Positions 1 to 62,855 of a stretch of DNA of 62,855 nucleotides are shown here, piece by piece. This DNA comes from a virus. Lineage: Duplodnaviria; Caudoviricetes. Every line of letters begins with the position of its first letter. The stretch's first letter is position 1. The translations under genes were made by a program, and so were the position numbers. The stretch lies in the IMG/VR virus record IMGVR_UViG_3300009537_000008, positions 1-62,855 of that record. One strand, 5' to 3'. The notes beneath the pieces are model-generated. The model did no database searches and had not been told where the DNA came from. It was given only the letters and a program-made list of their open reading frames with translations.

Positions 1-42
1 GTTTTTGCCTATTGGTCTTTCGCTTTGTGTTATTACTTTCAT
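1..42 (-). CDS. 5' end of an early gene running off the window (MKVITQSERPIGKN...)
   Basis: ATG at 42 sits behind the same promoter/leader repeat found before the genes at 59636 and 60845; frame open to window edge. Confidence 0.6.
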   Translation of the reverse strand, partial: MKVITQSERPIGKN

Positions 43-101
43 AACCTTTATCTTTTTAATTATACATAAATATAATGAAAATTTCTGAGACTACCAAATT
101 T
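43..101 (-). promoter_or_regulatory. Bacteroidetes sigma-A-type early promoter plus leader (repeat copy)
   Basis: Minus strand TTTG(98-95)-N20-TATATTTA(74-67), then aattaaaaagataaaggtt-ATG; near-identical to 59637-59694 and 60846-60903. Confidence 0.75.
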
Positions 102-116
102 TTGTCGCAGAAAGCA

Positions 117-183
117 TGAAAAATAGGATGGGAGACCATCCCTTTCTTAATAAATACTATTTAAATTACACTGCGGTTAATCC
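117..183 (-). repeat. Degenerate duplicate of the major capsid gene 3' end (GLTAV*) and its terminator
   Basis: 166-183 ttacactgcggttaatcc vs 2018-2035 ttacacggcggttaatcc (17/18); similarity continues through the aaataggatgg...ccatcc hairpin. Confidence 0.85.
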
Positions 184-1974
184 ATGGTTTTTATTTTATA
201 TCATATTTATTGTCATATTACCAACCTAAGGTGTAAAATGCATAAATGTAAAATCTGTAGTTCCCCTACTAAAAAGGATACCCAAACATACTGTTCAAAT
301 CATTGTAAATTTTCAGATAAGGGATACAATCAACCCAAGACTCCACGAATAAAAAATGATATAACAAAGAGATTAATATGTAAGTGTTGTGGGTGGACAT
401 CTAAAGATATAAACAATTTATCAGGCAATCCTACTATACACTTATCTCACCAACATCACATAATTGATAAAAATTATTTATCACATTTTACTATCATAAA
501 AATACCACCCCCAGTTAAATTCTCCTGTAAAATTTGTAAACACTGGGACACAGTAGATGTGCATAATAAATCAGGAAGATACACCAAACATTTAAAAGAC
601 TCCCACAATTTATCAATTGACTCCTACTGCAAACTGCATCCAGAAGACAAATATTTGTGGCAGCAGCATTTTAAACAAAATAAATATACAGAATTTTTAC
701 AAACCAATCCCCAAAATAGGATTCAGTGTTTAGCTTGTTTGGAAGAGGGTAAAACTTTTGTATGTAAAAAAATAAGTAATAGTCATCTTAAACATAAACA
801 TAATATCACCCCATCAGAATATAAAAATACATATGGAGTAATTAAAACAACCTCGGATACTACTACCCATAAACAGTCCAGACTCGGGTTAGATAGAATG
901 ATAGATATATTATTCAATGATCCTACTCGATTGGGGACAATAGTTCCACTTTTTAAAAGAGAAGATTATACTGGAACTGACAGAGATATGAAATACGAGT
1001 TTCAATGCTCACAATGTGAACTGGTCTTCTTAGATCATTTGGCTAGCCAAACACCAATTTGTAGAAACTGCACACCTAAAATTCCTTTTAAAACTAACAG
1101 AAAATTACAATTGGATGTATATGATTTTATAAAATCTATATACCCAAATCCAATTTTAGCAAATGATAGAAAAGAATTAGGCGGAAAAGAATTGGATATA
1201 TTTATTCCAGATTTAAAAATTGGTATTGAAATTAATGGTGTATATTGGCACACTGATCAATATAAAGATAAATTTTATCATTATGAAAAATCTAAGATTG
1301 CAACAACAAAGGGAATAAAATTATATCATATATTTGAAGATGAGTGGGAGGATAAAACTGAATTAGTTAAAGCAAAAATTAAACATCTATTGAATAGATC
1401 TGACTCTGAAATAATATATGCTCGACTTTGTACTATTTCTATAATAACTTCAAAAGAAAAGAATGAGTTTTTAAATAGATATCATATTCAAGGAGCAGAT
1501 AATTCTTCACATTATTTGGGGGCGTATTATAATAATAAATTAATAGCAGTAATGACATTTGGTAAAGGTAGAATTATTTATGGGAATAAAAATGCTTCCA
1601 CTGAATTAATTAGATTTGCTACAGATTTTAATTATAGAATACCAGGTATAGGAGGAAAATTATTACAATTTTATATACAAAACTTCACACCAACAGAGAT
1701 AACTACACATGCGGACAAACGGTGGACTCCTTCAGCTGATACGTCGTTATATTCTAAACTGGGATTTCAGTTAATAACTGAGAGCTCCCCAAATTATTGG
1801 TATTCTGTAAAGGGTAAAAGAGTGCATAGGTTTAAGTATAGAAAATCCGAACTCATAAAACAGGGACATGATCCACTATTATCTGAACGAGAAATTATGC
1901 GAAAATTAAATATTTATAGAATATGGGATTGTGGAACCTATACATTTAAAATGGTTATAACAAAAAAAAAATAG
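184..1974 (+). CDS. Free-standing homing endonuclease-like protein: multiple Zn fingers + Vsr/DUF559-like nuclease + C-terminal GNAT-like domain (probable start 238)
   Basis: Repeated CxxC/HxxxxH motifs; ELDIFIPDLKIGIEINGVYWH...GIKLYHIFEDEW; C-terminal FLNRYHIQG...ELIRFAT...ADKRW...IWDCG; only long plus-strand gene, flanked by a target duplication. Confidence 0.75.
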   Translation: MVFILYHIYCHITNLRCKMHKCKICSSPTKKDTQTYCSNHCKFSDKGYNQPKTPRIKNDITKRLICKCCGWTSKDINNLSGNPTIHLSHQHHIIDKNYLSHFTIIKIPPPVKFSCKICKHWDTVDVHNKSGRYTKHLKDSHNLSIDSYCKLHPEDKYLWQQHFKQNKYTEFLQTNPQNRIQCLACLEEGKTFVCKKISNSHLKHKHNITPSEYKNTYGVIKTTSDTTTHKQSRLGLDRMIDILFNDPTRLGTIVPLFKREDYTGTDRDMKYEFQCSQCELVFLDHLASQTPICRNCTPKIPFKTNRKLQLDVYDFIKSIYPNPILANDRKELGGKELDIFIPDLKIGIEINGVYWHTDQYKDKFYHYEKSKIATTKGIKLYHIFEDEWEDKTELVKAKIKHLLNRSDSEIIYARLCTISIITSKEKNEFLNRYHIQGADNSSHYLGAYYNNKLIAVMTFGKGRIIYGNKNASTELIRFATDFNYRIPGIGGKLLQFYIQNFTPTEITTHADKRWTPSADTSLYSKLGFQLITESSPNYWYSVKGKRVHRFKYRKSELIKQGHDPLLSEREIMRKLNIYRIWDCGTYTFKMVITKKK

Positions 1975-2000
1975 GATGGAATTACTCCCATCCTATTTCT
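1963..2000 (-). terminator. Rho-independent terminator after major capsid gene (possibly bidirectional)
   Basis: Stem ataggatgg/ccatcctat followed by a long T run on the minus strand. Confidence 0.8.
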
Positions 2001-2017
2001 TATAAATATTAAATAAA

Positions 2018-3652
2018 TTACACGGCGGTTAATCCTGTTACCAAGATTTTACCATAAAATTCTGGGCGAACCACCTTCTTAGCATATCTGGTCATCACAC
2101 CCCTACGCGGAGTAAAGTTTAAAGGATCATACACCAATGGTGTCATCATTAATGGTACATACGGGGCGTAAACCGCTCCAGTCTCCAAAAACTGACTACC
2201 ACGATATCCAAGTAGGATTGTATTTTCCTTCATATAAGGGTTCTTATAAACTGTCCAACGGTTAGCCATTGTACCAGCTTTGGTAACACCCATTGCAAAG
2301 TTGCTTACATCCTGTCCAGGATCTGAACTATATCCAGGTATGGATTCAATTATTGTTGCAACATCAGGAGAACAAACGACGAAATTAGCACCTCCCCTCA
2401 TCGTCTTCTGGTGAATCTTGTTAGACACCTTTTGGATTTTAGTACCGAGGGTTTGGAACCAGTCTTGTTGATTATATTGAGCAGCTCCGGCGGCTACATT
2501 AGGAGTAAATCCTGATCCAGTCCATTGTTCACCAATATTAGCTGACCAGTAATCTGTAGTTTGAGCATTCTGAATAAGCATATCCAATATTTCCAGGTCA
2601 ATCTCCATTGAGATATATTCTGATAACATTGATGTCAATTCAGCTTCTGCGTCGATTGAATGGTAAGCATTTAAATCCTGAGCCATTTCTGGAGTCCATA
2701 TTGCTTTCAACTTACGAGTCTTAGCAACAATAGGCTCACTTCTTAATTCAAGATTCAATTCTGGTATGCCAACATCTGCGGCTGTGCGAGCTTCAAAATC
2801 ACCTCTAACAACATCCGTTGGTTGGTGGTGATAATCAACTGTTAATGATCCACCTGCGGCTGATGCTGAAACTACAAATGTAATTTGAGTTTTCGCGGCG
2901 TTAATAGTAGTGAATGCTGGATATACACCTTCAATGCCTGCACCACGGGGTACATAAGCTCTGATACCTTCAAGATCTGGGCGAACTAAATCCGCAGTAA
3001 GAATAGTGAAAGTTCTAACTGTGCTAGTAGCTGTACCAAATAATCCTGCAATAGATGCACTAAATGCTGTATCGTAATTTAATGAGCCAAATGTAGCCGA
3101 ACCTGAAGTATAATTACCTGCTGTTAATGAGGCGTTATAAGTTAGAGGATTACTACCAGTTTCATTAATAGTGTATCCGAATCTACCAGCACCATATAGG
3201 CCTTGAGAAGCATCTACACCTACGGCAGCTGCACCAGTTACACCATACACTGAGTCTGATTGGCTAGTAAGACCTGAACCTGTAGTAAATCCAGGCTGAG
3301 CTGTACCATACTTAAAGTCAAGGTAAAATACCAGACCTGATGGGAGATTCATTGGTTGAACCGAAACAAATTCTTTTGCTGCGATTTCTGAGAATATCCT
3401 GCGAACCAAGGGAAGAGCAACACCTGACCATTGTTCTGCAGATGCTGCATTACCTGTGGCGGTTGCTTCCCGAATAAGCTGGCGAGCTTGGTTCTCAAGA
3501 AGAATAGATGTATGAGCGATGTCATACTCATTTGTGATTCCTTCAAGCAGACCAGTTTTTTGCCATTTCTTGGTAAGCCCGATGGATTTTTGCCTTAGTT
3601 CCGAGTTATATCCTGCGGAGTCTGAAAGCACATTTCCTAAAATGTTTTCCAT
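2018..3652 (-). CDS. gp23: Major capsid protein, T4 gp23-like
   Basis: LPLVRR...VSVQPMNLPSGLVFYL, AKTRKLKAIWTPEMAQDLNAYHSIDAEAEL, YAPYVPL, PRRGVMTRYA. Confidence 0.97.
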   Translation of the reverse strand: MENILGNVLSDSAGYNSELRQKSIGLTKKWQKTGLLEGITNEYDIAHTSILLENQARQLIREATATGNAASAEQWSGVALPLVRRIFSEIAAKEFVSVQPMNLPSGLVFYLDFKYGTAQPGFTTGSGLTSQSDSVYGVTGAAAVGVDASQGLYGAGRFGYTINETGSNPLTYNASLTAGNYTSGSATFGSLNYDTAFSASIAGLFGTATSTVRTFTILTADLVRPDLEGIRAYVPRGAGIEGVYPAFTTINAAKTQITFVVSASAAGGSLTVDYHHQPTDVVRGDFEARTAADVGIPELNLELRSEPIVAKTRKLKAIWTPEMAQDLNAYHSIDAEAELTSMLSEYISMEIDLEILDMLIQNAQTTDYWSANIGEQWTGSGFTPNVAAGAAQYNQQDWFQTLGTKIQKVSNKIHQKTMRGGANFVVCSPDVATIIESIPGYSSDPGQDVSNFAMGVTKAGTMANRWTVYKNPYMKENTILLGYRGSQFLETGAVYAPYVPLMMTPLVYDPLNFTPRRGVMTRYAKKVVRPEFYGKILVTGLTAV

Positions 3653-3671
3653 AGTTAGTTATTAGTTTAAG

Positions 3672-4520
3672 TTATTTTTTAATTTTAGCTAATTGCTGGA
3701 ACCTGGATACTTGTGAATTAACTTCAGTTATAATCTTGCTCTTCGGCTTTGAAGAACCTGATTGCTTGCTTGCCAAACCTTCTGTGATCTTTTTAACTTT
3801 ATTTTTCTTAGCAACTGTTGCTTTTGATGGTAACGATTGTTTCATTGCAGCATACACAAGATTTACTTCATTTTGAGTATTTGCTTTGTCAAACGTTTCG
3901 ATGATGCGCATTTTAGTAGTACTGGAATAGTTGCCTTTCCCAAATAGTTTTGAAATTGCAGCCATTTTGGTATTAACCAAATTAACTTCATTCAATCTGC
4001 TTTGAAGAATTTTAACTGTCTTCCTGTATTCCCTTAATTGCTTCATTAGGTTGCGAACAACTAATTTTGATTCTGTAGGCATTTCTTCCTCGTCCTCATA
4101 ATCCATTTCTTCTTCACCTTCATAATCCATTTCTTCATCGAATACGATTTCTTCCTCGTCTTCTGTCGGGGCTTCATCTTCATCCTCGAAATCAAAATCT
4201 ATTTCTTCGTCTTCAGTAACTTCTTCGTCTTCTGCTGGGACTTCATCTTCATCCTCGAGATCGAATTCTTCTTCTTCTGTAACTTCTTCCTCGTCTTCGA
4301 AAGGAATTTCTTCTGCATTCAATTCTTCATCTTCTGCATACATTGTTTCGTCTTCCAATTCCTCGTCCTCTTCTCCTTCCACTTCCTGGCGGAGTTTGTT
4401 TGAGAGCATTGATTGTAGACGTGGCCTAAAAGCCTCTTCTAGCGCTAGCTTTGCATTCGTCAATGCGGTTTCACGCACTGCTTTTGCATCTGCAATTGCA
4501 TCTTTTAATAGTTTGTCCAT
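3672..4520 (-). CDS. Prohead core scaffolding protein (gp22-like)
   Basis: Directly upstream of MCP; highly acidic DEEE-rich middle, coiled coil, C-terminal RFQQLAKIKK. Confidence 0.8.
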   Translation of the reverse strand: MDKLLKDAIADAKAVRETALTNAKLALEEAFRPRLQSMLSNKLRQEVEGEEDEELEDETMYAEDEELNAEEIPFEDEEEVTEEEEFDLEDEDEVPAEDEEVTEDEEIDFDFEDEDEAPTEDEEEIVFDEEMDYEGEEEMDYEDEEEMPTESKLVVRNLMKQLREYRKTVKILQSRLNEVNLVNTKMAAISKLFGKGNYSSTTKMRIIETFDKANTQNEVNLVYAAMKQSLPSKATVAKKNKVKKITEGLASKQSGSSKPKSKIITEVNSQVSRFQQLAKIKK

Positions 4521-4638
4521 GATAATTTCTCCTATTTGGATTTTTGTTTAATACGTATAGTTATTAAGAACTATAATAGTCTAAATAAAAAGTGATACCA
4601 TATAGCGATGGTATATTCGGTTCTCCCTTATAAATATA
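4521..4638 (-). promoter_or_regulatory. Late promoter, structured leader (two hairpins) and AGGAG Shine-Dalgarno of the scaffold-capsid operon
   Basis: TATATTTATA at 4638-4629; hairpins 4595-4614 (ataccat/atggtat) and 4556-4575 (tatagtt/aactata); AGGAG at 4533-4529, 8 nt before ATG. Confidence 0.6.
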
Positions 4639-4645
4639 GGGCAAT

Positions 4646-4676
4646 AAAAAAAACCAAGCAAAAACTGCTTGGTTTT
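4646..4676 (-). terminator. Rho-independent terminator
   Basis: Perfect 11-bp stem aaaaccaagca/tgcttggtttt with T tail on the minus strand, after the small-gene array. Confidence 0.85.
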
Positions 4677-4694
4677 ACAAAAAATATTTTATTT

Positions 4695-4964
4695 TCACAG
4701 CTTTTTCAGCAATAAATTCACTAATTCAGTGTTGGTAAGGGTAAATTCTAACTCATTTTTACTATAGAATCCTGGGTGGATCTTTTGCTTAAGCAATTTT
4801 AATATTTCATTCGACACTCCAACCTTATTAATTTTATCTAAATCCTTAGTTGTACTGGGGATAAATTTAATAGTAAAGGAACTATAGCTACCATCACTGG
4901 TTATAGTATAGTTAATTCCGTTAAGATTAATCTTTTCTTCAATTAATAATTGTTTCAGTTTCAT
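4695..4964 (-). CDS. Small protein with short head-targeting-like leader (MKLKQLLIEE)
   Basis: Start at 4964 overlaps upstream stop (ATGA); leader ends in L/I-x-E. Confidence 0.7.
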   Translation of the reverse strand: MKLKQLLIEEKINLNGINYTITSDGSYSSFTIKFIPSTTKDLDKINKVGVSNEILKLLKQKIHPGFYSKNELEFTLTNTELVNLLLKKL

Positions 4965-5188
4965 ACTCCATACCAATGATCACGAATATGTCCAGCAGTA
5001 ACTTTTGATGGGAATCTATTCTGGTTTGTTGTTATCATTTTATCATATTTTCCATCAGAGAATGCTTTAAGAAGCTTATCTCCTGGGTCTAATGCAATCA
5101 AAGCTGTTAGAACATCTTCTTTATATTCTTCCTTAAGTAAGGACAAGATTTGTTCTCTTATAATCTGTTTTAATTCTGATTTTTTCAT
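4961..5188 (-). CDS. MKKSELK-leader family protein (putative internal head protein)
   Basis: MKKSELKQIIREQILSLLKEE + unrelated cargo. Confidence 0.75.
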   Translation of the reverse strand: MKKSELKQIIREQILSLLKEEYKEDVLTALIALDPGDKLLKAFSDGKYDKMITTNQNRFPSKVTAGHIRDHWYGV

Positions 5189-5709
5189 TTTATTTTTTTG
5201 GCTAATAAATTAAATTTAGTAACAACATTCTTTGCGGCGGTTAATGCTTTGTTTTCAATTGTTTTCATTGCAGAGCGAACTTCACCTTTATCTTTTACAA
5301 GGATAGTTTCACTCTTACCTTCAACGTTGAAGTCTATTGCCGCACTGCCACCTTTGGCTATATAATCATTCATAAATGATCCTGGGTAGATGTATATTGA
5401 CTGAGTAGATTTTAATGCCTTAAATAAATCATTAAGAATAACTTTATTTTCAGGTGTTCTCAGTCTATCATTAAAAGATAGCTTCCAGTCATATTTTAGT
5501 TCATGCCCCTTATTATATGATTCAATATACGATTTCACATTCTCTATTACTCCTAATGATTCTGCTTGCTTAACCATTGGGTCAAGAATTTTCTTCACTT
5601 TGAATAATATTGCTTTAGACGCATCGCCAACGATTAGAGTTTCATTCTCTTCTTTAAGAAGTTTAATTATTTCTTCTCTTATGATATGTTTTAATTCTGA
5701 TTTTTTCAT
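5185..5709 (-). CDS. MKKSELK-leader family protein (putative internal head protein)
   Basis: MKKSELKHIIREEIIKLLKEE + unrelated cargo. Confidence 0.75.
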   Translation of the reverse strand: MKKSELKHIIREEIIKLLKEENETLIVGDASKAILFKVKKILDPMVKQAESLGVIENVKSYIESYNKGHELKYDWKLSFNDRLRTPENKVILNDLFKALKSTQSIYIYPGSFMNDYIAKGGSAAIDFNVEGKSETILVKDKGEVRSAMKTIENKALTAAKNVVTKFNLLAKKIK

Positions 5710-5721
5710 TTGTTTATTTGT

Positions 5722-6009
5722 TTAGCGATTTAACGCATTAAATATATAAGTGGCGGCAAACTGTTTTAATTCTATTTTATTCATCTGCCCAATCTTACCA
5801 TATACTGCACGGCGAGCTAATTCTGATATACCTTGTGGAATGGCTTTATTTTTTTCCAAAGATTCTTCCCATTTTACTATAGCAATTAATGGTTTATACT
5901 TGTATAATAATCTATATAATAATTCTGCCATTTTATTAGATATGTCTCTATTATTCTCCGCTAAGATTAGCTCTTCTTTTATAATTTGTTTTAGCTCTGA
6001 TTTTTTCAT
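5722..6009 (-). CDS. MKKSELK-leader family protein (putative internal head protein)
   Basis: MKKSELKQIIKEELILAE + unrelated cargo. Confidence 0.75.
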   Translation of the reverse strand: MKKSELKQIIKEELILAENNRDISNKMAELLYRLLYKYKPLIAIVKWEESLEKNKAIPQGISELARRAVYGKIGQMNKIELKQFAATYIFNALNR

Positions 6010-6512
6010 GATATATAAAATGTTAATTCGTAGTTGCCACTATCCATACCGTATACTTGCATCTGTAGATTTTTTTTACTGGGCTTACCATTTTTTATTA
6101 GTTCTATGGACGCTTTAAATGTTTTACCAACCCCAGGTTTACCCCGCCCTAGCGTAATTTGTTGAGCCCAATCGTCTTCATCTATTTCATACCCCTTTTT
6201 CTTCGTATAGGATTCGGCATATTGTACGGCAGCAGTGAAGGTTTTGAAATAAGTTTCTTCCCTTTCTTTAATTAATGGTGCCAATTTAATCATTTTATTT
6301 TCATTAACTTCTCCAATTAACTTTTTATAAATAGAAGTTGGAGCTGGGTGTTTCCGGTGCAACTGAGTGACAATCCCTCTCCAGGCTAAATCTCTTTTAT
6401 CCTTATCTATAGGAGGGGTTTGTTTCTTTAGCCAATAAACAAAAGATAGAATCTCATCTGGGGATTCTAACCACCATTTGGCCATATTAGGGAAATCTTC
6501 TTGTAGGTTCAT
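6006..6512 (-). CDS. Two-module hypothetical protein with internal leader-like segment
   Basis: MNLQE start, internal NKMIKLAPLIKE separating two apparent domains; coupled stop/start overlaps. Confidence 0.65.
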   Translation of the reverse strand: MNLQEDFPNMAKWWLESPDEILSFVYWLKKQTPPIDKDKRDLAWRGIVTQLHRKHPAPTSIYKKLIGEVNENKMIKLAPLIKEREETYFKTFTAAVQYAESYTKKKGYEIDEDDWAQQITLGRGKPGVGKTFKASIELIKNGKPSKKNLQMQVYGMDSGNYELTFYIS

Positions 6513-6826
6513 TTATTTACTTCTATCGCTCTTAATTGTGCCAATGCTTTTTCTTTTGTAGTGTGTGTTCCTAACACTTTACCTTTTTTTGAATATACAA
6601 GCCATTTATTACCAACTTTACGAATGACTTCTGTTAGTAAGTTTGCTAATTTTATTATTGATTCATTCTTCTTATATAATTTTGGTATCCTTATATTCAT
6701 TATAGATCTACCATTAACAGTAATAGCTCCATACTCATCCATCCCGATATCTTTAACAACAACTTTTTTGTTTTTAAACTTACCAGTTAGAATAGTATCT
6801 CCAACTTCTATATCTAATTCAATCAT
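6509..6826 (-). CDS. Two-module hypothetical protein (SH3/KOW-like N-term + small basic domain)
   Basis: IEVGDTIL...; internal IIKLANLLTE then IRKVGNKWLVYSKKGKVLGTH. Confidence 0.65.
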   Translation of the reverse strand: MIELDIEVGDTILTGKFKNKKVVVKDIGMDEYGAITVNGRSIMNIRIPKLYKKNESIIKLANLLTEVIRKVGNKWLVYSKKGKVLGTHTTKEKALAQLRAIEVNK

Positions 6827-6829
6827 AAA

Positions 6830-7507
6830 TTAATCTAATGATCCATATTTACCACTACTTATTTCTTTACCAAATTGCTGCGCCCCATCCGATATTAATG
6901 CTATAGCAATATATGTTGGATCATTGACCCAGATATAAAATTTAACACTTTCGTTTCTTTTTTTATAAAACGCGTCTAATTCTTTTAATCCCTTTATAGC
7001 ATCATTATAAGACCCCCGCTTACTACTGGACCCAGTATAAGATGTTGGATATGATATTTTAGCATTAGGATGTTGCTGGTATTGTTTTTTAAAAATAGGT
7101 AAAAATTGATTAAAAGGTAGAGCTTTAGATTTTTCAAATCCAGGGGCTTCGGATAAAATTTTGATTAACTCTTCCCGAATCATTTTTTGTAAATCTGTTT
7201 TTTTCATTTTATGATCTAATTTAATATTCATCCACGCACTACCCTCTTTTGGTCTTATTTTTATTTTAGACCAACCGGTATGAGGTTCGGTAGTAATTTT
7301 GTATCTCTTTCCTAATACTTTGCTTATAATGGATATTATTGGTAAAGTCCTGGCGGTCCAAACATCAATATCCATGCTATTCTTACCAATTGTATTTGTA
7401 GTAAATTTAATCCCAGATTTGCGCACTAATGGGACTACCTGGTTTGAAATGGAGGCAAGTTCCAGTAATGTTTCTTTAATTAAAGATTGTAATTCTGAGA
7501 TTAACAT
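6830..7507 (-). CDS. Tandem double leader+cargo protein (possible internal start at 7207)
   Basis: MLISELQSLIKETLLE at N-term and in-frame MKKTDLQKMIREELIKILSE at 7207. Confidence 0.7.
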   Translation of the reverse strand: MLISELQSLIKETLLELASISNQVVPLVRKSGIKFTTNTIGKNSMDIDVWTARTLPIISIISKVLGKRYKITTEPHTGWSKIKIRPKEGSAWMNIKLDHKMKKTDLQKMIREELIKILSEAPGFEKSKALPFNQFLPIFKKQYQQHPNAKISYPTSYTGSSSKRGSYNDAIKGLKELDAFYKKRNESVKFYIWVNDPTYIAIALISDGAQQFGKEISSGKYGSLD

Positions 7508-7722
7508 TATTGCTCTTCTAAATTATTTAGTTGTTGATTTCTAATTGCTTTTTGTTTTTTCAACCGTTTCTCAACACTTGGTTTATTAAATTGCATTCTG
7601 TTTTGTAATGCTCTTACAATCCCAGCTTTTTTAAATTTCTTTTTTAATATACCCAACGCCTGCTCAATATTACCATCTTTAACAATAACACCAATGGTAG
7701 TAATTTTATTTTCTTTTTTCAT
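7507..7722 (-). CDS. rpsU: Phage-encoded 30S ribosomal protein bS21
   Basis: VIVKDGNIEQALGILKKKFKKAGIVRALQNRMQFNKPSVEKRLKKQKAIR matches the bS21 pattern; 71 aa. Confidence 0.9.
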   Translation of the reverse strand: MKKENKITTIGVIVKDGNIEQALGILKKKFKKAGIVRALQNRMQFNKPSVEKRLKKQKAIRNQQLNNLEEQ

Positions 7723-7723
7723 A

Positions 7724-8320
7724 TTATTTGCAAGATAAAATATCTGTTATTATTTGATTAGCTCTTTGATATTGATTAGGTAATAAACTCATTAGGCTAT
7801 TAGCGGATTCGTGTAAGAATGCTCCGTGGGTAGATGGATTGGAAACTAAGTCGAATGCCACGAGCTCAAAATCATCCTGAACTTCTACTGCGCCTTCTCC
7901 TAATGGTTTTACAGAACCTAATCCTCTTGAAGATATTCCCAATGATACACCAGATTTAAATAATTCTCTGGCAATCTTACCTGCAGGAGTATCTAATATT
8001 TCTAATTTACCCATTAAATTATCACCATCCCAATTCATTTCTATAATTATATGTGACACATTGGAAAGGTTCACAATAGGAGATTCAGGATGATCTAATT
8101 CACCCATGGCGCGTCGTGTACCAACTAAATTCTTTTGATATTTTTCTACTTCTCTGAGTAGAATATTTTTAGGATAATTTCTTTTATTTTGGTTTAATGA
8201 ATTGGCTCTTTGAATTACACCTGATACAATTAACTTTCCACCATTGCGCTCAATAGATTCATTGATAGCCTCAGCGGAGAAATTAAATGGTATATAGTCA
8301 ACTAATATATTCTTAGTCAT
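7724..8320 (-). CDS. gp21: Prohead core protease, T4 gp21-like
   Basis: NQNKRNYP, AMGELDHP, VSH, TPAG, GISSRGLGS, FDLVSNPSTHGAF. Confidence 0.95.
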   Translation of the reverse strand: MTKNILVDYIPFNFSAEAINESIERNGGKLIVSGVIQRANSLNQNKRNYPKNILLREVEKYQKNLVGTRRAMGELDHPESPIVNLSNVSHIIIEMNWDGDNLMGKLEILDTPAGKIARELFKSGVSLGISSRGLGSVKPLGEGAVEVQDDFELVAFDLVSNPSTHGAFLHESANSLMSLLPNQYQRANQIITDILSCK

Positions 8321-8540
8321 TTTTTTTATGTTTTTTTCTATAAGTTATTATCTTTATGACAACTTTATCTGCATTTAATATTCCTGGATTAATACCCAAT
8401 ACTCTGGCTAATAATCTATATTTAAATTTTAATGTTTTATTCCAAAAATAAGCTAACTCATATTTAGACACAGTGTATTCTTCAGAAAATATTGTTTCCT
8501 TTATACTGAATAAAGATTTTATCCAAGTACCTACACCCAT
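8313..8540 (-). CDS. Hypothetical protein
   Basis: Fills gap in operon; GGAAGGAG immediately before ATG. Confidence 0.55.
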   Translation of the reverse strand: MGVGTWIKSLFSIKETIFSEEYTVSKYELAYFWNKTLKFKYRLLARVLGINPGILNADKVVIKIITYRKKHKKND

Positions 8541-8551
8541 CTCCTTCCATA

Positions 8552-8947
8552 TTAATCGTTTATTTTATAGTATTGATTTAATCCTGATCCTATGGCATCG
8601 TAAGCGTGTTCTAATTTTTGTTGAAGAACATACATTTCACCAGCGGCCTTTTCAAACAATTTATAATTTTCATTAATTGCTTTCATTGACTTTTCTACCA
8701 TACCTCTATCAAACCAATCATCAGTTTCTTGTAAGGCTAATTTACTGGCCCCCTCGATCATCTTAGCCATGTTTTCTGTTACCTGTTTAATATTACTGGT
8801 TCTGGAAATTGCTTCCCCAATTTTATTATATTCAGATACCATTTTTAATACAGCTTTTTTTTCTTCTGTAGTTAAGGGAACAACCTCTTCTTCTTTTTTC
8901 ACAAAAGAATTTTCCGATAAACGTTTAACATATTTTGATAGTTTCAT
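8552..8947 (-). CDS. Head-module helical protein of unknown function
   Basis: In head operon; MKLSKYVKRLSE leader-like start; coiled-coil C-term. Confidence 0.7.
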   Translation of the reverse strand: MKLSKYVKRLSENSFVKKEEEVVPLTTEEKKAVLKMVSEYNKIGEAISRTSNIKQVTENMAKMIEGASKLALQETDDWFDRGMVEKSMKAINENYKLFEKAAGEMYVLQQKLEHAYDAIGSGLNQYYKIND

Positions 8948-8948
8948 A

Positions 8949-9716
8949 TTATTCAGATAATCTTTTAATTTTATTAGACATTGCTATAAACCTTTCGCTT
9001 ATTTTATTAAGATTTTTATGGGTACGCTTCCAATAAGAACCTGATTGAACTCCCATCTCAGTTTTTAATCTTATATTGCGGTCAATGGACTTTTCCATTT
9101 CATTAACCATATTTTTTACTTCGCCAATGGCTTTGTTTATTTTTTGTTGGGGTGTTAAAGATTCATCCTTTTTATAAGTGTTATAATTCTCAGTCATTTC
9201 TTTTCTTTCGACCACACTATCCAATTCAGCTTGTATATCTGAAACACCGTGTTTTGTTTTTAATAGTTTTGCAATTGCAATTGCGGCCAACCTATAATCA
9301 TTTTTTGGAAAAGTATAAGCTCCATTAGAATAGCGCTTATATGCAGTAGCAGCATCACTATACATTCTTAAAAGATGTGTTTTATCGATAATAGGTAATA
9401 CAACGAATGGCCCAAAAATACTTATCTCATTAATAGGCTTTTTAGATTCTGACAATTTGGCTAATACCCTTCTCATTATTCTTTCTGCCATACCACCTGG
9501 TACCGTAGAGGGTTCTACTTCCGAATCTTTCTTTTTCTTTTTTACTTTTTTGTATCCGAATACTTCCAAATCAGCGGAAGACCCATCAGCATCTTCGTCT
9601 GTATTAAACGCGTTTGGAGTTTCAAATCCAGCAACATCTCCTGTAGTCGACATTTCTTTTTGGAGAGCTTTTTTAAGTTCTTCCTTAATGATTTGTTTAA
9701 GTTCTGATTTTTTCAT
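8949..9716 (-). CDS. MKKSELK-leader multi-module head protein
   Basis: MKKSELKQIIKEELKKALQKE then MSTTGDVAGFETPNAF; further LSE/INE/MTE sites between modules. Confidence 0.75.
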   Translation of the reverse strand: MKKSELKQIIKEELKKALQKEMSTTGDVAGFETPNAFNTDEDADGSSADLEVFGYKKVKKKKKDSEVEPSTVPGGMAERIMRRVLAKLSESKKPINEISIFGPFVVLPIIDKTHLLRMYSDAATAYKRYSNGAYTFPKNDYRLAAIAIAKLLKTKHGVSDIQAELDSVVERKEMTENYNTYKKDESLTPQQKINKAIGEVKNMVNEMEKSIDRNIRLKTEMGVQSGSYWKRTHKNLNKISERFIAMSNKIKRLSE

Positions 9717-10174
9717 TATATATTTTTATTAACAAATAATTTTTTAAGGTTGGAAGTATAATCCTTAAATTTTCTAGACGCTATATCCATATCCGCCTGA
9801 GCAGAGTCGACTTGATCTTCGTACTTCTTTAATGATAATCTAATAGCACTCATTTTATCATATAACTTATTTAATTTGTCACCGTATTGTTGGGCAACTT
9901 TACCATCTAAATTTTTAATTACATCTGGGTCATTCTCCATATCATTGACGGTATCATTAATATCGGATTGCACTTCTTTATTTTTTACTCTATAAGAATC
10001 GACGGCCGCATTATATTGATCTACCTTAGCCCAGTATTTATCAGTTGCAGTGGATAATTTTTTACGTAAATCCTTTTCTATACTGAATACCGCTGCGGAT
10101 GAAAATCTATCGGCTTCAATTAGAATCCGGTTTAGTTCTTCCTTAATGAGTTGGATTAATTCTGATTTTTTCAT
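9716..10174 (-). CDS. MKKSELK-leader family protein, coiled-coil cargo
   Basis: MKKSELIQLIKEELNRILIE. Confidence 0.75.
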   Translation of the reverse strand: MKKSELIQLIKEELNRILIEADRFSSAAVFSIEKDLRKKLSTATDKYWAKVDQYNAAVDSYRVKNKEVQSDINDTVNDMENDPDVIKNLDGKVAQQYGDKLNKLYDKMSAIRLSLKKYEDQVDSAQADMDIASRKFKDYTSNLKKLFVNKNI

Positions 10175-10554
10175 TATTCTATTACTTTTCCATTATGAAC
10201 TTTGTATCTTATAGTGTAACCATTAGAACCCCGTGGATGTGTCCAACTGAAATCTAATGTAATGTGCAGCGCCCCATCCCGGTGGTTTATACCAATTCGA
10301 GTATCAACAACAACTGTAGTAAATATTGATTGTAGCCCACCTTTATCTTTAATGGATGCTGTCGGAAGATCCAACCAAGAACCATTGGCTGGAATCTTAT
10401 CAATGCTGGGCAGATTAATAGGTAGTTTATTAGCGGCTAGCCATCTTAATAAAGTAGTGTAATCCTTTGGATTGACATCTACTTTACCACCATCTTCTTT
10501 AAGAGCTTTCCTTAGTTCTTCTTTTACAAGTTGTTGTAGTTCGGATTTTTTCAT
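10174..10554 (-). CDS. MKKSELK-leader family protein
   Basis: MKKSELQQLVKEELRKALKE. Confidence 0.75.
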   Translation of the reverse strand: MKKSELQQLVKEELRKALKEDGGKVDVNPKDYTTLLRWLAANKLPINLPSIDKIPANGSWLDLPTASIKDKGGLQSIFTTVVVDTRIGINHRDGALHITLDFSWTHPRGSNGYTIRYKVHNGKVIE

Positions 10555-11405
10555 TTGGTTACATATTTTAATTCTTTAATTAATTCATAATAATTCAACA
10601 GTTTAACAATATCATTATCATTAACTCTCTTTGCAGTTGCTAATGTTTCTGTTAAATGTATTACTTCTTTTAGTTTAATTTTAGTAACCTTATCTGTGAC
10701 TTTCTTAAATAATTTAATTAGATTAGATTTTATATCTATTGCTTTAGCATTAACAAATTCCCTGAGTTTTGGTGAATTTGAAATAGAATTAATATATTCG
10801 CTTAATACTGCTTTTTGATTAGTATCTAAATTTTTATATTTATCATTAAATCTTTCAATAATAATTTTATAAGCTAATAATCTCACATCCTTATCCTGGG
10901 AAGTCAGTACTGTATCGATAGATGATTTAGCTTCCTGTTTAATAGGTTTATTATTAATATGTTCTAAAATGGTAAATCTGGATTCGACTACTGTTTTAGG
11001 TTCTAATTTTTCATTTGCATTTTCAAACAACATACAAATAGAAGCTAATGTTTTATAATTGTCGATCTTTGCTTTTACAAAATCATTTATATCATAGTGA
11101 CTTCTTATTTCCTTTATCAGATTATATTTTTGTTTGTTTAATACTTCAGTTTTAATCTTTTTCCTGGCGTTAAGTACTGTGTCTAAAAAATGAACAGTCT
11201 TCTCTGGATTATTAAACTTTTCTTTCATTAAAGTTTGATACAATGTATATTCTTTAAATAATGCCGTATTTTTACGAAAATATTTTTTAAGAATATTAAC
11301 TGCCACAGAGCCTTTATTTGCTAACGTATCGGATGTTATTTGACGCACCAATAGTTCGAATAGTATACCAGTATTTTTGAATTTCTGGTGTTTAGTTTTG
11401 CTCAT
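10551..11405 (-). CDS. Head-module protein of unknown function downstream of portal
   Basis: KHQKFKNTGILFELLVRQIT N-term; helical; position between portal and protease. Confidence 0.7.
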   Translation of the reverse strand: MSKTKHQKFKNTGILFELLVRQITSDTLANKGSVAVNILKKYFRKNTALFKEYTLYQTLMKEKFNNPEKTVHFLDTVLNARKKIKTEVLNKQKYNLIKEIRSHYDINDFVKAKIDNYKTLASICMLFENANEKLEPKTVVESRFTILEHINNKPIKQEAKSSIDTVLTSQDKDVRLLAYKIIIERFNDKYKNLDTNQKAVLSEYINSISNSPKLREFVNAKAIDIKSNLIKLFKKVTDKVTKIKLKEVIHLTETLATAKRVNDNDIVKLLNYYELIKELKYVTK

Positions 11406-11454
11406 TTGGTTGTATTTCTTTACTACTATAATTATAATTTTATTAAAAAAACAA

Positions 11455-13104
11455 TTACTTCTGACTTAATGGACTACCACCTTTAAATCTATGCCCGAAG
11501 GGTGATTTAGGTTGTTGTAACGGCTTATCATCTACCATATCTTTAGTTCCTGGGTACCAACCCGCGGCACCTGGATTGTCGTCTTCCGTAGAATTATCAT
11601 TTTCATCCTCTGGGCTTTGATCTCCAATTGGATCTGGATCTGGTGATCTGGGATCTGCTGGATCGGAACCTTCCTCATTTATCTTTGTTAATCTATAATT
11701 GCGTTTAGATGTTTCAACCAATTTTGCTCTTTCATCTTCAATCTCATCTTCATTCATATCAAATACGTTTTCATATATCCAATCATCAGAAAATAATTTT
11801 GAGTCCTGTAAATCTTTAGCTAATTCTATTTGGCTTTTCCATAACTCTACTTTTTGCTGTTTATGGACTGTAGATGGATTAGTTAATTCTAAATCAAATT
11901 CAATTAATTCTTCATCTTCAAACCCTTGGGCCGCCAAATGTATTACTCCTATTTTATATAATTCAGAAACAACAATTCTTTGTAAGCGTTCTATAGTTCT
12001 GGTAAATCTAATATCTTCAGCAGCCAAAGTAGCTTTCGCTCCGTATGCGTCTGAGTAATTTAAAAATGCTTTTGGTACTTGTAACGCAGCAAACAACTTA
12101 TCTCTTAAATATTCTATATCATTAATATTATCAAATGCTAATCCATTTAAATTAGTGACCTGAGAAGTTGATAATCCACCTCTGGTTGGAATATAAATAT
12201 CTTCTAACATATTCTCCAAATTAAATTTCAAATTGTAATCCCCAGTATTAGGATCTACAAATGGAATTTTCTTCATTCTGGAAATGGTTTGCTCCATATG
12301 AGTGTCAATTTCATTAGGAGGTAAATTGCCAACTTCAATATTGAATATTCTTTTTTCAGGTGAGCGCATTATTCTATGGATAAGCATTGCATCCTCCATA
12401 AGATTTAATTGCTTCCAGACTCTCCTCGCCCCTTCCAACATACTCTTACCGTAAGGTAAAAAGTTTGTATCTGATAATAATCTAAAATGAGCTACTTCAT
12501 AATTTTCTAATAATGCTCGACCAGCAATTGTTTCGTTTTTAAATTGAACTAAATGGGGGTTATCAGGATCTTCTCCTTCTACCCTTTCTGTTTCATAAGC
12601 TGACAATGGAGTTGCAAAAGTTACACCGAATTCTTCTGAAATAGTTAATAAAAGAAAATGATCACCATACTTAACTAAATTTCTAATCCACGGCCAGAGA
12701 TTAAATTCAATATTTAAAACATCATAGTATAAATTATTTAAAATATCTTTAACATCTTCATTATCTGTTTTAATTTGAAGGACATCATTATATTCATCTC
12801 GGGTTGTACATTCATCTGATAGGACATTTAATGCCGTTGAGATAATACTATCAGTATCCATTATTTCATAGTCACCATATAATAATCTCCTGTTGGCTAT
12901 AAATGATGCTTGCTGGCCAACCATTGAATACCCACTCATTCCACCAGTTTTGAAGACTTTATTAAATCTATCAATAGGTCTACTAGACTGAGACTGCCGA
13001 CTGTCTAAATCTACCAGTTTGAGTTTCTTACCTCCCTTATTTCTTACAATAACAGAGGTAGAGAATAGTTTTTTAAGTCTACTAAAAAAGGATTTATCAG
13101 CCAT
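11455..13104 (-). CDS. gp20: Portal protein, T4 gp20-like
   Basis: YGKSMLEGARRVWKQLNLMEDAMLIHRIMRSPEKRIFNIEVGNLP, EDIYIPTRGG, DIEYLRDKLFAALQVPK. Confidence 0.95.
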   Translation of the reverse strand: MADKSFFSRLKKLFSTSVIVRNKGGKKLKLVDLDSRQSQSSRPIDRFNKVFKTGGMSGYSMVGQQASFIANRRLLYGDYEIMDTDSIISTALNVLSDECTTRDEYNDVLQIKTDNEDVKDILNNLYYDVLNIEFNLWPWIRNLVKYGDHFLLLTISEEFGVTFATPLSAYETERVEGEDPDNPHLVQFKNETIAGRALLENYEVAHFRLLSDTNFLPYGKSMLEGARRVWKQLNLMEDAMLIHRIMRSPEKRIFNIEVGNLPPNEIDTHMEQTISRMKKIPFVDPNTGDYNLKFNLENMLEDIYIPTRGGLSTSQVTNLNGLAFDNINDIEYLRDKLFAALQVPKAFLNYSDAYGAKATLAAEDIRFTRTIERLQRIVVSELYKIGVIHLAAQGFEDEELIEFDLELTNPSTVHKQQKVELWKSQIELAKDLQDSKLFSDDWIYENVFDMNEDEIEDERAKLVETSKRNYRLTKINEEGSDPADPRSPDPDPIGDQSPEDENDNSTEDDNPGAAGWYPGTKDMVDDKPLQQPKSPFGHRFKGGSPLSQK

Positions 13105-13141
13105 TCATAATATTTTATTATAATTATATATCTTTAGTATT

Positions 13142-14752
13142 TCATAGTAACCAGGTTAAGTCTTCTGACTCACCCTGCCCACCAGGCATCTTCCAAGTTT
13201 CTGATCCAGGTCCTTGCCTCTGGCCATTAGAATTGTATATTTGGTTATTCCTTTGAACAGAAATATTCTTTAATATAGATCTTTGTAAATCCATACCATC
13301 AGACCTTAATTTAATGGCAGTGTCCCTTGTCCATAATCCAATGCTATATGATAATACTAAGTCATCATTATAACTTTGTCTGGCTTGCGCTTTTCCATTA
13401 TGCCAAATAAATACAAATAATTCGTCTATTAATCTTTTAGATTTTATTAGGACTTCTTTTTCTCTAGTATATTCACAAAGTTTTTCAATTAGCAATGGTC
13501 TAGTTTTGCTTGAATTAGTAAACCCAGGAGTCATATCCATTTGCAATTTCAAATCTAATCCTTTATATAATTGTGTATGTTGATCTTGGAATTGATTTGT
13601 CTTTTGAGAATAATAAATATTTTGATAACCTCTATCAATTACAGTTTGAATAACCGCCCAACCAATACTGGCGTTTTCAATTACTAATAGTGCATTATTA
13701 TATTCAGTGGCAGTATTAACTAACATATGACCTAAATCTGTCGTGGTGATATGAGCTTTAAATTCAGCTATTTGTCTTAAGGAGTCTATTTCTAAAATAT
13801 GGAATGCAGAATAGTCAGTAGCATCTCCCCTTGCTACGTCAACCGAAATCATGTATGATTTAGTATAATCTGGTTTCTCCCATACCCATAAACCATTTTC
13901 AGGGCCACGTTTCTCAATAGGTTCTTCTACAATATTATCTAAATACCATTTTAGTATGCTGGGATGAACTACAGTGTTTCCAGATGATATAAAATCAGCA
14001 TCACATTCTGCCGCAGCGCCGTCAGCCCCTAATAGCTCTGTTTGTTTATCCCGCCAAGATTGATCTCGATCTGGGTGTAAGTTCCATTTAAGTTTTATGG
14101 TATTAAAATCATTATCACCTGCTTCAGAGTCGACCCATGTTTTGTGAAACCAATTACCAACTCCATTGGGGGTTGATAATACAATTGCTTCTCCTCCTGT
14201 TGCTAAGGTTTGTTGTGACGCTATCCAAATGGATTCAATATTAGAAATAAAGGCCGCCTCATCAATCACAAGCAAACTTAGGGACTCTGATCGGCCGGCG
14301 CTCTCTGTTGCTGCAATGGCTTTAATTTGTGAACCATTAGGAAAGCGCAATGACATCTTATTATCTTCAATAGTTTTAGATCTAATCCAGCCAGGTAACA
14401 TATCATGCATCACCCTAACTTTGGTAACTAAATTCTTAGCAACCATTTGATTAATGGCAATTACTAATACATTTTTATCTTCATGAAATAACATTAACCA
14501 CAAAGCGTACCCAGCAACTAATGTAGATATACCTAATTGTCGGGATTTTAGCACCATATTATATCGGTGCTTCTTAAATTGAACTAATGTTTTATCCTGG
14601 AAAGGATATAATTTAAATAAAATCTTTCCTTTTTGTGGGTGTTGGATGTAACAGTAATTTTTCATAAAGTGCACTGGGTCAGTAGCACACTTTAAGTATT
14701 CATCTGATAAGAATTGTTTTATCTGAGCTGTTGTCAGCTTTGGAGTAGACAT
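13142..14752 (-). CDS. terL: Terminase large subunit, T4 gp17-like
   Basis: LYPFQ, KSRQLGIST Walker A, LLVIDEAAF Walker B, LSTPNG, VDVARGDATDYS, NDDLV. Confidence 0.96.
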   Translation of the reverse strand: MSTPKLTTAQIKQFLSDEYLKCATDPVHFMKNYCYIQHPQKGKILFKLYPFQDKTLVQFKKHRYNMVLKSRQLGISTLVAGYALWLMLFHEDKNVLVIAINQMVAKNLVTKVRVMHDMLPGWIRSKTIEDNKMSLRFPNGSQIKAIAATESAGRSESLSLLVIDEAAFISNIESIWIASQQTLATGGEAIVLSTPNGVGNWFHKTWVDSEAGDNDFNTIKLKWNLHPDRDQSWRDKQTELLGADGAAAECDADFISSGNTVVHPSILKWYLDNIVEEPIEKRGPENGLWVWEKPDYTKSYMISVDVARGDATDYSAFHILEIDSLRQIAEFKAHITTTDLGHMLVNTATEYNNALLVIENASIGWAVIQTVIDRGYQNIYYSQKTNQFQDQHTQLYKGLDLKLQMDMTPGFTNSSKTRPLLIEKLCEYTREKEVLIKSKRLIDELFVFIWHNGKAQARQSYNDDLVLSYSIGLWTRDTAIKLRSDGMDLQRSILKNISVQRNNQIYNSNGQRQGPGSETWKMPGGQGESEDLTWLL

Positions 14753-14753
14753 A

Positions 14754-15158
14754 TCAATATAGGAGCGTGGCTAAAATACCAGCCGATAAAATCATCCCCC
14801 CGGTTATTATACCATTAATAAACGAATGTTTAACTTTCTTTTTATATGCCTGCTCTAAGCCCTTTTTACTAGACTCACAGGCATCCACTTTTGCTTGGGT
14901 TGCTTTGGTGATTTGTTTTTGGGAATATAGGATTTCTTTATTCACTTCAACAGTTTGTTCTAATATTACAACCTGTGCGGATAATTCTAATATAAGAGCA
15001 TTTTGAAGACTATCTCTTTCCTGTAGGCGGGTGATACCTTTATATAAATTAATTACTTCAGGTTTAGTAAAATAATATCCACCATCCTTTGCAGGAGCTT
15101 GACTCATACCGACAATTGGTAATAGAATTATTGCTATGTATAATATTATATGTTTCAT
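14754..15158 (-). CDS. Secreted/membrane coiled-coil protein (possible spanin component)
   Basis: N-terminal signal, coiled coil, C-terminal hydrophobic helix. Confidence 0.5.
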   Translation of the reverse strand: MKHIILYIAIILLPIVGMSQAPAKDGGYYFTKPEVINLYKGITRLQERDSLQNALILELSAQVVILEQTVEVNKEILYSQKQITKATQAKVDACESSKKGLEQAYKKKVKHSFINGIITGGMILSAGILATLLY

Positions 15159-15541
15159 TGTATTCTACCCTCATCTTCTGCAAACTTCTTAAGAAATTTA
15201 ACTGCGCTATCTACTGGTGGATCTGGTTTAGGAGTAACTCTATTATTAATTATCTTATATTTAATTACTCCTGATTTTGATTTTGAATCATATAAATCCT
15301 GTGCTAATTGCTCGGCGATAATTGTTAGACTATCAATTTTATGTTCATTGACTGTTATAGTACCATTTAATCCATTAACAATGTCATTATAATAAGTATA
15401 ATTGCTATCATGGTTAGATTTACAATTCTTAAGATTATGATAAGTTCCAAATAAACCTAACGATAATAATAAAATTATAGCTCCCATAATATACTCCCTA
15501 TACTTAAATGTTATTTTCAGTATGTTCGTTATCTTTTCCAT
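15155..15541 (-). CDS. Membrane-anchored protein (possible i-spanin-like)
   Basis: N-terminal TM IMGAIILLLSLGLFG then periplasmic coil; overlaps next gene by 4 nt. Confidence 0.5.
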   Translation of the reverse strand: MEKITNILKITFKYREYIMGAIILLLSLGLFGTYHNLKNCKSNHDSNYTYYNDIVNGLNGTITVNEHKIDSLTIIAEQLAQDLYDSKSKSGVIKYKIINNRVTPKPDPPVDSAVKFLKKFAEDEGRIQ

Positions 15542-16130
15542 GCGCTTCTAATTTTTTACCAAATATTTTTTGTTCAATATCTTCCATAATAGGATCAATC
15601 AATGCACTTAGCTCTTCATAAGATTGTGGGTCTTCCCAAAAGTCTTCAATCTTCCCATTACCATCGACAAACTTTTGTTTTAAAGAATCTCTCTTACCTT
15701 CTTCAATCATTTGTTTAAAATCTTTGAACCAGGCTTCCATATTATTTTGAACCTTATTCCTTTCATATTCATTATATGTACCATCGATCTTCATCTGATG
15801 TTCCATTGCGATTACACATTCAAAACACATTTTATGAATAAACCACATTTTTTTATCCAATTTCTTTTTCATTGGATTATTACATTTCGGGCAGGAATGA
15901 GGAAGATAAATATGGTCTGCGACGGCTTCATTAATGACATCTAATAATTTGGAAGTTTTCCATTTAATACCATTTCTTATTTCCCATTCTTTCCCATCAG
16001 AGTCTGTCCAAACTTCCCCTTCTTTTCTTTCGACTTTGTCAGGAGTCCATCCATGCGATCTTTTTTGGTGATTACCACTTATAACATTTTGTAGATACGC
16101 AATACGTTTGCCAGGTTGACTGTTTTTCAT
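15504..16130 (-). CDS. Zn-finger-containing hypothetical protein
   Basis: RKEGEVWTDSDGKEW; CPKC...CFEC. Confidence 0.7.
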   Translation of the reverse strand: MKNSQPGKRIAYLQNVISGNHQKRSHGWTPDKVERKEGEVWTDSDGKEWEIRNGIKWKTSKLLDVINEAVADHIYLPHSCPKCNNPMKKKLDKKMWFIHKMCFECVIAMEHQMKIDGTYNEYERNKVQNNMEAWFKDFKQMIEEGKRDSLKQKFVDGNGKIEDFWEDPQSYEELSALIDPIMEDIEQKIFGKKLEAHGKDNEHTENNI

Positions 16131-16164
16131 AGACTATTTCTTTAATAATAAATATTGTTAATTT

Positions 16165-18207
16165 TTAATTTCCAAATTTTAAAATACCCAATAAAGCATT
16201 GACACTAGCAAAGGCCCCTGTAAATTTATAAATCTTTCCTTTATACATAAATACTATTCCCTCAGTTGGCACTATGGCATCAAACCCACCAATAGCATTT
16301 AATCTGGTTAATTGTGTTTTAAGTTTTTCAATCTTAGTTATGTCATTGGACGATTCTAATGTTTTAATATCTGCTTCTACAGACTGCCGTATTCTATGAG
16401 CAGCAGAAGATGGATTAACAGATAATACATCACTGACATTTTTTAATATCTCTGCACCAACGTGTAAGAATAATATATCAAATGGCTGCATATTAATTTT
16501 TACCTGTCCAGCATGATCTTTTTTATCAAATGTTGTCGCCCATTCTAAAAATTCTGTATTGTCTATTTCTTTTTTCATATTAGCTATTGAATAGCTCTTA
16601 TCAAAAAATGCCCATCTGTTAACTAATGAACCTAATACATGATTTGGTATCGGATAGTTATTTTTTTGTGCCTGTTTAGAAATAAAATCCGCCCACCAGG
16701 CCTGATGATATTTAGATACTTTATCTGAGGACTTTAAATTAAATTTAGATTGTAATTGTTTTAACTTATTTTGGAACATTGCTTGCTTAGAAGAAAAATC
16801 TGTTACTGGAGATAATTTAACAAACGATGGCCCTTGTATGGTGAATTTATTTTGAATATGCTGATTAACCTTTTGAATTAATTTAGCTAATGTGCTGGCA
16901 TCTTTTGGATTAGCATCTACTACATTCCCTGCATCATCATACTCAGTGCTACCATGAAATATTAATAAACTGGTATCGTATGGAATTACATTCTGTGTGT
17001 CTGGCCATATAATTTCTGTATGCATAAATTTATAACCATTTTTAAATATAGAATCTTTATCTTTTTGTGATAATGATTTAACTGCATTTTGTAAGTCTTG
17101 CACTGCAAATACAAACGCATCTGTTAGTGCCCCTCTGCCACTAAATTGTTGTAACACCCCATTAACATCCATCGCACCAGCTCCACCATTTTTGTAATGT
17201 CCTTTATTTCTGGCAGCAATTAATTTACCATCTTTCCAGGAGAATGAAATGGCCTGACCATCCAATTTCTCACTAACATGTTTACTTAGTTTTCCTTGTA
17301 ATCCCAGCCCAATTATTTTACTTAAGTCTCCAAAAGTTAAATTCATATCATCAATCACATGGGCCATGTGTCCTGCAGCCCCACCTTCCGATAATATATT
17401 ACTCGGAGTCATATACTCAATAAACTTATTTCCTAATGCTATAACTCCTTCTGTTTTTATTTGCAATGAATTATTCCCAACAATATATTCAATAAGATCT
17501 TTACCCAATGATTTAGCAATTGAATTAGATGTTGCATTTATTTTTTTACTAGTTTTAAGAACATCATGTATATTAATTGTTTGCAAAAATGATTCCATCA
17601 TAGAATTTATTGCTCCCAATTTATTTACAATCATATCTTCTATTTTTTCATCTGATATACCAATAACTTGATTATAAAATTGATGTCTTTTTTTCCAGGA
17701 AATGTTATTATCACCAAGAATTTTTCTTATTTCGGTGCCACTCATTCCACCCCTCATTGTAGGAGCATTCATTGTATAAGCGTGAACTTTATAACCATAT
17801 TCTGCGGTACCTTTCCACGGTAAAAAGAATTTACCACCTAATCTTTCTTGATCTTTTTCGCCTACGATAAATACAACTGCAGTAGTTTCTGGGTCAAACT
17901 TAGCAACTATTTCTTCTGCTCTATATGGATTTTTAACATTAACAACATTTTTTATTCCGTGAGCCTTAGCAATTATTGACTTTTCTTTAAATGAAAAGGG
18001 GGATTTAGGTAAAGATACTACATTTGATGTGGCAAGAAAAGTATTATTAGCACCAAATATTCGTCGTACAAATTTATAAACATCTGCGTGATGCTTACCC
18101 ATTGGTTGAAATCTGCCTGGATAGATTGCTATAACTTTTTTAATCTTACCAGTAAGTACAGGAGATTCAATTAATAATTGACTGGCCAACCAGGTTCCTA
18201 ATGACAT
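16165..18207 (-). CDS. HIGH-type nucleotidyltransferase fused to a KxDG ligase-like domain
   Basis: IYPGRFQPMGKHH (HxGH-like), VGEKD; second domain begins LSEGGAAGHMAH...VSEKLDG...TEGIVF...YKFTG. Confidence 0.7.
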   Translation of the reverse strand: MSLGTWLASQLLIESPVLTGKIKKVIAIYPGRFQPMGKHHADVYKFVRRIFGANNTFLATSNVVSLPKSPFSFKEKSIIAKAHGIKNVVNVKNPYRAEEIVAKFDPETTAVVFIVGEKDQERLGGKFFLPWKGTAEYGYKVHAYTMNAPTMRGGMSGTEIRKILGDNNISWKKRHQFYNQVIGISDEKIEDMIVNKLGAINSMMESFLQTINIHDVLKTSKKINATSNSIAKSLGKDLIEYIVGNNSLQIKTEGVIALGNKFIEYMTPSNILSEGGAAGHMAHVIDDMNLTFGDLSKIIGLGLQGKLSKHVSEKLDGQAISFSWKDGKLIAARNKGHYKNGGAGAMDVNGVLQQFSGRGALTDAFVFAVQDLQNAVKSLSQKDKDSIFKNGYKFMHTEIIWPDTQNVIPYDTSLLIFHGSTEYDDAGNVVDANPKDASTLAKLIQKVNQHIQNKFTIQGPSFVKLSPVTDFSSKQAMFQNKLKQLQSKFNLKSSDKVSKYHQAWWADFISKQAQKNNYPIPNHVLGSLVNRWAFFDKSYSIANMKKEIDNTEFLEWATTFDKKDHAGQVKINMQPFDILFLHVGAEILKNVSDVLSVNPSSAAHRIRQSVEADIKTLESSNDITKIEKLKTQLTRLNAIGGFDAIVPTEGIVFMYKGKIYKFTGAFASVNALLGILKFGN

Positions 18208-18208
18208 A

Positions 18209-18442
18209 TTAATTGTGTTTGGTAATTTTCTTTTTAACCATATCTAACAAAGTAATAATTCCTTCCAATTTCTCCATATTCATATCTTTCCCAGAATTAA
18301 TTGAAGAAGATAGCGCCATTAGATTTTTGTGGGCCACAAATAAAAAATTTTTTCCTATTTTATCATCTAACCGATAATAAGTTTCATTAAGAGATTTTTT
18401 AAGTTCTTCCTTAATGATTTGTTTAAGTTCTGATTTTTTCAT
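18209..18442 (-). CDS. MKKSELK-leader family protein
   Basis: MKKSELKQIIKEELKKSLNE; first 48 nt identical to those of 8949..9716. Confidence 0.75.
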   Translation of the reverse strand: MKKSELKQIIKEELKKSLNETYYRLDDKIGKNFLFVAHKNLMALSSSINSGKDMNMEKLEGIITLLDMVKKKITKHN

Positions 18443-18444
18443 TA

Positions 18445-18717
18445 TTATTTATAACTTTTATGAGTTAATAGATACCGATGATTTTTAGAAACCCAAAAAT
18501 TGCCTTTTGAAGTATAAATAATCATTATCCCTTGCATCGGGTAGCTTTTAAAATCTTTAATGGTGGCACCAACCCACTTCCTGGGGTTGGTTACTACACC
18601 CCGAATTCGTGTTTGACTGTGCTCTGGATCGTCCTCCCAGTCGTAGTAATGAATGCCTTCAGAAAGCATGTTTTGTAGTTCTTCCTTAATGATTTGTTTA
18701 AGTTCTGATTTTTTCAT
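18445..18717 (-). CDS. MKKSELK-leader family protein
   Basis: MKKSELKQIIKEELQNMLSE; first 41 nt identical to the copies at 9716 and 18442. Confidence 0.75.
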   Translation of the reverse strand: MKKSELKQIIKEELQNMLSEGIHYYDWEDDPEHSQTRIRGVVTNPRKWVGATIKDFKSYPMQGIMIIYTSKGNFWVSKNHRYLLTHKSYK

Positions 18718-18719
18718 TT

Positions 18720-19439
18720 TTATATAGCTTTTTTAAGAGTTAACATATTTTGAATCCATCGTTGTCCTAATGGATTCTGTATTGGTCTATTAATAAATTT
18801 AGTCACGGCTTTGATAATATCAGGTTGGAGCGCCCCTGTATTGGAATTATCAATTTCTATAAAATTTTTTCCAAACATTTGTTTATATACTTTTATATTT
18901 TGTTGTGTTTGGTTCCATATATCAGTTACTACATTATCAGGTAATGATCTTTCTCTTTTTGCATTTCGAGCTAGCGCTATGTCAAGCGATGTATTAACAA
19001 AAATCATATAAGTATCATACCCCAATTCATCCAAATCATTTTTTCTCGACTGGATTTTACCAACAACTTCCCCAGTGCCATCATGTATGATACCTAATCT
19101 TCCATCTTTAAATTTTTCTAATTGATTTTTTGTAATGTCCTGAGCTTTAGATCTTATTAACATAGCCTGTTCAAATTCCTTTGGAGATAATTGATTTAAT
19201 TTTAAACTAATACCAGCTTTATTTAATAAGTGAGTAAAAGCGCCATCGGAATTACTTACCTTAAGGCCGGTGGGTGATAGGTTAATTTTAGCTCCGGCTA
19301 ATCCAAATAACTGACTGGCAACTACTGATTTACCACTTCCAGGCCCGCCAGCTAAAAACACACCAGTTAATATTCCCGGGTCATATACACCCTCTTTAAT
19401 TAATGAAGATAATTTATTCATACCAATCTTATGATACAT
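18720..19439 (-). CDS. P-loop kinase (zeta-toxin/AAA_33-like); probable start 19421
   Basis: VFLAGGPGSGKS, IIHDGTG, MIFVNTSLDIALARNAKRER; MNKLSSLIKE leader-like start. Confidence 0.8.
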   Translation of the reverse strand: MYHKIGMNKLSSLIKEGVYDPGILTGVFLAGGPGSGKSVVASQLFGLAGAKINLSPTGLKVSNSDGAFTHLLNKAGISLKLNQLSPKEFEQAMLIRSKAQDITKNQLEKFKDGRLGIIHDGTGEVVGKIQSRKNDLDELGYDTYMIFVNTSLDIALARNAKRERSLPDNVVTDIWNQTQQNIKVYKQMFGKNFIEIDNSNTGALQPDIIKAVTKFINRPIQNPLGQRWIQNMLTLKKAI

Positions 19440-19466
19440 ATAATTATATCATAATTATAAAATATC

Positions 19467-20171
19467 TTAATTTCTTGGTCGGGAATCTTGTGGTGATGGC
19501 ACCCCAGGTCTATTGTCTCTTGGAGATGTATTAGGTTGGTTTTTAGGACCTGGATCTAAAATGGTAGGGTGGCCAGGTTTATGAATATCATCCCTGGGTC
19601 TAATATCTCTATTAATAGGTTTAGTAATTACTCTATCTTCTCGGTCTAAGTGGATAGGTTTGCTGACTCTATCTTCATTATAAACTTTATTAACTTTTGG
19701 TTGAACCTTATTAGGGGCATTATTTGAAAATGATTTTCTTGGAGAATAAATAACAGTCTCTTTATAATAAGGGGAGTGATAACTGTAATGGGGGTAAAAT
19801 GGTTCTCCCCAATAACAGTAACTATTACAATAATGATTATATCTCCAACTATAATGACAATAATTCCTTACACGATAATATGGATAGTAGTAAGGGTATT
19901 GAGAATAGTAGTAATAGGGGTAGTAATGTACTGGTGGATAATAATAAACTGTATAATAAGAATAAGTTCTGCGATAAGATGATAATGATGCGTACTCAGG
20001 TGACGTAAAGTCTAGGGAGCCTTTTTCAAGAATGGTTGAATTTTCTGTCTCTACAGTAAATGTTTTAGGCTGGGTATAACTCCTGAAGTACGCATCGTCA
20101 TCATATGTTTTTGTTGACCTACAACTAATAAAACTTATTAGTATACAACTTAATATTATTAACCTTTTCAT
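19467..20171 (-). CDS. Tyr-rich/Pro-rich lipoprotein
   Basis: MKR + hydrophobic stretch + ISC lipobox; Tyr-rich middle; Pro/Arg-rich disordered tail. Confidence 0.7.
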   Translation of the reverse strand: MKRLIILSCILISFISCRSTKTYDDDAYFRSYTQPKTFTVETENSTILEKGSLDFTSPEYASLSSYRRTYSYYTVYYYPPVHYYPYYYYSQYPYYYPYYRVRNYCHYSWRYNHYCNSYCYWGEPFYPHYSYHSPYYKETVIYSPRKSFSNNAPNKVQPKVNKVYNEDRVSKPIHLDREDRVITKPINRDIRPRDDIHKPGHPTILDPGPKNQPNTSPRDNRPGVPSPQDSRPRN

Positions 20172-20195
20172 TTTCCCCTTTATTATAATTATTAA

Positions 20196-22247
20196 CTAAA
20201 TTAGTTTCCCAAGCTCTTTTATTACCATTTCTGGAGAAATTTCTTTTGAGCATTCAAACATTCTATCTGTATTTTTTAATCTGGGGCACCAGTTCCAATC
20301 TCCTTTATCGAATATATGCTTCGGATCATTCCAACAACCATTACAAACTTTATCATTAAATATTCTTATAGTATTGTTATTTGTTTCATTTAACGGTTTA
20401 GTAACCCCAGATATAATAACGGTTGGTTTACCTAATGCCCAACTCAACCAGGATAGCCCAGAACTTAATCCAATAAAGAATTCACAATGTATTAAATCAT
20501 TAATCCTATCTTCAATTGAAAGGTCCCCAGTTTTATTAATTATATTTTTGAGATCTGTATATTCCTTTTGAATTACAATCACCTTATATCCCTTATCGTT
20601 TAAATAATCAATTACAGTTTGCCACCCAGTAGGATTATTCCAAAATTTACTTTGAGCAGTAGACGCTGTGGCAATACATACATATTTATCAGATATTAAT
20701 CTATCTTTCTTCTCAACAGATATCCTGGACTTTATTTCCTTATATTCCAAGCCTAGTATATCACAGCAGGTTTTTTGCAATGGTGCAGTTAAACAATGAA
20801 CTGGGCTATTGTTTTTATTATCATCCATATAATATCCAACCACATACTGTGCGATTAAATCATGTGCTGTGGCACCTGGTACAATGAATTCAATATTCGG
20901 ATATTCTTTTTCAAATAGATTATTCCAAAAAGTAGATAATACAACTTTACATTTATGTTTCTGTTGGAACTCTTCGACATAAGGCATCCACGCAATAGTG
21001 TCACCCAATGATTTACTATCTAATCCTATTAAGACTCGTTTGTCTTTTAAATCCATATAGTAAATATCATCGTTAATTTGTATTCTCCAGTTAACAAAAT
21101 ATTTCCTGCTACATCTTACCCAATGATTGGTTGTGATAGTCTCGCTATAAATTACTTCATCAGTATCATCATCAATAAAGGATACTTTATAAGTTTCTTC
21201 AACCGGGCCTGTTATTTCAACATAAGGGCCATTAATATAATGTACTATGGTATTATTGGTTGGTTTCTTAGGAATCATTGGATTCATAAACGCTCCTTCA
21301 TATTCGGAAATTAATATTGTCCGCATAAAATTATAATGATTTAGTAATTGTTTTGTGATATTAATATAGGAATGATCTTTGGCAGTTTGTAAAGCTAATT
21401 CCTTATAGGTATCAATATTTTTAATGCATTGATTGGTACCTATGATCATAGCATTTACATTCCTTTCACAAGTAATAATTCCTGGTAATTCTTTTTCCAT
21501 TGTACCTACAACTGGTAGTCCGCTGGCCATCGCTTCTAATAAAGTTAAGTTAGGATGCCCCGCTTCCATTTCCGACGGATGTAGAAATATAGTATGTTGG
21601 TGATATTCCTGTTTTAATTCTTCTTCTGTTAAATTATATTTAATTGTTAACTTATCATAAGTTGGTGGAAAGGCATTAAAGTAATTTTTATTATTATCAG
21701 GGCCAACAATAGTAATAGGTAGATTTAAATTTTTAGCCACTTCTATTGCAATACCAAATCCTTTTCGGTCAATCGTCTGATCATAAGCATAGCCATTATT
21801 TGCTACACATAATAAACTTTGATTGGGATTAAGGCTACCTGGTGTAAATTCATTTAGATTTACTCCGTGTGATAAGTATCTTAATTTTTTATTGTTATTA
21901 AAATATCCAATTAAGTATTGCGCTGGAACAAAACTTAAGATGGATTTTTCAATAGCTTCTAAATTTTCTTTATAGGTATGAGATTCTTTACCATTTATTA
22001 CACTGTGATGATCATGCATTGTAAAGATATATGGAATATTCCTCTCATAAGCCAATAGAGCCAAATTAGCTACATGGATATGTACTATATCATACTGCCC
22101 ATGTTGGACTTCATCCAAATATTTAATTTTGGATTGATGACCTTCTGCAATGGATTGTAAATGATATTCCCAGATAATCTTTTCTACAGCCCCCCAACCA
22201 TTAGGTGGGATAGGTAAAAGACCTGGGGTAACCTGGGCTATTTTCAT
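20196..22247 (-). CDS. GT4 glycosyltransferase fused to Aah/TibC-like protein O-heptosyltransferase
   Basis: IPPNGWGAVE, EAGHPNLTLLEAMASGLPVV (GT4); VLIGLDSKSLGDTIAWMPY, FFIGLSSGLSWLSWALG, CNGCWN...WCPR...FECSKEI (TibC-type Cys cluster). Confidence 0.85.
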   Translation of the reverse strand: MKIAQVTPGLLPIPPNGWGAVEKIIWEYHLQSIAEGHQSKIKYLDEVQHGQYDIVHIHVANLALLAYERNIPYIFTMHDHHSVINGKESHTYKENLEAIEKSILSFVPAQYLIGYFNNNKKLRYLSHGVNLNEFTPGSLNPNQSLLCVANNGYAYDQTIDRKGFGIAIEVAKNLNLPITIVGPDNNKNYFNAFPPTYDKLTIKYNLTEEELKQEYHQHTIFLHPSEMEAGHPNLTLLEAMASGLPVVGTMEKELPGIITCERNVNAMIIGTNQCIKNIDTYKELALQTAKDHSYINITKQLLNHYNFMRTILISEYEGAFMNPMIPKKPTNNTIVHYINGPYVEITGPVEETYKVSFIDDDTDEVIYSETITTNHWVRCSRKYFVNWRIQINDDIYYMDLKDKRVLIGLDSKSLGDTIAWMPYVEEFQQKHKCKVVLSTFWNNLFEKEYPNIEFIVPGATAHDLIAQYVVGYYMDDNKNNSPVHCLTAPLQKTCCDILGLEYKEIKSRISVEKKDRLISDKYVCIATASTAQSKFWNNPTGWQTVIDYLNDKGYKVIVIQKEYTDLKNIINKTGDLSIEDRINDLIHCEFFIGLSSGLSWLSWALGKPTVIISGVTKPLNETNNNTIRIFNDKVCNGCWNDPKHIFDKGDWNWCPRLKNTDRMFECSKEISPEMVIKELGKLI

Positions 22248-23052
22248 TAAAGTATTTTATATATTTTTGTGATTCATTTTTATTTTTTATCCCATGAAAT
22301 AATAATATTGTATTTACATTATCATAAACGTAATAATCAGTGAAGTTATTATATTCATCTAATGTTTTTTCTTTTTCCTCATATTCTTTAAATGTGTCAA
22401 AATCATCAGTATTTAAAAATAAGAATCCTAAATTCATATTATATTTATGTTTCCATAATAATACATTTAATGCAGTTTCATCCTGAAAAGGGAAGTATTC
22501 TAAATGGGATTCTAAAAAATATTTGTTATTTACTATTGACTCCCACTCTTTAATAAAATCTAAACATTCTTTATTAAATAATAAAAAACAACCATAAATA
22601 TAATCCGTTGTTCTATCAGGAATGTTATAATAATCTCTTAATTTAATTTCTGAATAAATATACTCCCACCCTTCCCCCGCATAGTAAGTAAATGGATATG
22701 CCACTGGCCCTCTACTACCCAAAGGATAATTAGTAATATATTCAAAATAAACTTTTAATTTTTCTAATGTAAATGACTTACTAAAAATTATATCAGTATC
22801 AACGTAAATAATTTTATCATCATATTCTAAAGCTCTTTTACAAATTGTAGGTTTATACAATATTAAGTTGGGCAAATCTAAATAAGGATGACCAACAGTA
22901 GTTAATTTGGGAAAAGTTATTTCACTATTAAATCCTATAGTAAAATATAAAATATTACAATCTAATCCAGAATATTTAATTGATTCTAATAGAACCTTTA
23001 CCTGGTATTCATTATTAAATGTAGAATAAAATACAATTGTCATTCTCTCCAA
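22201..23052 (-). CDS. GT-A fold glycosyltransferase (GT8-like)
   Basis: KP, IIYVDTD, FQDETALN, FHG motifs. Confidence 0.75.
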   Translation of the reverse strand: MERMTIVFYSTFNNEYQVKVLLESIKYSGLDCNILYFTIGFNSEITFPKLTTVGHPYLDLPNLILYKPTICKRALEYDDKIIYVDTDIIFSKSFTLEKLKVYFEYITNYPLGSRGPVAYPFTYYAGEGWEYIYSEIKLRDYYNIPDRTTDYIYGCFLLFNKECLDFIKEWESIVNNKYFLESHLEYFPFQDETALNVLLWKHKYNMNLGFLFLNTDDFDTFKEYEEKEKTLDEYNNFTDYYVYDNVNTILLFHGIKNKNESQKYIKYFNENSPGYPRSFTYPT

Positions 23053-26000
23053 AAATTATAAATTCGCAATTCACCATTCCCTAAAAATAATTTAAATCCT
23101 TTAAACCCGGCATTAGTTAATCTATTCCACATTTCATCCGATATTTCTTCACTTAATTGATTTAAATGAAATTCCATAGCGATATTATTTATCTTTGCTA
23201 AATTTTCATCTGATATTCCTTTCAGAATATTATATTCACTTCCTTCAGTATCAATTTTTAAAAAGTCAATTTTATCAAATAGTTTCTGTTCAAATAAATT
23301 ATCAATAGTTGTTGAGAATACAAAATCAGAATTATTATACGTGGGCTTATTAAATATGCTTGCTCCGCCTGTATCACCAAAATCTGGAGTCTTTAATTCT
23401 AATAGACTATTATCATTACCTAATGCCATTTTAAATGCAGTGCAATTAGTTGGTTTATTTTTTAATAATAATTGATAAGCAGTGTCGGTAGGTTCAAAGG
23501 AATATATTTTGGCCGCCCCACGCTCATTTGCATAGTTAGTAAATATCCCGATATTAGCACCAGCATCAACTACAATGTCACCATCTTTAATTCTACACCC
23601 ATATCTTTCATAAGAACATCCAGGTGCATCGTAAGCAAAATCATAATACATTTCCGAATACATCATTTGGTATGTCAGACATTTACCATCATTAAACATT
23701 GCCCAATCAAATTCTTTATTATCTGGATCTAAATTTGCTTTTTCAATAAATATTTGTCCAGGATGAAGTTTGGTTGCTAAATATTTAGGAGACATTGCAT
23801 TATTTACATAATAGCTTTTCTTCCTGCGATTAGCGAAAATATATGTTGCAAAAGGGCATTCATAGATTTTAAATCCATTAGCAATCAAATTATTTTTAAT
23901 TGCAATTAACCTATCTTCTCCATTTTCAACATTACCACAATGTGTTTCAATTAATATTGAATCAATCTTACTTAGGGCTACTTCTGTTAGATTTTCCAAT
24001 ATATCAAACTCAGCACCTTCAATGTCTAATTTTAATAAATCAATCCTTTCAATATTTTCTATTTCCATAAAGTAATCTAATGTTATGGCGTCGACTTCCT
24101 CTGATTGTTCTGTCACTGTATAAATAGAACTTATAAGACTGTTGTCCTTAGGGTCAGTATATAATGTTAGGTTTGTATTTTCCTTATAAAGGGCATTACT
24201 ATACATTACAACATTATTATGTTCTTTAAGATTAATCTTTAATTGCTCAACTGCTTTATTATTAGGTTCAAAACAATATACTTTCTTAGCATTTTTACTT
24301 AAAATAAATTTAGTCCATAATCCAATATTAGCACCAACATCGACCACAATAGATCTACCATCAATATCTAAATCCTCATAAATTTTATCTACAAAAAATT
24401 CCGTGTAATTGTTGAAGATTGGTTCTGAATTTGTAAGATCCATTACTGGTTTATAAAACGGGATTGATTTTATTCTAATTTCATATTTGTACACACAATT
24501 ATTCTTATCATACATTTCAATTAGAAACCCACCAAAATTAATGTCGTTAGCAAAGTCACATACATGTTTTGGTAATGGTACACACCAAAAAGAACTACCT
24601 GGGAATAATTGTCCTGTAGTATAACTATAAATGCAGGCTTTAGAATCTATATCTTTTATGGATATTAATAATGAATTAAATGTTTCTAAACATTCAAAAT
24701 TCAATTGGTTAGAATCACCAGTAAAAGAAATATTAAACGGCTGGGTTACTTCATTAGGAACTGGTTCTGGTATTTCAATATTATCAAAAAGAATAACTCC
24801 ATCTCCCTTATAGATTGATTTGTTTCCCATATTATAATTTAGGTATTTGGTGTCGATTAAAACATCTTTATCAAAGATATTAATTTTAATATCAGATGAT
24901 TCTGTTAATTTAATATATTTAAAATTGCTGAATTGAAATCCACAATTAATTGTGAATGTTTCTATAAATTCATTATTAAAAAATACTTCAAATGTGTATG
25001 GTGTATGATTCTCATTACACACATATAAATATTCAAATCCATTGTTTCCCTGATAAATTTTCGCTGTAATATCTCTATAAGATGAAACATTGATAATACT
25101 ATTATTAAAATAGTGTTTAACATATCCTTCAACTAATACTATTTTATCTATTAAGGGGGCAAATGCTTCGTAAAAGAAATGCTCTAAACAATTTGGAAAT
25201 CTTAATGCAAAACTATTATTATATTCCTCAATAGTATCTGGGAACATATTATTAAATACATTTAAAAACGATTCTAATTTACCTGCAAAGAAACAACTCT
25301 CATAATATTTATCTGGTATATCACCATATACAGCCTCCCCAGGATGAAAGAAAATTAAATCTTTGTTTTCTTTAATTAATTGTTTATCTAATAACTTTAT
25401 TTTATTAATATCATCTTTACTGTAATTATGATCAAACTCTGTAAAATAAAAATAATCATATCCTAATTGTTTAGCAGTATTAAATGCTAATCTCATATTT
25501 CTAATAATAGGATATTCATGTGAGGAATGTACAAATGATCGCACCTCCACACCATTATCTTTTCTAAAGCCATAGACATTATTAATATTAAAAGTATTGT
25601 CCTTATCAAATAAATGATAGTCTACTAATTTTAATATATCAGGTGGGATTGGACAATGTGATACCAGTATAATATCGGTTTCTAATGCTTTGATTGAGTT
25701 AATACAATCTTTAAGTAATATAGCTTTAGTATCGTCAGTTAAATAAGCATCTATAATAGTAACTTTTTTTCTATTTGGTTCCTTAACGGACAATTCTAAT
25801 TTATCTAATATTAAATTTGTATTAACATTTATATCATTTTCTAAATAGTTTATGGCTTCGTATTTATCATACATTCCTAAATACACTGGTAGATTGTATA
25901 TTAAAGATGGTATCTGATGACTTATAGCTTCTCTAATTACTAATGGATTAGTTTCTTTATCATGTGAAGTTCCTTTGGAAGTAAAGATAAATAAATCCAT

Positions 26001-26750
26001 ACAACTATAGAATTTATCTACATCATTTCTTTCATTCCACCATTTACAGTTGCTGGGAAAGTCTTTCATTAATGGTTTCCAATAGTATTCAAAATTTTCA
26101 GCTTGGTTTCCTAAAAAATGAAATTGTATTTTTTCGGCTTTTAATCTTTTAGCATATTCAATTACCTCCGCTTGGTTTTTTCTGGGAGTAAATAATCCTA
26201 CATTTAATACATGTTTATATGTAGGGTCTAACCCCAATTCTAATAAAGTAGCATCCCTATCTAACCTGGGAATGTAATCTATTGGATATTCAACTAATTT
26301 ACAAGGTACACCTAAATCTTTAAAATGATTTATTTGATATTGACTAACTAATAAAAATCCATCTGGTAAAGTTACTTTATTTTTAATATCATAACTGGAG
26401 TCGTGGCTGGTTTCAAATATTTTATATTTCCTATCTGGAGTATAGATTTGTTCACATATCTCTACTGGAATAAAGAATTCAGGTATTTCTTCAAAGTGAA
26501 TAACATCAGGCTGAATGGTTTTTATTAGTTTAACTAATTCAAATTTATTTTCTCCTAATGTAATAAATTTATCCTTATCAATTAAAGATACAATTCTATT
26601 GCGCTGTATAACAAGAATACCCCCAGTAATGTTTGAATATTCTATTACATATATTATATAATCATTTTTTAATAATTCTATTTTTTTTACTAAGTATTGC
26701 GGTAAACCTCCCGTGGATAAGTGTGGAGTAACAAATAATAATATCTTCAT
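23040..26750 (-). CDS. Multidomain GT4 glycosyltransferase + two FkbM methyltransferases
   Basis: PHLSTGGLPQY, VGLFTPRKNQ, ETNPLVIREA; VVDVGANIG...LKLDIEGAE and VVDAGANIG...LKIDTEGSE. Confidence 0.85.
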   Translation of the reverse strand: MKILLFVTPHLSTGGLPQYLVKKIELLKNDYIIYVIEYSNITGGILVIQRNRIVSLIDKDKFITLGENKFELVKLIKTIQPDVIHFEEIPEFFIPVEICEQIYTPDRKYKIFETSHDSSYDIKNKVTLPDGFLLVSQYQINHFKDLGVPCKLVEYPIDYIPRLDRDATLLELGLDPTYKHVLNVGLFTPRKNQAEVIEYAKRLKAEKIQFHFLGNQAENFEYYWKPLMKDFPSNCKWWNERNDVDKFYSCMDLFIFTSKGTSHDKETNPLVIREAISHQIPSLIYNLPVYLGMYDKYEAINYLENDINVNTNLILDKLELSVKEPNRKKVTIIDAYLTDDTKAILLKDCINSIKALETDIILVSHCPIPPDILKLVDYHLFDKDNTFNINNVYGFRKDNGVEVRSFVHSSHEYPIIRNMRLAFNTAKQLGYDYFYFTEFDHNYSKDDINKIKLLDKQLIKENKDLIFFHPGEAVYGDIPDKYYESCFFAGKLESFLNVFNNMFPDTIEEYNNSFALRFPNCLEHFFYEAFAPLIDKIVLVEGYVKHYFNNSIINVSSYRDITAKIYQGNNGFEYLYVCNENHTPYTFEVFFNNEFIETFTINCGFQFSNFKYIKLTESSDIKINIFDKDVLIDTKYLNYNMGNKSIYKGDGVILFDNIEIPEPVPNEVTQPFNISFTGDSNQLNFECLETFNSLLISIKDIDSKACIYSYTTGQLFPGSSFWCVPLPKHVCDFANDINFGGFLIEMYDKNNCVYKYEIRIKSIPFYKPVMDLTNSEPIFNNYTEFFVDKIYEDLDIDGRSIVVDVGANIGLWTKFILSKNAKKVYCFEPNNKAVEQLKINLKEHNNVVMYSNALYKENTNLTLYTDPKDNSLISSIYTVTEQSEEVDAITLDYFMEIENIERIDLLKLDIEGAEFDILENLTEVALSKIDSILIETHCGNVENGEDRLIAIKNNLIANGFKIYECPFATYIFANRRKKSYYVNNAMSPKYLATKLHPGQIFIEKANLDPDNKEFDWAMFNDGKCLTYQMMYSEMYYDFAYDAPGCSYERYGCRIKDGDIVVDAGANIGIFTNYANERGAAKIYSFEPTDTAYQLLLKNKPTNCTAFKMALGNDNSLLELKTPDFGDTGGASIFNKPTYNNSDFVFSTTIDNLFEQKLFDKIDFLKIDTEGSEYNILKGISDENLAKINNIAMEFHLNQLSEEISDEMWNRLTNAGFKGFKLFLGNGELRIYNFWRE

Positions 26751-26774
26751 TTAGTATATAAGTATAACTGGTAT

Positions 26775-26806
26775 TAAAGGTAATGAAAATTTCTGAGATA
26801 AACAAA
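26775..26806 (-). promoter_or_regulatory. Bacteroidetes-type promoter driving the glycosyltransferase operon
   Basis: TTTG-N20-TACCTTTA, spacer shares tctcagaaattttcat with the copy at 67-98. Confidence 0.7.
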
Positions 26807-26814
26807 TTTTTATG

Positions 26815-27411
26815 CTAAAAAGATGAATTATTTTTTTTAATTGGGCCTGAGTAATCTATTGTAATATCTAACCATAATTGGCTGATATAATAATCGTTAT
26901 TATTTGATTGAGTTTCATATCCAAATCCAGCGCCAGTGGTTGTATTAAAAATATCTACTGGTAATGCTAAGGAAGAAAATGATATATTATGCTCTTGCCA
27001 TACATTGGCATTATTATTACTAATAGTCTGAGTTAGAACTGCGCTAACATCATCTATTATAAATAAATCTAAATCTATATTTTTTCTATTTGTCATTAAT
27101 CTTATATGATAATCGATATTCGTTATTTGAAACGTTTGTATAAGCCCAGGATTTTCTAAAGCAAAATGTGCTAATGGTAATGGAGAAAAGAAAAATAAAT
27201 CAATGTCACCTGATGCATTGTTTATAGATTCATTATACGTATCATCATCAGTAACTGCTTCATTAATAGTAGTGGCGTTATTTAACACCGGTAGCACTGT
27301 GTTTATGTCAACAGGAGTAAACATCGTGGATTGAATATACCCAGTAGATGGTCTGATTCTATAAATCCTAGTAAAACTTCCCGCCATGTTATTATGGTCT
27401 TTTAACAACAA
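26815..27411 (-). CDS. Hypothetical beta-rich protein downstream of fibre (probable start 27387)
   Basis: ORF coupled to fibre gene. Confidence 0.6.
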   Translation of the reverse strand: MLLKDHNNMAGSFTRIYRIRPSTGYIQSTMFTPVDINTVLPVLNNATTINEAVTDDDTYNESINNASGDIDLFFFSPLPLAHFALENPGLIQTFQITNIDYHIRLMTNRKNIDLDLFIIDDVSAVLTQTISNNNANVWQEHNISFSSLALPVDIFNTTTGAGFGYETQSNNNDYYISQLWLDITIDYSGPIKKNNSSF

Positions 27412-30400
27412 TTGTTACTGATAAACCTAATGGCCCATTTCCTGCGGTAGGCATTCCTGTTGCGGCAGTGTCTAATATTACTGCTACTCTCGTCCCCTCT
27501 AAAATTGTTGGATTAGTTATTGATATACCAGAAAGTACTGCGGATGTATAGTATACTGCCGCAGTCCCCATTGCTAAATCAGATGCTAGTACATATACAC
27601 CATTACCGGTACCACCTTGTCCGTTATATAATACAACATTTACATATATATCACTATTACCTTGTGCGTCTACCGAGGCTATCACATCAATAATTTCATA
27701 ATTATTCAGTTCTGTTGGAATAACAATATATGATCCATCAGTTTCCGGAGTTTGTGCTGCTAATGGTAATGTATCATTTATTTCTTCAAACATTAAATAC
27801 GGATTTAATGAAATATATCTTTCATCAGCCACTTTTGATAGTGTGGCTACCACAACAGTCCCACCCGCACTTAAGTTTGTAAACTCAATATCTGTTAGAA
27901 CTATTGTATATACAGGATTTATATATGAAATGGAATTAATCCTTCCTAAATAAAAATTAGCTGATGCGTATTCATCGAATAATCTAATTCGATCCCCTCT
28001 ATTCATTGAATCGAACCATGTATTAATACCTAATGATTGTATAGAATCCTCATTGAATTCTATAGTAGATATTCCTGCACCAGGAGTATGTGGATCGAAA
28101 AATAATTCTGGAGAGCTCGGGGACACCCCAACGGAATAAAAGGAAAATGAATCACCTCCAAATATTCCATTAGCACCAGTAGCACCAGTAGCACCAGTAG
28201 CACCAGTAGCACCATTATTACCATATCTTGTAAAAGATATTATAATGTTTTCATTATTAGTAAGAGTACCATTGCTACTAATAAATGTAACAGGAATTCT
28301 AGTATATCCTGATGGTAAACTTGATCCACTAGTAATATGATACACAACAAAAATTGTAGGATTATTTTTTGACCATATTGTTAATGCTCCTCTAGGATTA
28401 GTACTGGCTCCAGTTAATGCAGCTATCCAATTAGTTCTTAAATTTACTCCATTAAAATTTAAATCATCGATAAATAATTGGGTGACACTACCTAACGTGG
28501 CATTATTAAATCTTATAAACCCATTTCCAGGATCAGCATCTGTTGTGGTGGTACTAAATTGAAATTCCATAGAATTTCCACCAAAATGCCCAGTAGTTCC
28601 CGATGTTCCACTAGTCCCAGCAGTACCTCCACCTCCTGTTGAACTAGTACCTGATGTTCCGGCCGAACCACTGCTACCAGTACTTCCTGAACTACCACTA
28701 GTACCAGAAGTTCCACTTGTCCCGGATGTTCCAGAAGTACCTGTGCTTCCTGATGAACCAGTAGAACCACTCGACCCAGTTGAGCCACTACTACCTGACG
28801 TTCCACTTGTGCCCGAAGTTCCGCTAGTACCTGTTGACCCACTACTACCAGTACTCCCCGAAGAACCAGTAGATCCCGAGCTACCGCTAGTTCCTGATGT
28901 TCCAGAAGTTCCACTTGTCCCTGATGTGCCAGTACTACCACTTGAGCCAGTGCTGCCGGAACTTCCTGTTGAACCACTACTACCAGTGCTACCGGAACTA
29001 CCACTAGTCCCTGATGTACCTGTACTACCGCTACTTCCCGAAGTTCCACTAGTACCTGAGGTTCCACTGGTTCCAGTACTACCAGAACTACCACGTGTAC
29101 CAGAAGTCCCACTTGATCCTGAAGTCCCACTAGTTCCTGTGGAACCACTTGAACCAGTACTACCAGATGAACCAGAACTACCACTTGTACCTGAAGTCCC
29201 ACTAGTCCCTGAGCTACCACTCGTACCAGATGTTCCAGTACTACCACTAGATCCTGTTGACCCTGAGCTTCCAGTAGAGCCCGAACTTCCTGATGTTCCA
29301 CTAGTACCTGATGTTCCACTAGTTCCAGTACTACCTGATGACCCAGTAGAACCGCTTGAACCAGAACTTCCTGATGTTCCACTAGTACCTGATGTTCCAC
29401 TAGTTCCAGTACTACCTGAGCTTCCTGTACTACCAGATGACCCAGTAGATCCCGAACTTCCACCAGTACCTGACGTTCCAGATGTACCGCTGGTACCAGT
29501 ACTACCACTAGAACCCGTGCTGCCGCTCGAACCAGTACTACCTGAGCTTCCACTAGTACCTGATGTTCCACTTGTACCAGATGTTCCTGTAGATCCAGAA
29601 CTACCTGTTGATCCTGAAGACCCGGTACTACCACTACTTCCACTAGTACCAGATGTGCCAGAGGTTCCTGATGATCCACTTGTTCCAGTACTACCCGAAC
29701 TTCCCGTAGACCCTGAGCTACCACTAGTACCTGATGTTCCTGTACTACCCGAACTTCCCGTAGACCCTGAAGTGCCACTGGTTCCAGATGTTCCACTGGT
29801 ACCGGTTGACCCACTACTACCCGTACTACCAGATGACCCCGTAGATCCGGAACTACCACTACTACCTGTTGTTCCAGAAGTACCTGAACTACCAGCTGTA
29901 CCACTAGTACCTGTGGAACCACTTGAGCCAGAAGTCCCCGAAGTTCCACTAGTACCTGATGTACCTGAACTACCTGAGGTACCACTTGAACCAGTACTAC
30001 CACTACTACCTGACGTCCCAGTGCTCCCACTCGATCCAGTTGAACCTGAACTTCCTGACGTTCCACTACTTCCCGATGTTCCGTTCTGGCCTGATGTACC
30101 ACTTGAACCTGAAGTGCCACTGCTGCCACTGGTACCAGAAGATCCAGATGTACCATTTATTCCACTGGTGCCTGATGTACCTGAACTACCTGAAGTGCCG
30201 CTGGTTCCGGAACTTCCAGCTGATCCGCTGGTACCGGTCGAGCCTGAACTACCACTGGTTCCTGAACTTCCAGATGTTCCACTGGATCCAGTACTACCCG
30301 AAGAACCAGTACTTCCACTACTTCCTGACGTTCCACTCGTTCCAGCTGTTCCACTTGAACCAGTACTACCAGATGAACCAGAAGTTCCACTAGTACCTGA

Positions 30401-32638
30401 TGTGCCGCTGGTTCCAGAAGTCCCTGTACTACCTGATGAGCCAGTGCTTCCACTGCTACCGGTAGAGCCTGAACTACCACTGGTTCCGGAAGTCCCACTC
30501 GTTCCTGACGTACCACTTGTCCCAGTACTTCCAGAACTTCCTGTAGAACCACTACTTCCGCTTGTTCCAGATGTTCCTGTAGAGCCACTAGACCCAGTTG
30601 AACCACTGCTACCACTAGTACCTGATGTTCCAGAAGTTCCTGTGCTACCCGATGATCCAGAACTACCACTAGTTCCAGAAGTTCCTGAAGTGCCACTGGT
30701 TCCAGATGTTCCTGTGCTACCCGATGATCCAGTAGTTCCACTTGTGCCTGATGTACCCGAAGTACCACTAGTACCCGTACTACCTGATGAACCAGTAGAC
30801 CCACTACTACCAGTACTTCCTGAGCTACCACTAGTGCCAGTACTACCACTTGTACCACTAGTTCCTGATGTCCCACTAGTACCAGTACTACCACTTGAAC
30901 CAGTACTACCCGAGCTACCTGTTGAACCACTACTTCCGCTTGTTCCAGAAGTACCACTTGTTCCAGATGTTCCTGTACTACCACTCGATCCTGTGGAGCC
31001 ACTGCTTCCTGTAGACCCCGAGCTTCCCGATGTTCCACTAGTACCTGACGTCCCAGAAGTACCTGTACTACCTGATGAGCCAGTTGATCCACTACTTCCA
31101 CTTGAGCCAGCACTTCCTGAAGTGCCTGAGGTTCCACTTGTGCCACTAGTACCTGACGTCCCAGAAGTACCTGTACTACCACTACTTCCTGAAGTGCCTG
31201 AGGTTCCGCTTGTTCCAGAAGTCCCTGTACTACCACTTGAACCCGAACTACCACTAGTACCAGAAGTCCCGCTGGTTCCTGTAGACCCGGAACTACCGCT
31301 AGTCCCGGATGTACCACTGCTACCAGATGTTCCAGTACTACCACTACTACCTGAAGTGCCACTGGTACCAGATGATCCTGAAGAACCGGATGTTCCACTT
31401 GAACCTGATGTTCCAGACGACCCAGTTGATCCACTACTACCCGAGGTTCCGGTACTACCACTTGTTCCACTTGAACCTGAAGTTCCCGAAGTTCCACTAG
31501 TACCTGATGTGCCGCTGGTTCCAGTACTACCTGAACTTCCACTCGTACCCGATATACCACTTGTACCTGATGTTCCGCTACTTCCTGATGTACCGCTAGA
31601 ACCAGAAGTACCTGTACTACCTGATGAGCCAGTGCTACCACTTGATCCTGTAGATCCACTACTACCTGTTGACCCACTACTACCAGTACTGCCTGATGAA
31701 CCGGTCGTACCACTAGTTCCAGTACTACCGCTTGTTCCAGAAGTGCCTGAAGTCCCTGTACTACCTGATGAACCAGTTGAACCACTGCTACCACTTGTAC
31801 CAGAAGTTCCTGAAGTTCCGCTTGTTCCTGCGGTTCCTGTAGACCCGGAACTACCTGATGAACCTGATGAACCTGTACTACCAGAACTACCACTAGTACC
31901 TGTACTACCACTTGAGCCAGTACTTCCTGACGAGCCTGATGTTCCGCTTGTACCAGAACTACCTGATGTACCGCTAGTAGACACCTGGCCTCCTATAGGG
32001 GTGTGTACATGGGAAGGCCTAAGTGCTCCCTCTACATATGTCCAAATAGTAACCCCCGCACCATGCTCAGTCCAAGCCTTTAACACTACTTTTATTCTAT
32101 CAGTTGTATTTAATAATGTTGTTGTGGGGACTGTAGTTATCCAATCATATGTTTTAATAGTTGTATCAGTTAATAATGGACTCTGTGTATCAAAAATATG
32201 AACTGGATTATTTCCTGCATTATCTGTTACATAAAACGATGCAGAATAAAAAGTATTATTAGGATTATTTGTAGATAATTTAGTAAACGTTCTAAACCTC
32301 CATTCACCACCCGGAATAATCATTACATTTGGCTCTCCAATTGGAGTATAAAAAGTTGCAATGTCCGTTAATACTGAATTAGGTATCGAACCAGTTACTA
32401 CCTGTTCTAAATTTGGTGGGAATAAAGTAGAAGTAAAATCTAATGAATTAGCAATATCACTACTTCCTGAAGTGAAATAGAATACTGTTCCTATTGCTAT
32501 TCCATCCCTACCTGATGTTCCACTAGTTCCTGAACTACCTGATGTTCCAGAAGTTCCCGCAGATCCACTCCCACCAGTAGAACTAGTACCTGAAGTTCCA
32601 CTAGTAGAAAATTGTGCTGTTAAAAATCCCTGACTCAT
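27392..32638 (-). CDS. Giant virion fibre protein with Gly-(Ser/Thr)-(Ser/Thr) triplet repeat
   Basis: 1748 aa; globular N- and C-terminal domains around ~1100 aa of GSS/GTS/GST; short GAT collagen-like repeat; DADPGNGFIRFNN fibre-like motif; in structural operon. Confidence 0.8.
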   Translation of the reverse strand: MSQGFLTAQFSTSGTSGTSSTGGSGSAGTSGTSGSSGTSGTSGRDGIAIGTVFYFTSGSSDIANSLDFTSTLFPPNLEQVVTGSIPNSVLTDIATFYTPIGEPNVMIIPGGEWRFRTFTKLSTNNPNNTFYSASFYVTDNAGNNPVHIFDTQSPLLTDTTIKTYDWITTVPTTTLLNTTDRIKVVLKAWTEHGAGVTIWTYVEGALRPSHVHTPIGGQVSTSGTSGSSGTSGTSGSSGSTGSSGSTGTSGSSGSTGSSGSSGSSGSTGTAGTSGTSGTSGTSGSSGSTGSSGSTGTSGTSGTSGSTGTSGTTGSSGSTGSSGSTGSSGSTGSSGSTGSSGSTGTSGSSGTSGSSGTSGTSGISGTSGSSGSTGTSGTSGTSGTSGTSGSSGTSGSTGTSGSSGSTGSSGTSGSSGTSGSSGSSGTSGTSGSSGSTGTSGSSGTSGTSGSSGSTGTSGTSGTSGSSGSSGSTGTSGTSGTSGTSGSSGSTGTSGTSGTSGTSGTSGTSGSAGSSGSSGSTGSSGSTGTSGTSGTSGTSGSSGSTGSSGSTGSSGSTGTSGTSGTSGTSGSSGSTGSSGSTGSSGSTGTSGTSGTSGTSGSTGTSGSSGSTGSSGSTGSSGSTGTSGTSGTSGTSGTTGSSGSTGTSGTSGTSGTSGTSGSSGSSGSTGTSGTSGTSGSSGSTGSSGSTGTSGTSGSSGSTGSSGSTGTSGTSGTSGTSGTSGSSGSTGSSGSTGSSGSTGTSGTSGTSGTSGTSGSSGSTGSSGTAGTSGTSGSSGSTGSSGSTGSSGTSGSSGTSGSSGSTGTSGSAGSSGTSGTSGSSGTSGTSGINGTSGSSGTSGSSGTSGSSGTSGQNGTSGSSGTSGSSGSTGSSGSTGTSGSSGSTGSSGTSGSSGTSGTSGTSGTSGSSGSTGTSGTAGSSGTSGTTGSSGSSGSTGSSGSTGSSGSTGTSGTSGTSGTSGSTGSSGSTGTSGTSGSSGSTGSSGSTGTSGSSGTSGTSGTSGSSGSTGSSGSTGSSGSTGTSGTSGTSGTSGSSGSTGSSGSTGSSGSTGTSGTSGTSGTGGSSGSTGSSGSTGSSGSTGTSGTSGTSGTSGSSGSSGSTGSSGSTGTSGTSGTSGTSGSSGSTGSSGSTGSSGSTGTSGTSGSSGTSGTSGTSGSSGSSGSTGSSGSTGTSGTSGSSGTSGTRGSSGSTGTSGTSGTSGTSGSSGSTGTSGTSGSSGSTGSSGSTGSSGSTGSSGSTGTSGTSGTSGTSGTSGSSGSTGSSGSTGSSGSTGTSGTSGTSGTSGSSGSTGSSGSTGSSGSTGTSGTSGTSGTSGTSGSSGSTGSSGSAGTSGTSSTGGGGTAGTSGTSGTTGHFGGNSMEFQFSTTTTDADPGNGFIRFNNATLGSVTQLFIDDLNFNGVNLRTNWIAALTGASTNPRGALTIWSKNNPTIFVVYHITSGSSLPSGYTRIPVTFISSNGTLTNNENIIISFTRYGNNGATGATGATGATGANGIFGGDSFSFYSVGVSPSSPELFFDPHTPGAGISTIEFNEDSIQSLGINTWFDSMNRGDRIRLFDEYASANFYLGRINSISYINPVYTIVLTDIEFTNLSAGGTVVVATLSKVADERYISLNPYLMFEEINDTLPLAAQTPETDGSYIVIPTELNNYEIIDVIASVDAQGNSDIYVNVVLYNGQGGTGNGVYVLASDLAMGTAAVYYTSAVLSGISITNPTILEGTRVAVILDTAATGMPTAGNGPLGLSVTIVVKRP
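28171..28214. repeat. Perfect 9-bp tandem repeat (tagcaccag) encoding GATGATGATGA
   Basis: Four full copies plus a partial copy. Confidence 0.9.
28590..31980. repeat. Degenerate 9-bp-period coding repeat (G-S/T-S/T)
   Basis: Gly every third codon; synonymous codons mixed; higher GC than flanks. Confidence 0.95.
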
Positions 32639-33057
32639 AATGTTTCAGATAAAAGTAAGGATATAGATGGTATAACTATAGTTCCAGAAGAACCTGATGT
32701 GGTAACAACAAATTGTAGTATGTCCCCAGCATTCACCGGCACTGCAGTTACTAATTCTGAGAATGGCCCTGTGGAATTTTGGCCTATTGGTACTGTGATA
32801 CTTGAACTGGCAGTATTAATATAAATAGTTAAATTATGGCCGCCAGCATTGATAGAATTTGTTAAAATTTCAAACCGCAAATCTTTAATAATACCTTTAA
32901 CGGGGAGTATAAATACACTCTCTACAGGAGCTGCTACCCAATTTGGCACTGGCCCTAAATACAATGTAGTGCTAAATGGCACAACATCATATGACCCAGC
33001 AAATATGGCGTGTTTGCTCAATGTTACAAATCTTTTAACTGTAAATCCTTGTGCCAT
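32635..33057 (-). CDS. Small beta-sandwich virion/fibre-associated protein
   Basis: VNAGDILQF-type motif; in fibre operon. Confidence 0.6.
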   Translation of the reverse strand: MAQGFTVKRFVTLSKHAIFAGSYDVVPFSTTLYLGPVPNWVAAPVESVFILPVKGIIKDLRFEILTNSINAGGHNLTIYINTASSSITVPIGQNSTGPFSELVTAVPVNAGDILQFVVTTSGSSGTIVIPSISLLLSETL

Positions 33058-33386
33058 TATGTTACCTCTAACCCAAATAAATTAAATGATAATGAGCCGT
33101 CTCTTGAATAAACCCTAACTACATCTGTAGCTTGCAATGTAATTCCTATAGTTGCAACAAATGTATCATTACCAGGAATAATTATATCGTAATAAATATA
33201 TTGTTCATTTGTATCTGCCGCCCCGCCAGGTGCTATAGAAATCCTAAATTTATCTGCGACAGCTGTTCTATTAGCAACTACTATGGAACTGACAGTAGCG
33301 TTTGTGCTAGTAGGTACTGTATACATATCAGTCAAAACTAATAAAGTAGGATTCGACTGCCCCAATACTTTTAAAATTTCTGCCAT
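33057..33386 (-). CDS. Small virion structural protein
   Basis: YTVP...VSSIVVANR...GITLQATDVVRVY...SFNLFGLEVT pattern typical of small fibre-associated phage proteins. Confidence 0.65.
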   Translation of the reverse strand: MAEILKVLGQSNPTLLVLTDMYTVPTSTNATVSSIVVANRTAVADKFRISIAPGGAADTNEQYIYYDIIIPGNDTFVATIGITLQATDVVRVYSRDGSLSFNLFGLEVT

Positions 33387-33389
33387 AGT

Positions 33390-34754
33390 TTATGCTCCCA
33401 TAAAGGTTAATGTTCTAACAAATCTCGTATCATTTAATACTTCTCTTGGCGCTCCATTAGTTGGAGTATACCAAACATTTTTACCATCATTTTCAATAGC
33501 CCCCGATAAACTAGTAGTTGTGAGTACCCCTGGTTCTAATCTTATCTGAGGTATTGATGTAGTACCAGCTCTAATATGAACGTAGGCTGTAGGATCAGTC
33601 TTCCCAAATCCAACGGGAGCACCACCAAATTGAGAATTAATTACAAATTTTGTATTTGCTCCCCCACTGTTAAGAGCATCAAATCTTACATTTCCACCCT
33701 GCGCTGCAGTTCTACCAAATGTAAACCATGTATTGTTTCCTGAATTTGGATCATCTGATCCCACCGCAAACGTGTCAAGCAATCTATTTCCTACATCTAC
33801 AAAAAAGGATGAGCTGGGGGTTTTTATTATTAATCCTATAGCAGTATTATCTCGATGCCCAAATATACTGTATGTAAATCCACCATTTGCTTGCAAATTA
33901 ACTAATCTATGAGCCGATTCTAAACCACCTAATATTGATTCGAGATGATTTGCATTTACATTTAATCTGGCAGAATTAATACCATTGCCTAAATTTAAAG
34001 ATCCAGTTGAATCTATAAAAGACATTGTTGCTCCACTACTTGAAATCCACTGAGTTAATTGGTTGACTTGCCCAGTAAGGGCTGTGATTTTTAAAGTTTT
34101 ATTTACTTTATCCCAAAATAAATTTGGATTAGCACCGAATGCTCCTGCATCATTATATTGAATTTCTCCATCATTACCAGCTGGATTACCTGCTCCACCT
34201 CCTGACGTACCTGATGACCCCGAAGACCCTGCCACACCAGCACTACCTGCCGCACCAGCACTACCTGCCTGACCAATAGTCCCTGTTGATATTGTTGATG
34301 TTACTGTAGGGTCTGCAGTTGTAGGAGGTTTTACTTTTCCAGTTGGATCGGTAATTGGATTGACAAATATTGTTTTTTGCCATTTAACTGTTCTACCTCT
34401 GGGAAATTTAGCAGATGATTTTATATTCCCTACAAAAGTTAAAATACCAACTCCTACCGGGGATTCATCACTTATCTCAATATTTAAAGTAGTTCTACCA
34501 CCATTATCAGTAAATGGTTCTATGCTTGTATTTAATACTTGTAAAGCAACGTCTTCAGCCTCAACCTGGATTTCTGATAAATCCTGCAAGGCGAATTTAT
34601 TGGGAATAAATTTAATTGTATTAACACCTAACCAAAGCGTCTCTGGAAATTCTGTTACATAAAAATACTCTGGGGATGCTGTCGAATTATCTACAACATC
34701 CGCTCTAAAAGATTTTAAATGTCTGGGAAGTCTTTTATTCGTTGATCTGGCCAT
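33390..34754 (-). CDS. Tail fibre-like protein
   Basis: Short G-x-x repeat, AGNDGEIQYNDAGAFGA, VGFGKTDPTAYVHI fibre motifs. Confidence 0.7.
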   Translation of the reverse strand: MARSTNKRLPRHLKSFRADVVDNSTASPEYFYVTEFPETLWLGVNTIKFIPNKFALQDLSEIQVEAEDVALQVLNTSIEPFTDNGGRTTLNIEISDESPVGVGILTFVGNIKSSAKFPRGRTVKWQKTIFVNPITDPTGKVKPPTTADPTVTSTISTGTIGQAGSAGAAGSAGVAGSSGSSGTSGGGAGNPAGNDGEIQYNDAGAFGANPNLFWDKVNKTLKITALTGQVNQLTQWISSSGATMSFIDSTGSLNLGNGINSARLNVNANHLESILGGLESAHRLVNLQANGGFTYSIFGHRDNTAIGLIIKTPSSSFFVDVGNRLLDTFAVGSDDPNSGNNTWFTFGRTAAQGGNVRFDALNSGGANTKFVINSQFGGAPVGFGKTDPTAYVHIRAGTTSIPQIRLEPGVLTTTSLSGAIENDGKNVWYTPTNGAPREVLNDTRFVRTLTFMGA

Positions 34755-34779
34755 ATAGTATAATTATATGGTCACTAAA

Positions 34780-37700
34780 TTATACTTCTATTTTGGAGAA
34801 ACCATTTATTTTTTTAATATCAAGAAGAGTATCAACAATGTCTTTAGCTTGTTCGATATGTGAAATGATTAAAATAAAATCGAACTGAGTTTTTAAATAA
34901 TCAAATAAATAAAATATCGAATTAAAATTATCAGAATCTAAAACCCCTAGCCCCTCGTCAATTGCTAACATTGTTGTTTTAGATAAGGTTGTAATATGTG
35001 TTAAAGCATTTCTAATTGCTAATGATGCAATGAACTTTTCCATTCCGCTGGCTAAATCTAATAACCAATATCTATCATCCGCATATACAATATATAAATT
35101 TATATCTTTATCTTCTAATTCAAATTTAATTGTAAAATCTGTAATTTGGGACAAAACATTGTTTGTATATGTTTGTATCGTAGGGATTGATTTTTTAATT
35201 AGCGAATATGGAATGCCATTTCTATTAATACATTTTAGCAAGTAATCATATGCTAAATATTGCTGCTCATATTCTTTTGCAGATGATATAGACTCAGTGA
35301 GTGTTTTATTATCAGCCTTCAATACGGCAATGTCACTTAATATTACTTTTATCTCGGCACCTATTAGCCCAATCTGATCTTGTGTGATATTTTTTTGGTG
35401 TGTTTCGGATGAAATCTTTTCATTGATTAGTTTATTCTCCGTAATGTATTGAATATTTTGATAATATAATTCTATACTTTTTATTATAGAATTATATTTT
35501 TCATTTTTTTCAGAAAATAACAATTTTAATTCTTTAGCTTCATTACTAACTGTTAATATATTATTTTTAATTTGATTTTGCTGCTGCTGCAAATTTAGAA
35601 TATCATTGTACACTGTATCATATTTAATATGTTCAGATATATCAGTATTCACAGTATGTAATTGTTCTAGTAAATCTGTAGCCGTTTGTTTATCTTTGTT
35701 TAACGATTCTTTTGCATTAAGAGCGTCCTGAACAAAGGAATTATTTATACAATATTCACATTCGGGATTATATTCATGAGTTTGTAATTTAGAAATTTTA
35801 TCTAATTTATGTTGCACATGAACTTTATGTTTATCAATATTGTTTAGTATATTTTGCCGCTCGGTTTGCTTTTCTTTTAATATATTATATTTAGATTCGA
35901 TCGAATCAATATCATACGTTATTAATTCATCTACAACAATGTTTAATTTTTTCTGCAATTGTTGTAATTCATTATCGTTGTTTTGTATCTGCCTCGATAT
36001 TTGTAATAATAAATTTTTCAATGTCTCCCGCTGAGTCTCGTGGGATTCAATATCAATATCAATATCAATAATTTTATTTAGTTTTTGAGTTAATGTAATA
36101 ATTTCATTATTATATTTTTCAAGGGAAGTAATTAGTATATTTTGTTCCTCCTGTTTAGATTCATAATCAGGCTCCAAGCTTGATAATTTAATATTATTAA
36201 TTGCAAGCTGGGTATTAAAATCTGTTTTCTTAAATTCTTTTAATATCGCAGATATACCTTTACTCTCTTCTAATGCTATTTGATATAGTTGTTCGTACAC
36301 ATCTAAATCTAAGAATTGCGTTAATATATTTTTTCTATCAGCCTGTGACTTATCAATAAACGTTGAAGGATTATTTTGCAGGCTAGCAGCAGTTAATATA
36401 AAATCTTCATATGTGCCAATATATGATCGTATGTTTCTATTCGTACCATGTTTATCATCACCATTTAATATTGTAGTGATGCCATCGGATGATATTGAAT
36501 AAAAATTAACATCAATTTTTACGCGGTCAGAAGATTTTAATATTCGCTTACCTATCCGTTCAATCACATAATCAGTATCACCAATTGTAAATGTTAATTT
36601 GCAATAAAGATTAGATTTAGAATAGTTTAATATATGACCACCCTTTGTCCCTTTAGAAAATCTATCAAATAAACAATATGATATTATATCTAATATGCTA
36701 CTCTTACCACTAGTATTAGGTGCAAAAAGCCCAATAATACCATTCATATCAGAAAAATTAATTTTATTTTTTTCTCCATACGAAAACATATTACTGAATT
36801 CTAATTCTTTTAATTTCCATACAACCCCTCTACTGCTATCAAGGGGGGGTATTTTTGTATTAATGAGCGCATTCAGCGCTTGTATTTTTTCGATCACATC
36901 ATCACTTACAGAAAAATTATCGGATATATATTCTGATATTAATGAATTTTGAACATTGACATCTCGAATATTACCAATAATATTTTCCGTTGATTGGTGG
37001 TTCGCGGTAGAGCTAACATCATTTTTATGTAATGTAATATCATGAATGCCATAATTCTGTTTTAATACACTAGAAATTTCTTTTAATCTGGAGATCGGTG
37101 TATCTGAATATTTTATACGCACCCGAGTATGCTTTGATAAATTTAATGGATCATTATAATTACCATCAATAACAGTTAATGTATAATATCCATATTCATT
37201 TAATAATTCAATATGCTTATATGAATTATCAGTTAAATCCCAAAGAACATAACCGTGATTATTATATGATTCACTATGATTTTGTTGAATCATTGAGCCA
37301 GCATAAACAATTAATGGCGACGATTCATTTATACATTGTAATTTGTGAATATCACCTAACATTACAATATCATGATTATTAAATGAACTGGCAGTAATAC
37401 CTCTAGTGACTTTAAATCCTACGTCCGTTTGTGCATTTACTAATGGCCCATGATATAATGCAATCTTTACTTTATCAGTTTCAATATAAGGTACATCAGT
37501 ATTTTTATTATCCATCGCAGATAGCACAGAAAACATTATATTATTCATTTCATACAACCCAGTATCCCTAAAATAATAAAGATTAGGTTGCCTCATATTA
37601 TGAATGATCGGAGTTAATACATCTAATCTGGATTCATTATTTAGATTACAGTCGTGGTTTCCTAATATAACAATGGTAGGATTAATATTGGCCAATGTTC

Positions 37701-37941
37701 TCAGAAAGGTAGATATCATTGATATCAATTCCGGCGACATTTCTGTTTTTGAATGTGCAATATCTCCTGCTACATAAATAATAAAATTAGGATCTTCTTT
37801 TTTTAATGCTCTTAGTTGCCTATAAAATAATCCGAATACTTTTTTATATTCGGAGTGACGTTTTACATTTCTAATATGAATGTCCGATACATGGACAATT
37901 TTCTTAATCTCAAATCCTACGTCTATCTTTTGTATTTCCAT
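34780..37941 (-). CDS. Fused SbcD(Mre11/gp47)-SbcC(Rad50/gp46) nuclease-ATPase
   Basis: SDIH, AGD, GNHD, GDIH; NMFSYG, APNTSGKS, CEYC zinc hook, ASGMEK, IDEG, ISH. Confidence 0.92.
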   Translation of the reverse strand: MEIQKIDVGFEIKKIVHVSDIHIRNVKRHSEYKKVFGLFYRQLRALKKEDPNFIIYVAGDIAHSKTEMSPELISMISTFLRTLANINPTIVILGNHDCNLNNESRLDVLTPIIHNMRQPNLYYFRDTGLYEMNNIMFSVLSAMDNKNTDVPYIETDKVKIALYHGPLVNAQTDVGFKVTRGITASSFNNHDIVMLGDIHKLQCINESSPLIVYAGSMIQQNHSESYNNHGYVLWDLTDNSYKHIELLNEYGYYTLTVIDGNYNDPLNLSKHTRVRIKYSDTPISRLKEISSVLKQNYGIHDITLHKNDVSSTANHQSTENIIGNIRDVNVQNSLISEYISDNFSVSDDVIEKIQALNALINTKIPPLDSSRGVVWKLKELEFSNMFSYGEKNKINFSDMNGIIGLFAPNTSGKSSILDIISYCLFDRFSKGTKGGHILNYSKSNLYCKLTFTIGDTDYVIERIGKRILKSSDRVKIDVNFYSISSDGITTILNGDDKHGTNRNIRSYIGTYEDFILTAASLQNNPSTFIDKSQADRKNILTQFLDLDVYEQLYQIALEESKGISAILKEFKKTDFNTQLAINNIKLSSLEPDYESKQEEQNILITSLEKYNNEIITLTQKLNKIIDIDIDIESHETQRETLKNLLLQISRQIQNNDNELQQLQKKLNIVVDELITYDIDSIESKYNILKEKQTERQNILNNIDKHKVHVQHKLDKISKLQTHEYNPECEYCINNSFVQDALNAKESLNKDKQTATDLLEQLHTVNTDISEHIKYDTVYNDILNLQQQQNQIKNNILTVSNEAKELKLLFSEKNEKYNSIIKSIELYYQNIQYITENKLINEKISSETHQKNITQDQIGLIGAEIKVILSDIAVLKADNKTLTESISSAKEYEQQYLAYDYLLKCINRNGIPYSLIKKSIPTIQTYTNNVLSQITDFTIKFELEDKDINLYIVYADDRYWLLDLASGMEKFIASLAIRNALTHITTLSKTTMLAIDEGLGVLDSDNFNSIFYLFDYLKTQFDFILIISHIEQAKDIVDTLLDIKKINGFSKIEV

Positions 37942-38866
37942 CTAATTTTTTTGTTAACATCTCTCGTAATGAAAGCTGCTTTGAGTTATTTTGTAACAAA
38001 GTTTGTACACCATCAAATCCTAATTCTGATGGATCTTTTTCGGTAAGCTCAGTAAAGTATACATTTACTCCTTCATTCTTAAAATAATTAATATGATCTA
38101 AAATTTTATCAGTGGCATCAGTATCCAAAGTAATATATAACTCCTTCACTCTTTGCTCAATAATGGCAGTTCTTAATTTATCTGATATTTCTTTTCCGTA
38201 TAAAGGAATGGCATTTCTTTTAATAGCAATAGCATCAAATGCCCCCTCACATAATGTTATAGGTAGTTCCCAGTTAATTAAATATTCAAAGCCAATTATA
38301 TCTTTTGAAACGGATGGGGAATGATGTTTCCTTTTTATATTAGGAGCAAAAGTTCTTCCAGTAAAAAAGTTTAAATTTCCATCTATATCATAAGATGGAA
38401 TAATAATCATATCGCGGTATTCTCCATTTGTACAGTAACCCATTTTATACCTAATGATATCAAACCCTGTTACACCCCGCCTAATTAGGTACTTTATAGC
38501 CTGTTTATATTGGAAGTCATCTGTAGGTATCCATAATGGAATAAATTCATTAGGTAAAGATAATTTATTAACTCTATTAGGATTATCATAATGGGGTTTC
38601 TTTTTTAATTCTGGCAGTAATTCCTTTAATTGGGTAAATTGATTATCATTAGCATTAGCCTTTTTAAATAAAGACCATAATGATTTTCCTTTAGTATCAG
38701 AACATACCCAACATCTCCATTTCTGAGTTAAGATATTAACTTGGAGTTTTCTTTTATGATGATGGCAAACCGGGCATTTAAAAGATATCTCCCCAGACTT
38801 ACCAGCCACTGCTCGGCCAGAGCCTAATACCAACTCTAAGAGATGGATGATAGATTGACTATTCAT
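37910..38866 (-). CDS. DNA primase (Zn finger + Toprim)
   Basis: CPVC...CWVC; IIIPSYD; LCEGAFDA; LDTDA; KDP. Confidence 0.9.
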   Translation of the reverse strand: MNSQSIIHLLELVLGSGRAVAGKSGEISFKCPVCHHHKRKLQVNILTQKWRCWVCSDTKGKSLWSLFKKANANDNQFTQLKELLPELKKKPHYDNPNRVNKLSLPNEFIPLWIPTDDFQYKQAIKYLIRRGVTGFDIIRYKMGYCTNGEYRDMIIIPSYDIDGNLNFFTGRTFAPNIKRKHHSPSVSKDIIGFEYLINWELPITLCEGAFDAIAIKRNAIPLYGKEISDKLRTAIIEQRVKELYITLDTDATDKILDHINYFKNEGVNVYFTELTEKDPSELGFDGVQTLLQNNSKQLSLREMLTKKLDGNTKDRRRI

Positions 38867-38870
38867 TATA

Positions 38871-38902
38871 TAAATATAATGAAAATTATTGTAATAACCA
38901 AA
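38871..38902 (-). promoter_or_regulatory. Bacteroidetes-type promoter, probably leaderless primase transcript
   Basis: TTTG-N20-TATATTTA only 4 nt before ATG. Confidence 0.7.
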
Positions 38903-38903
38903 T

Positions 38904-39290
38904 TTATTTTTCTAAACTTTTCTTATAAATTTCCATAAAAACTTTTAATGGTATAGCAATAAATGGTTCCATGCCATTACGCTTGAATACTACTGTAGGA
39001 GTATGGCCTTTTGCATTTGCCTCACATTGCTCAATTGCTTTGTAGATATTAAGGGATTCTACATTCTTGCATTCAATGGAGAATGGAAATAATTTCCTCG
39101 CCATAGGTGACAATAATACATCTTCACCACTTGCACCCATTGATGTTGACCTAACATCGTCAGGATCTAATTGTTCTTTAAATGATTCCAATATTAAATC
39201 TCTTACAATTTGTTGTAGTTTTCTTCCTTTTGCTTTCCTTGCTGAGGTTGATATACCATTTCTTTTCTTTTTGACTTTTTTAACAGCCAT
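38904..39290 (-). CDS. PD-(D/E)XK endonuclease, Holliday junction resolvase-like
   Basis: KAKGRKLQ, SMGASGEDV, SIECKN, VVFKRN. Confidence 0.8.
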   Translation of the reverse strand: MAVKKVKKKRNGISTSARKAKGRKLQQIVRDLILESFKEQLDPDDVRSTSMGASGEDVLLSPMARKLFPFSIECKNVESLNIYKAIEQCEANAKGHTPTVVFKRNGMEPFIAIPLKVFMEIYKKSLEK

Positions 39291-39303
39291 ACATAAAATT
39301 TAT

Positions 39304-39335
39304 TAAATATAATGAAAATTATTGAGACTACCAAA
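39304..39335 (-). promoter_or_regulatory. Bacteroidetes-type promoter
   Basis: TTTGgtagtctc...cat-TATATTTA, 20-nt spacer. Confidence 0.75.
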
Positions 39336-39338
39336 TAA

Positions 39339-40187
39339 TTAAGTATCTATTCTTAATACAAAAGTCATATCCGATTCTTTTGTTTTCTTAACAGGCCTGG
39401 CAAATTTACCTATCGCCAATAACTCTCCGGCGTTATTATATAAACCAATAGTTGTAATATATGGGCTCCAAAAAGACCCCGATGTAAAATCTGCTTGAAC
39501 ACTGGATGTTAAATTAGCTTCTTTCCTAGCTGATGGATTCAATGTTTGATTAAATTCCCCTTGCTTAATTTCGCAAGTATATTCCCGCTCGTAAATTTTA
39601 TAATTATTCCTAAATACTATTTCAAACACACCAGTAAATACATCATCATACCTGGCACTATCACTGGTAATAACTACATGCCCAGTATTATAAAATATAT
39701 TGCCACAATGACCATTTGCAGGAATACCAGAACCAGTTCCTGTATCTGTTAGGTTACCTTTACCATCATCAATAATATTAAGAGTGTTGCCACCTAATGT
39801 ATTAGTTAATAAAAATGTAGTTGGTTCTATTCCTTCCCCCATTAATCCCTGCGGAATAGCCACAACCTGAATATCATCACTAATAGATCTGGTCATCTCA
39901 GATAGACTTACTCCACCAAAAGTTTCAATCTCAGCATTAGAATTATAATACAGATGTTGTATAGTCCTATATATTACCCTTTGTTCAATATCAAAGGATG
40001 TAGTAGGTTCAGTGGTTAAGGTAAAGTTGCTTAAAAAGAATTGTGCAGGTAATGATCCGCTGTAAAACGATACAGCCAAACTTCCAGTATTAGAAGAATC
40101 AATGATAAATTGTTTATGAACATAAAAAGGTCGTAAGGCAACCTGATTAGATTGAAATTGTGAAAAGACTTTTACATATTCCGCCAT
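39339..40187 (-). CDS. Baseplate/tail structural protein
   Basis: DDGKGNL, GNIFY, PYITTIGLYNNAGELLAIGKFARP; paralogous C-term with 40200..41387. Confidence 0.7.
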   Translation of the reverse strand: MAEYVKVFSQFQSNQVALRPFYVHKQFIIDSSNTGSLAVSFYSGSLPAQFFLSNFTLTTEPTTSFDIEQRVIYRTIQHLYYNSNAEIETFGGVSLSEMTRSISDDIQVVAIPQGLMGEGIEPTTFLLTNTLGGNTLNIIDDGKGNLTDTGTGSGIPANGHCGNIFYNTGHVVITSDSARYDDVFTGVFEIVFRNNYKIYEREYTCEIKQGEFNQTLNPSARKEANLTSSVQADFTSGSFWSPYITTIGLYNNAGELLAIGKFARPVKKTKESDMTFVLRIDT

Positions 40188-40199
40188 TATTCATTTTGA

Positions 40200-41387
40200 T
40201 TAGTAATCTAATTTAACTCTAATCAAAGCTTCCCTGGAAAAAGATTTCAATAATGGCTGACTCATTTTAGCAGTTGCTAATAATTCATTAGAATCATTAT
40301 ATAATCCTACAGTAGTTACATATGCTTTTGGGTCACCTACAAACGATGCATGTCTTATTTGTCCTATTGATCCAGTTACATATGTTGGGTTGTTGCTAAA
40401 ATTATATTCACCATTAAATAATCTCACAAAATAATGGGTTGATGTTATCTCTTCAGAATTAAGTGCTTTAACTGATGGGGTTGGCCCAGCTATTGACCTG
40501 GCCAAAAATAATGCTCTATTATTTTCATCCACAGCTCCTGCCAATGTATTAGGAATAACTGCCCCACCATTAGCAAATGATTGACTTAGCATTGAAGGAT
40601 TAAATACTATAATTCCTAAATCCGGATATACTAAACCATATGCTCTGCTTGCCGCAGCAGTATTAATACCATTTGCTAAGCTACCTGATACCAAATTAAA
40701 TACTCTACCCGCCGCACCTACTGTTGTGGAAGTGCTGGTTGAGCTGTCGTCGATTAATGTATGATATGTTGCTTGAGCTACCTGACTTCCATTTAATTCA
40801 TGCAATCTAACTTCAAAAGACCCTATTGCTAATTTTTGTTTATATCTCGCCCTATCAAAAGTTAGTATATGAATATCATTTGTATTATCACCATTTGCAA
40901 AAGAAAATTGTGTATCTCCAGGAGTTAAAAGTAAATTCCTGTATTGAGAATAAATTGACTTAGTCGGTGTAGCACTAACATCATTACTATTAATACTGGT
41001 TGATCCACTACCAAACCTATGACCATAGGATAATGCGAATTCTGTTGCTGCGGTTGTGGATGTAGTTTGAGCAATATTATAATAATACGACTTAGATCCC
41101 GCGGGCTGCAATGAATGTGTATGCGCTGTTGTTATAGTAGACGCGCCTGCAGTAAATAATCCAGCGGTAACTTCATCTTTGATATTGCTAACAATATCAT
41201 TCCCTTTAAACCTGGAGAACATTCTTCCAGAAGTTACCAATGCATCTACTTCTGCTTGGGCGGATACTATTTGTTGAGCTCTATCTTGAGCAATAGTGTC
41301 TATTGCGGATGCAATTTGTGCAGCTTGAGCAGAATCCTGATCTATGTTCAGGGCATTTAATATTCTATCAAGGTTGTGATTTGGCAT
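40200..41387 (-). CDS. Baseplate/tail structural protein
   Basis: YVTTVGLYNDSNELLATAKMSQPL...IRVKLDY. Confidence 0.7.
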   Translation of the reverse strand: MPNHNLDRILNALNIDQDSAQAAQIASAIDTIAQDRAQQIVSAQAEVDALVTSGRMFSRFKGNDIVSNIKDEVTAGLFTAGASTITTAHTHSLQPAGSKSYYYNIAQTTSTTAATEFALSYGHRFGSGSTSINSNDVSATPTKSIYSQYRNLLLTPGDTQFSFANGDNTNDIHILTFDRARYKQKLAIGSFEVRLHELNGSQVAQATYHTLIDDSSTSTSTTVGAAGRVFNLVSGSLANGINTAAASRAYGLVYPDLGIIVFNPSMLSQSFANGGAVIPNTLAGAVDENNRALFLARSIAGPTPSVKALNSEEITSTHYFVRLFNGEYNFSNNPTYVTGSIGQIRHASFVGDPKAYVTTVGLYNDSNELLATAKMSQPLLKSFSREALIRVKLDY

Positions 41388-41406
41388 TTCTTTTTTTATT
41401 TATATA

Positions 41407-42078
41407 TTATGATACTCCACCTGATGGTGCAGCAAAGTCTTGGCGATTAACTGTTAAGTTTATTACTACACTACCACCCGTTTCATTACCTATCAATGTT
41501 ATAGTAGCTGTTTTATCTGTGTGAACATTTGCTTTGGCAGTTATTTTAAATTCCCTACCAATTACTGCTACACTTCTTGCTGCAGCTGAATCTGATAAGA
41601 ATACTGGTATAGTAGGGCTTAGTCCCTGAGTTACATTTGCTCCAGCAATAACTGTTAATGTTGCAATAGAAGAATCACTTAAAATCGCAGTGTATCCTAA
41701 TGTAGCATTGGCATTAGCAAAGTTAAGAGTATTAGGTTTAATAAGAGCTTCCTGACCCAATGATGTTAAAGTAATGATTTGTGACCCAACAGATACAACT
41801 GGGATGTGTGTTGTATTCTTCGCCAGAGTTACTAACTTAAATCTCATACTTTGTGTTTCATCAGGGAATGCTTCCAATAATGGTGTTTGTTCTATTAGCG
41901 CCCCATAATAATTTGAACCGCTTGGATGTGTGATATTCCATAAGGAATAATCTATTTCATCATCTGCCAATGCAAATTGTGTAATTTTAAAGCTACCTTC
42001 TCCTTCACTAAGCAACGCCCTACCTTTTTTTGTAAGTATGGCGTCTACCGTAATTGATGTATTATCTAAATATCCCAT
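41407..42078 (-). CDS. Baseplate/tail-collar-like structural protein
   Basis: DAILTKKGRALL...FKITQFALADDEIDY. Confidence 0.65.
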   Translation of the reverse strand: MGYLDNTSITVDAILTKKGRALLSEGEGSFKITQFALADDEIDYSLWNITHPSGSNYYGALIEQTPLLEAFPDETQSMRFKLVTLAKNTTHIPVVSVGSQIITLTSLGQEALIKPNTLNFANANATLGYTAILSDSSIATLTVIAGANVTQGLSPTIPVFLSDSAAARSVAVIGREFKITAKANVHTDKTATITLIGNETGGSVVINLTVNRQDFAAPSGGVS

Positions 42079-42126
42079 TGTTATTTTATTTACTAATAAA
42101 TATAGATTTTCTTAAAATTTAAGATT

Positions 42127-42459
42127 TTATACAGTTTCCCTATCCTGTTGAGTAATTTGTCTCTTTGACCCCAATTCAACTCCCAAGTTAGTAGTTGTTC
42201 CTGCTAATAATCCATCTCCAACATTCGACGTAGTGGTTACAATCCTTGGGTCAACCTCAAATGTTTGTACCACGGGCAAACCATCCACCGTATTAACTCG
42301 GAGTATAGGATCATTCCCACCTGAAAAATTATGATATGTTCCAGATGGAGTTGGTCCTACATATCCTCTGATCTCAGATAGATTAGTATGATTACCCTTA
42401 TCTACTGTTGTGAGTTTTATTTTAAATACTACAATTGGTGGGGATGCTGGTGCTGCCAT
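42127..42459 (-). CDS. Hypothetical protein
   Basis: ORF in baseplate operon. Confidence 0.55.
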   Translation of the reverse strand: MAAPASPPIVVFKIKLTTVDKGNHTNLSEIRGYVGPTPSGTYHNFSGGNDPILRVNTVDGLPVVQTFEVDPRIVTTTSNVGDGLLAGTTTNLGVELGSKRQITQQDRETV

Positions 42460-42463
42460 AGTC

Positions 42464-45400
42464 TTATGATATTGGTGGTGGAATAGGTGGTGGAATAGGC
42501 GGAATTGGGGTGACTGGTGGTGGTGGTGTAGTACCTGCTTGCAATTCTATCCCGAATGTGGCAACATATGTTCTTGTAATATCAGTAGTTGCCAATGGAG
42601 GTGGTGTTAGATTAATTGCAGAAGCTAATCTCTTAACATTTCTCTCATTTGCTTCTGCTGGAGAATATACCACTCCCCCAGGAGCTGAGGAATATGCTGT
42701 AGTATCTAATACAAATAACGTAGTACCTTGACCAGGCATATATAATACAGTATTATATAATACTGTTGCAGGTGGATCTGATACTGATGTTGCAGATATG
42801 GCAGTTTCTCTGGCTACAATTACTGCGCCAGTAAAAGAGCTGCTGGCAATAAAACTAGCACTGCTAACAGCTCTATATATCCAGGATTCTGAACTAGGAT
42901 TTATTCTTAATTCCCATTCATCATTAATTGTAGGCACTACATTAATTGATCCTGTCGGAATGGAAGTAAATGCAGAACTAAATCTCAAAGTAAATTCCGA
43001 TGAGTCACCCTCATCATACGCAACATTGAAAGCTGGACCTGTTAGCTTACTACCAAAATATCTATGATTTAATCTTCCTCTGGCTATTTGATCCTGTATA
43101 TCTGAGTCTTCCAATGATTGAGAATAAACAAACTTACCATCAACACTCGGCCATCTAAAGGAAGGAGTGCTGTATAAACCTGTTAATGGCATTGACCCTG
43201 TATAATAAGATTTTAATTTTAATCTTTGCTTACCAGGTCTGGCAGCTATTATTATAGGCATTAATGCATCCGCATCAATAGTAGGACTACCAATATTAAC
43301 AAAAGATCCATTATTTGATACAGTCACTAATGTTTTAAGATAAGATGATGGAACATTAAAATCTTTAACTATTAGTGTCGTAGGAATCTGTAAATCGCTT
43401 CCACCTATTACTTTAGTATAATCAATACTACCAGTATAAGTAATATATGAACTATTAATTTCAAAAGGTTTAACTATATTATCTTCATATGTTAAATTAA
43501 CAACATTAGGTCTTCCTCTCTTTATCTTGGCTCTTTCCAGTGCGTGGGGTTCAAACAATAATCCTACATGAGCATTAACCCTTGCTGGTAATAATTTCTT
43601 TACTTGTTTAAATAAAGTCTTATCATAAAACCCAATCAATCTAATGAATTCAAATATGGTTCCTTTATTTCTATATTTTTTCCAGTACTTTATATTTATA
43701 TCTTTCAATCCTGAATACTCTGGAAGAAATTCATCTAATGGATCGCCAATAGCATCATCCAATCTTTGCGACCCTATTTGATTATAAATGTCTTCATTAA
43801 TGTTATCAGTCGGAGAAAAATAAATTCCAACCTTATTTGAGTCTAATGGTGAAGTATCAAATTGACTCTGCTCAACACGCTTATTATATTGTAACGTACC
43901 AGTTAATACACTACTTTCTAATCTAACTTTATTATTAGTAGGTCTAAATCCGGTACTGGGCAGGGAAATAAAATACTGTTCTTCGAATGATTCATATGGT
44001 GGTGTATCTCCAATGTATCCCGATGCTGTTGCTGGTAATAAATAAGATTGATTTGGAGATTCATCTGCTATTGATTTTGAAACGGCGGATGAATTATTAT
44101 GGCTTTTGGGTACTCTGAATGGATACTTTGCAACAATATTATCAAACGATCCTGACAAGGTATCTCCATTATAGGCGGCCGGATTTAATACATGTTCATC
44201 AAATGTGGATTCTAATAACTTATCATCCCACATTCTAAACTCCTGCATTGTTCCTACATATTGCCCACCAAAATAACTACCATTACCACCTATCCATAAA
44301 TCATCTGGGGTAACATAATTAGCATTTGATGTAGTAGCAAAGCTTCCAGTGTAAGAATAATTAATTCTACCTTGTGTATGTTTCTTAACAGATAGTCTAT
44401 AAGTTTGGCTTGCCCCGACAGTGTCATCTAACACATCTCTTCTTAACATTACTGACCAATGAGAATCTCCGTCAAATATTGGGAACACACTGGATGTTAA
44501 GGAATTAACACCATCTAATACAAATCTAATATCACCCATTATGGAAGAGCCACTTTGATTCAAAGTAATACCCCATCTATTACCAACCTGAACTACTGTT
44601 TTATTGTATGCGCCAATAATAGTAGTATTTTTTGGGGCATTAAGTCTAAACTCAATCGTTGAGGGAACTAATCCACTCGGACCTACTTCCCAATTAGCTC
44701 TTACATTTTGTGTACCATCAAATCTTAATCCATAACTAAAAGTATCTACAATATGTTTTGCTTTAGTATCACCAGGTACTTCTGGACCACCATATTCTTT
44801 TATCCGTAATAGGGTAGTAGGAATGCCATAACAGGCTAGCAATGCTCTTATTGATCTATTAGATCCTTTTGTTTGTAAAAAGAATGGAATATTATTTACT
44901 ATTCTTTTCCATATTTCTTTTGATACATCTTCTCTGGGAACTCTAGGGACAATAGATAATAAAGTAGACCCATCAGGTTGTATATCTCCATCCCCAATGG
45001 CTGTACCTACATTATCAGTTCCTAATAAGAATGACCATAAATTATTCAATTGATGGCTCTCTTCCATATCCCAACCTAAGGATGCTGCAACTTCATGGAT
45101 TAAGTCTCTGGACATTCCTTCGAATATTCCTTCCTCTCTTCCACCTATTTTTCTATGATGATCAATGTATAACCACACGGTGTCAAAAAATTGACCTACC
45201 ATATGAATAAACGCCACATATTGGTCGTTGAATGGATCTATTTGAATATGTTCAGGGACAGTCTTTAATAAAGCATCATAATTATTTCTATCATAAAGAT
45301 TAGCCGTTACCACTCTCTCATTAAACCAATCTTCTACTAGCGACGAGGTGGAAGGAGCTAATATATAAGGCTTAGTAGTATTTGTTTTGGGCCAAGTTAC

Positions 45401-46573
45401 ATCAATAAATTCACCTAATGAACTGGAGTCATATGACCCACTTTCAAAATACATATACTGCTCAAAACTATCGAAGGAATTTATTACCTGGGTCTTTTTG
45501 TTATCCAAACTAATTCTATTATTGGAAACAGCAAACGACCCAGTTATAGATCCAGTAAGTTGTCCTAATTGAGTATCATAAAATTCAACTAACTCAACTT
45601 TATATCTAAAATTCTTAATTCTTTCTTCTGCGGATGAAAAATGAATGAAATTACCAAATTCTCTATAATCAACATTTAATCTGGCGTTGTTAGCGGTGGC
45701 GCTATCAAATATATTACTTACTAATTGTTGAGTTGTAGTTTCATTAGCATTTAATAAATCATCCCAGGCATTAAATCCCGAATCTGTTTTATCTGATTGA
45801 TGAACTGATATATCCCAATTAGGTCCCCGTAAAATTCTACCAGATAATTCTGTAATAGGGATAGTCGAAATGATCGATACAGAATCAATTATAGAATCTA
45901 TAATGGATTGTGTTATCCAGCATTGTTCTTTTTCAATAACATCCAGATCTAATGGTTCGGATAATTTTAATACTATACCAGTAATAGTAGTAGTGGTCGG
46001 ATCAATATCTATATACCAATTAACTATCGACGCTGTTCTATTTTTTCCAAAATTAATAACTAAATCATATAAATAATTTGATATTTTATTATAAACTGGT
46101 GTTATAAATAAAAATGAGGATAATAATTCGGTGGCAGTTTTTATCCCACCAACAGTTTTTAACCTAATCTCAGTTCTGGACGGTGATATATCACTTACAA
46201 ATAAATGTTTAAATGTACTATTTCCAATTACATCTCTGAAGAAATTATAACTAATTTTAAATCTTCCATTAGTTACTGTAGAATTCTTTATTAGATTATA
46301 AATATCAATATTAATACCAGGGGCGCCCTGATTATTATTAATCTTTATAGACTCTTGAGCCCAATAATTTGTTGGGATAACTTGATTGGAAGCTAATATA
46401 TTATTATCAACATCGTATATATGAAATTCGATTACATCTCTATCATCAGATCCAAAATTTGTATATGCAGTAATAGGTTGCAATACACCTAATTGTGTAG
46501 TAGTATAAAGTTCTCCCCTTACAGGAGACTGTATATTATTAAAGTTAGTAGTATTTTTATATTTAGAAATCAT
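42464..46573 (-). CDS. Large baseplate wedge-like protein with LamG-like domain
   Basis: FIHMVGQFFD, FLQTKGSNRSIRALLACYGI, YVGTMQEFRMW, QVKKLLPAR; Pro-rich C-term. Confidence 0.7.
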   Translation of the reverse strand: MISKYKNTTNFNNIQSPVRGELYTTTQLGVLQPITAYTNFGSDDRDVIEFHIYDVDNNILASNQVIPTNYWAQESIKINNNQGAPGINIDIYNLIKNSTVTNGRFKISYNFFRDVIGNSTFKHLFVSDISPSRTEIRLKTVGGIKTATELLSSFLFITPVYNKISNYLYDLVINFGKNRTASIVNWYIDIDPTTTTITGIVLKLSEPLDLDVIEKEQCWITQSIIDSIIDSVSIISTIPITELSGRILRGPNWDISVHQSDKTDSGFNAWDDLLNANETTTQQLVSNIFDSATANNARLNVDYREFGNFIHFSSAEERIKNFRYKVELVEFYDTQLGQLTGSITGSFAVSNNRISLDNKKTQVINSFDSFEQYMYFESGSYDSSSLGEFIDVTWPKTNTTKPYILAPSTSSLVEDWFNERVVTANLYDRNNYDALLKTVPEHIQIDPFNDQYVAFIHMVGQFFDTVWLYIDHHRKIGGREEGIFEGMSRDLIHEVAASLGWDMEESHQLNNLWSFLLGTDNVGTAIGDGDIQPDGSTLLSIVPRVPREDVSKEIWKRIVNNIPFFLQTKGSNRSIRALLACYGIPTTLLRIKEYGGPEVPGDTKAKHIVDTFSYGLRFDGTQNVRANWEVGPSGLVPSTIEFRLNAPKNTTIIGAYNKTVVQVGNRWGITLNQSGSSIMGDIRFVLDGVNSLTSSVFPIFDGDSHWSVMLRRDVLDDTVGASQTYRLSVKKHTQGRINYSYTGSFATTSNANYVTPDDLWIGGNGSYFGGQYVGTMQEFRMWDDKLLESTFDEHVLNPAAYNGDTLSGSFDNIVAKYPFRVPKSHNNSSAVSKSIADESPNQSYLLPATASGYIGDTPPYESFEEQYFISLPSTGFRPTNNKVRLESSVLTGTLQYNKRVEQSQFDTSPLDSNKVGIYFSPTDNINEDIYNQIGSQRLDDAIGDPLDEFLPEYSGLKDINIKYWKKYRNKGTIFEFIRLIGFYDKTLFKQVKKLLPARVNAHVGLLFEPHALERAKIKRGRPNVVNLTYEDNIVKPFEINSSYITYTGSIDYTKVIGGSDLQIPTTLIVKDFNVPSSYLKTLVTVSNNGSFVNIGSPTIDADALMPIIIAARPGKQRLKLKSYYTGSMPLTGLYSTPSFRWPSVDGKFVYSQSLEDSDIQDQIARGRLNHRYFGSKLTGPAFNVAYDEGDSSEFTLRFSSAFTSIPTGSINVVPTINDEWELRINPSSESWIYRAVSSASFIASSSFTGAVIVARETAISATSVSDPPATVLYNTVLYMPGQGTTLFVLDTTAYSSAPGGVVYSPAEANERNVKRLASAINLTPPPLATTDITRTYVATFGIELQAGTTPPPPVTPIPPIPPPIPPPIS

Positions 46574-47880
46574 TTGGCGCTTCGCAATGCTGTTAAATAT
46601 TTATTAGCAGCTAATTTAACATTAACAAAATCAATATTTTGAACTTGATTATTTTGTATTTTGTTTTTAATATTATCTATAGTTTTAATTAATTCATTGA
46701 ATCTTGTATTCGTAATTACTGGCACCGGTTTAATTCTTATGCTTACATCAATTACTTGTTTAATTGACCTCCATAGATTTATATACGTATCAGGTTGGGC
46801 CGCATCGACTATAATAGTATTACCTAATCTGTGACTATTTAAATTATTAATGTCTAAATCAGGTTCCGCTAAAATTAATTTACCTTTCATTATCGCCCAC
46901 TCTGGATCAGGAATAAAAGTGCTATCACTATCACCCCCTATTTCAGGAGAAATAAGATCGATGATAACATTGTTATTAAATAACGTATCAGTTATATCTG
47001 CAATTCTCCAATCAATCTCTATAACAGGATCAATACTAGTATCTATAAAAAATATTCCTGGTTCCCATAGAGGCTCATTTTTATCATTCACCTTCATATT
47101 TTCAGTAAAGAAAATCTGTATTCTTGCTGCGAGATCTTTTCTCTTTTCTTCTAATGCCACAACTTTATCATTTACAATAGATAAATCAACTGAGTTAGCA
47201 AAGTGTTCCGAGTCTAATGCTTCCAACAATGTATTTATTCTTAATATTATTTGATACCGTAAATCCAAAAAATTGGGAAATCTAACACCAGTTACAAGAT
47301 TCTTCGAATCCATAATTTCAGTAAGTTGTTTCTTAATATCAAGGATTACTTCTTTTAAGTTTAAAACATCTTCTTCATCAGAACTATCAAATACTCTATC
47401 TGGTTCCTCTTGAAATATATCCGATAGATCTGGTGGCACAAATTCAGTGAATATAGTATCTATAACTTTATTAAATTGATCGCCTATAAAAATAGTTTTA
47501 ATAGCGGGAATAATATACTTATATTTTTTTGATTCTACATCCTTATCTATAACATCCAGATCAAATATTATACTACCCAACGAATTTCTCGGAACCTTAT
47601 CTAATTTATTTAATTTAGTGTTAATAATTTCTAATCCTAAATTGTATATAGTTTGTTCATATACATTAGTCGAGACACCTTCTTCGCTGGGAGTGGGTAC
47701 TGGTAATTGAGTAGTATGCCCAGTAGTTATTAATTCCCCTCCAGGTAAATTGACACCAGTGGATGGAATAGTGCTAACCAAATTAGATAGTCCTTGACCC
47801 AAAAAAGTTAGTAATTGAGCTAACTTGGTAGGTGTAAGTTCTAATATATCTGCAGTAGGCTTAAATAGTCTGTTTACCAT
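46570..47880 (-). CDS. Hypothetical protein in baseplate operon
   Basis: Long ORF coupled to neighbours. Confidence 0.6.
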   Translation of the reverse strand: MVNRLFKPTADILELTPTKLAQLLTFLGQGLSNLVSTIPSTGVNLPGGELITTGHTTQLPVPTPSEEGVSTNVYEQTIYNLGLEIINTKLNKLDKVPRNSLGSIIFDLDVIDKDVESKKYKYIIPAIKTIFIGDQFNKVIDTIFTEFVPPDLSDIFQEEPDRVFDSSDEEDVLNLKEVILDIKKQLTEIMDSKNLVTGVRFPNFLDLRYQIILRINTLLEALDSEHFANSVDLSIVNDKVVALEEKRKDLAARIQIFFTENMKVNDKNEPLWEPGIFFIDTSIDPVIEIDWRIADITDTLFNNNVIIDLISPEIGGDSDSTFIPDPEWAIMKGKLILAEPDLDINNLNSHRLGNTIIVDAAQPDTYINLWRSIKQVIDVSIRIKPVPVITNTRFNELIKTIDNIKNKIQNNQVQNIDFVNVKLAANKYLTALRSAK

Positions 47881-48974
47881 TATCTAACTACTTTAAACAT
47901 AAAATTATTATCAAAATATTCTACTTCTCCATTTGAAGAATCTACCCTCAACACAAATCTATAGAATCTTTCTGGTTCTAATGAATTAGTCCAAATTGTA
48001 AAGTAATTACCATTAGAATCAACGCTTACTCTGGTATAAACATCATCGAATGGAATTACATAATCTTCTGTATAAGCATCTTTAATTGCATAAAAAGAAG
48101 AACTCAAATAAGTTGTTGATAGAAATTTATTTGTTGCTGAAAAGGTCCTTTGAGGGTATCTCTCCCTGGCCGCAACCTTAATATTCACTTTAGAATTTAC
48201 TTTGTATTCTTCCCTTAATTCGGGTAGATAAGCAAATATATTGCTGGCGGTTAATTCTGATAAAGACCCAGTATTAAATGAAAAATCTTCCCATCTTACT
48301 TCAACTCTGGGTTCATAAATAGTATGTGTATTTTCAGAATAGAATTGTAAATTACCATATTCAATAGTATCAGACTCTGCTGTATTTGTTCGCTTAACAA
48401 TTATTCCATTATTAGGCCAAGTATTATCTAACCAATTCTCAACTATATTAGTTATATCAATTATTGCATCCGTTGTTTCATTTAAGAATGTATAAGATGA
48501 AGATGGGGTAATAAACCATACCCCACCACCAGGCCTTGATGGATCTGAAAACGCATCAACATTCGCGGCGAAAGACGCGGTCTCCCAGGTTGTTCCTGCG
48601 TAGCCATCTCTATTCAACCAGCTCACTCCTTTAACATCTTCCACCGCAGTTAATCTTTTACCAATACCACTTATCCAGGAACCACTTATCGCATGCAAAT
48701 CAATACTAAAAGAATCTCCAATCGGAGCATTAAAAGTATTATATAAATTTAATACAAATTTTCTATTACCAACACCAGGAATAACTCCTGCAGATATTAA
48801 ATTATTTACTTCTGTTAAATCAGGTTGTAATAAAAATCTGGAGTTTAGATTTATTAGTGCAGTGCTAACAGTGCTGGTTTTAGATACTTCTAATATTTCA
48901 TCCCCACCAGTATTTTGAAGAAGTGAATCTTCATACAGAGTAGCATCTTTGAAAATATTTATTCTATGGATCAT
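47880..48974 (-). CDS. DNRLRE-like domain structural protein
   Basis: KDATLYE...NTGGDEILEV...RFLLQPDL...NNGIIVK...FYSEN...PRVEVRW. Confidence 0.65.
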   Translation of the reverse strand: MIHRINIFKDATLYEDSLLQNTGGDEILEVSKTSTVSTALINLNSRFLLQPDLTEVNNLISAGVIPGVGNRKFVLNLYNTFNAPIGDSFSIDLHAISGSWISGIGKRLTAVEDVKGVSWLNRDGYAGTTWETASFAANVDAFSDPSRPGGGVWFITPSSSYTFLNETTDAIIDITNIVENWLDNTWPNNGIIVKRTNTAESDTIEYGNLQFYSENTHTIYEPRVEVRWEDFSFNTGSLSELTASNIFAYLPELREEYKVNSKVNIKVAARERYPQRTFSATNKFLSTTYLSSSFYAIKDAYTEDYVIPFDDVYTRVSVDSNGNYFTIWTNSLEPERFYRFVLRVDSSNGEVEYFDNNFMFKVVR

Positions 48975-49009
48975 TGTATCCTTTTAAAATAAATATCAGA
49001 TATGTAAAA

Positions 49010-50929
49010 TTATATAGAAAATACTCTACCTCTAATATCTTTATTAGGAAATTTAACTTCGAATATAGATGGATCTAATGATGGATAAATCACGCTATCC
49101 AGGGTAGCTGATTTAATATCATATACATTACCTGAATACCCATTAGTAATATCAAATTTATTAATTATTTCAACATTAGCTATTGATTGAACTCCATGAA
49201 CCCGAGCAATTGCTAATATTACATCGGCCATAACTATAGGTTGATTAATTTGCCAATGGTCAATATTGAAAAAATCTTTTAATACATCAATACACCTTAT
49301 TAACACTTCTTTCTTATTAAAATGTGGCAAAGCAATTATTTCAAATTCAATACCAATATTAATAATGAAAGCATCCTTAATATTAACAGCATCGGTGATC
49401 ATTCTATATTGATCTATATAGGTTTTTAGGTTTTGCTTAACAGCGTCATTTAACTCTGTTAATTGACCTGAATTATTTATTCCTAATGTATATAAATTTA
49501 ATGCTAATGGATTAGCAGTTAACACCGCTTTCTGAATAGGATTAATATTATCTTCTGTGGCATTTTCATCATTAATAAATGTTAAAGAATCATCCTGAAC
49601 GATATATGCTTTTTGTACTGCCCCGAATTTAGATGGTAAGGAATAAGCTCTTACAATATAATCAGGCCCTGTAACAGCTCTATTTTGAGCGTTAAAACTA
49701 GCAATAGCATTTATTTTTATTTCCTCGATAGATTCAGCACCTCTACCACCAACAGCAGCAACAGGATTAATCACCGCGACCGAATTTCTCGCCAGAGCCA
49801 CTTGGGCGGAATCGAGCCCAGCAGCTAATTCTTCAATTTCTATTGTATCAATTATAGTAATATCATTAGATGGTACATTATCAGACGTACCTTTACCCAC
49901 TAAATATCTAACTGTAAGGGTAGTATTAGTTGGTACTTGGCCATAAGTTCTGGTAACCACAAAATTAGATGGGTCAAATGCCCTGGATAAGGTTGAACTA
50001 GTGCCAAATATATTTACATTAGAAGGGTTGGGAATAATTTCTTCATCAGGATTAGAAGTAATACCCGCACCAAATTGTAATTCTAAAGTATTATCTTCTC
50101 TTACTTTTGTAGTAAATCTTCTCGAAGTCTTTTTTAATTTTAATATGTAAGGAGATGATTCTTTATAAGCCGATAACGTTGGTTCATTAGTAATGGTATT
50201 GGCCGTGGCCGCAAAGATTGTATCCTGTGCTAAATGAGGAACTTCGTACCATTGATTTCCATCAGAGTCAAATACATCTATTATTTCAATAATATTATTA
50301 GCATTAATAATAGTTTTAGCAAATTTTCTTGGGTCAGTGAAAGAAAATGTTGTAGTTTTTATTTCTCCAGATTTAGCTTTAATTTGTTTCTTTAAAAGAT
50401 ACAATTCTGGGTAACCAGTGGTAGTATTTTGTTGATAAACTACTACTTCAGTCGGGTCTATAGAACTGGAATATGAAAAATCTATAGGCCTATCAATTTG
50501 AAATACTGTTTTAGTTGACTCCGACGATGCTTCAAATGTATCGTTAATATAAAGAGCATACTGATAATCGGGGGCAGTATTCTGTCCGGTGCCAATAGCA
50601 GGTACTAATTGAAATACATCCAATGTAGTAGTGGATGATGTAACAATTCTTGGTTTGTATCCCAATGCTTGCACTAATGAATATATATTAGCAGTTTCGT
50701 CGGCATGTAGTAATAATGATTCTTTTAAATTCTTATCCATATAAAAAGATAAGACATCGCCCACATACGCGGACATTTCCAGGAACATCATTCCAGGGTC
50801 AGATTCATTAAAATCATTAAAGGTGTTTGGGAAATAGACTTTGGCAAAGTCCATTAAACTTTTTCTAAAGCCATCAAAATCTTTATTAAGATATCTTATT
50901 TCCTTCGATGTTTGTTTTATATGTGGCAT
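49010..50929 (-). CDS. gp6: Baseplate wedge subunit, T4 gp6/baseplate J-like
   Basis: KDFDGFR...DFNESDPGMMFLEMSAYVGDVLSFY, LQFGAG, GGRGAESIEEIK, QNRAVTGPDY. Confidence 0.9.
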   Translation of the reverse strand: MPHIKQTSKEIRYLNKDFDGFRKSLMDFAKVYFPNTFNDFNESDPGMMFLEMSAYVGDVLSFYMDKNLKESLLLHADETANIYSLVQALGYKPRIVTSSTTTLDVFQLVPAIGTGQNTAPDYQYALYINDTFEASSESTKTVFQIDRPIDFSYSSSIDPTEVVVYQQNTTTGYPELYLLKKQIKAKSGEIKTTTFSFTDPRKFAKTIINANNIIEIIDVFDSDGNQWYEVPHLAQDTIFAATANTITNEPTLSAYKESSPYILKLKKTSRRFTTKVREDNTLELQFGAGITSNPDEEIIPNPSNVNIFGTSSTLSRAFDPSNFVVTRTYGQVPTNTTLTVRYLVGKGTSDNVPSNDITIIDTIEIEELAAGLDSAQVALARNSVAVINPVAAVGGRGAESIEEIKINAIASFNAQNRAVTGPDYIVRAYSLPSKFGAVQKAYIVQDDSLTFINDENATEDNINPIQKAVLTANPLALNLYTLGINNSGQLTELNDAVKQNLKTYIDQYRMITDAVNIKDAFIINIGIEFEIIALPHFNKKEVLIRCIDVLKDFFNIDHWQINQPIVMADVILAIARVHGVQSIANVEIINKFDITNGYSGNVYDIKSATLDSVIYPSLDPSIFEVKFPNKDIRGRVFSI

Positions 50930-50930
50930 T

Positions 50931-51314
50931 TTAGTTTATTGTTATTACAATTGTATCCAATATGGTAGGTGTTATTGTTAATCCAAATGTAACCCTGATA
51001 TGTATAGTATGCCCGTTAACGCCAGTGTTATCTAATTCACCAGTTATATCTAATGCTTCAATGAGCACATGGGGCAGCCAAAATTCAATCGCCGATCTTA
51101 TTTCTTGATCTATTCTGCTTACTAAGTTAGGAAGATTAGGTTCAAATAAATATCTTTTTAATCGTACGCCAAATGTAGGGTGCATTACTCTTTCTCCCTG
51201 CTCAGTCATAATGAGATTAATCAGATTAGTTTTAGTCTGTTCCATCTTTGAGATGGAAGATTTAAATAATCGACCATTACTGTCAGTAAAGGGAAGTAAT
51301 ATTCCTATATTCAT
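50931..51314 (-). CDS. gp25: Baseplate wedge protein gp25-like
   Basis: NLINLIMTEQGERVMHPTFGVRLKRYLFEP. Confidence 0.9.
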   Translation of the reverse strand: MNIGILLPFTDSNGRLFKSSISKMEQTKTNLINLIMTEQGERVMHPTFGVRLKRYLFEPNLPNLVSRIDQEIRSAIEFWLPHVLIEALDITGELDNTGVNGHTIHIRVTFGLTITPTILDTIVITIN

Positions 51315-51727
51315 TATTTACCTTTCTTTTGATTTATCTTTTTCATTAATTGAGAATAATCTTTAGTTAAGGCTGACTGCACTGCGGGTGGTGCTTGGTT
51401 TGTGTGTTGTAAGACTGAGTCATCCATATCAGTATCTTCTCCAAAATTACCCATGTTAGAAGCTGTGTCGGCAAATATATCCTGCATCATAGTGTTCTTC
51501 ATATTGGATAATAATTGCTGAGCCCCAGGTGGGATAGCTTTAACTGAGTCAGTAGTGTATGTAAATGTTTTTTCTTCTGGATCTAACATTTCATGTAATC
51601 GATTATTATTTTTAATTTTTTTAGACTCAATTAGTATTTCTAATTCTTCGCGAATTATAGATCTAACTTCTTTTCTCATAGTCTTAATAAAATAAGACAT
51701 AACTTTTTTGAATTCTTCTTTTTTCAT
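51314..51727 (-). CDS. Hypothetical protein with leader-like N-terminus
   Basis: MKKEEFKK...VRSIIREELEILIE; C-term ALTKDYSQLMK. Confidence 0.65.
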   Translation of the reverse strand: MKKEEFKKVMSYFIKTMRKEVRSIIREELEILIESKKIKNNNRLHEMLDPEEKTFTYTTDSVKAIPPGAQQLLSNMKNTMMQDIFADTASNMGNFGEDTDMDDSVLQHTNQAPPAVQSALTKDYSQLMKKINQKKGK

Positions 51728-51730
51728 ACT

Positions 51731-52987
51731 TTATTGTTTTTTAATAAATGCAATGTTACTTAATAATGTATTTGTTGGGTCTGGTAATTTTAATGTTGTT
51801 AGAATTTTATTCAATGTTGGTGTAGCATCTATCGACGGTGTAGTAGGTGCTCCTGGGCTTGGGCCAGTTAAATGTGTATGTGTTAATAATACTTGAACCA
51901 TTTCTGCTAACAAATCAACTAATTTTCTACCTAATACCATCGGTTCTGTAGCATCAACTCCCAATCTGGTTCTTAAGGCGTCAACAATCATTTCCTGTGT
52001 AGAATTAATATGAATATTTTGATCTGATAACACCCCCAAATTACCTTTAGCCGCTAGTATTAAATCTGACCCCTTAGAATTAAATATTAATCTATCTGAA
52101 TTGATGATGATCTGATTACCATCAAACTTTTTAGGAAAGGATTGTTTATATGTTTTTCTTTTAGTGCCACTTAATTTTAAATCTATTGTCTGCCCTTTTG
52201 TTAAATATATAGAACATTCATCTTTATTAATATCCTCAATATAGAATCTCTTATTAATAGAATTAGATCCAATACCGTTTCTTATTATTATAATTGGATC
52301 ACCAGTATTACCAAATAGGGAATATTTATTTGGGTTGGATGTAGTCTTTGCAATACTACCGAATCTAATTGATTGCCCCCATCTTCCCTCTATTGTAACA
52401 TCACCCTCAAATATTCTTAATGGTACAATATCATCTTTCTCTTTAAAAGTATCACCAAATGTATGCTCACGAGTAGTTTTATTTAATACTCCGGTCGATA
52501 TTGTTTTGCTATAAACAGCACCATTATTGTTAATTATATTGTCTCGGTTTTTGGATAAGTCTGGGAGTGAATTTTGATGTACAGATCCCCAAACATTTAA
52601 AGTATCAGAATAATAATAATCTTTAAAATCTGTAGAATCGTATGAATTGAATACTGGTTGTTTGGAAATTAATACTATTTCGCCTTTTATTGGAAACTTT
52701 CTATTATTGCTAATTAGCGGTTTCGCCCAATTACCATCGACATTATTATCACTGTATAAAAATCTAAATTCAATCTGTCCTATTTTCTCAGGATGATAAT
52801 CATTTCCTGAATTGTATTTATGTGAGTCATCCAAAATAACATCCAGAACTTCTGCAGCTTCTATCTCAAAAAAATCTGGGGTTGAAGATTTATGATCTTG
52901 TATCGCTACAGATTGAGGGGAAGATAAACCTCCCTGTTGTTTGGAATAATACCCAACCGCGGACCCCCCACCAGTCTTAAATGCCAT
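51731..52987 (-). CDS. Baseplate hub/central spike protein (gp5-like)
   Basis: OB-like N-term (PIKGEIVLI), EGDVTIEGRWGQSIRFG, beta-helix-like repeats, HTH metal motif near C-term; upstream of gp25. Confidence 0.75.
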   Translation of the reverse strand: MAFKTGGGSAVGYYSKQQGGLSSPQSVAIQDHKSSTPDFFEIEAAEVLDVILDDSHKYNSGNDYHPEKIGQIEFRFLYSDNNVDGNWAKPLISNNRKFPIKGEIVLISKQPVFNSYDSTDFKDYYYSDTLNVWGSVHQNSLPDLSKNRDNIINNNGAVYSKTISTGVLNKTTREHTFGDTFKEKDDIVPLRIFEGDVTIEGRWGQSIRFGSIAKTTSNPNKYSLFGNTGDPIIIIRNGIGSNSINKRFYIEDINKDECSIYLTKGQTIDLKLSGTKRKTYKQSFPKKFDGNQIIINSDRLIFNSKGSDLILAAKGNLGVLSDQNIHINSTQEMIVDALRTRLGVDATEPMVLGRKLVDLLAEMVQVLLTHTHLTGPSPGAPTTPSIDATPTLNKILTTLKLPDPTNTLLSNIAFIKKQ

Positions 52988-53397
52988 TATAGTTCTGCAG
53001 ATTTAATTTTAGTTTCTATATTCGCTATTTCATCTTCCAATTCTTTATCGGAATTTATTATAGAATTACCAGCGTTCCTAATGGATTCTAATAGTCTAAC
53101 TTTTTCTTCCTCTGGTAGCATTAATCCACTACCACCGGGTGAAGCAGAAACGGACACAACTCTTTGCACCACTGCTAACATTTTAACTAACTGCTCGTCG
53201 TTCTTAATACCAGTATTTAAACAATCAGTTACTAATGGCATAATAATGGCCGCATCCGCCGCTGATTTAATCAATGGCGTAAGCAGTTCGATAACAGTTT
53301 TTAATTCTGTATCTTTACTCTTTGAATTTTGATAAATATCCTTTAGAACATCGCTAAAGTTTTTATCATCAAATAATACTATTTCATTTAATTCCAT
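52987..53397 (-). CDS. Hypothetical helical protein
   Basis: ORF with late-type motif upstream. Confidence 0.65.
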   Translation of the reverse strand: MELNEIVLFDDKNFSDVLKDIYQNSKSKDTELKTVIELLTPLIKSAADAAIIMPLVTDCLNTGIKNDEQLVKMLAVVQRVVSVSASPGGSGLMLPEEEKVRLLESIRNAGNSIINSDKELEDEIANIETKIKSAEL

Positions 53398-53430
53398 ATC
53401 TATTGCATTATATACAATAAATATAAATTT

Positions 53431-54207
53431 TTAAAGTTTAATAGTTCCTGTGGAATAAAACTCTTTTACCATACCAAAATAAAGAGACTTCATTACTTTT
53501 ATTACTTTAGTTATCTCACTAGTCTTAACTCCAGTCATATCCCTAATCATAATGAACAAAGCTTTCTTATTAAATAATTCTATACTCTCCCTTCTTCTAA
53601 ATAGTTCCATTATGGAATCGGCGACCATTATATCATTTTTGTTTGAAAAGTGATTAGTAATATTTGTATCCCAGTATCTAATTAATAAATTAATAAAATC
53701 ATTTTCATCAGATGATTTAAATTCATGGCTGGCTTCTAAGACAACATCTCTATAAGAATCAACGTGATCTAAATCAGTTTTTATTCTTAAGTCACTATTA
53801 GAAGTTTTGGTTTCATTAATTAAATAGTTTTTAACTACAATACTAAAATAAGAAAAGGCCTTTCCCTTATCCTGAGAATACAAAGGTAGTTTTTCTAAAA
53901 CAAAAGCCACTGCCTGTGATTGAACATCTTTATAAGATAATCCTAAATGGTAAAATTTAAAAGTGTGGATAATATTTTCAACTAATTTTTCTAAAGGTTT
54001 TTGAATTCTATCCCTGTAGATTTGATTTCTGAGATAAGAATCTTCTTCAGTGTTATATTCCACAATAGCATTCTCAGTATCTTTTGTGAAATATTGAATA
54101 CCCCGTTTCTTTTTAGGTTTTTTCTTATCAGCCAGATCTTTAATTAATGATTCGATATAATCCGAATCATTACTGTCTCTTTCATTAATATCATTCCTCA
54201 TCTTCAA
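53431..54207 (-). CDS. gp55: Late transcription sigma factor, gp55-like
   Basis: YFTKDTENAIVEYN, region 2-like EKLPLYSQDKGKAFSYFSIVVKNYLI. Confidence 0.7.
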   Translation of the reverse strand: MKMRNDINERDSNDSDYIESLIKDLADKKKPKKKRGIQYFTKDTENAIVEYNTEEDSYLRNQIYRDRIQKPLEKLVENIIHTFKFYHLGLSYKDVQSQAVAFVLEKLPLYSQDKGKAFSYFSIVVKNYLINETKTSNSDLRIKTDLDHVDSYRDVVLEASHEFKSSDENDFINLLIRYWDTNITNHFSNKNDIMVADSIMELFRRRESIELFNKKALFIMIRDMTGVKTSEITKVIKVMKSLYFGMVKEFYSTGTIKL

Positions 54208-54484
54208 CTGCTGTAATTAATGTTTTAATATTATCGATCTGCTTCTTTAATTCTTTAAAGACTTGCCCAACCTCATCATCAGTCTCAAACATTCCCTTTG
54301 AGTCAATATACTTCATATGGTTATAAATATCTAACATACCGTTGTGCATTGCTATCATCATATCCTCACTTTCCCCCGCATCATCTTCTGCAATTTCTAC
54401 ACGTTTAATTAGGTTAATACACGCAAATATTAATATCGTTATGATAATAAATTCAATTCCAATTATTAAATACAATGTTGTCAT
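54191..54484 (-). CDS. Small membrane-anchored protein
   Basis: N-terminal TM; FETDDEVGQVF. Confidence 0.65.
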   Translation of the reverse strand: MTTLYLIIGIEFIIITILIFACINLIKRVEIAEDDAGESEDMMIAMHNGMLDIYNHMKYIDSKGMFETDDEVGQVFKELKKQIDNIKTLITAVEDEE

Positions 54485-55254
54485 TTATCAAAAAGTTTAG
54501 CAAAGGTTTCTCTCATATGAGTTACAGTTTCATCCGAAGCAGTGTCCGTAGTGAACCCAGCTTTTGGTTTAAATTTATTATGATTCTCAGTATGACCCTC
54601 AAAGGTTCCTTTAGAATTCTTCCATTGTTCCCATTCAATTCTATATGCCATATAATCCGCTTGTTGAATAATATGCGGGAGATTAGTTCTTAAAGTATTA
54701 TTCTCTGAATATGATATCCAATAAGATTTATTAGCTTCCTCAAATACCCCATCATGGATTCTAATTCCTATGAATTCATTTTGAGTCATGGGAATTTGTG
54801 CATCCTGCAATATAAATAAACTCCTATCAGCTACTTTCATATATGGTAGTTTAGGATTAAACGTATATATCTCACCTCTATTTTTTATATGCCATTCCGA
54901 TGTGTTGGGGATATAATACTCTTGGACTCCGTCACCTACCTTACCCAGGTCGTGATTAAGTGCTACGAACATTAATTCCTCATAAGTATATCCACTCATA
55001 TCAGCTCCTAACCGCTCCCAGAGCTTATATAACATTTGAGTATTAAGTATGACATTATGAATGTGTACTACATACCCGCCTGGATAAGCACTATGAAAAT
55101 GCTCTGTACCAGATGCTGGCATTGTAATCATTGTATCTTCCAGGCTGTTATATAACTTAAGGAGTTTATCCTTTTTGTCACCTGTAAATGTTTGGTCTAT
55201 AAAGCCGATTAGCTTCTCCCAATTTTCCTGTAACTGTTCTGCTGTTAAATTCAT
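54481..55254 (-). CDS. HD-domain phosphohydrolase
   Basis: HSAYPGGYVVH, NHDLGKVG, IHDG, QQAD. Confidence 0.85.
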   Translation of the reverse strand: MNLTAEQLQENWEKLIGFIDQTFTGDKKDKLLKLYNSLEDTMITMPASGTEHFHSAYPGGYVVHIHNVILNTQMLYKLWERLGADMSGYTYEELMFVALNHDLGKVGDGVQEYYIPNTSEWHIKNRGEIYTFNPKLPYMKVADRSLFILQDAQIPMTQNEFIGIRIHDGVFEEANKSYWISYSENNTLRTNLPHIIQQADYMAYRIEWEQWKNSKGTFEGHTENHNKFKPKAGFTTDTASDETVTHMRETFAKLFDK

Positions 55255-55532
55255 GCTTCTCCTTTTGGTCCAAAATAATTTTGTAATAATTCAATAAGTT
55301 TATCGTCATTAGATTCATCCTCAAATGTTTCCTCAATGTCAATAGCCTCTTTTAAGAGGTTCAAATTCTCATCATGCAACTCATTAATATTAATAATATT
55401 GTTTTTTATTAAAATATTAACTAATGCTGTATTTAAAATATACTGGCGCTTAAGCTCCTTTGTCATAATGTCCATACTATGCAACATTGCATCTATAACT
55501 GCCATGGTTTCTTCTTCTGTATGAGGCTTCAT
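55251..55532 (-). CDS. Hypothetical protein
   Basis: Coupled ORF. Confidence 0.6.
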   Translation of the reverse strand: MKPHTEEETMAVIDAMLHSMDIMTKELKRQYILNTALVNILIKNNIININELHDENLNLLKEAIDIEETFEDESNDDKLIELLQNYFGPKGEA

Positions 55533-55702
55533 TATTCTAAACTTATTAATTCCTCAACATTAACTAAGTTAAGTCTGATTATTTCTAACCGAGTGACAAA
55601 TTCTTGTGGAGACAGTGTTTGATTATTTAATTCCTTTTGTGCTATTACGATCATTTGCAATGCATTAGCAATTCTGTCTTGTACTATATCTTTGTATTTC
55701 AT
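55532..55702 (-). CDS. 56-aa hypothetical protein (absent from ORF track)
   Basis: MKYKDIVQDRIANALQ...EELISLE*; directly behind promoter 55717-55748, TAATG overlap with next gene. Confidence 0.7.
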   Translation of the reverse strand: MKYKDIVQDRIANALQMIVIAQKELNNQTLSPQEFVTRLEIIRLNLVNVEELISLE

Positions 55703-55716
55703 ATTTTATAATTTAT

Positions 55717-55748
55717 TAAATATAATGAAAATAATTGAGACTACCAAA
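55717..55748 (-). promoter_or_regulatory. Bacteroidetes-type promoter
   Basis: TTTGgtagtctc-...-TATATTTA, 20-nt spacer. Confidence 0.75.
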
Positions 55749-55754
55749 TTTATT

Positions 55755-56801
55755 TCAAGAATATACATTGGATTTTATTTCTCCTGGGTTACTATCGTCA
55801 TCATCCTTTTTTTTATTAATATAGTAATCTACCATATCATCCAGGAAAGCTGTGTTGGATTTAACTGGTTCAGATGGTAGGTGAGTATTATCCTCTTCTA
55901 CAAATTCAGGTGTGGGTGTAACTGTGCTTTGTATTTTAAGATCTTCGGGTTCTGCGGTTACTGACGTAACCTTGTGGTCAATAACTAAATTCATATCTTC
56001 TATTTTTGATTGTTTTACAAATATTGTGTTTGCTCCTATTAATAAAGCTACTGCTAATGGGTCGAATACAAATATCAATATCAGCATTAGCCAATTAGCG
56101 ATTCTATCCATATGTACTCCAGTGATGGAACTGATGTATTTTAATGGTCCTAACTCAGCAATACTATTATCAGAATTTAATGTTAATATTTTTAAATCCA
56201 ATTCTCGGATAGCATCATTCTTATCAGAAATCTTCCCCTGAGAGCTTGTTATCTCAGTTGTAATCGACTTAATCTCATCACCTATGCCTTTTATACTATT
56301 TTCTGTGCGCCTCGCGGAGGCGCTTTGATTTCGATCCATGGCCACATCAATCCTATCTTCCCTCTTATTTCTGGCACTGGAAAGGGAAGTTATCCTCTCT
56401 CTACTGTTATCTATATCTAATTTATATTGGGCAACATCTTGCAGTAGAAACTCCTTCTGGTTAGTTAGCATTTGTACTTGAGAACTAATATGTTCAGACT
56501 GCCTGGATACATTAGAGTATGCACTGGATAAGAAGCCGTATATGCCCGCGCTGGTAATTAGTACCATTACTATTATTCCTACATATAAATAGGTTTTGAG
56601 TATAGTATTAAGGTCCTTCCAAGCCCTATATAATAAGGACACTGCTACTAACTTACCCAGCTCAATGCTGGAAGCCATTATAATAACAGATGTCTTCGCA
56701 CCACTAAATAACTGACTCAATCCCGATATGGAAAAGAACGCAGCAGTTGCCGCTAATATCAGAGCAGTGACCATAGTAACGTATGGTAGCCACTTATTCA
56801 T
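55755..56801 (-). CDS. Membrane protein with long coiled coil
   Basis: Three N-terminal TMs (AAFFSISGL, ELGKLV, ITSAGIYGFLS), coiled coil, LIFVFDPLAVAL TM. Confidence 0.75.
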   Translation of the reverse strand: MNKWLPYVTMVTALILAATAAFFSISGLSQLFSGAKTSVIIMASSIELGKLVAVSLLYRAWKDLNTILKTYLYVGIIVMVLITSAGIYGFLSSAYSNVSRQSEHISSQVQMLTNQKEFLLQDVAQYKLDIDNSRERITSLSSARNKREDRIDVAMDRNQSASARRTENSIKGIGDEIKSITTEITSSQGKISDKNDAIRELDLKILTLNSDNSIAELGPLKYISSITGVHMDRIANWLMLILIFVFDPLAVALLIGANTIFVKQSKIEDMNLVIDHKVTSVTAEPEDLKIQSTVTPTPEFVEEDNTHLPSEPVKSNTAFLDDMVDYYINKKKDDDDSNPGEIKSNVYS

Positions 56802-56802
56802 T

Positions 56803-57204
56803 TTAATTCCACAATATTTTTGGTAGTTTATCTTCTATATCAAAATAGTATTGATAGATCATTTTTGTAACTCCATATACCATAACTTCAAATATATCCT
56901 GGCCTACACACCTGAACCCATTAAAAAACAGTACAGATCTATGGTTATTTATCTTACTATAATTACCACAAGTCAATATTAACATTCCAGCATTAGCATC
57001 GGTTTGCATTAAGCAAGGACTATCTTCCTGCGTTAAGAATTCTATTTCTGCATCGTCTAAAGAATGGATTAATCCATCTTCCCAATATTCTGCGTTTCCA
57101 TCTCTGGTTTCAGGTGAGTCATAGTATTCATTAAACCAATCAGTGGCATCCCAATCATCATCTGAGTCGAAGTTATCCCAATCATCATACCCCATAATCT
57201 TCAA
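56803..57204 (-). CDS. Acidic hypothetical protein
   Basis: D/W-rich N-term. Confidence 0.6.
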   Translation of the reverse strand: MKIMGYDDWDNFDSDDDWDATDWFNEYYDSPETRDGNAEYWEDGLIHSLDDAEIEFLTQEDSPCLMQTDANAGMLILTCGNYSKINNHRSVLFFNGFRCVGQDIFEVMVYGVTKMIYQYYFDIEDKLPKILWN

Positions 57205-57541
57205 GTATTATAGTGTTAATTAAGTCTCTTATTTCGGCGCATACCTCGTAATTTTCTATACCCTCAAAGAATTTTAAAGCTCTGGTTAGACTTTCCTCCC
57301 ACGACTTTCTGGGCATTTGCAATTTAATTATCTGATCTATAGGTTCAAATTCTAATACTACTTCAAATAATATTGCTTGTAGGGCATCATTATTAAATGC
57401 ATACTTAATACTATCAACAGTTCTAAACCATAAAAGTTTATCATTTCGTATTACGAAGTCTTTAAACTCATTGAAATCATCGAATGCTAATCTGGGTATG
57501 AATTCCATAGTATAGAATGTTGGTAAATTAAGCAACTTCAT
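57185..57541 (-). CDS. Hypothetical protein with C-terminal UVR-like motif
   Basis: ALKFFEGIENYEVCAEIRDLI. Confidence 0.6.
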   Translation of the reverse strand: MKLLNLPTFYTMEFIPRLAFDDFNEFKDFVIRNDKLLWFRTVDSIKYAFNNDALQAILFEVVLEFEPIDQIIKLQMPRKSWEESLTRALKFFEGIENYEVCAEIRDLINTIILEDYGV

Positions 57542-57662
57542 ATACTATAATTATCTAATGTTAGAAAATACTTTGTATAAATAAAGGGCTATACTTACAC
57601 ATAACCCTATTATCGTGATGAATAACATATAAGCCCAAATTAAACCTATTGTTAATACTCTC

Positions 57663-59636
57663 TTAACAATCTTCCGCAAACTTTGCATTCAATGATTTTG
57701 CTACCTGGACTACATTATTAACATCAATCATTTGAGCATCCACCCCATACATCTCTCTGAAGTCGTTTAATTGTGAAGTGTAACTCCCAATGAAGTAACT
57801 AATAACTTTAATCCCTTTTGCTTTGATCCGTTTTACTACCCCGGCCGTATGTTGTATTGCTCCGGAGCCACTATACTGAATCTTACCATACCGTCCTTGT
57901 GGCATACCATCTGAGAAATTAAGGAAATACGATTGAACCGAATTTGATCCTGGTGTAAGGTATTTTATCATAGGCTCAATAGCTAATCCTTCCGGAGTCA
58001 GGCTACCTGCGTGTAAATACTTGAATAACGATTGAATCTTTGTGATCTTATCCTTCTTAGAATCATATGCTATTAATACCTGCGGTATACTTGGTCTACC
58101 ACCATCAAACCTATATGAAATACACACTCTAATGTTTTGTATCATTGAGGCGGCTTTCGCTATGGCTATGGCACATATTTGTGACTTCTCCCAGTTGCGG
58201 CCACTCATACTACCCGATGCATCGATTGATATATGTAAATCAACTGGTTGGTGACTATTAATAACTATCTGGTTAAATACATTATAATTATCATACCCTA
58301 ACTGGTTAATTAATCTCCTATCAATTTTACCCTTATCCAACCTGGTGTATTTAAGGTCTCTAGTGTAATTTCTTACTTGCAATTTCCTACCTAATTGTTG
58401 TCCTAATACTAACCCTTTATTAACTATTAGTTGGGATGAATCCAATCTGTAGTTCTGTATAATATGTATACCAGAATCAATTACTTTTTGATTGAATGTT
58501 TTAATTATCACACAATCAATTTTTGTATTTCTATAATTTGCTTGGCCAAGTTCAAAATCTAAATTGGCAATGTTATTAACCTTGGTTGCGGTTTGCTTAG
58601 CCATTTTTTTCTTGGCGACATTACCACTTAATAATTCCCGTTGCTCGTCGAGAAGATTTTCTAATTGCTCACGCTCTTTAGCTGTTAATTCTAATGGAGA
58701 ATTACCATCTGGGGTATTACTATTTTCGCTATCACTACCTTGACCCCCACCAGTTACATCCTGGCTGCCATTATCATTCCCAGCCTGATCCTCGGTATCT
58801 TCGCTATCTTGGTTATTACTATCGGAATCTTCCGTTTTACTATCAGACTTTTGAGATTCTTCACCACCACCCGCACCCGACTCAGTTTGTGGAGCTGAAT
58901 CAATGCTTTCTGGTTGTTTTGGGGTGTTTGCTATTTCAATGCTAATTAAATCATAAATGGCATTTGCAACATCCAACGCATCCTGGGTATTTTTTAATCT
59001 CCCAATATTATTAATATCTATAAGATCTTTAATCTCCTTAAGCTTTGGTAATGCGGTTAAATCAGCATCCTTATGGAATATATTAACAACCCTAAACATA
59101 TAAGACTCCCAATTAACATCTCTACCCTTAGTAGATCTTAATCCCTTACCAATTTGGTCGTTAAAAAAATACTTTGCATATAATGTATGGTAATATCCTT
59201 TATAACCTGGGCTGGATTTAAATACTATATTATCAATCCTGCGGTCTTCGATTAAGTTAAGGAGATTTTTGGAATGACAATTTGTGTTTTTAAGACAACT
59301 AAAATCCGTATAAGCAATATGACTTGCTTCGTGCAATGCTAAACCAATTGTGGTATCAATACTTTTTTTACTTACATCTCCTGCGATTACAATGTGACTA
59401 CCATCAGTATACGAATTATACCCCGAAGAAAACTTCACTGGTATCTCTTTATTACAAACAATCTTCACATAATTGGTAACAGCTTTTTGTAAGGACGCGG
59501 CTTTCCATGCTTTTGATTGATCTTCTTCCGGCATTATGGAGGACTCAGAGCCTAACCACATATCCGAATAACATTTCGGTTTATATTTTTTTGGCATCTT
59601 TGGCATCCGACCTTTTCCTAATTTTAATACCTTCAT
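57663..59636 (-). CDS. VWA-domain protein with N-terminal HExxH domain (CobT-like MoxR partner)
   Basis: LHEASH, NLIEDRRI, acidic linker, IDASGSM MIDAS, TPEG, FSDGMP. Confidence 0.85.
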   Translation of the reverse strand: MKVLKLGKGRMPKMPKKYKPKCYSDMWLGSESSIMPEEDQSKAWKAASLQKAVTNYVKIVCNKEIPVKFSSGYNSYTDGSHIVIAGDVSKKSIDTTIGLALHEASHIAYTDFSCLKNTNCHSKNLLNLIEDRRIDNIVFKSSPGYKGYYHTLYAKYFFNDQIGKGLRSTKGRDVNWESYMFRVVNIFHKDADLTALPKLKEIKDLIDINNIGRLKNTQDALDVANAIYDLISIEIANTPKQPESIDSAPQTESGAGGGEESQKSDSKTEDSDSNNQDSEDTEDQAGNDNGSQDVTGGGQGSDSENSNTPDGNSPLELTAKEREQLENLLDEQRELLSGNVAKKKMAKQTATKVNNIANLDFELGQANYRNTKIDCVIIKTFNQKVIDSGIHIIQNYRLDSSQLIVNKGLVLGQQLGRKLQVRNYTRDLKYTRLDKGKIDRRLINQLGYDNYNVFNQIVINSHQPVDLHISIDASGSMSGRNWEKSQICAIAIAKAASMIQNIRVCISYRFDGGRPSIPQVLIAYDSKKDKITKIQSLFKYLHAGSLTPEGLAIEPMIKYLTPGSNSVQSYFLNFSDGMPQGRYGKIQYSGSGAIQHTAGVVKRIKAKGIKVISYFIGSYTSQLNDFREMYGVDAQMIDVNNVVQVAKSLNAKFAEDC

Positions 59637-59694
59637 AACCTTTATCTTTTTAAGTATACATAAATATAATAAAAATTTTTCAGACTACCAAATT
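59637..59694 (-). promoter_or_regulatory. Early promoter plus leader (repeat copy)
   Basis: TTTG(59692-59689)-N20-TATATTTA(59668-59661)-...aaaaagataaaggtt-ATG. Confidence 0.75.
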
Positions 59695-59711
59695 TATTTT
59701 GAATAAACCAG

Positions 59712-59737
59712 AAAAATAGCCCCGAAAAATGGGGCTA
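59712..59737 (-). terminator. Rho-independent terminator after AAA+ gene
   Basis: tagcccc/ggggcta stem with T run on minus strand. Confidence 0.7.
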
Positions 59738-59750
59738 AGGGTTATGTTCC

Positions 59751-60845
59751 TCAAAATTGGTTATCAACTAACGTATCCGAACTCTTATCATCAATAAACT
59801 TTTGAACGATTTGCTTAACGAACACCCTTTCCGAGCTGGTTCCTCCATCTGCGGGATAGAATGGGTAAACTGCGACTTCTGCTGCTTCCATAAGGGAGAA
59901 CCCATCCGATATCAACCCAGCCATCTCAATGGTTAATCTGGTTGAAACTGCCGTCCCAATTTGTGGGCTTTCCGTTCTCATTTCCTCCCTGGTTAAGTGT
60001 GCTATAGATGCTATTGCGGCTATCGACTCATTAGCAACATCTGGATATAATAACTTCAACAAATAAATCTCTTCAGCCAAATTCAATGTTGGCATCTCAA
60101 TCGTTGTGCTAAACCTATCCATTAAGGCCCTATCCATTACCCTGGTTCCAGTATATTCATTACCAATATTTGCAGTGGCTATAAAACAAACACCCTCTGC
60201 AACATTTATCACTGGAGTATCAGGAGCTTCATCAATCCTTAAATATCTCTGGTGGTCATCCAACACTGGCATTAAAATATTACCCGCGTCTGGGTGTGCT
60301 CTGGATAATTCATCCAACACTATCACTGCGTTTGGCGTGGTTATTGCTGTTATAAACTCCGACTTGGAGAAATATGTTCCTGTATCCTTATTAAAATGGG
60401 TGTTACCAATTAAGGATGACCGAGGATCTTGGGTTGCTCCACAATTAAAAATAAACATTTGGCGATTTAAACTCTCCGCTATACATTTAGCGACTTTAGT
60501 TTTACCAGTCCCTGCGGCACCTAACATTATCACATTCTTACCTCTCAATACCGCTCTGGTAAGGTATTTCCATTTAACCTCCTCCAAAATGATATCTTTC
60601 GGTTTATTACTATAAGAGCTGTGGATCATTTGGAGAATGGGTGCTACTTCTTTAGTTTCCATTTTAACTCCATTCAACTTAGCACCAACATCTAATAAGA
60701 TAAATCCACCGTTTGGTAGAACCTCTATTCCAACACCTTCTGAAAATGCGAGGCGCTTAATTTTAGTAGGAATTTTCACTATTTCCCCCTGGGGATTTAC
60801 ACATTTTAATTTTCCTTTTGGAGTTTTTTGAACTTTTAATATCAT
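59751..60845 (-). CDS. MoxR/CbbQ/CobS-family AAA+ ATPase
   Basis: GAAGTGKT, VLDELSRAHP, ATANIG, DRALMDRF, STR. Confidence 0.9.
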   Translation of the reverse strand: MILKVQKTPKGKLKCVNPQGEIVKIPTKIKRLAFSEGVGIEVLPNGGFILLDVGAKLNGVKMETKEVAPILQMIHSSYSNKPKDIILEEVKWKYLTRAVLRGKNVIMLGAAGTGKTKVAKCIAESLNRQMFIFNCGATQDPRSSLIGNTHFNKDTGTYFSKSEFITAITTPNAVIVLDELSRAHPDAGNILMPVLDDHQRYLRIDEAPDTPVINVAEGVCFIATANIGNEYTGTRVMDRALMDRFSTTIEMPTLNLAEEIYLLKLLYPDVANESIAAIASIAHLTREEMRTESPQIGTAVSTRLTIEMAGLISDGFSLMEAAEVAVYPFYPADGGTSSERVFVKQIVQKFIDDKSSDTLVDNQF

Positions 60846-60903
60846 AACCTTATCTTTTTAATTATACATAAATATAATGATAATTTTTCAGACTACCAAA
60901 TTT
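60846..60903 (-). promoter_or_regulatory. Early promoter plus leader (repeat copy)
   Basis: TTTG(60900-60897)-N20-TATATTTA(60876-60869)-...aaaaagataaggtt-ATG. Confidence 0.75.
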
Positions 60904-60917
60904 ATGCCAAAATATTT

Positions 60918-61154
60918 TTATTTTTCTTCAAATTTCTGTAAGATTATCTGTTTTATAGTATTAATAGCTGAGTTGGGATCAACACTAAAGAACGTTAGAG
61001 ACCCATAAACTTTAGCAATCTCATATAAAGTTATAGTACATTGAGCGCCATCGTCTCTGGTTAATATAGCAATGCTATCAGGCCCGGGGGTTGACATTTG
61101 AATATGTTCCACCTCCAATAATTCTAATAGCATTGCTAATCCTGATGTCATCAT
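60918..61154 (-). CDS. Hypothetical protein
   Basis: Coupled small ORF. Confidence 0.55.
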   Translation of the reverse strand: MMTSGLAMLLELLEVEHIQMSTPGPDSIAILTRDDGAQCTITLYEIAKVYGSLTFFSVDPNSAINTIKQIILQKFEEK

Positions 61155-61606
61155 AATTTCTTTTTAGGTAGAGACTGGCCAACAGTAAATTTAGTTAGCG
61201 TATCTAAATCCTTTTGATTCATAAACCGGTTCCAAAGGAATATACGATTAGGGAAACTTGGATCAGCTTCTAATGTGGCTACCCGCCTATCACCTTCTCT
61301 CATATATTCAAATGGCGTTATTCTGACCCAATTATTTTCCTTTGCATTAAGAATTTCCATCAATATCCTTGTATGATCCTTGGGCACTGATACAAAATAT
61401 GCATAACATACTTCATACTCCTTATCCATAAAATATTTAAAGACCCAGTCTACTTCTTGATCATAATATAATATGTATTCAGTATTATGTTCTAAAAAAG
61501 TTTTAGATGCGTTTTCTTTAATAATCCATTTAGAGGATTGTCCTAATTGAGCGTGAGTGATTGAATATCCCAGCGTCAATACTAAAACTAATAGTAGATT
61601 CTTCAT
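61151..61606 (-). CDS. Secreted hypothetical protein
   Basis: Signal peptide MKNLLLVLVLTLGYSITHA-Q; Gln at +1 is typical of Bacteroidetes signal peptides. Confidence 0.65.
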   Translation of the reverse strand: MKNLLLVLVLTLGYSITHAQLGQSSKWIIKENASKTFLEHNTEYILYYDQEVDWVFKYFMDKEYEVCYAYFVSVPKDHTRILMEILNAKENNWVRITPFEYMREGDRRVATLEADPSFPNRIFLWNRFMNQKDLDTLTKFTVGQSLPKKKL

Positions 61607-61833
61607 TCGTATATGTTTATACTGGGATCAATAGTAGAATTTGAACTCCAGCCCTTTCGTAAAGCATAATCAAATACCCACCAAGAAAGATATCCAATAA
61701 ACCAGGCAAGTGCAGTCCAGTATTCCGATGGGTATTCAGCAGATAACTTGCCCATCCCAAATAGTAATCCCCACACTGTTAAAAAAATTATAGCCGCTTT
61801 AATTTTGTCTTTTGTTGTTTTGTGTAATGACAT
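61603..61833 (-). CDS. Small two-TM membrane protein
   Basis: Two hydrophobic helices. Confidence 0.6.
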   Translation of the reverse strand: MSLHKTTKDKIKAAIIFLTVWGLLFGMGKLSAEYPSEYWTALAWFIGYLSWWVFDYALRKGWSSNSTIDPSINIYE

Positions 61834-61839
61834 TGTTAA

Positions 61840-62169
61840 TTAATTTTGATTAGTATGATTTTTAAATCCGATAATTGTATTTGTAGGATTATTGACTTTT
61901 GAAGAATCCCCCTGTAACTGTTGGTTTTCATATGCTAATTCATCAGCTTCCTGATTTATTGATTGTAATTGATTTAATGCAGAATGATAATTATTAAGTA
62001 ATTCATTAAAATTAATCACTGCGTCACATAATGTAACTAACGCCACTGTTGAAAACACCCCAGTTAATACTGGATATTCCTGATAGACAATCACTGCGGC
62101 TGTTATATAACAGGCCATATTTACTATAGGCCTTATTCCGAATTTGAAGATGTTGCTTATATTATTCAT
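61840..62169 (-). CDS. Small membrane protein with coiled coil
   Basis: Two hydrophobic segments then coil; TIIGFK tail. Confidence 0.6.
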   Translation of the reverse strand: MNNISNIFKFGIRPIVNMACYITAAVIVYQEYPVLTGVFSTVALVTLCDAVINFNELLNNYHSALNQLQSINQEADELAYENQQLQGDSSKVNNPTNTIIGFKNHTNQN

Positions 62170-62348
62170 TTTTTTGTATACTCCCCTGATTTTAATTTAT
62201 TAATAAGCTCTGCTCGTTTTGTTATAAGAGCTTCATACACATCATTCTCGATTGGCGATCCAGCATCCATTGATCCGTAATCAGCTTCCATTTGAGCTAT
62301 CTCAGCGCTAGTAACTATTAATTCGTCTAATGTTTCTTGATAATTCAT
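62166..62348 (-). CDS. Hypothetical protein
   Basis: Coupled small ORF. Confidence 0.55.
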   Translation of the reverse strand: MNYQETLDELIVTSAEIAQMEADYGSMDAGSPIENDVYEALITKRAELINKLKSGEYTKK

Positions 62349-62436
62349 ATATAATTATTTAAAGTTTAGAAAACGCCCACTGCTACTTGGAGGCAAGTTA
62401 ATATCTCATTCATGAGCATTGGTTAATTTTATTACA

Positions 62437-62468
62437 TAAATATAATGATAATTTTTCAGATTACCAAA
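62437..62468 (-). promoter_or_regulatory. Bacteroidetes-type promoter
   Basis: TTTGgtaatctg...cat-TATATTTA, 20-nt spacer. Confidence 0.75.
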
Positions 62469-62530
62469 TTTATTTTACTTAAAGCTGAACTTTAATCTCC
62501 CAATATCGGAGTTGTAAAACATTAAAACGA

Positions 62531-62768
62531 TGCCATAACACGGTATATAAAAAATTAATTTACTACCATCCCTAATTGCTTTTTAACTATCTCAATCAAA
62601 CTTGTGGATATACGTTCTGCGATACATTCAATGTGTTCGTGTTCATCAGCCCAAGCGTTCCATTCGAGCATTAGTTTACCACAAGTTTTACACTTTGGTT
62701 GTTCTGATATTATTATTTTTCTTTCCATACTCGTAAATTAACTTCTTATATACCGAAACCGTTAGGCA
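62531..62768 (+). mobile_element. attC-like imperfect inverted repeat enclosing a small gene
   Basis: Arms 62531-62563 and 62733-62768; inner 23 nt complementary at 21; outer cores CCATAAC and GTTAGGC (GTTRRRY). Confidence 0.6.
62555..62728 (-). CDS. 57-aa Cys/His-containing protein inside the attC-like loop (absent from ORF track)
   Basis: MERKIIISEQPKCKTCGKLM...HEHIEC...MVVN*. Confidence 0.65.
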   Translation of the reverse strand: MERKIIISEQPKCKTCGKLMLEWNAWADEHEHIECIAERISTSLIEIVKKQLGMVVN

Positions 62769-62853
62769 AAAGTGTGGCAAGAAAGTTTTGTCTATAATTT
62801 GAAATTTTGTAGTTGCCACCCCTTCGCATAACAACGGCTAAAACGACAATATT
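62746..62853 (-). CDS. 3' end of an ORF entering from the window edge
   Basis: ...NIVVLAVVMRRGGNYK...PNGFGI* open frame reading through the repeat arms. Confidence 0.4.
   Translation of the reverse strand, partial: NIVVLAVVMRRGGNYKISNYRQNFLATLLPNGFGI
62761..62832. repeat. Second inverted repeat sharing the GTTAGGC core
   Basis: gttaggcaaaagtgtggcaa (62761-62780) vs ttgccaccccttcgcataac (62813-62832), 16/20 complementary. Confidence 0.75.
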
Positions 62854-62855
62854 TA

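Follow-up and report, generated by a model that had tools for sequence, protein, structure and literature searches.

A hairpin with a gene in its loop seems to be an integron-like mobile cassette by which Flavobacteria phages swap accessory genes

The accessory regions of virulent phages are mosaic, although these phages lack any obvious machinery for exchanging genes as modules. How genes change places in such regions is the question raised by the right end of a phage contig of 62,855 nucleotides (the window, meaning the whole stretch of DNA analysed), which carries a long inverted repeat with AAC/GTT ends like those of an integron attC site and a complete gene between its arms. Here, the points of exchange can be named almost to the base.

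Results

The hairpin at the right end of the window and the gene in its loop

An inverted-repeat search placed the stem arms at 62541-62563 and 62733-62755: they are 23 nt long, 91% complementary (21/23) and spaced by 169 nt, and the two mismatches, A-C on the plus strand, become G-T pairs on the minus strand. Read directly from the letters, AAC and GTT cores enclose these arms, and the outer boxes (62531-62539 and 62761-62768) pair over 4 + 4 bp with one bulged A. Described in attC terms on the plus strand, the site is made up of an R''-like box ending in AAC (62531-62539), a 1-nt spacer (62540), an L''-like left arm, an L'-like right arm, a long spacer of 5 nt (62756-62760) and an R'-like box, GTTAGGC (62761-62767), which is the right exchange core and whose GTT is common to 11 of 11 representative copies. 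The asymmetry of the spacers is conserved across the hairpin family described below. The arms and letters are as originally predicted, and so is the attC-like build: an imperfect stem framed by AAC/GTT cores, with spacers of unequal length.

The attC boxes follow the consensus RYYYAAC / GTTRRRY. The right box GTTAGGC matches it, whereas the left box CCATAAC agrees at two of the four degenerate positions, a misfit that counts against the attC reading; the commonest right box among relatives begins with GTTAT. A second point on that side is length, since attC sites usually measure about 57-141 nt and ordinary members of the family about 70-135 nt, whereas the window site (62531-62768) spans 238 nt because its loop holds a gene. 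Folded as DNA, the minus strand is more stable than the plus strand (-25.3 versus -19.7 kcal/mol); the 271-nt region does not stand out in folding energy (z = -0.96 for the minus and -0.21 for the plus strand), which again counts against an attC site. Rfam returned no relevant family for 60800-62855 at E ≤ 10. With a score of 17 (runner-up 14), the repeat is the strongest in the whole window at spacings of up to 400 nt. Scores of at least 17 were reached in 6 of 581 first-order Markov resamplings of the window, a chance of about 1% when taken alone; we regard the repeat as real because it is also conserved in 15 other contigs.

As predicted, the loop is filled by an ORF, which encodes 57 amino acids on the minus strand (62555-62728). 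Its last two codons and its stop lie inside the left arm, and on the coding strand 5 nt separate the right arm from the ATG downstream of it. The product is predicted to be a small Cys/His, zinc-finger-like protein with 70 homologue clusters; C13, C16 and C35 are invariant in the homologues, H30 and H32 are nearly so, and the differences at the three codon positions number 175, 140 and 333. The AlphaFold model has a mean pLDDT of 87.8, and a Foldseek comparison with the PDB gave none at E ≤ 0.001, only weak zinc-finger look-alikes. No family was assigned by Pfam or PHROG, and tblastn found no match in cultured phages. Protein relatives at 70-72% identity occur in contigs L008 and L009 without the flanking repeat, so the arms are not tied to this gene. 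In L018, identical arms surround an unrelated 67-aa ORF; the frame is independent of its cargo.

A family of AAC/GTT-framed hairpins in phages of Flavobacteriia

By comparison with other loci, the window arms belong to a family of imperfect, AAC...GTT-framed hairpins that separate genes in phages of Flavobacteriia. A hairpin-first scan found 48 distinct members in metagenome loci and isolates; a looser grammar search (AAC, 0-8 nt spacer, stem, spacer, GTT; threshold 9) gave too much noise. Hairpins and genes are arranged in the same way in the Flavobacterium phage mymlan6-1 and the Polaribacter phage P12002L. On the coding strand, the spacers measure 4-7 nt from AAC to the stem and 1-3 nt from the stem to GTT. 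The non-Watson-Crick pairs of the framed hairpins are unevenly oriented (74 5'G-3'T versus 20 5'T-3'G, and 23 C-A versus 7 A-C), whereas the corresponding counts in 134 unframed hairpins are 192 versus 178 and 19 versus 16. They also recur at set places, C-A near position 5 and G-T at positions 11 and 14; the window arms, with G-T at stem positions 11 and 14 of the coding strand, reproduce this pattern exactly.

In the relatives, genes lie between the hairpins, each within its own 15-nt GTTA...TAAC frame. Among 13 GTT-started inverted repeats of about 15 nt that enclose genes, 12 share a G/A difference at position 11, which is always G-T on the coding strand. The original prediction of an inside-out array, with genes held within the hairpins, did not survive this comparison, the gene-in-loop unit of the window being exceptional. 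The polarity of the genes counts against an attC reading: the ORF of a canonical cassette normally reads toward its attC (sense), and here, conversely, the genes are antisense on the strand where the exchange core is a 3' GTT. The G-T pairs sit on the mRNA strand, and a role at the RNA level fits them equally well.

Two further units adjoin the site. The inverted-repeat search found a second repeat with arms of 20 nt (62761-62780 and 62813-62832), 80% complementary and 32 nt apart. Framed by GTTA...TAAC over 62761-62832, it forms on the coding strand 16 Watson-Crick pairs, two G-T pairs and two mismatches. Its arm and loop resemble those of a hairpin in L021 (560-631 of the coding-strand listing), a likeness by which we class it as homologous to the G+C-richer intergenic hairpins of the family; its arm gave no match when scanned against viral contigs. 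It had also been proposed that another unit is cut by the window edge, and the last stretch (62833-62855) does resemble a site of P12002L: its minus strand is similar to the 3' arm, spacer and GTT box of an intergenic site of that phage, with about 20 of 24 bases alike by eye. The window hence contains one full site, one GTTA...TAAC hairpin and a third, truncated site at the contig end; relatives carry arrays of three to eight or more sites. For CALINs, the definition is at least two clustered sites, as given in PMC4889954.

Breakpoints in cultured phages cluster at the hairpin foot

Seven Flavobacterium phages that are 96-100% identical in their shared blocks differ in cassette content and order, and exchange among these isolates has the effect of reordering genes and of adding or removing them. 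The breakpoints are concentrated at the TAAC/GTT foot of the hairpins: AAC lies within -8 to +6 nt of 41 of the 59 distinct block boundaries, versus 32% of random positions, and two more lie at TGTTA; 16 lie away from the core, and the boundary events are not mutually independent. The original prediction implied core-bounded polymorphism among relatives, and these 41 and two boundaries provide it.

The main rival explanation of these data is that the hairpins act on the transcript (as terminators, processing or stability elements, or insulators), pairing a 5' UTR with the 3' end of a gene, and that shuffling needs no dedicated recombinase. It would proceed by homologous or homeologous recombination, by copy-choice, or by break repair via the TAAC/GTT microhomology at the foot. 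The precedent is the PeSLs of T4-type phages, conserved stem-loops at gene borders in plastic regions of virulent genomes, where small accessory genes are likewise inserted, deleted and reordered; according to PMC2839356 and PMC4122927, genes are shuffled at these promoter/stem-loop motifs, and circular by-products (mini-circles) arise. Several observations agree with such a role. The hairpins are intergenic or overlap a 5' UTR and a stop codon, their wobbles are G-U pairs on the mRNA strand, and folding of the minus strand as RNA retains the long stem in both the MFE and the centroid structures. Some boundaries (16/59) fall inside similar hairpin arms or the adjoining box, and the context of the L013 copy, with RecT and a PDDEXK nuclease, would suit homology-based exchange. 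No integrase is found in the window, two complete relatives or L009.

Other observations are harder to reconcile with this explanation. PeSLs recombine by homology, whereas adjacent hairpins here often share just a core of 5-7 nt, and yet exchange recurs there. A plain terminator or stability stem has no need of 5'G-3'T pairs with a fixed position and polarity, nor of C-A pairs, which are unpaired in RNA, and the 15-nt gene-enclosing repeats extend into coding sequence. PeSLs combine a strong sigma-70-like early promoter with a terminator, whereas neither a sigma-70-like promoter nor a T-tract terminator is evident at our hairpins, in a scan whose scope excludes Bacteroidetes promoters and large loops. 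Transcript-level hairpins exchanged through short homology are possible, though in our judgment rather doubtful. The AAC/GTT family and the breakpoints at its cores lead us instead to an attC-like site whose loop contains a gene, a mobile cassette and a CALIN-like array. That the window hairpin represents a conserved attC-like recombination-site structure, within a hairpin family separating gene cassettes of Flavobacteriia phages, is on balance the probable reading, if by no means a secure one; the unit seems to be an integron-like mobile cassette by which Flavobacteria phages swap accessory genes.

A discrete 250-bp block recurs in unrelated contexts

The original prediction of a mobile unit agrees with the distribution of the block, which ends at GTT on both sides. 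The stretch 62511-62764 recurs in 15 metagenome contigs at 83-96% identity, and in none of the 15 contigs bearing the arm does BLAST similarity to the window extend outside 62508-62769. Column agreement is at background to the left of 62511 and to the right of 62764. At the left exchange core (GTT, 62511-62513), the G agrees in 9 of 10 representatives and the T in 10 of 10, compared with 3-6 of 10 in columns further left, and the match starts at 62510-62511 in four contigs; on the right, agreement falls to 5-7 of 11 from 62765 on. Of 13 other copies, 12 have exactly the same left arm (62541-62563), and L022 differs by one base. The flanks of the contigs are unrelated to the window and to each other, except that L011 equals L021 and L015 equals L024 (L025 partly). 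Four copies that are 98.5-100% identical (L015, L020, L023 and L025) have four different right neighbours, diverging just past the GTT, and L015 and L025 share a 746-nt block, 99.3% identical, that ends at the core on both sides. Judged from these contigs, 62512-62761 (TT...G on the plus strand) is a self-contained cassette of 250 bp that has moved into at least 11 different phage contexts, its exact boundary phosphodiester bonds lying beyond the resolution of the comparison.

Scans with the arm gave no match in viral contigs and none in genome contigs, and blastn of 59700-62855 found no match in cultured phages. The neighbouring AAA ATPase has no relatives among viral contigs, and Rfam at E ≤ 1 gave no relevant family for the 15 loci. 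These searches yielded no phage syntenic with that of the window, and neither circles nor excision junctions nor empty sites came to light for the window's own context, which counts against the attC-like reading.

The left part of the block, 62511-62539, starts with GTT and ends with AAC, and alignment suggests that it is a decayed mini unit, that is, the normal cargo slot, empty here. Elsewhere, the mini unit is a 9-bp hairpin with the conserved loop ATTAAAAC (plus strand), and hairpins with this loop and covarying stems are found in L011, L012, L014, L019 (three copies) and L021. An Endonuclease_7 (HNH) gene fills the slot in L015, L024 and L025.

A 23-nt inverted repeat around a small ORF, in a block found in many contexts, also brings to mind a MITE- or MPME-like miniature transposon, one whose ends are inverted repeats and whose transposase comes from another locus. 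The MPMEs of mycobacteriophages are a precedent for ultra-small phage mobile elements: like our unit, they are very small and combine inverted repeats with one small ORF. They differ in being transposon-like, with terminal repeats that are short, and are not known to have a hairpin family, an AAC/GTT frame or an array context. The conserved block of the window is asymmetric, extending about 30 nt past the left arm and only 9 nt past the right one, and apart from the shared GTT(A) core it has no target-site duplication. The mismatches in its arms are those typical of the hairpin family, in which no other member is a transposon end; the same kind of exchange moves ordinary genes without these arms, and no transposase was seen. 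We regard a miniature transposon as very improbable. Hardly credible at all is an invertible DNA switch, in which a site-specific invertase would flip the segment between the repeats: the 23-nt repeats around a 169-nt segment resemble Bacteroidetes invertons in size and geometry, but the segment is a conserved protein-coding gene, and in the window and every copy holding both arms the two-G arm variant adjoins the ATG, so that no copy is inverted.

Discussion

If the attC-like reading is correct, the usual unit would consist, on the coding strand, of TAAC, a spacer of 4-7 nt, a stem of about 20 bp with a loop of 24-79 nt, a spacer of 1-3 nt, and last the gene, around which lies an inverted repeat of its own (15 nt, GTTA...TAAC). 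In the window unit, the hairpin loop would have expanded to hold the 57-aa zinc-finger-like gene, and the adjoining gene slot would be empty. From the strand-asymmetric mismatches we infer that exchange may be a structure-directed, site-specific reaction on folded single strands, with the coding (minus) strand probably the better-folding one.

The enzyme is likely to be supplied in trans rather than as a phage-encoded tyrosine recombinase. The original prediction had named an IntI-like enzyme as a candidate, and none came to light: PF00589 had no match in the window, a fragment estimated to be about 32% complete, and none in the two complete related phage genomes and the L009 contig (0/3). A host IntI is unlikely to be generally available either, integrons being rare in Bacteroidetes: PMC9024848 places 93% of complete integrons in Gammaproteobacteria and names one complete integron in Bacteroidetes. 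We tentatively put forward, as a possibility that falls short of an even chance, that phages of Flavobacteriia own an IntI-independent, integron-like system of cassette exchange, driven by an unrecognised phage or host enzyme or by hairpin-directed replication or repair. It would be recognised by an obligatory G-T wobble in its 15-nt boxes, by the fixed mismatches of its hairpins and by the TAAC/GTT core as its point of exchange. Such a system would shuffle anti-defence genes (methyltransferases, Tad6-like anti-Thoeris) among virulent phages, and the window unit would be a 'selfish' cassette of a minimal kind, in which a recombination site has captured a gene in its loop and spreads by itself.

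Like canonical attC sites, the hairpins are imperfect palindromes with AAC...GTT cores, a variable sequence on a conserved stem structure, unpaired spacers and strand-asymmetric irregularities; cassettes end at the GTT core, and each cassette begins with a sequence complementary to the box that follows its gene. Unlike canonical integrons, there is no intI, attI or Pc, and the family's hosts belong to a phylum in which integrons are rare (PMC9024848). The boxes of about 15 nt with a fixed G-T at position 11, the spacers of 4-7 versus 1-3 nt, the genes antisense to the exchange polarity and the protein-coding loop of 169 nt also set the system apart. The last of these stretches the range known for the variable terminal structure of attC sites.

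The closest described case is that of Qi et al. 2023 (PMC9892861), the only report of attC sites in phages among the literature searched; searches on hairpins of Flavobacterium phages returned unrelated papers only. These authors predicted a CALIN with two methyltransferase genes in P12002L and showed that IntI1 recombines one of the two attC sites predicted there, which may be among the hairpins described here, into attI1. Their phage CALINs share with ours AAC/GTT hairpin sites between genes of virulent phages, a methyltransferase cargo and the lack of an integrase. They differ in resting on two P12002L sites predicted with general attC models, and the accessible text of that paper mentions neither a wider family, 15-nt boxes, fixed wobbles or breakpoints among relatives, nor a gene inside a site.

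Should the sites prove to be true recombination substrates, cassette biology of the integron type would reach virulent phages of a nearly integron-free phylum, and the cultured pairs of Flavobacterium sp. LMO6 and LMO9 with their phages could be used to find the enzyme. The cargo of the cassettes includes genes that decide host range: in these Flavobacterium phages, the presence or absence of one methyltransferase has been linked to plating efficiency (Nilsson et al. 2020, PMC7077304). The methyltransferase region of P12002L holds sites of the family, including an 11-nt loop identical to that of the mini unit. A Tad6-like anti-Thoeris gene lies in one of the gene-enclosing frames.

A gene-bearing hairpin at the right end of the window

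The window, a whole IMG/VR record, is a linear piece covering an estimated ~32% of a phage genome, with nearly all of its genes on the minus strand. A repeat search found two inverted repeats at its right end, one with 23-nt arms (62541–62563 and 62733–62755) that are 91% complementary and 169 nt apart, and another with 20-nt arms (62761–62780 and 62813–62832) that are 80% complementary and 32 nt apart. The loop of the first is occupied by a minus-strand ORF of 57 aa (62555–62728), whose stop codon and final two codons lie in the left arm. Repeat search and ORF reading hence recovered both repeats and the gene in the loop of the original prediction; its outer boxes, TGCCATAAC and GTTAGGCA, and its unequal spacers (1 nt versus 5 nt) agree in letters and lengths, and the two mismatches of the first repeat, both A-C on the plus strand, do become G-T on the minus strand, as it had proposed. 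The first repeat is the top inverted repeat of the window at spacings of up to 400 nt; its score was reached in 6 of 581 Markov resamplings of the window, a suggestive result that is not decisive by itself. The main site is also the only one to fit the AAC...GTT frame among the 63 minus-strand hairpins of the window with a score of at least 12. The second hairpin (62761–62832), framed by GTTA...TAAC, is related to the G+C-richer hairpins of the family described below. Positions 62833–62855 resemble the 3' arm of another site, so the array would continue past the contig end, consistent with the unit predicted to be cut by the window edge.

A discrete cassette in many contexts

The hairpin and its gene form a discrete cassette. 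Metagenome contigs were scanned with an exact pattern of the arm, which matched 15 contigs (L011–L025), and in all 15 the similarity to the window is confined to 62508–62769, with no match outside. Identity ranges from 83 to 96%, two short end fragments excepted (L016, 94% over 47 nt; L018, 100% over 34 nt). The flanks are mutually unrelated, except that L011 equals L021, L015 equals L024 and L025 partly matches the latter pair. Counted by column with one representative per flank class (leaving out the duplicates L021 and L024, the end fragment L016 and L018, which has different cargo), agreement at the right edge is 9–11 of 11 through GTTA (62761–62764) and then 5–7 of 11, while at the left edge it climbs from 3–6 of 10 to 9–10 of 10 at GTT (62511–62513). 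The copies in L015, L020, L023 and L025 are 98.5–100% identical, yet they have four different right-hand neighbours. In L018, the same arms surround an unrelated 67-aa ORF ending in the same arm-encoded residues, and in L013 the left arm is missing and the C-terminus is different. Relatives of the window's own phage were sought and none was found, so its context offers no empty site. Metagenome contigs may be mis-joined at repeats; the isolates described below display the same exchange.

The contexts of the module are phage accessory regions carrying methyltransferases, an HNH gene, a GIY-YIG gene, RecT, a PDDEXK nuclease and KwaB-like, PAPS-reductase-like and Tad6-like proteins. The gene resembling Tad6, a type I Thoeris inhibitor, lies at 4061–4765 of L020, with a family hairpin on each side and framed by GTTA...TAAC, which places anti-defence genes among the cassette cargo.

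A family of framed hairpins with polar mismatches

The hairpin belongs to a conserved structured site. Related loci, read in coding orientation and scanned for hairpins, have a recurring layout: ...TAAC, a spacer of 4–7 nt that mostly starts with GG or GT, a stem of ~18–22 bp with a loop of 24–79 nt, 1–3 nt, GTTR... and then the next gene. Every gene is bounded by its own ~15-nt inverted repeat, starting with GTTR and ending with YAAC; 12 of the 13 such repeats differ between their arms at one shared place, position 11, and the pair there is G-T on the coding strand in every case. Repeats starting with GTTA are ~tenfold commoner than the 4-mer frequency predicts, the counts being 13 pairs per 277 occurrences for GTTA and 24 per 1276 for AAAA. 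The non-Watson-Crick pairs of the 48 distinct framed hairpins are strongly polar (5'G-3'T 74 versus 5'T-3'G 20; C-A 23 versus A-C 7), and, in the same DNA, those of 134 hairpins lacking the frame are symmetric (192 versus 178 and 19 versus 16, respectively). The typical framed pattern is G-T at positions 11 and 14 and C-A near position 5; the window arms have G-T exactly at 11 and 14. Judged by layout and non-canonical pairs, the main window hairpin is a regular family member, save for the 169-nt loop holding a gene.

Exchange points in cultured phages

Two cultured phages match contig L024: Flavobacterium phage mymlan6-1, at 84%, and Polaribacter phage P12002L, in its methyltransferase region. 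Both phages have the intergenic layout of the framed family, and one P12002L site shares its 11-nt loop with the mini unit next to the 57-aa gene. Among seven Flavobacterium phages (mymlan6-1, mumin9-2, filifjonk9-1, tooticki6-1, snork9-1, hattifnatt9-1 and snusmum6-1), shared blocks are 96–100% identical, but cassette content and order vary. Exchange among these phages occurs at the AAC/GTT core: AAC lies within −8 to +6 nt of 41 of the 59 distinct block boundaries, versus 32% of random positions, two boundaries fall at TGTTA, the hairpin's other foot, and the other 16, by eye, mostly lie within the neighbouring box or in the opening bases of a similar hairpin arm. The boundaries are not independent events, as a single junction may recur in several phage pairs. 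A typical boundary reads ...TAAC(GTT)| or |TAACGTT..., and the block of the window ends on its right at the same place. Polymorphism with its limits at the core, which had been proposed as a check, is thus seen in relatives.

In the leftward methyltransferase region of the Flavobacterium phages L026 and L028–L033, which are otherwise nearly identical, the position of a three-gene block varies, as does the set of methyltransferases. Nilsson et al. 2020 linked variable methyltransferase content to plating efficiency, in a report whose accessible text makes no mention of hairpins (PMC7077304); given these differences in position and gene set, that link may rest on cassette exchange.

Mechanism and relation to known systems

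Excision of the unit in circular form would bring its two 15-nt boxes to either side of its own hairpin, and together they would make a single long hairpin, bulged and with wobbles at fixed places, following the logic of attC. The mismatch polarity would leave the coding (minus) strand better folded as DNA (computed folding, −25.3 versus −19.7 kcal/mol for the plus strand), and a trans-acting, structure-specific recombinase would cut at the core. We infer the circle, the single long hairpin and the recombinase.

The main rival reads the site as similar to the promoter/stem-loop (PeSL) cassettes of T4-type phages (PMC2839356, PMC4122927): the stems would function in the transcript, and cassettes would be exchanged at the foot of the hairpin by copy-choice or by recombination over short homology. 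G-U polarity agrees with it, as does the absence of any integrase: a PF00589 search, in which 14 of 14 control genomes scored, found no such recombinase in the window, as the original prediction had it, nor in the complete mymlan6-1 and P12002L genomes or contig L009. The C-A mismatch at a fixed place, the boxes that enclose genes and the repeated exchange at a core of 5–7 nt between hairpins that otherwise differ favour instead a recombination site. Neither a transposon nor an inverton fits the anatomy: the ends are asymmetric, duplication is absent and no copy with both arms is inverted.

Read as a recombination system, the window array would behave like an integron cassette array without integrase, i.e. 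a CALIN. Integrons are described as rare in Bacteroidetes in the available text of PMC9024848. Closest is the report of Qi et al. 2023, which, in its accessible part, counts 17 CALINs in phages, one of them in P12002L with two methyltransferase genes, where IntI1 recombined one of two predicted sites, which may differ from those read here (PMC9892861). The literature searched mentions neither the wider hairpin family of Flavobacteriia phages nor its non-canonical pairs at fixed places and its boxes of 15 nt; it likewise holds no report of exchange points located to the base in cultured phages, or of a site with a gene in its loop spreading as a 250-bp unit.

The 57-aa protein and the adjacent slot

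Homologues of the 57-aa protein fall into 70 clusters, none of them named, and the protein belongs to no Pfam or PHROG family. Substitutions concentrate at third codon positions (333, versus 175 at first and 140 at second). Cys13, Cys16 and Cys35 are invariant and His30 and His32 nearly so, and the predicted model, which is confident (pLDDT 87.8), shows a long helix after a short knuckle and has no significant structural match. The product would be a small zinc-binding protein. The Cys/His motif is seen again in contig L010 (~5990–6500), where it is 42% identical across 45 residues and forms part of a longer frame that by eye runs into a GIY-YIG/T5orf172-like segment; the protein may derive from the DNA-binding module of a nuclease.

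Beside this unit, the normal gene slot (62511–62539) is empty in the window. In other copies it holds a 9-bp hairpin whose loop is conserved and whose stems covary, and in L015 (603–1037), L024 (959–1393) and L025 (4529–4963) an Endonuclease_7/HNH gene between 14-nt direct repeats. The other copies resemble a precise HNH-less form of the slot, and the arrangement suggests homing-type insertion or deletion between the direct repeats.

Other features of the window

A conserved ~40-nt motif lies upstream of genes in seven minus-strand copies (63–101, 38862–38916, 39304–39336, 55717–55755, 59657–59713, 60865–60905 and 62433–62489). It contains TAAATTTG, followed by a conserved leader, and is probably a phage promoter class; TAAATTTG fits the Bacteroidetes −7 promoter box TAnnTTTG, and the motif indicates a Bacteroidota host. 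Adjacent minus-strand genes at 57663–60845 encode a MoxR-like AAA ATPase (AAA_5, CbbQ_C) and a 657-aa protein that matches vWA weakly, a pair familiar from cells and unusual in phage. Finally, a 1748-aa minus-strand ORF (27392–32638) overlaps with very long ORFs in alternative frames and on the opposite strand, such as a plus-strand ORF of 1152 aa (28743–32201), which suggests that the composition of this region is biased or repetitive.
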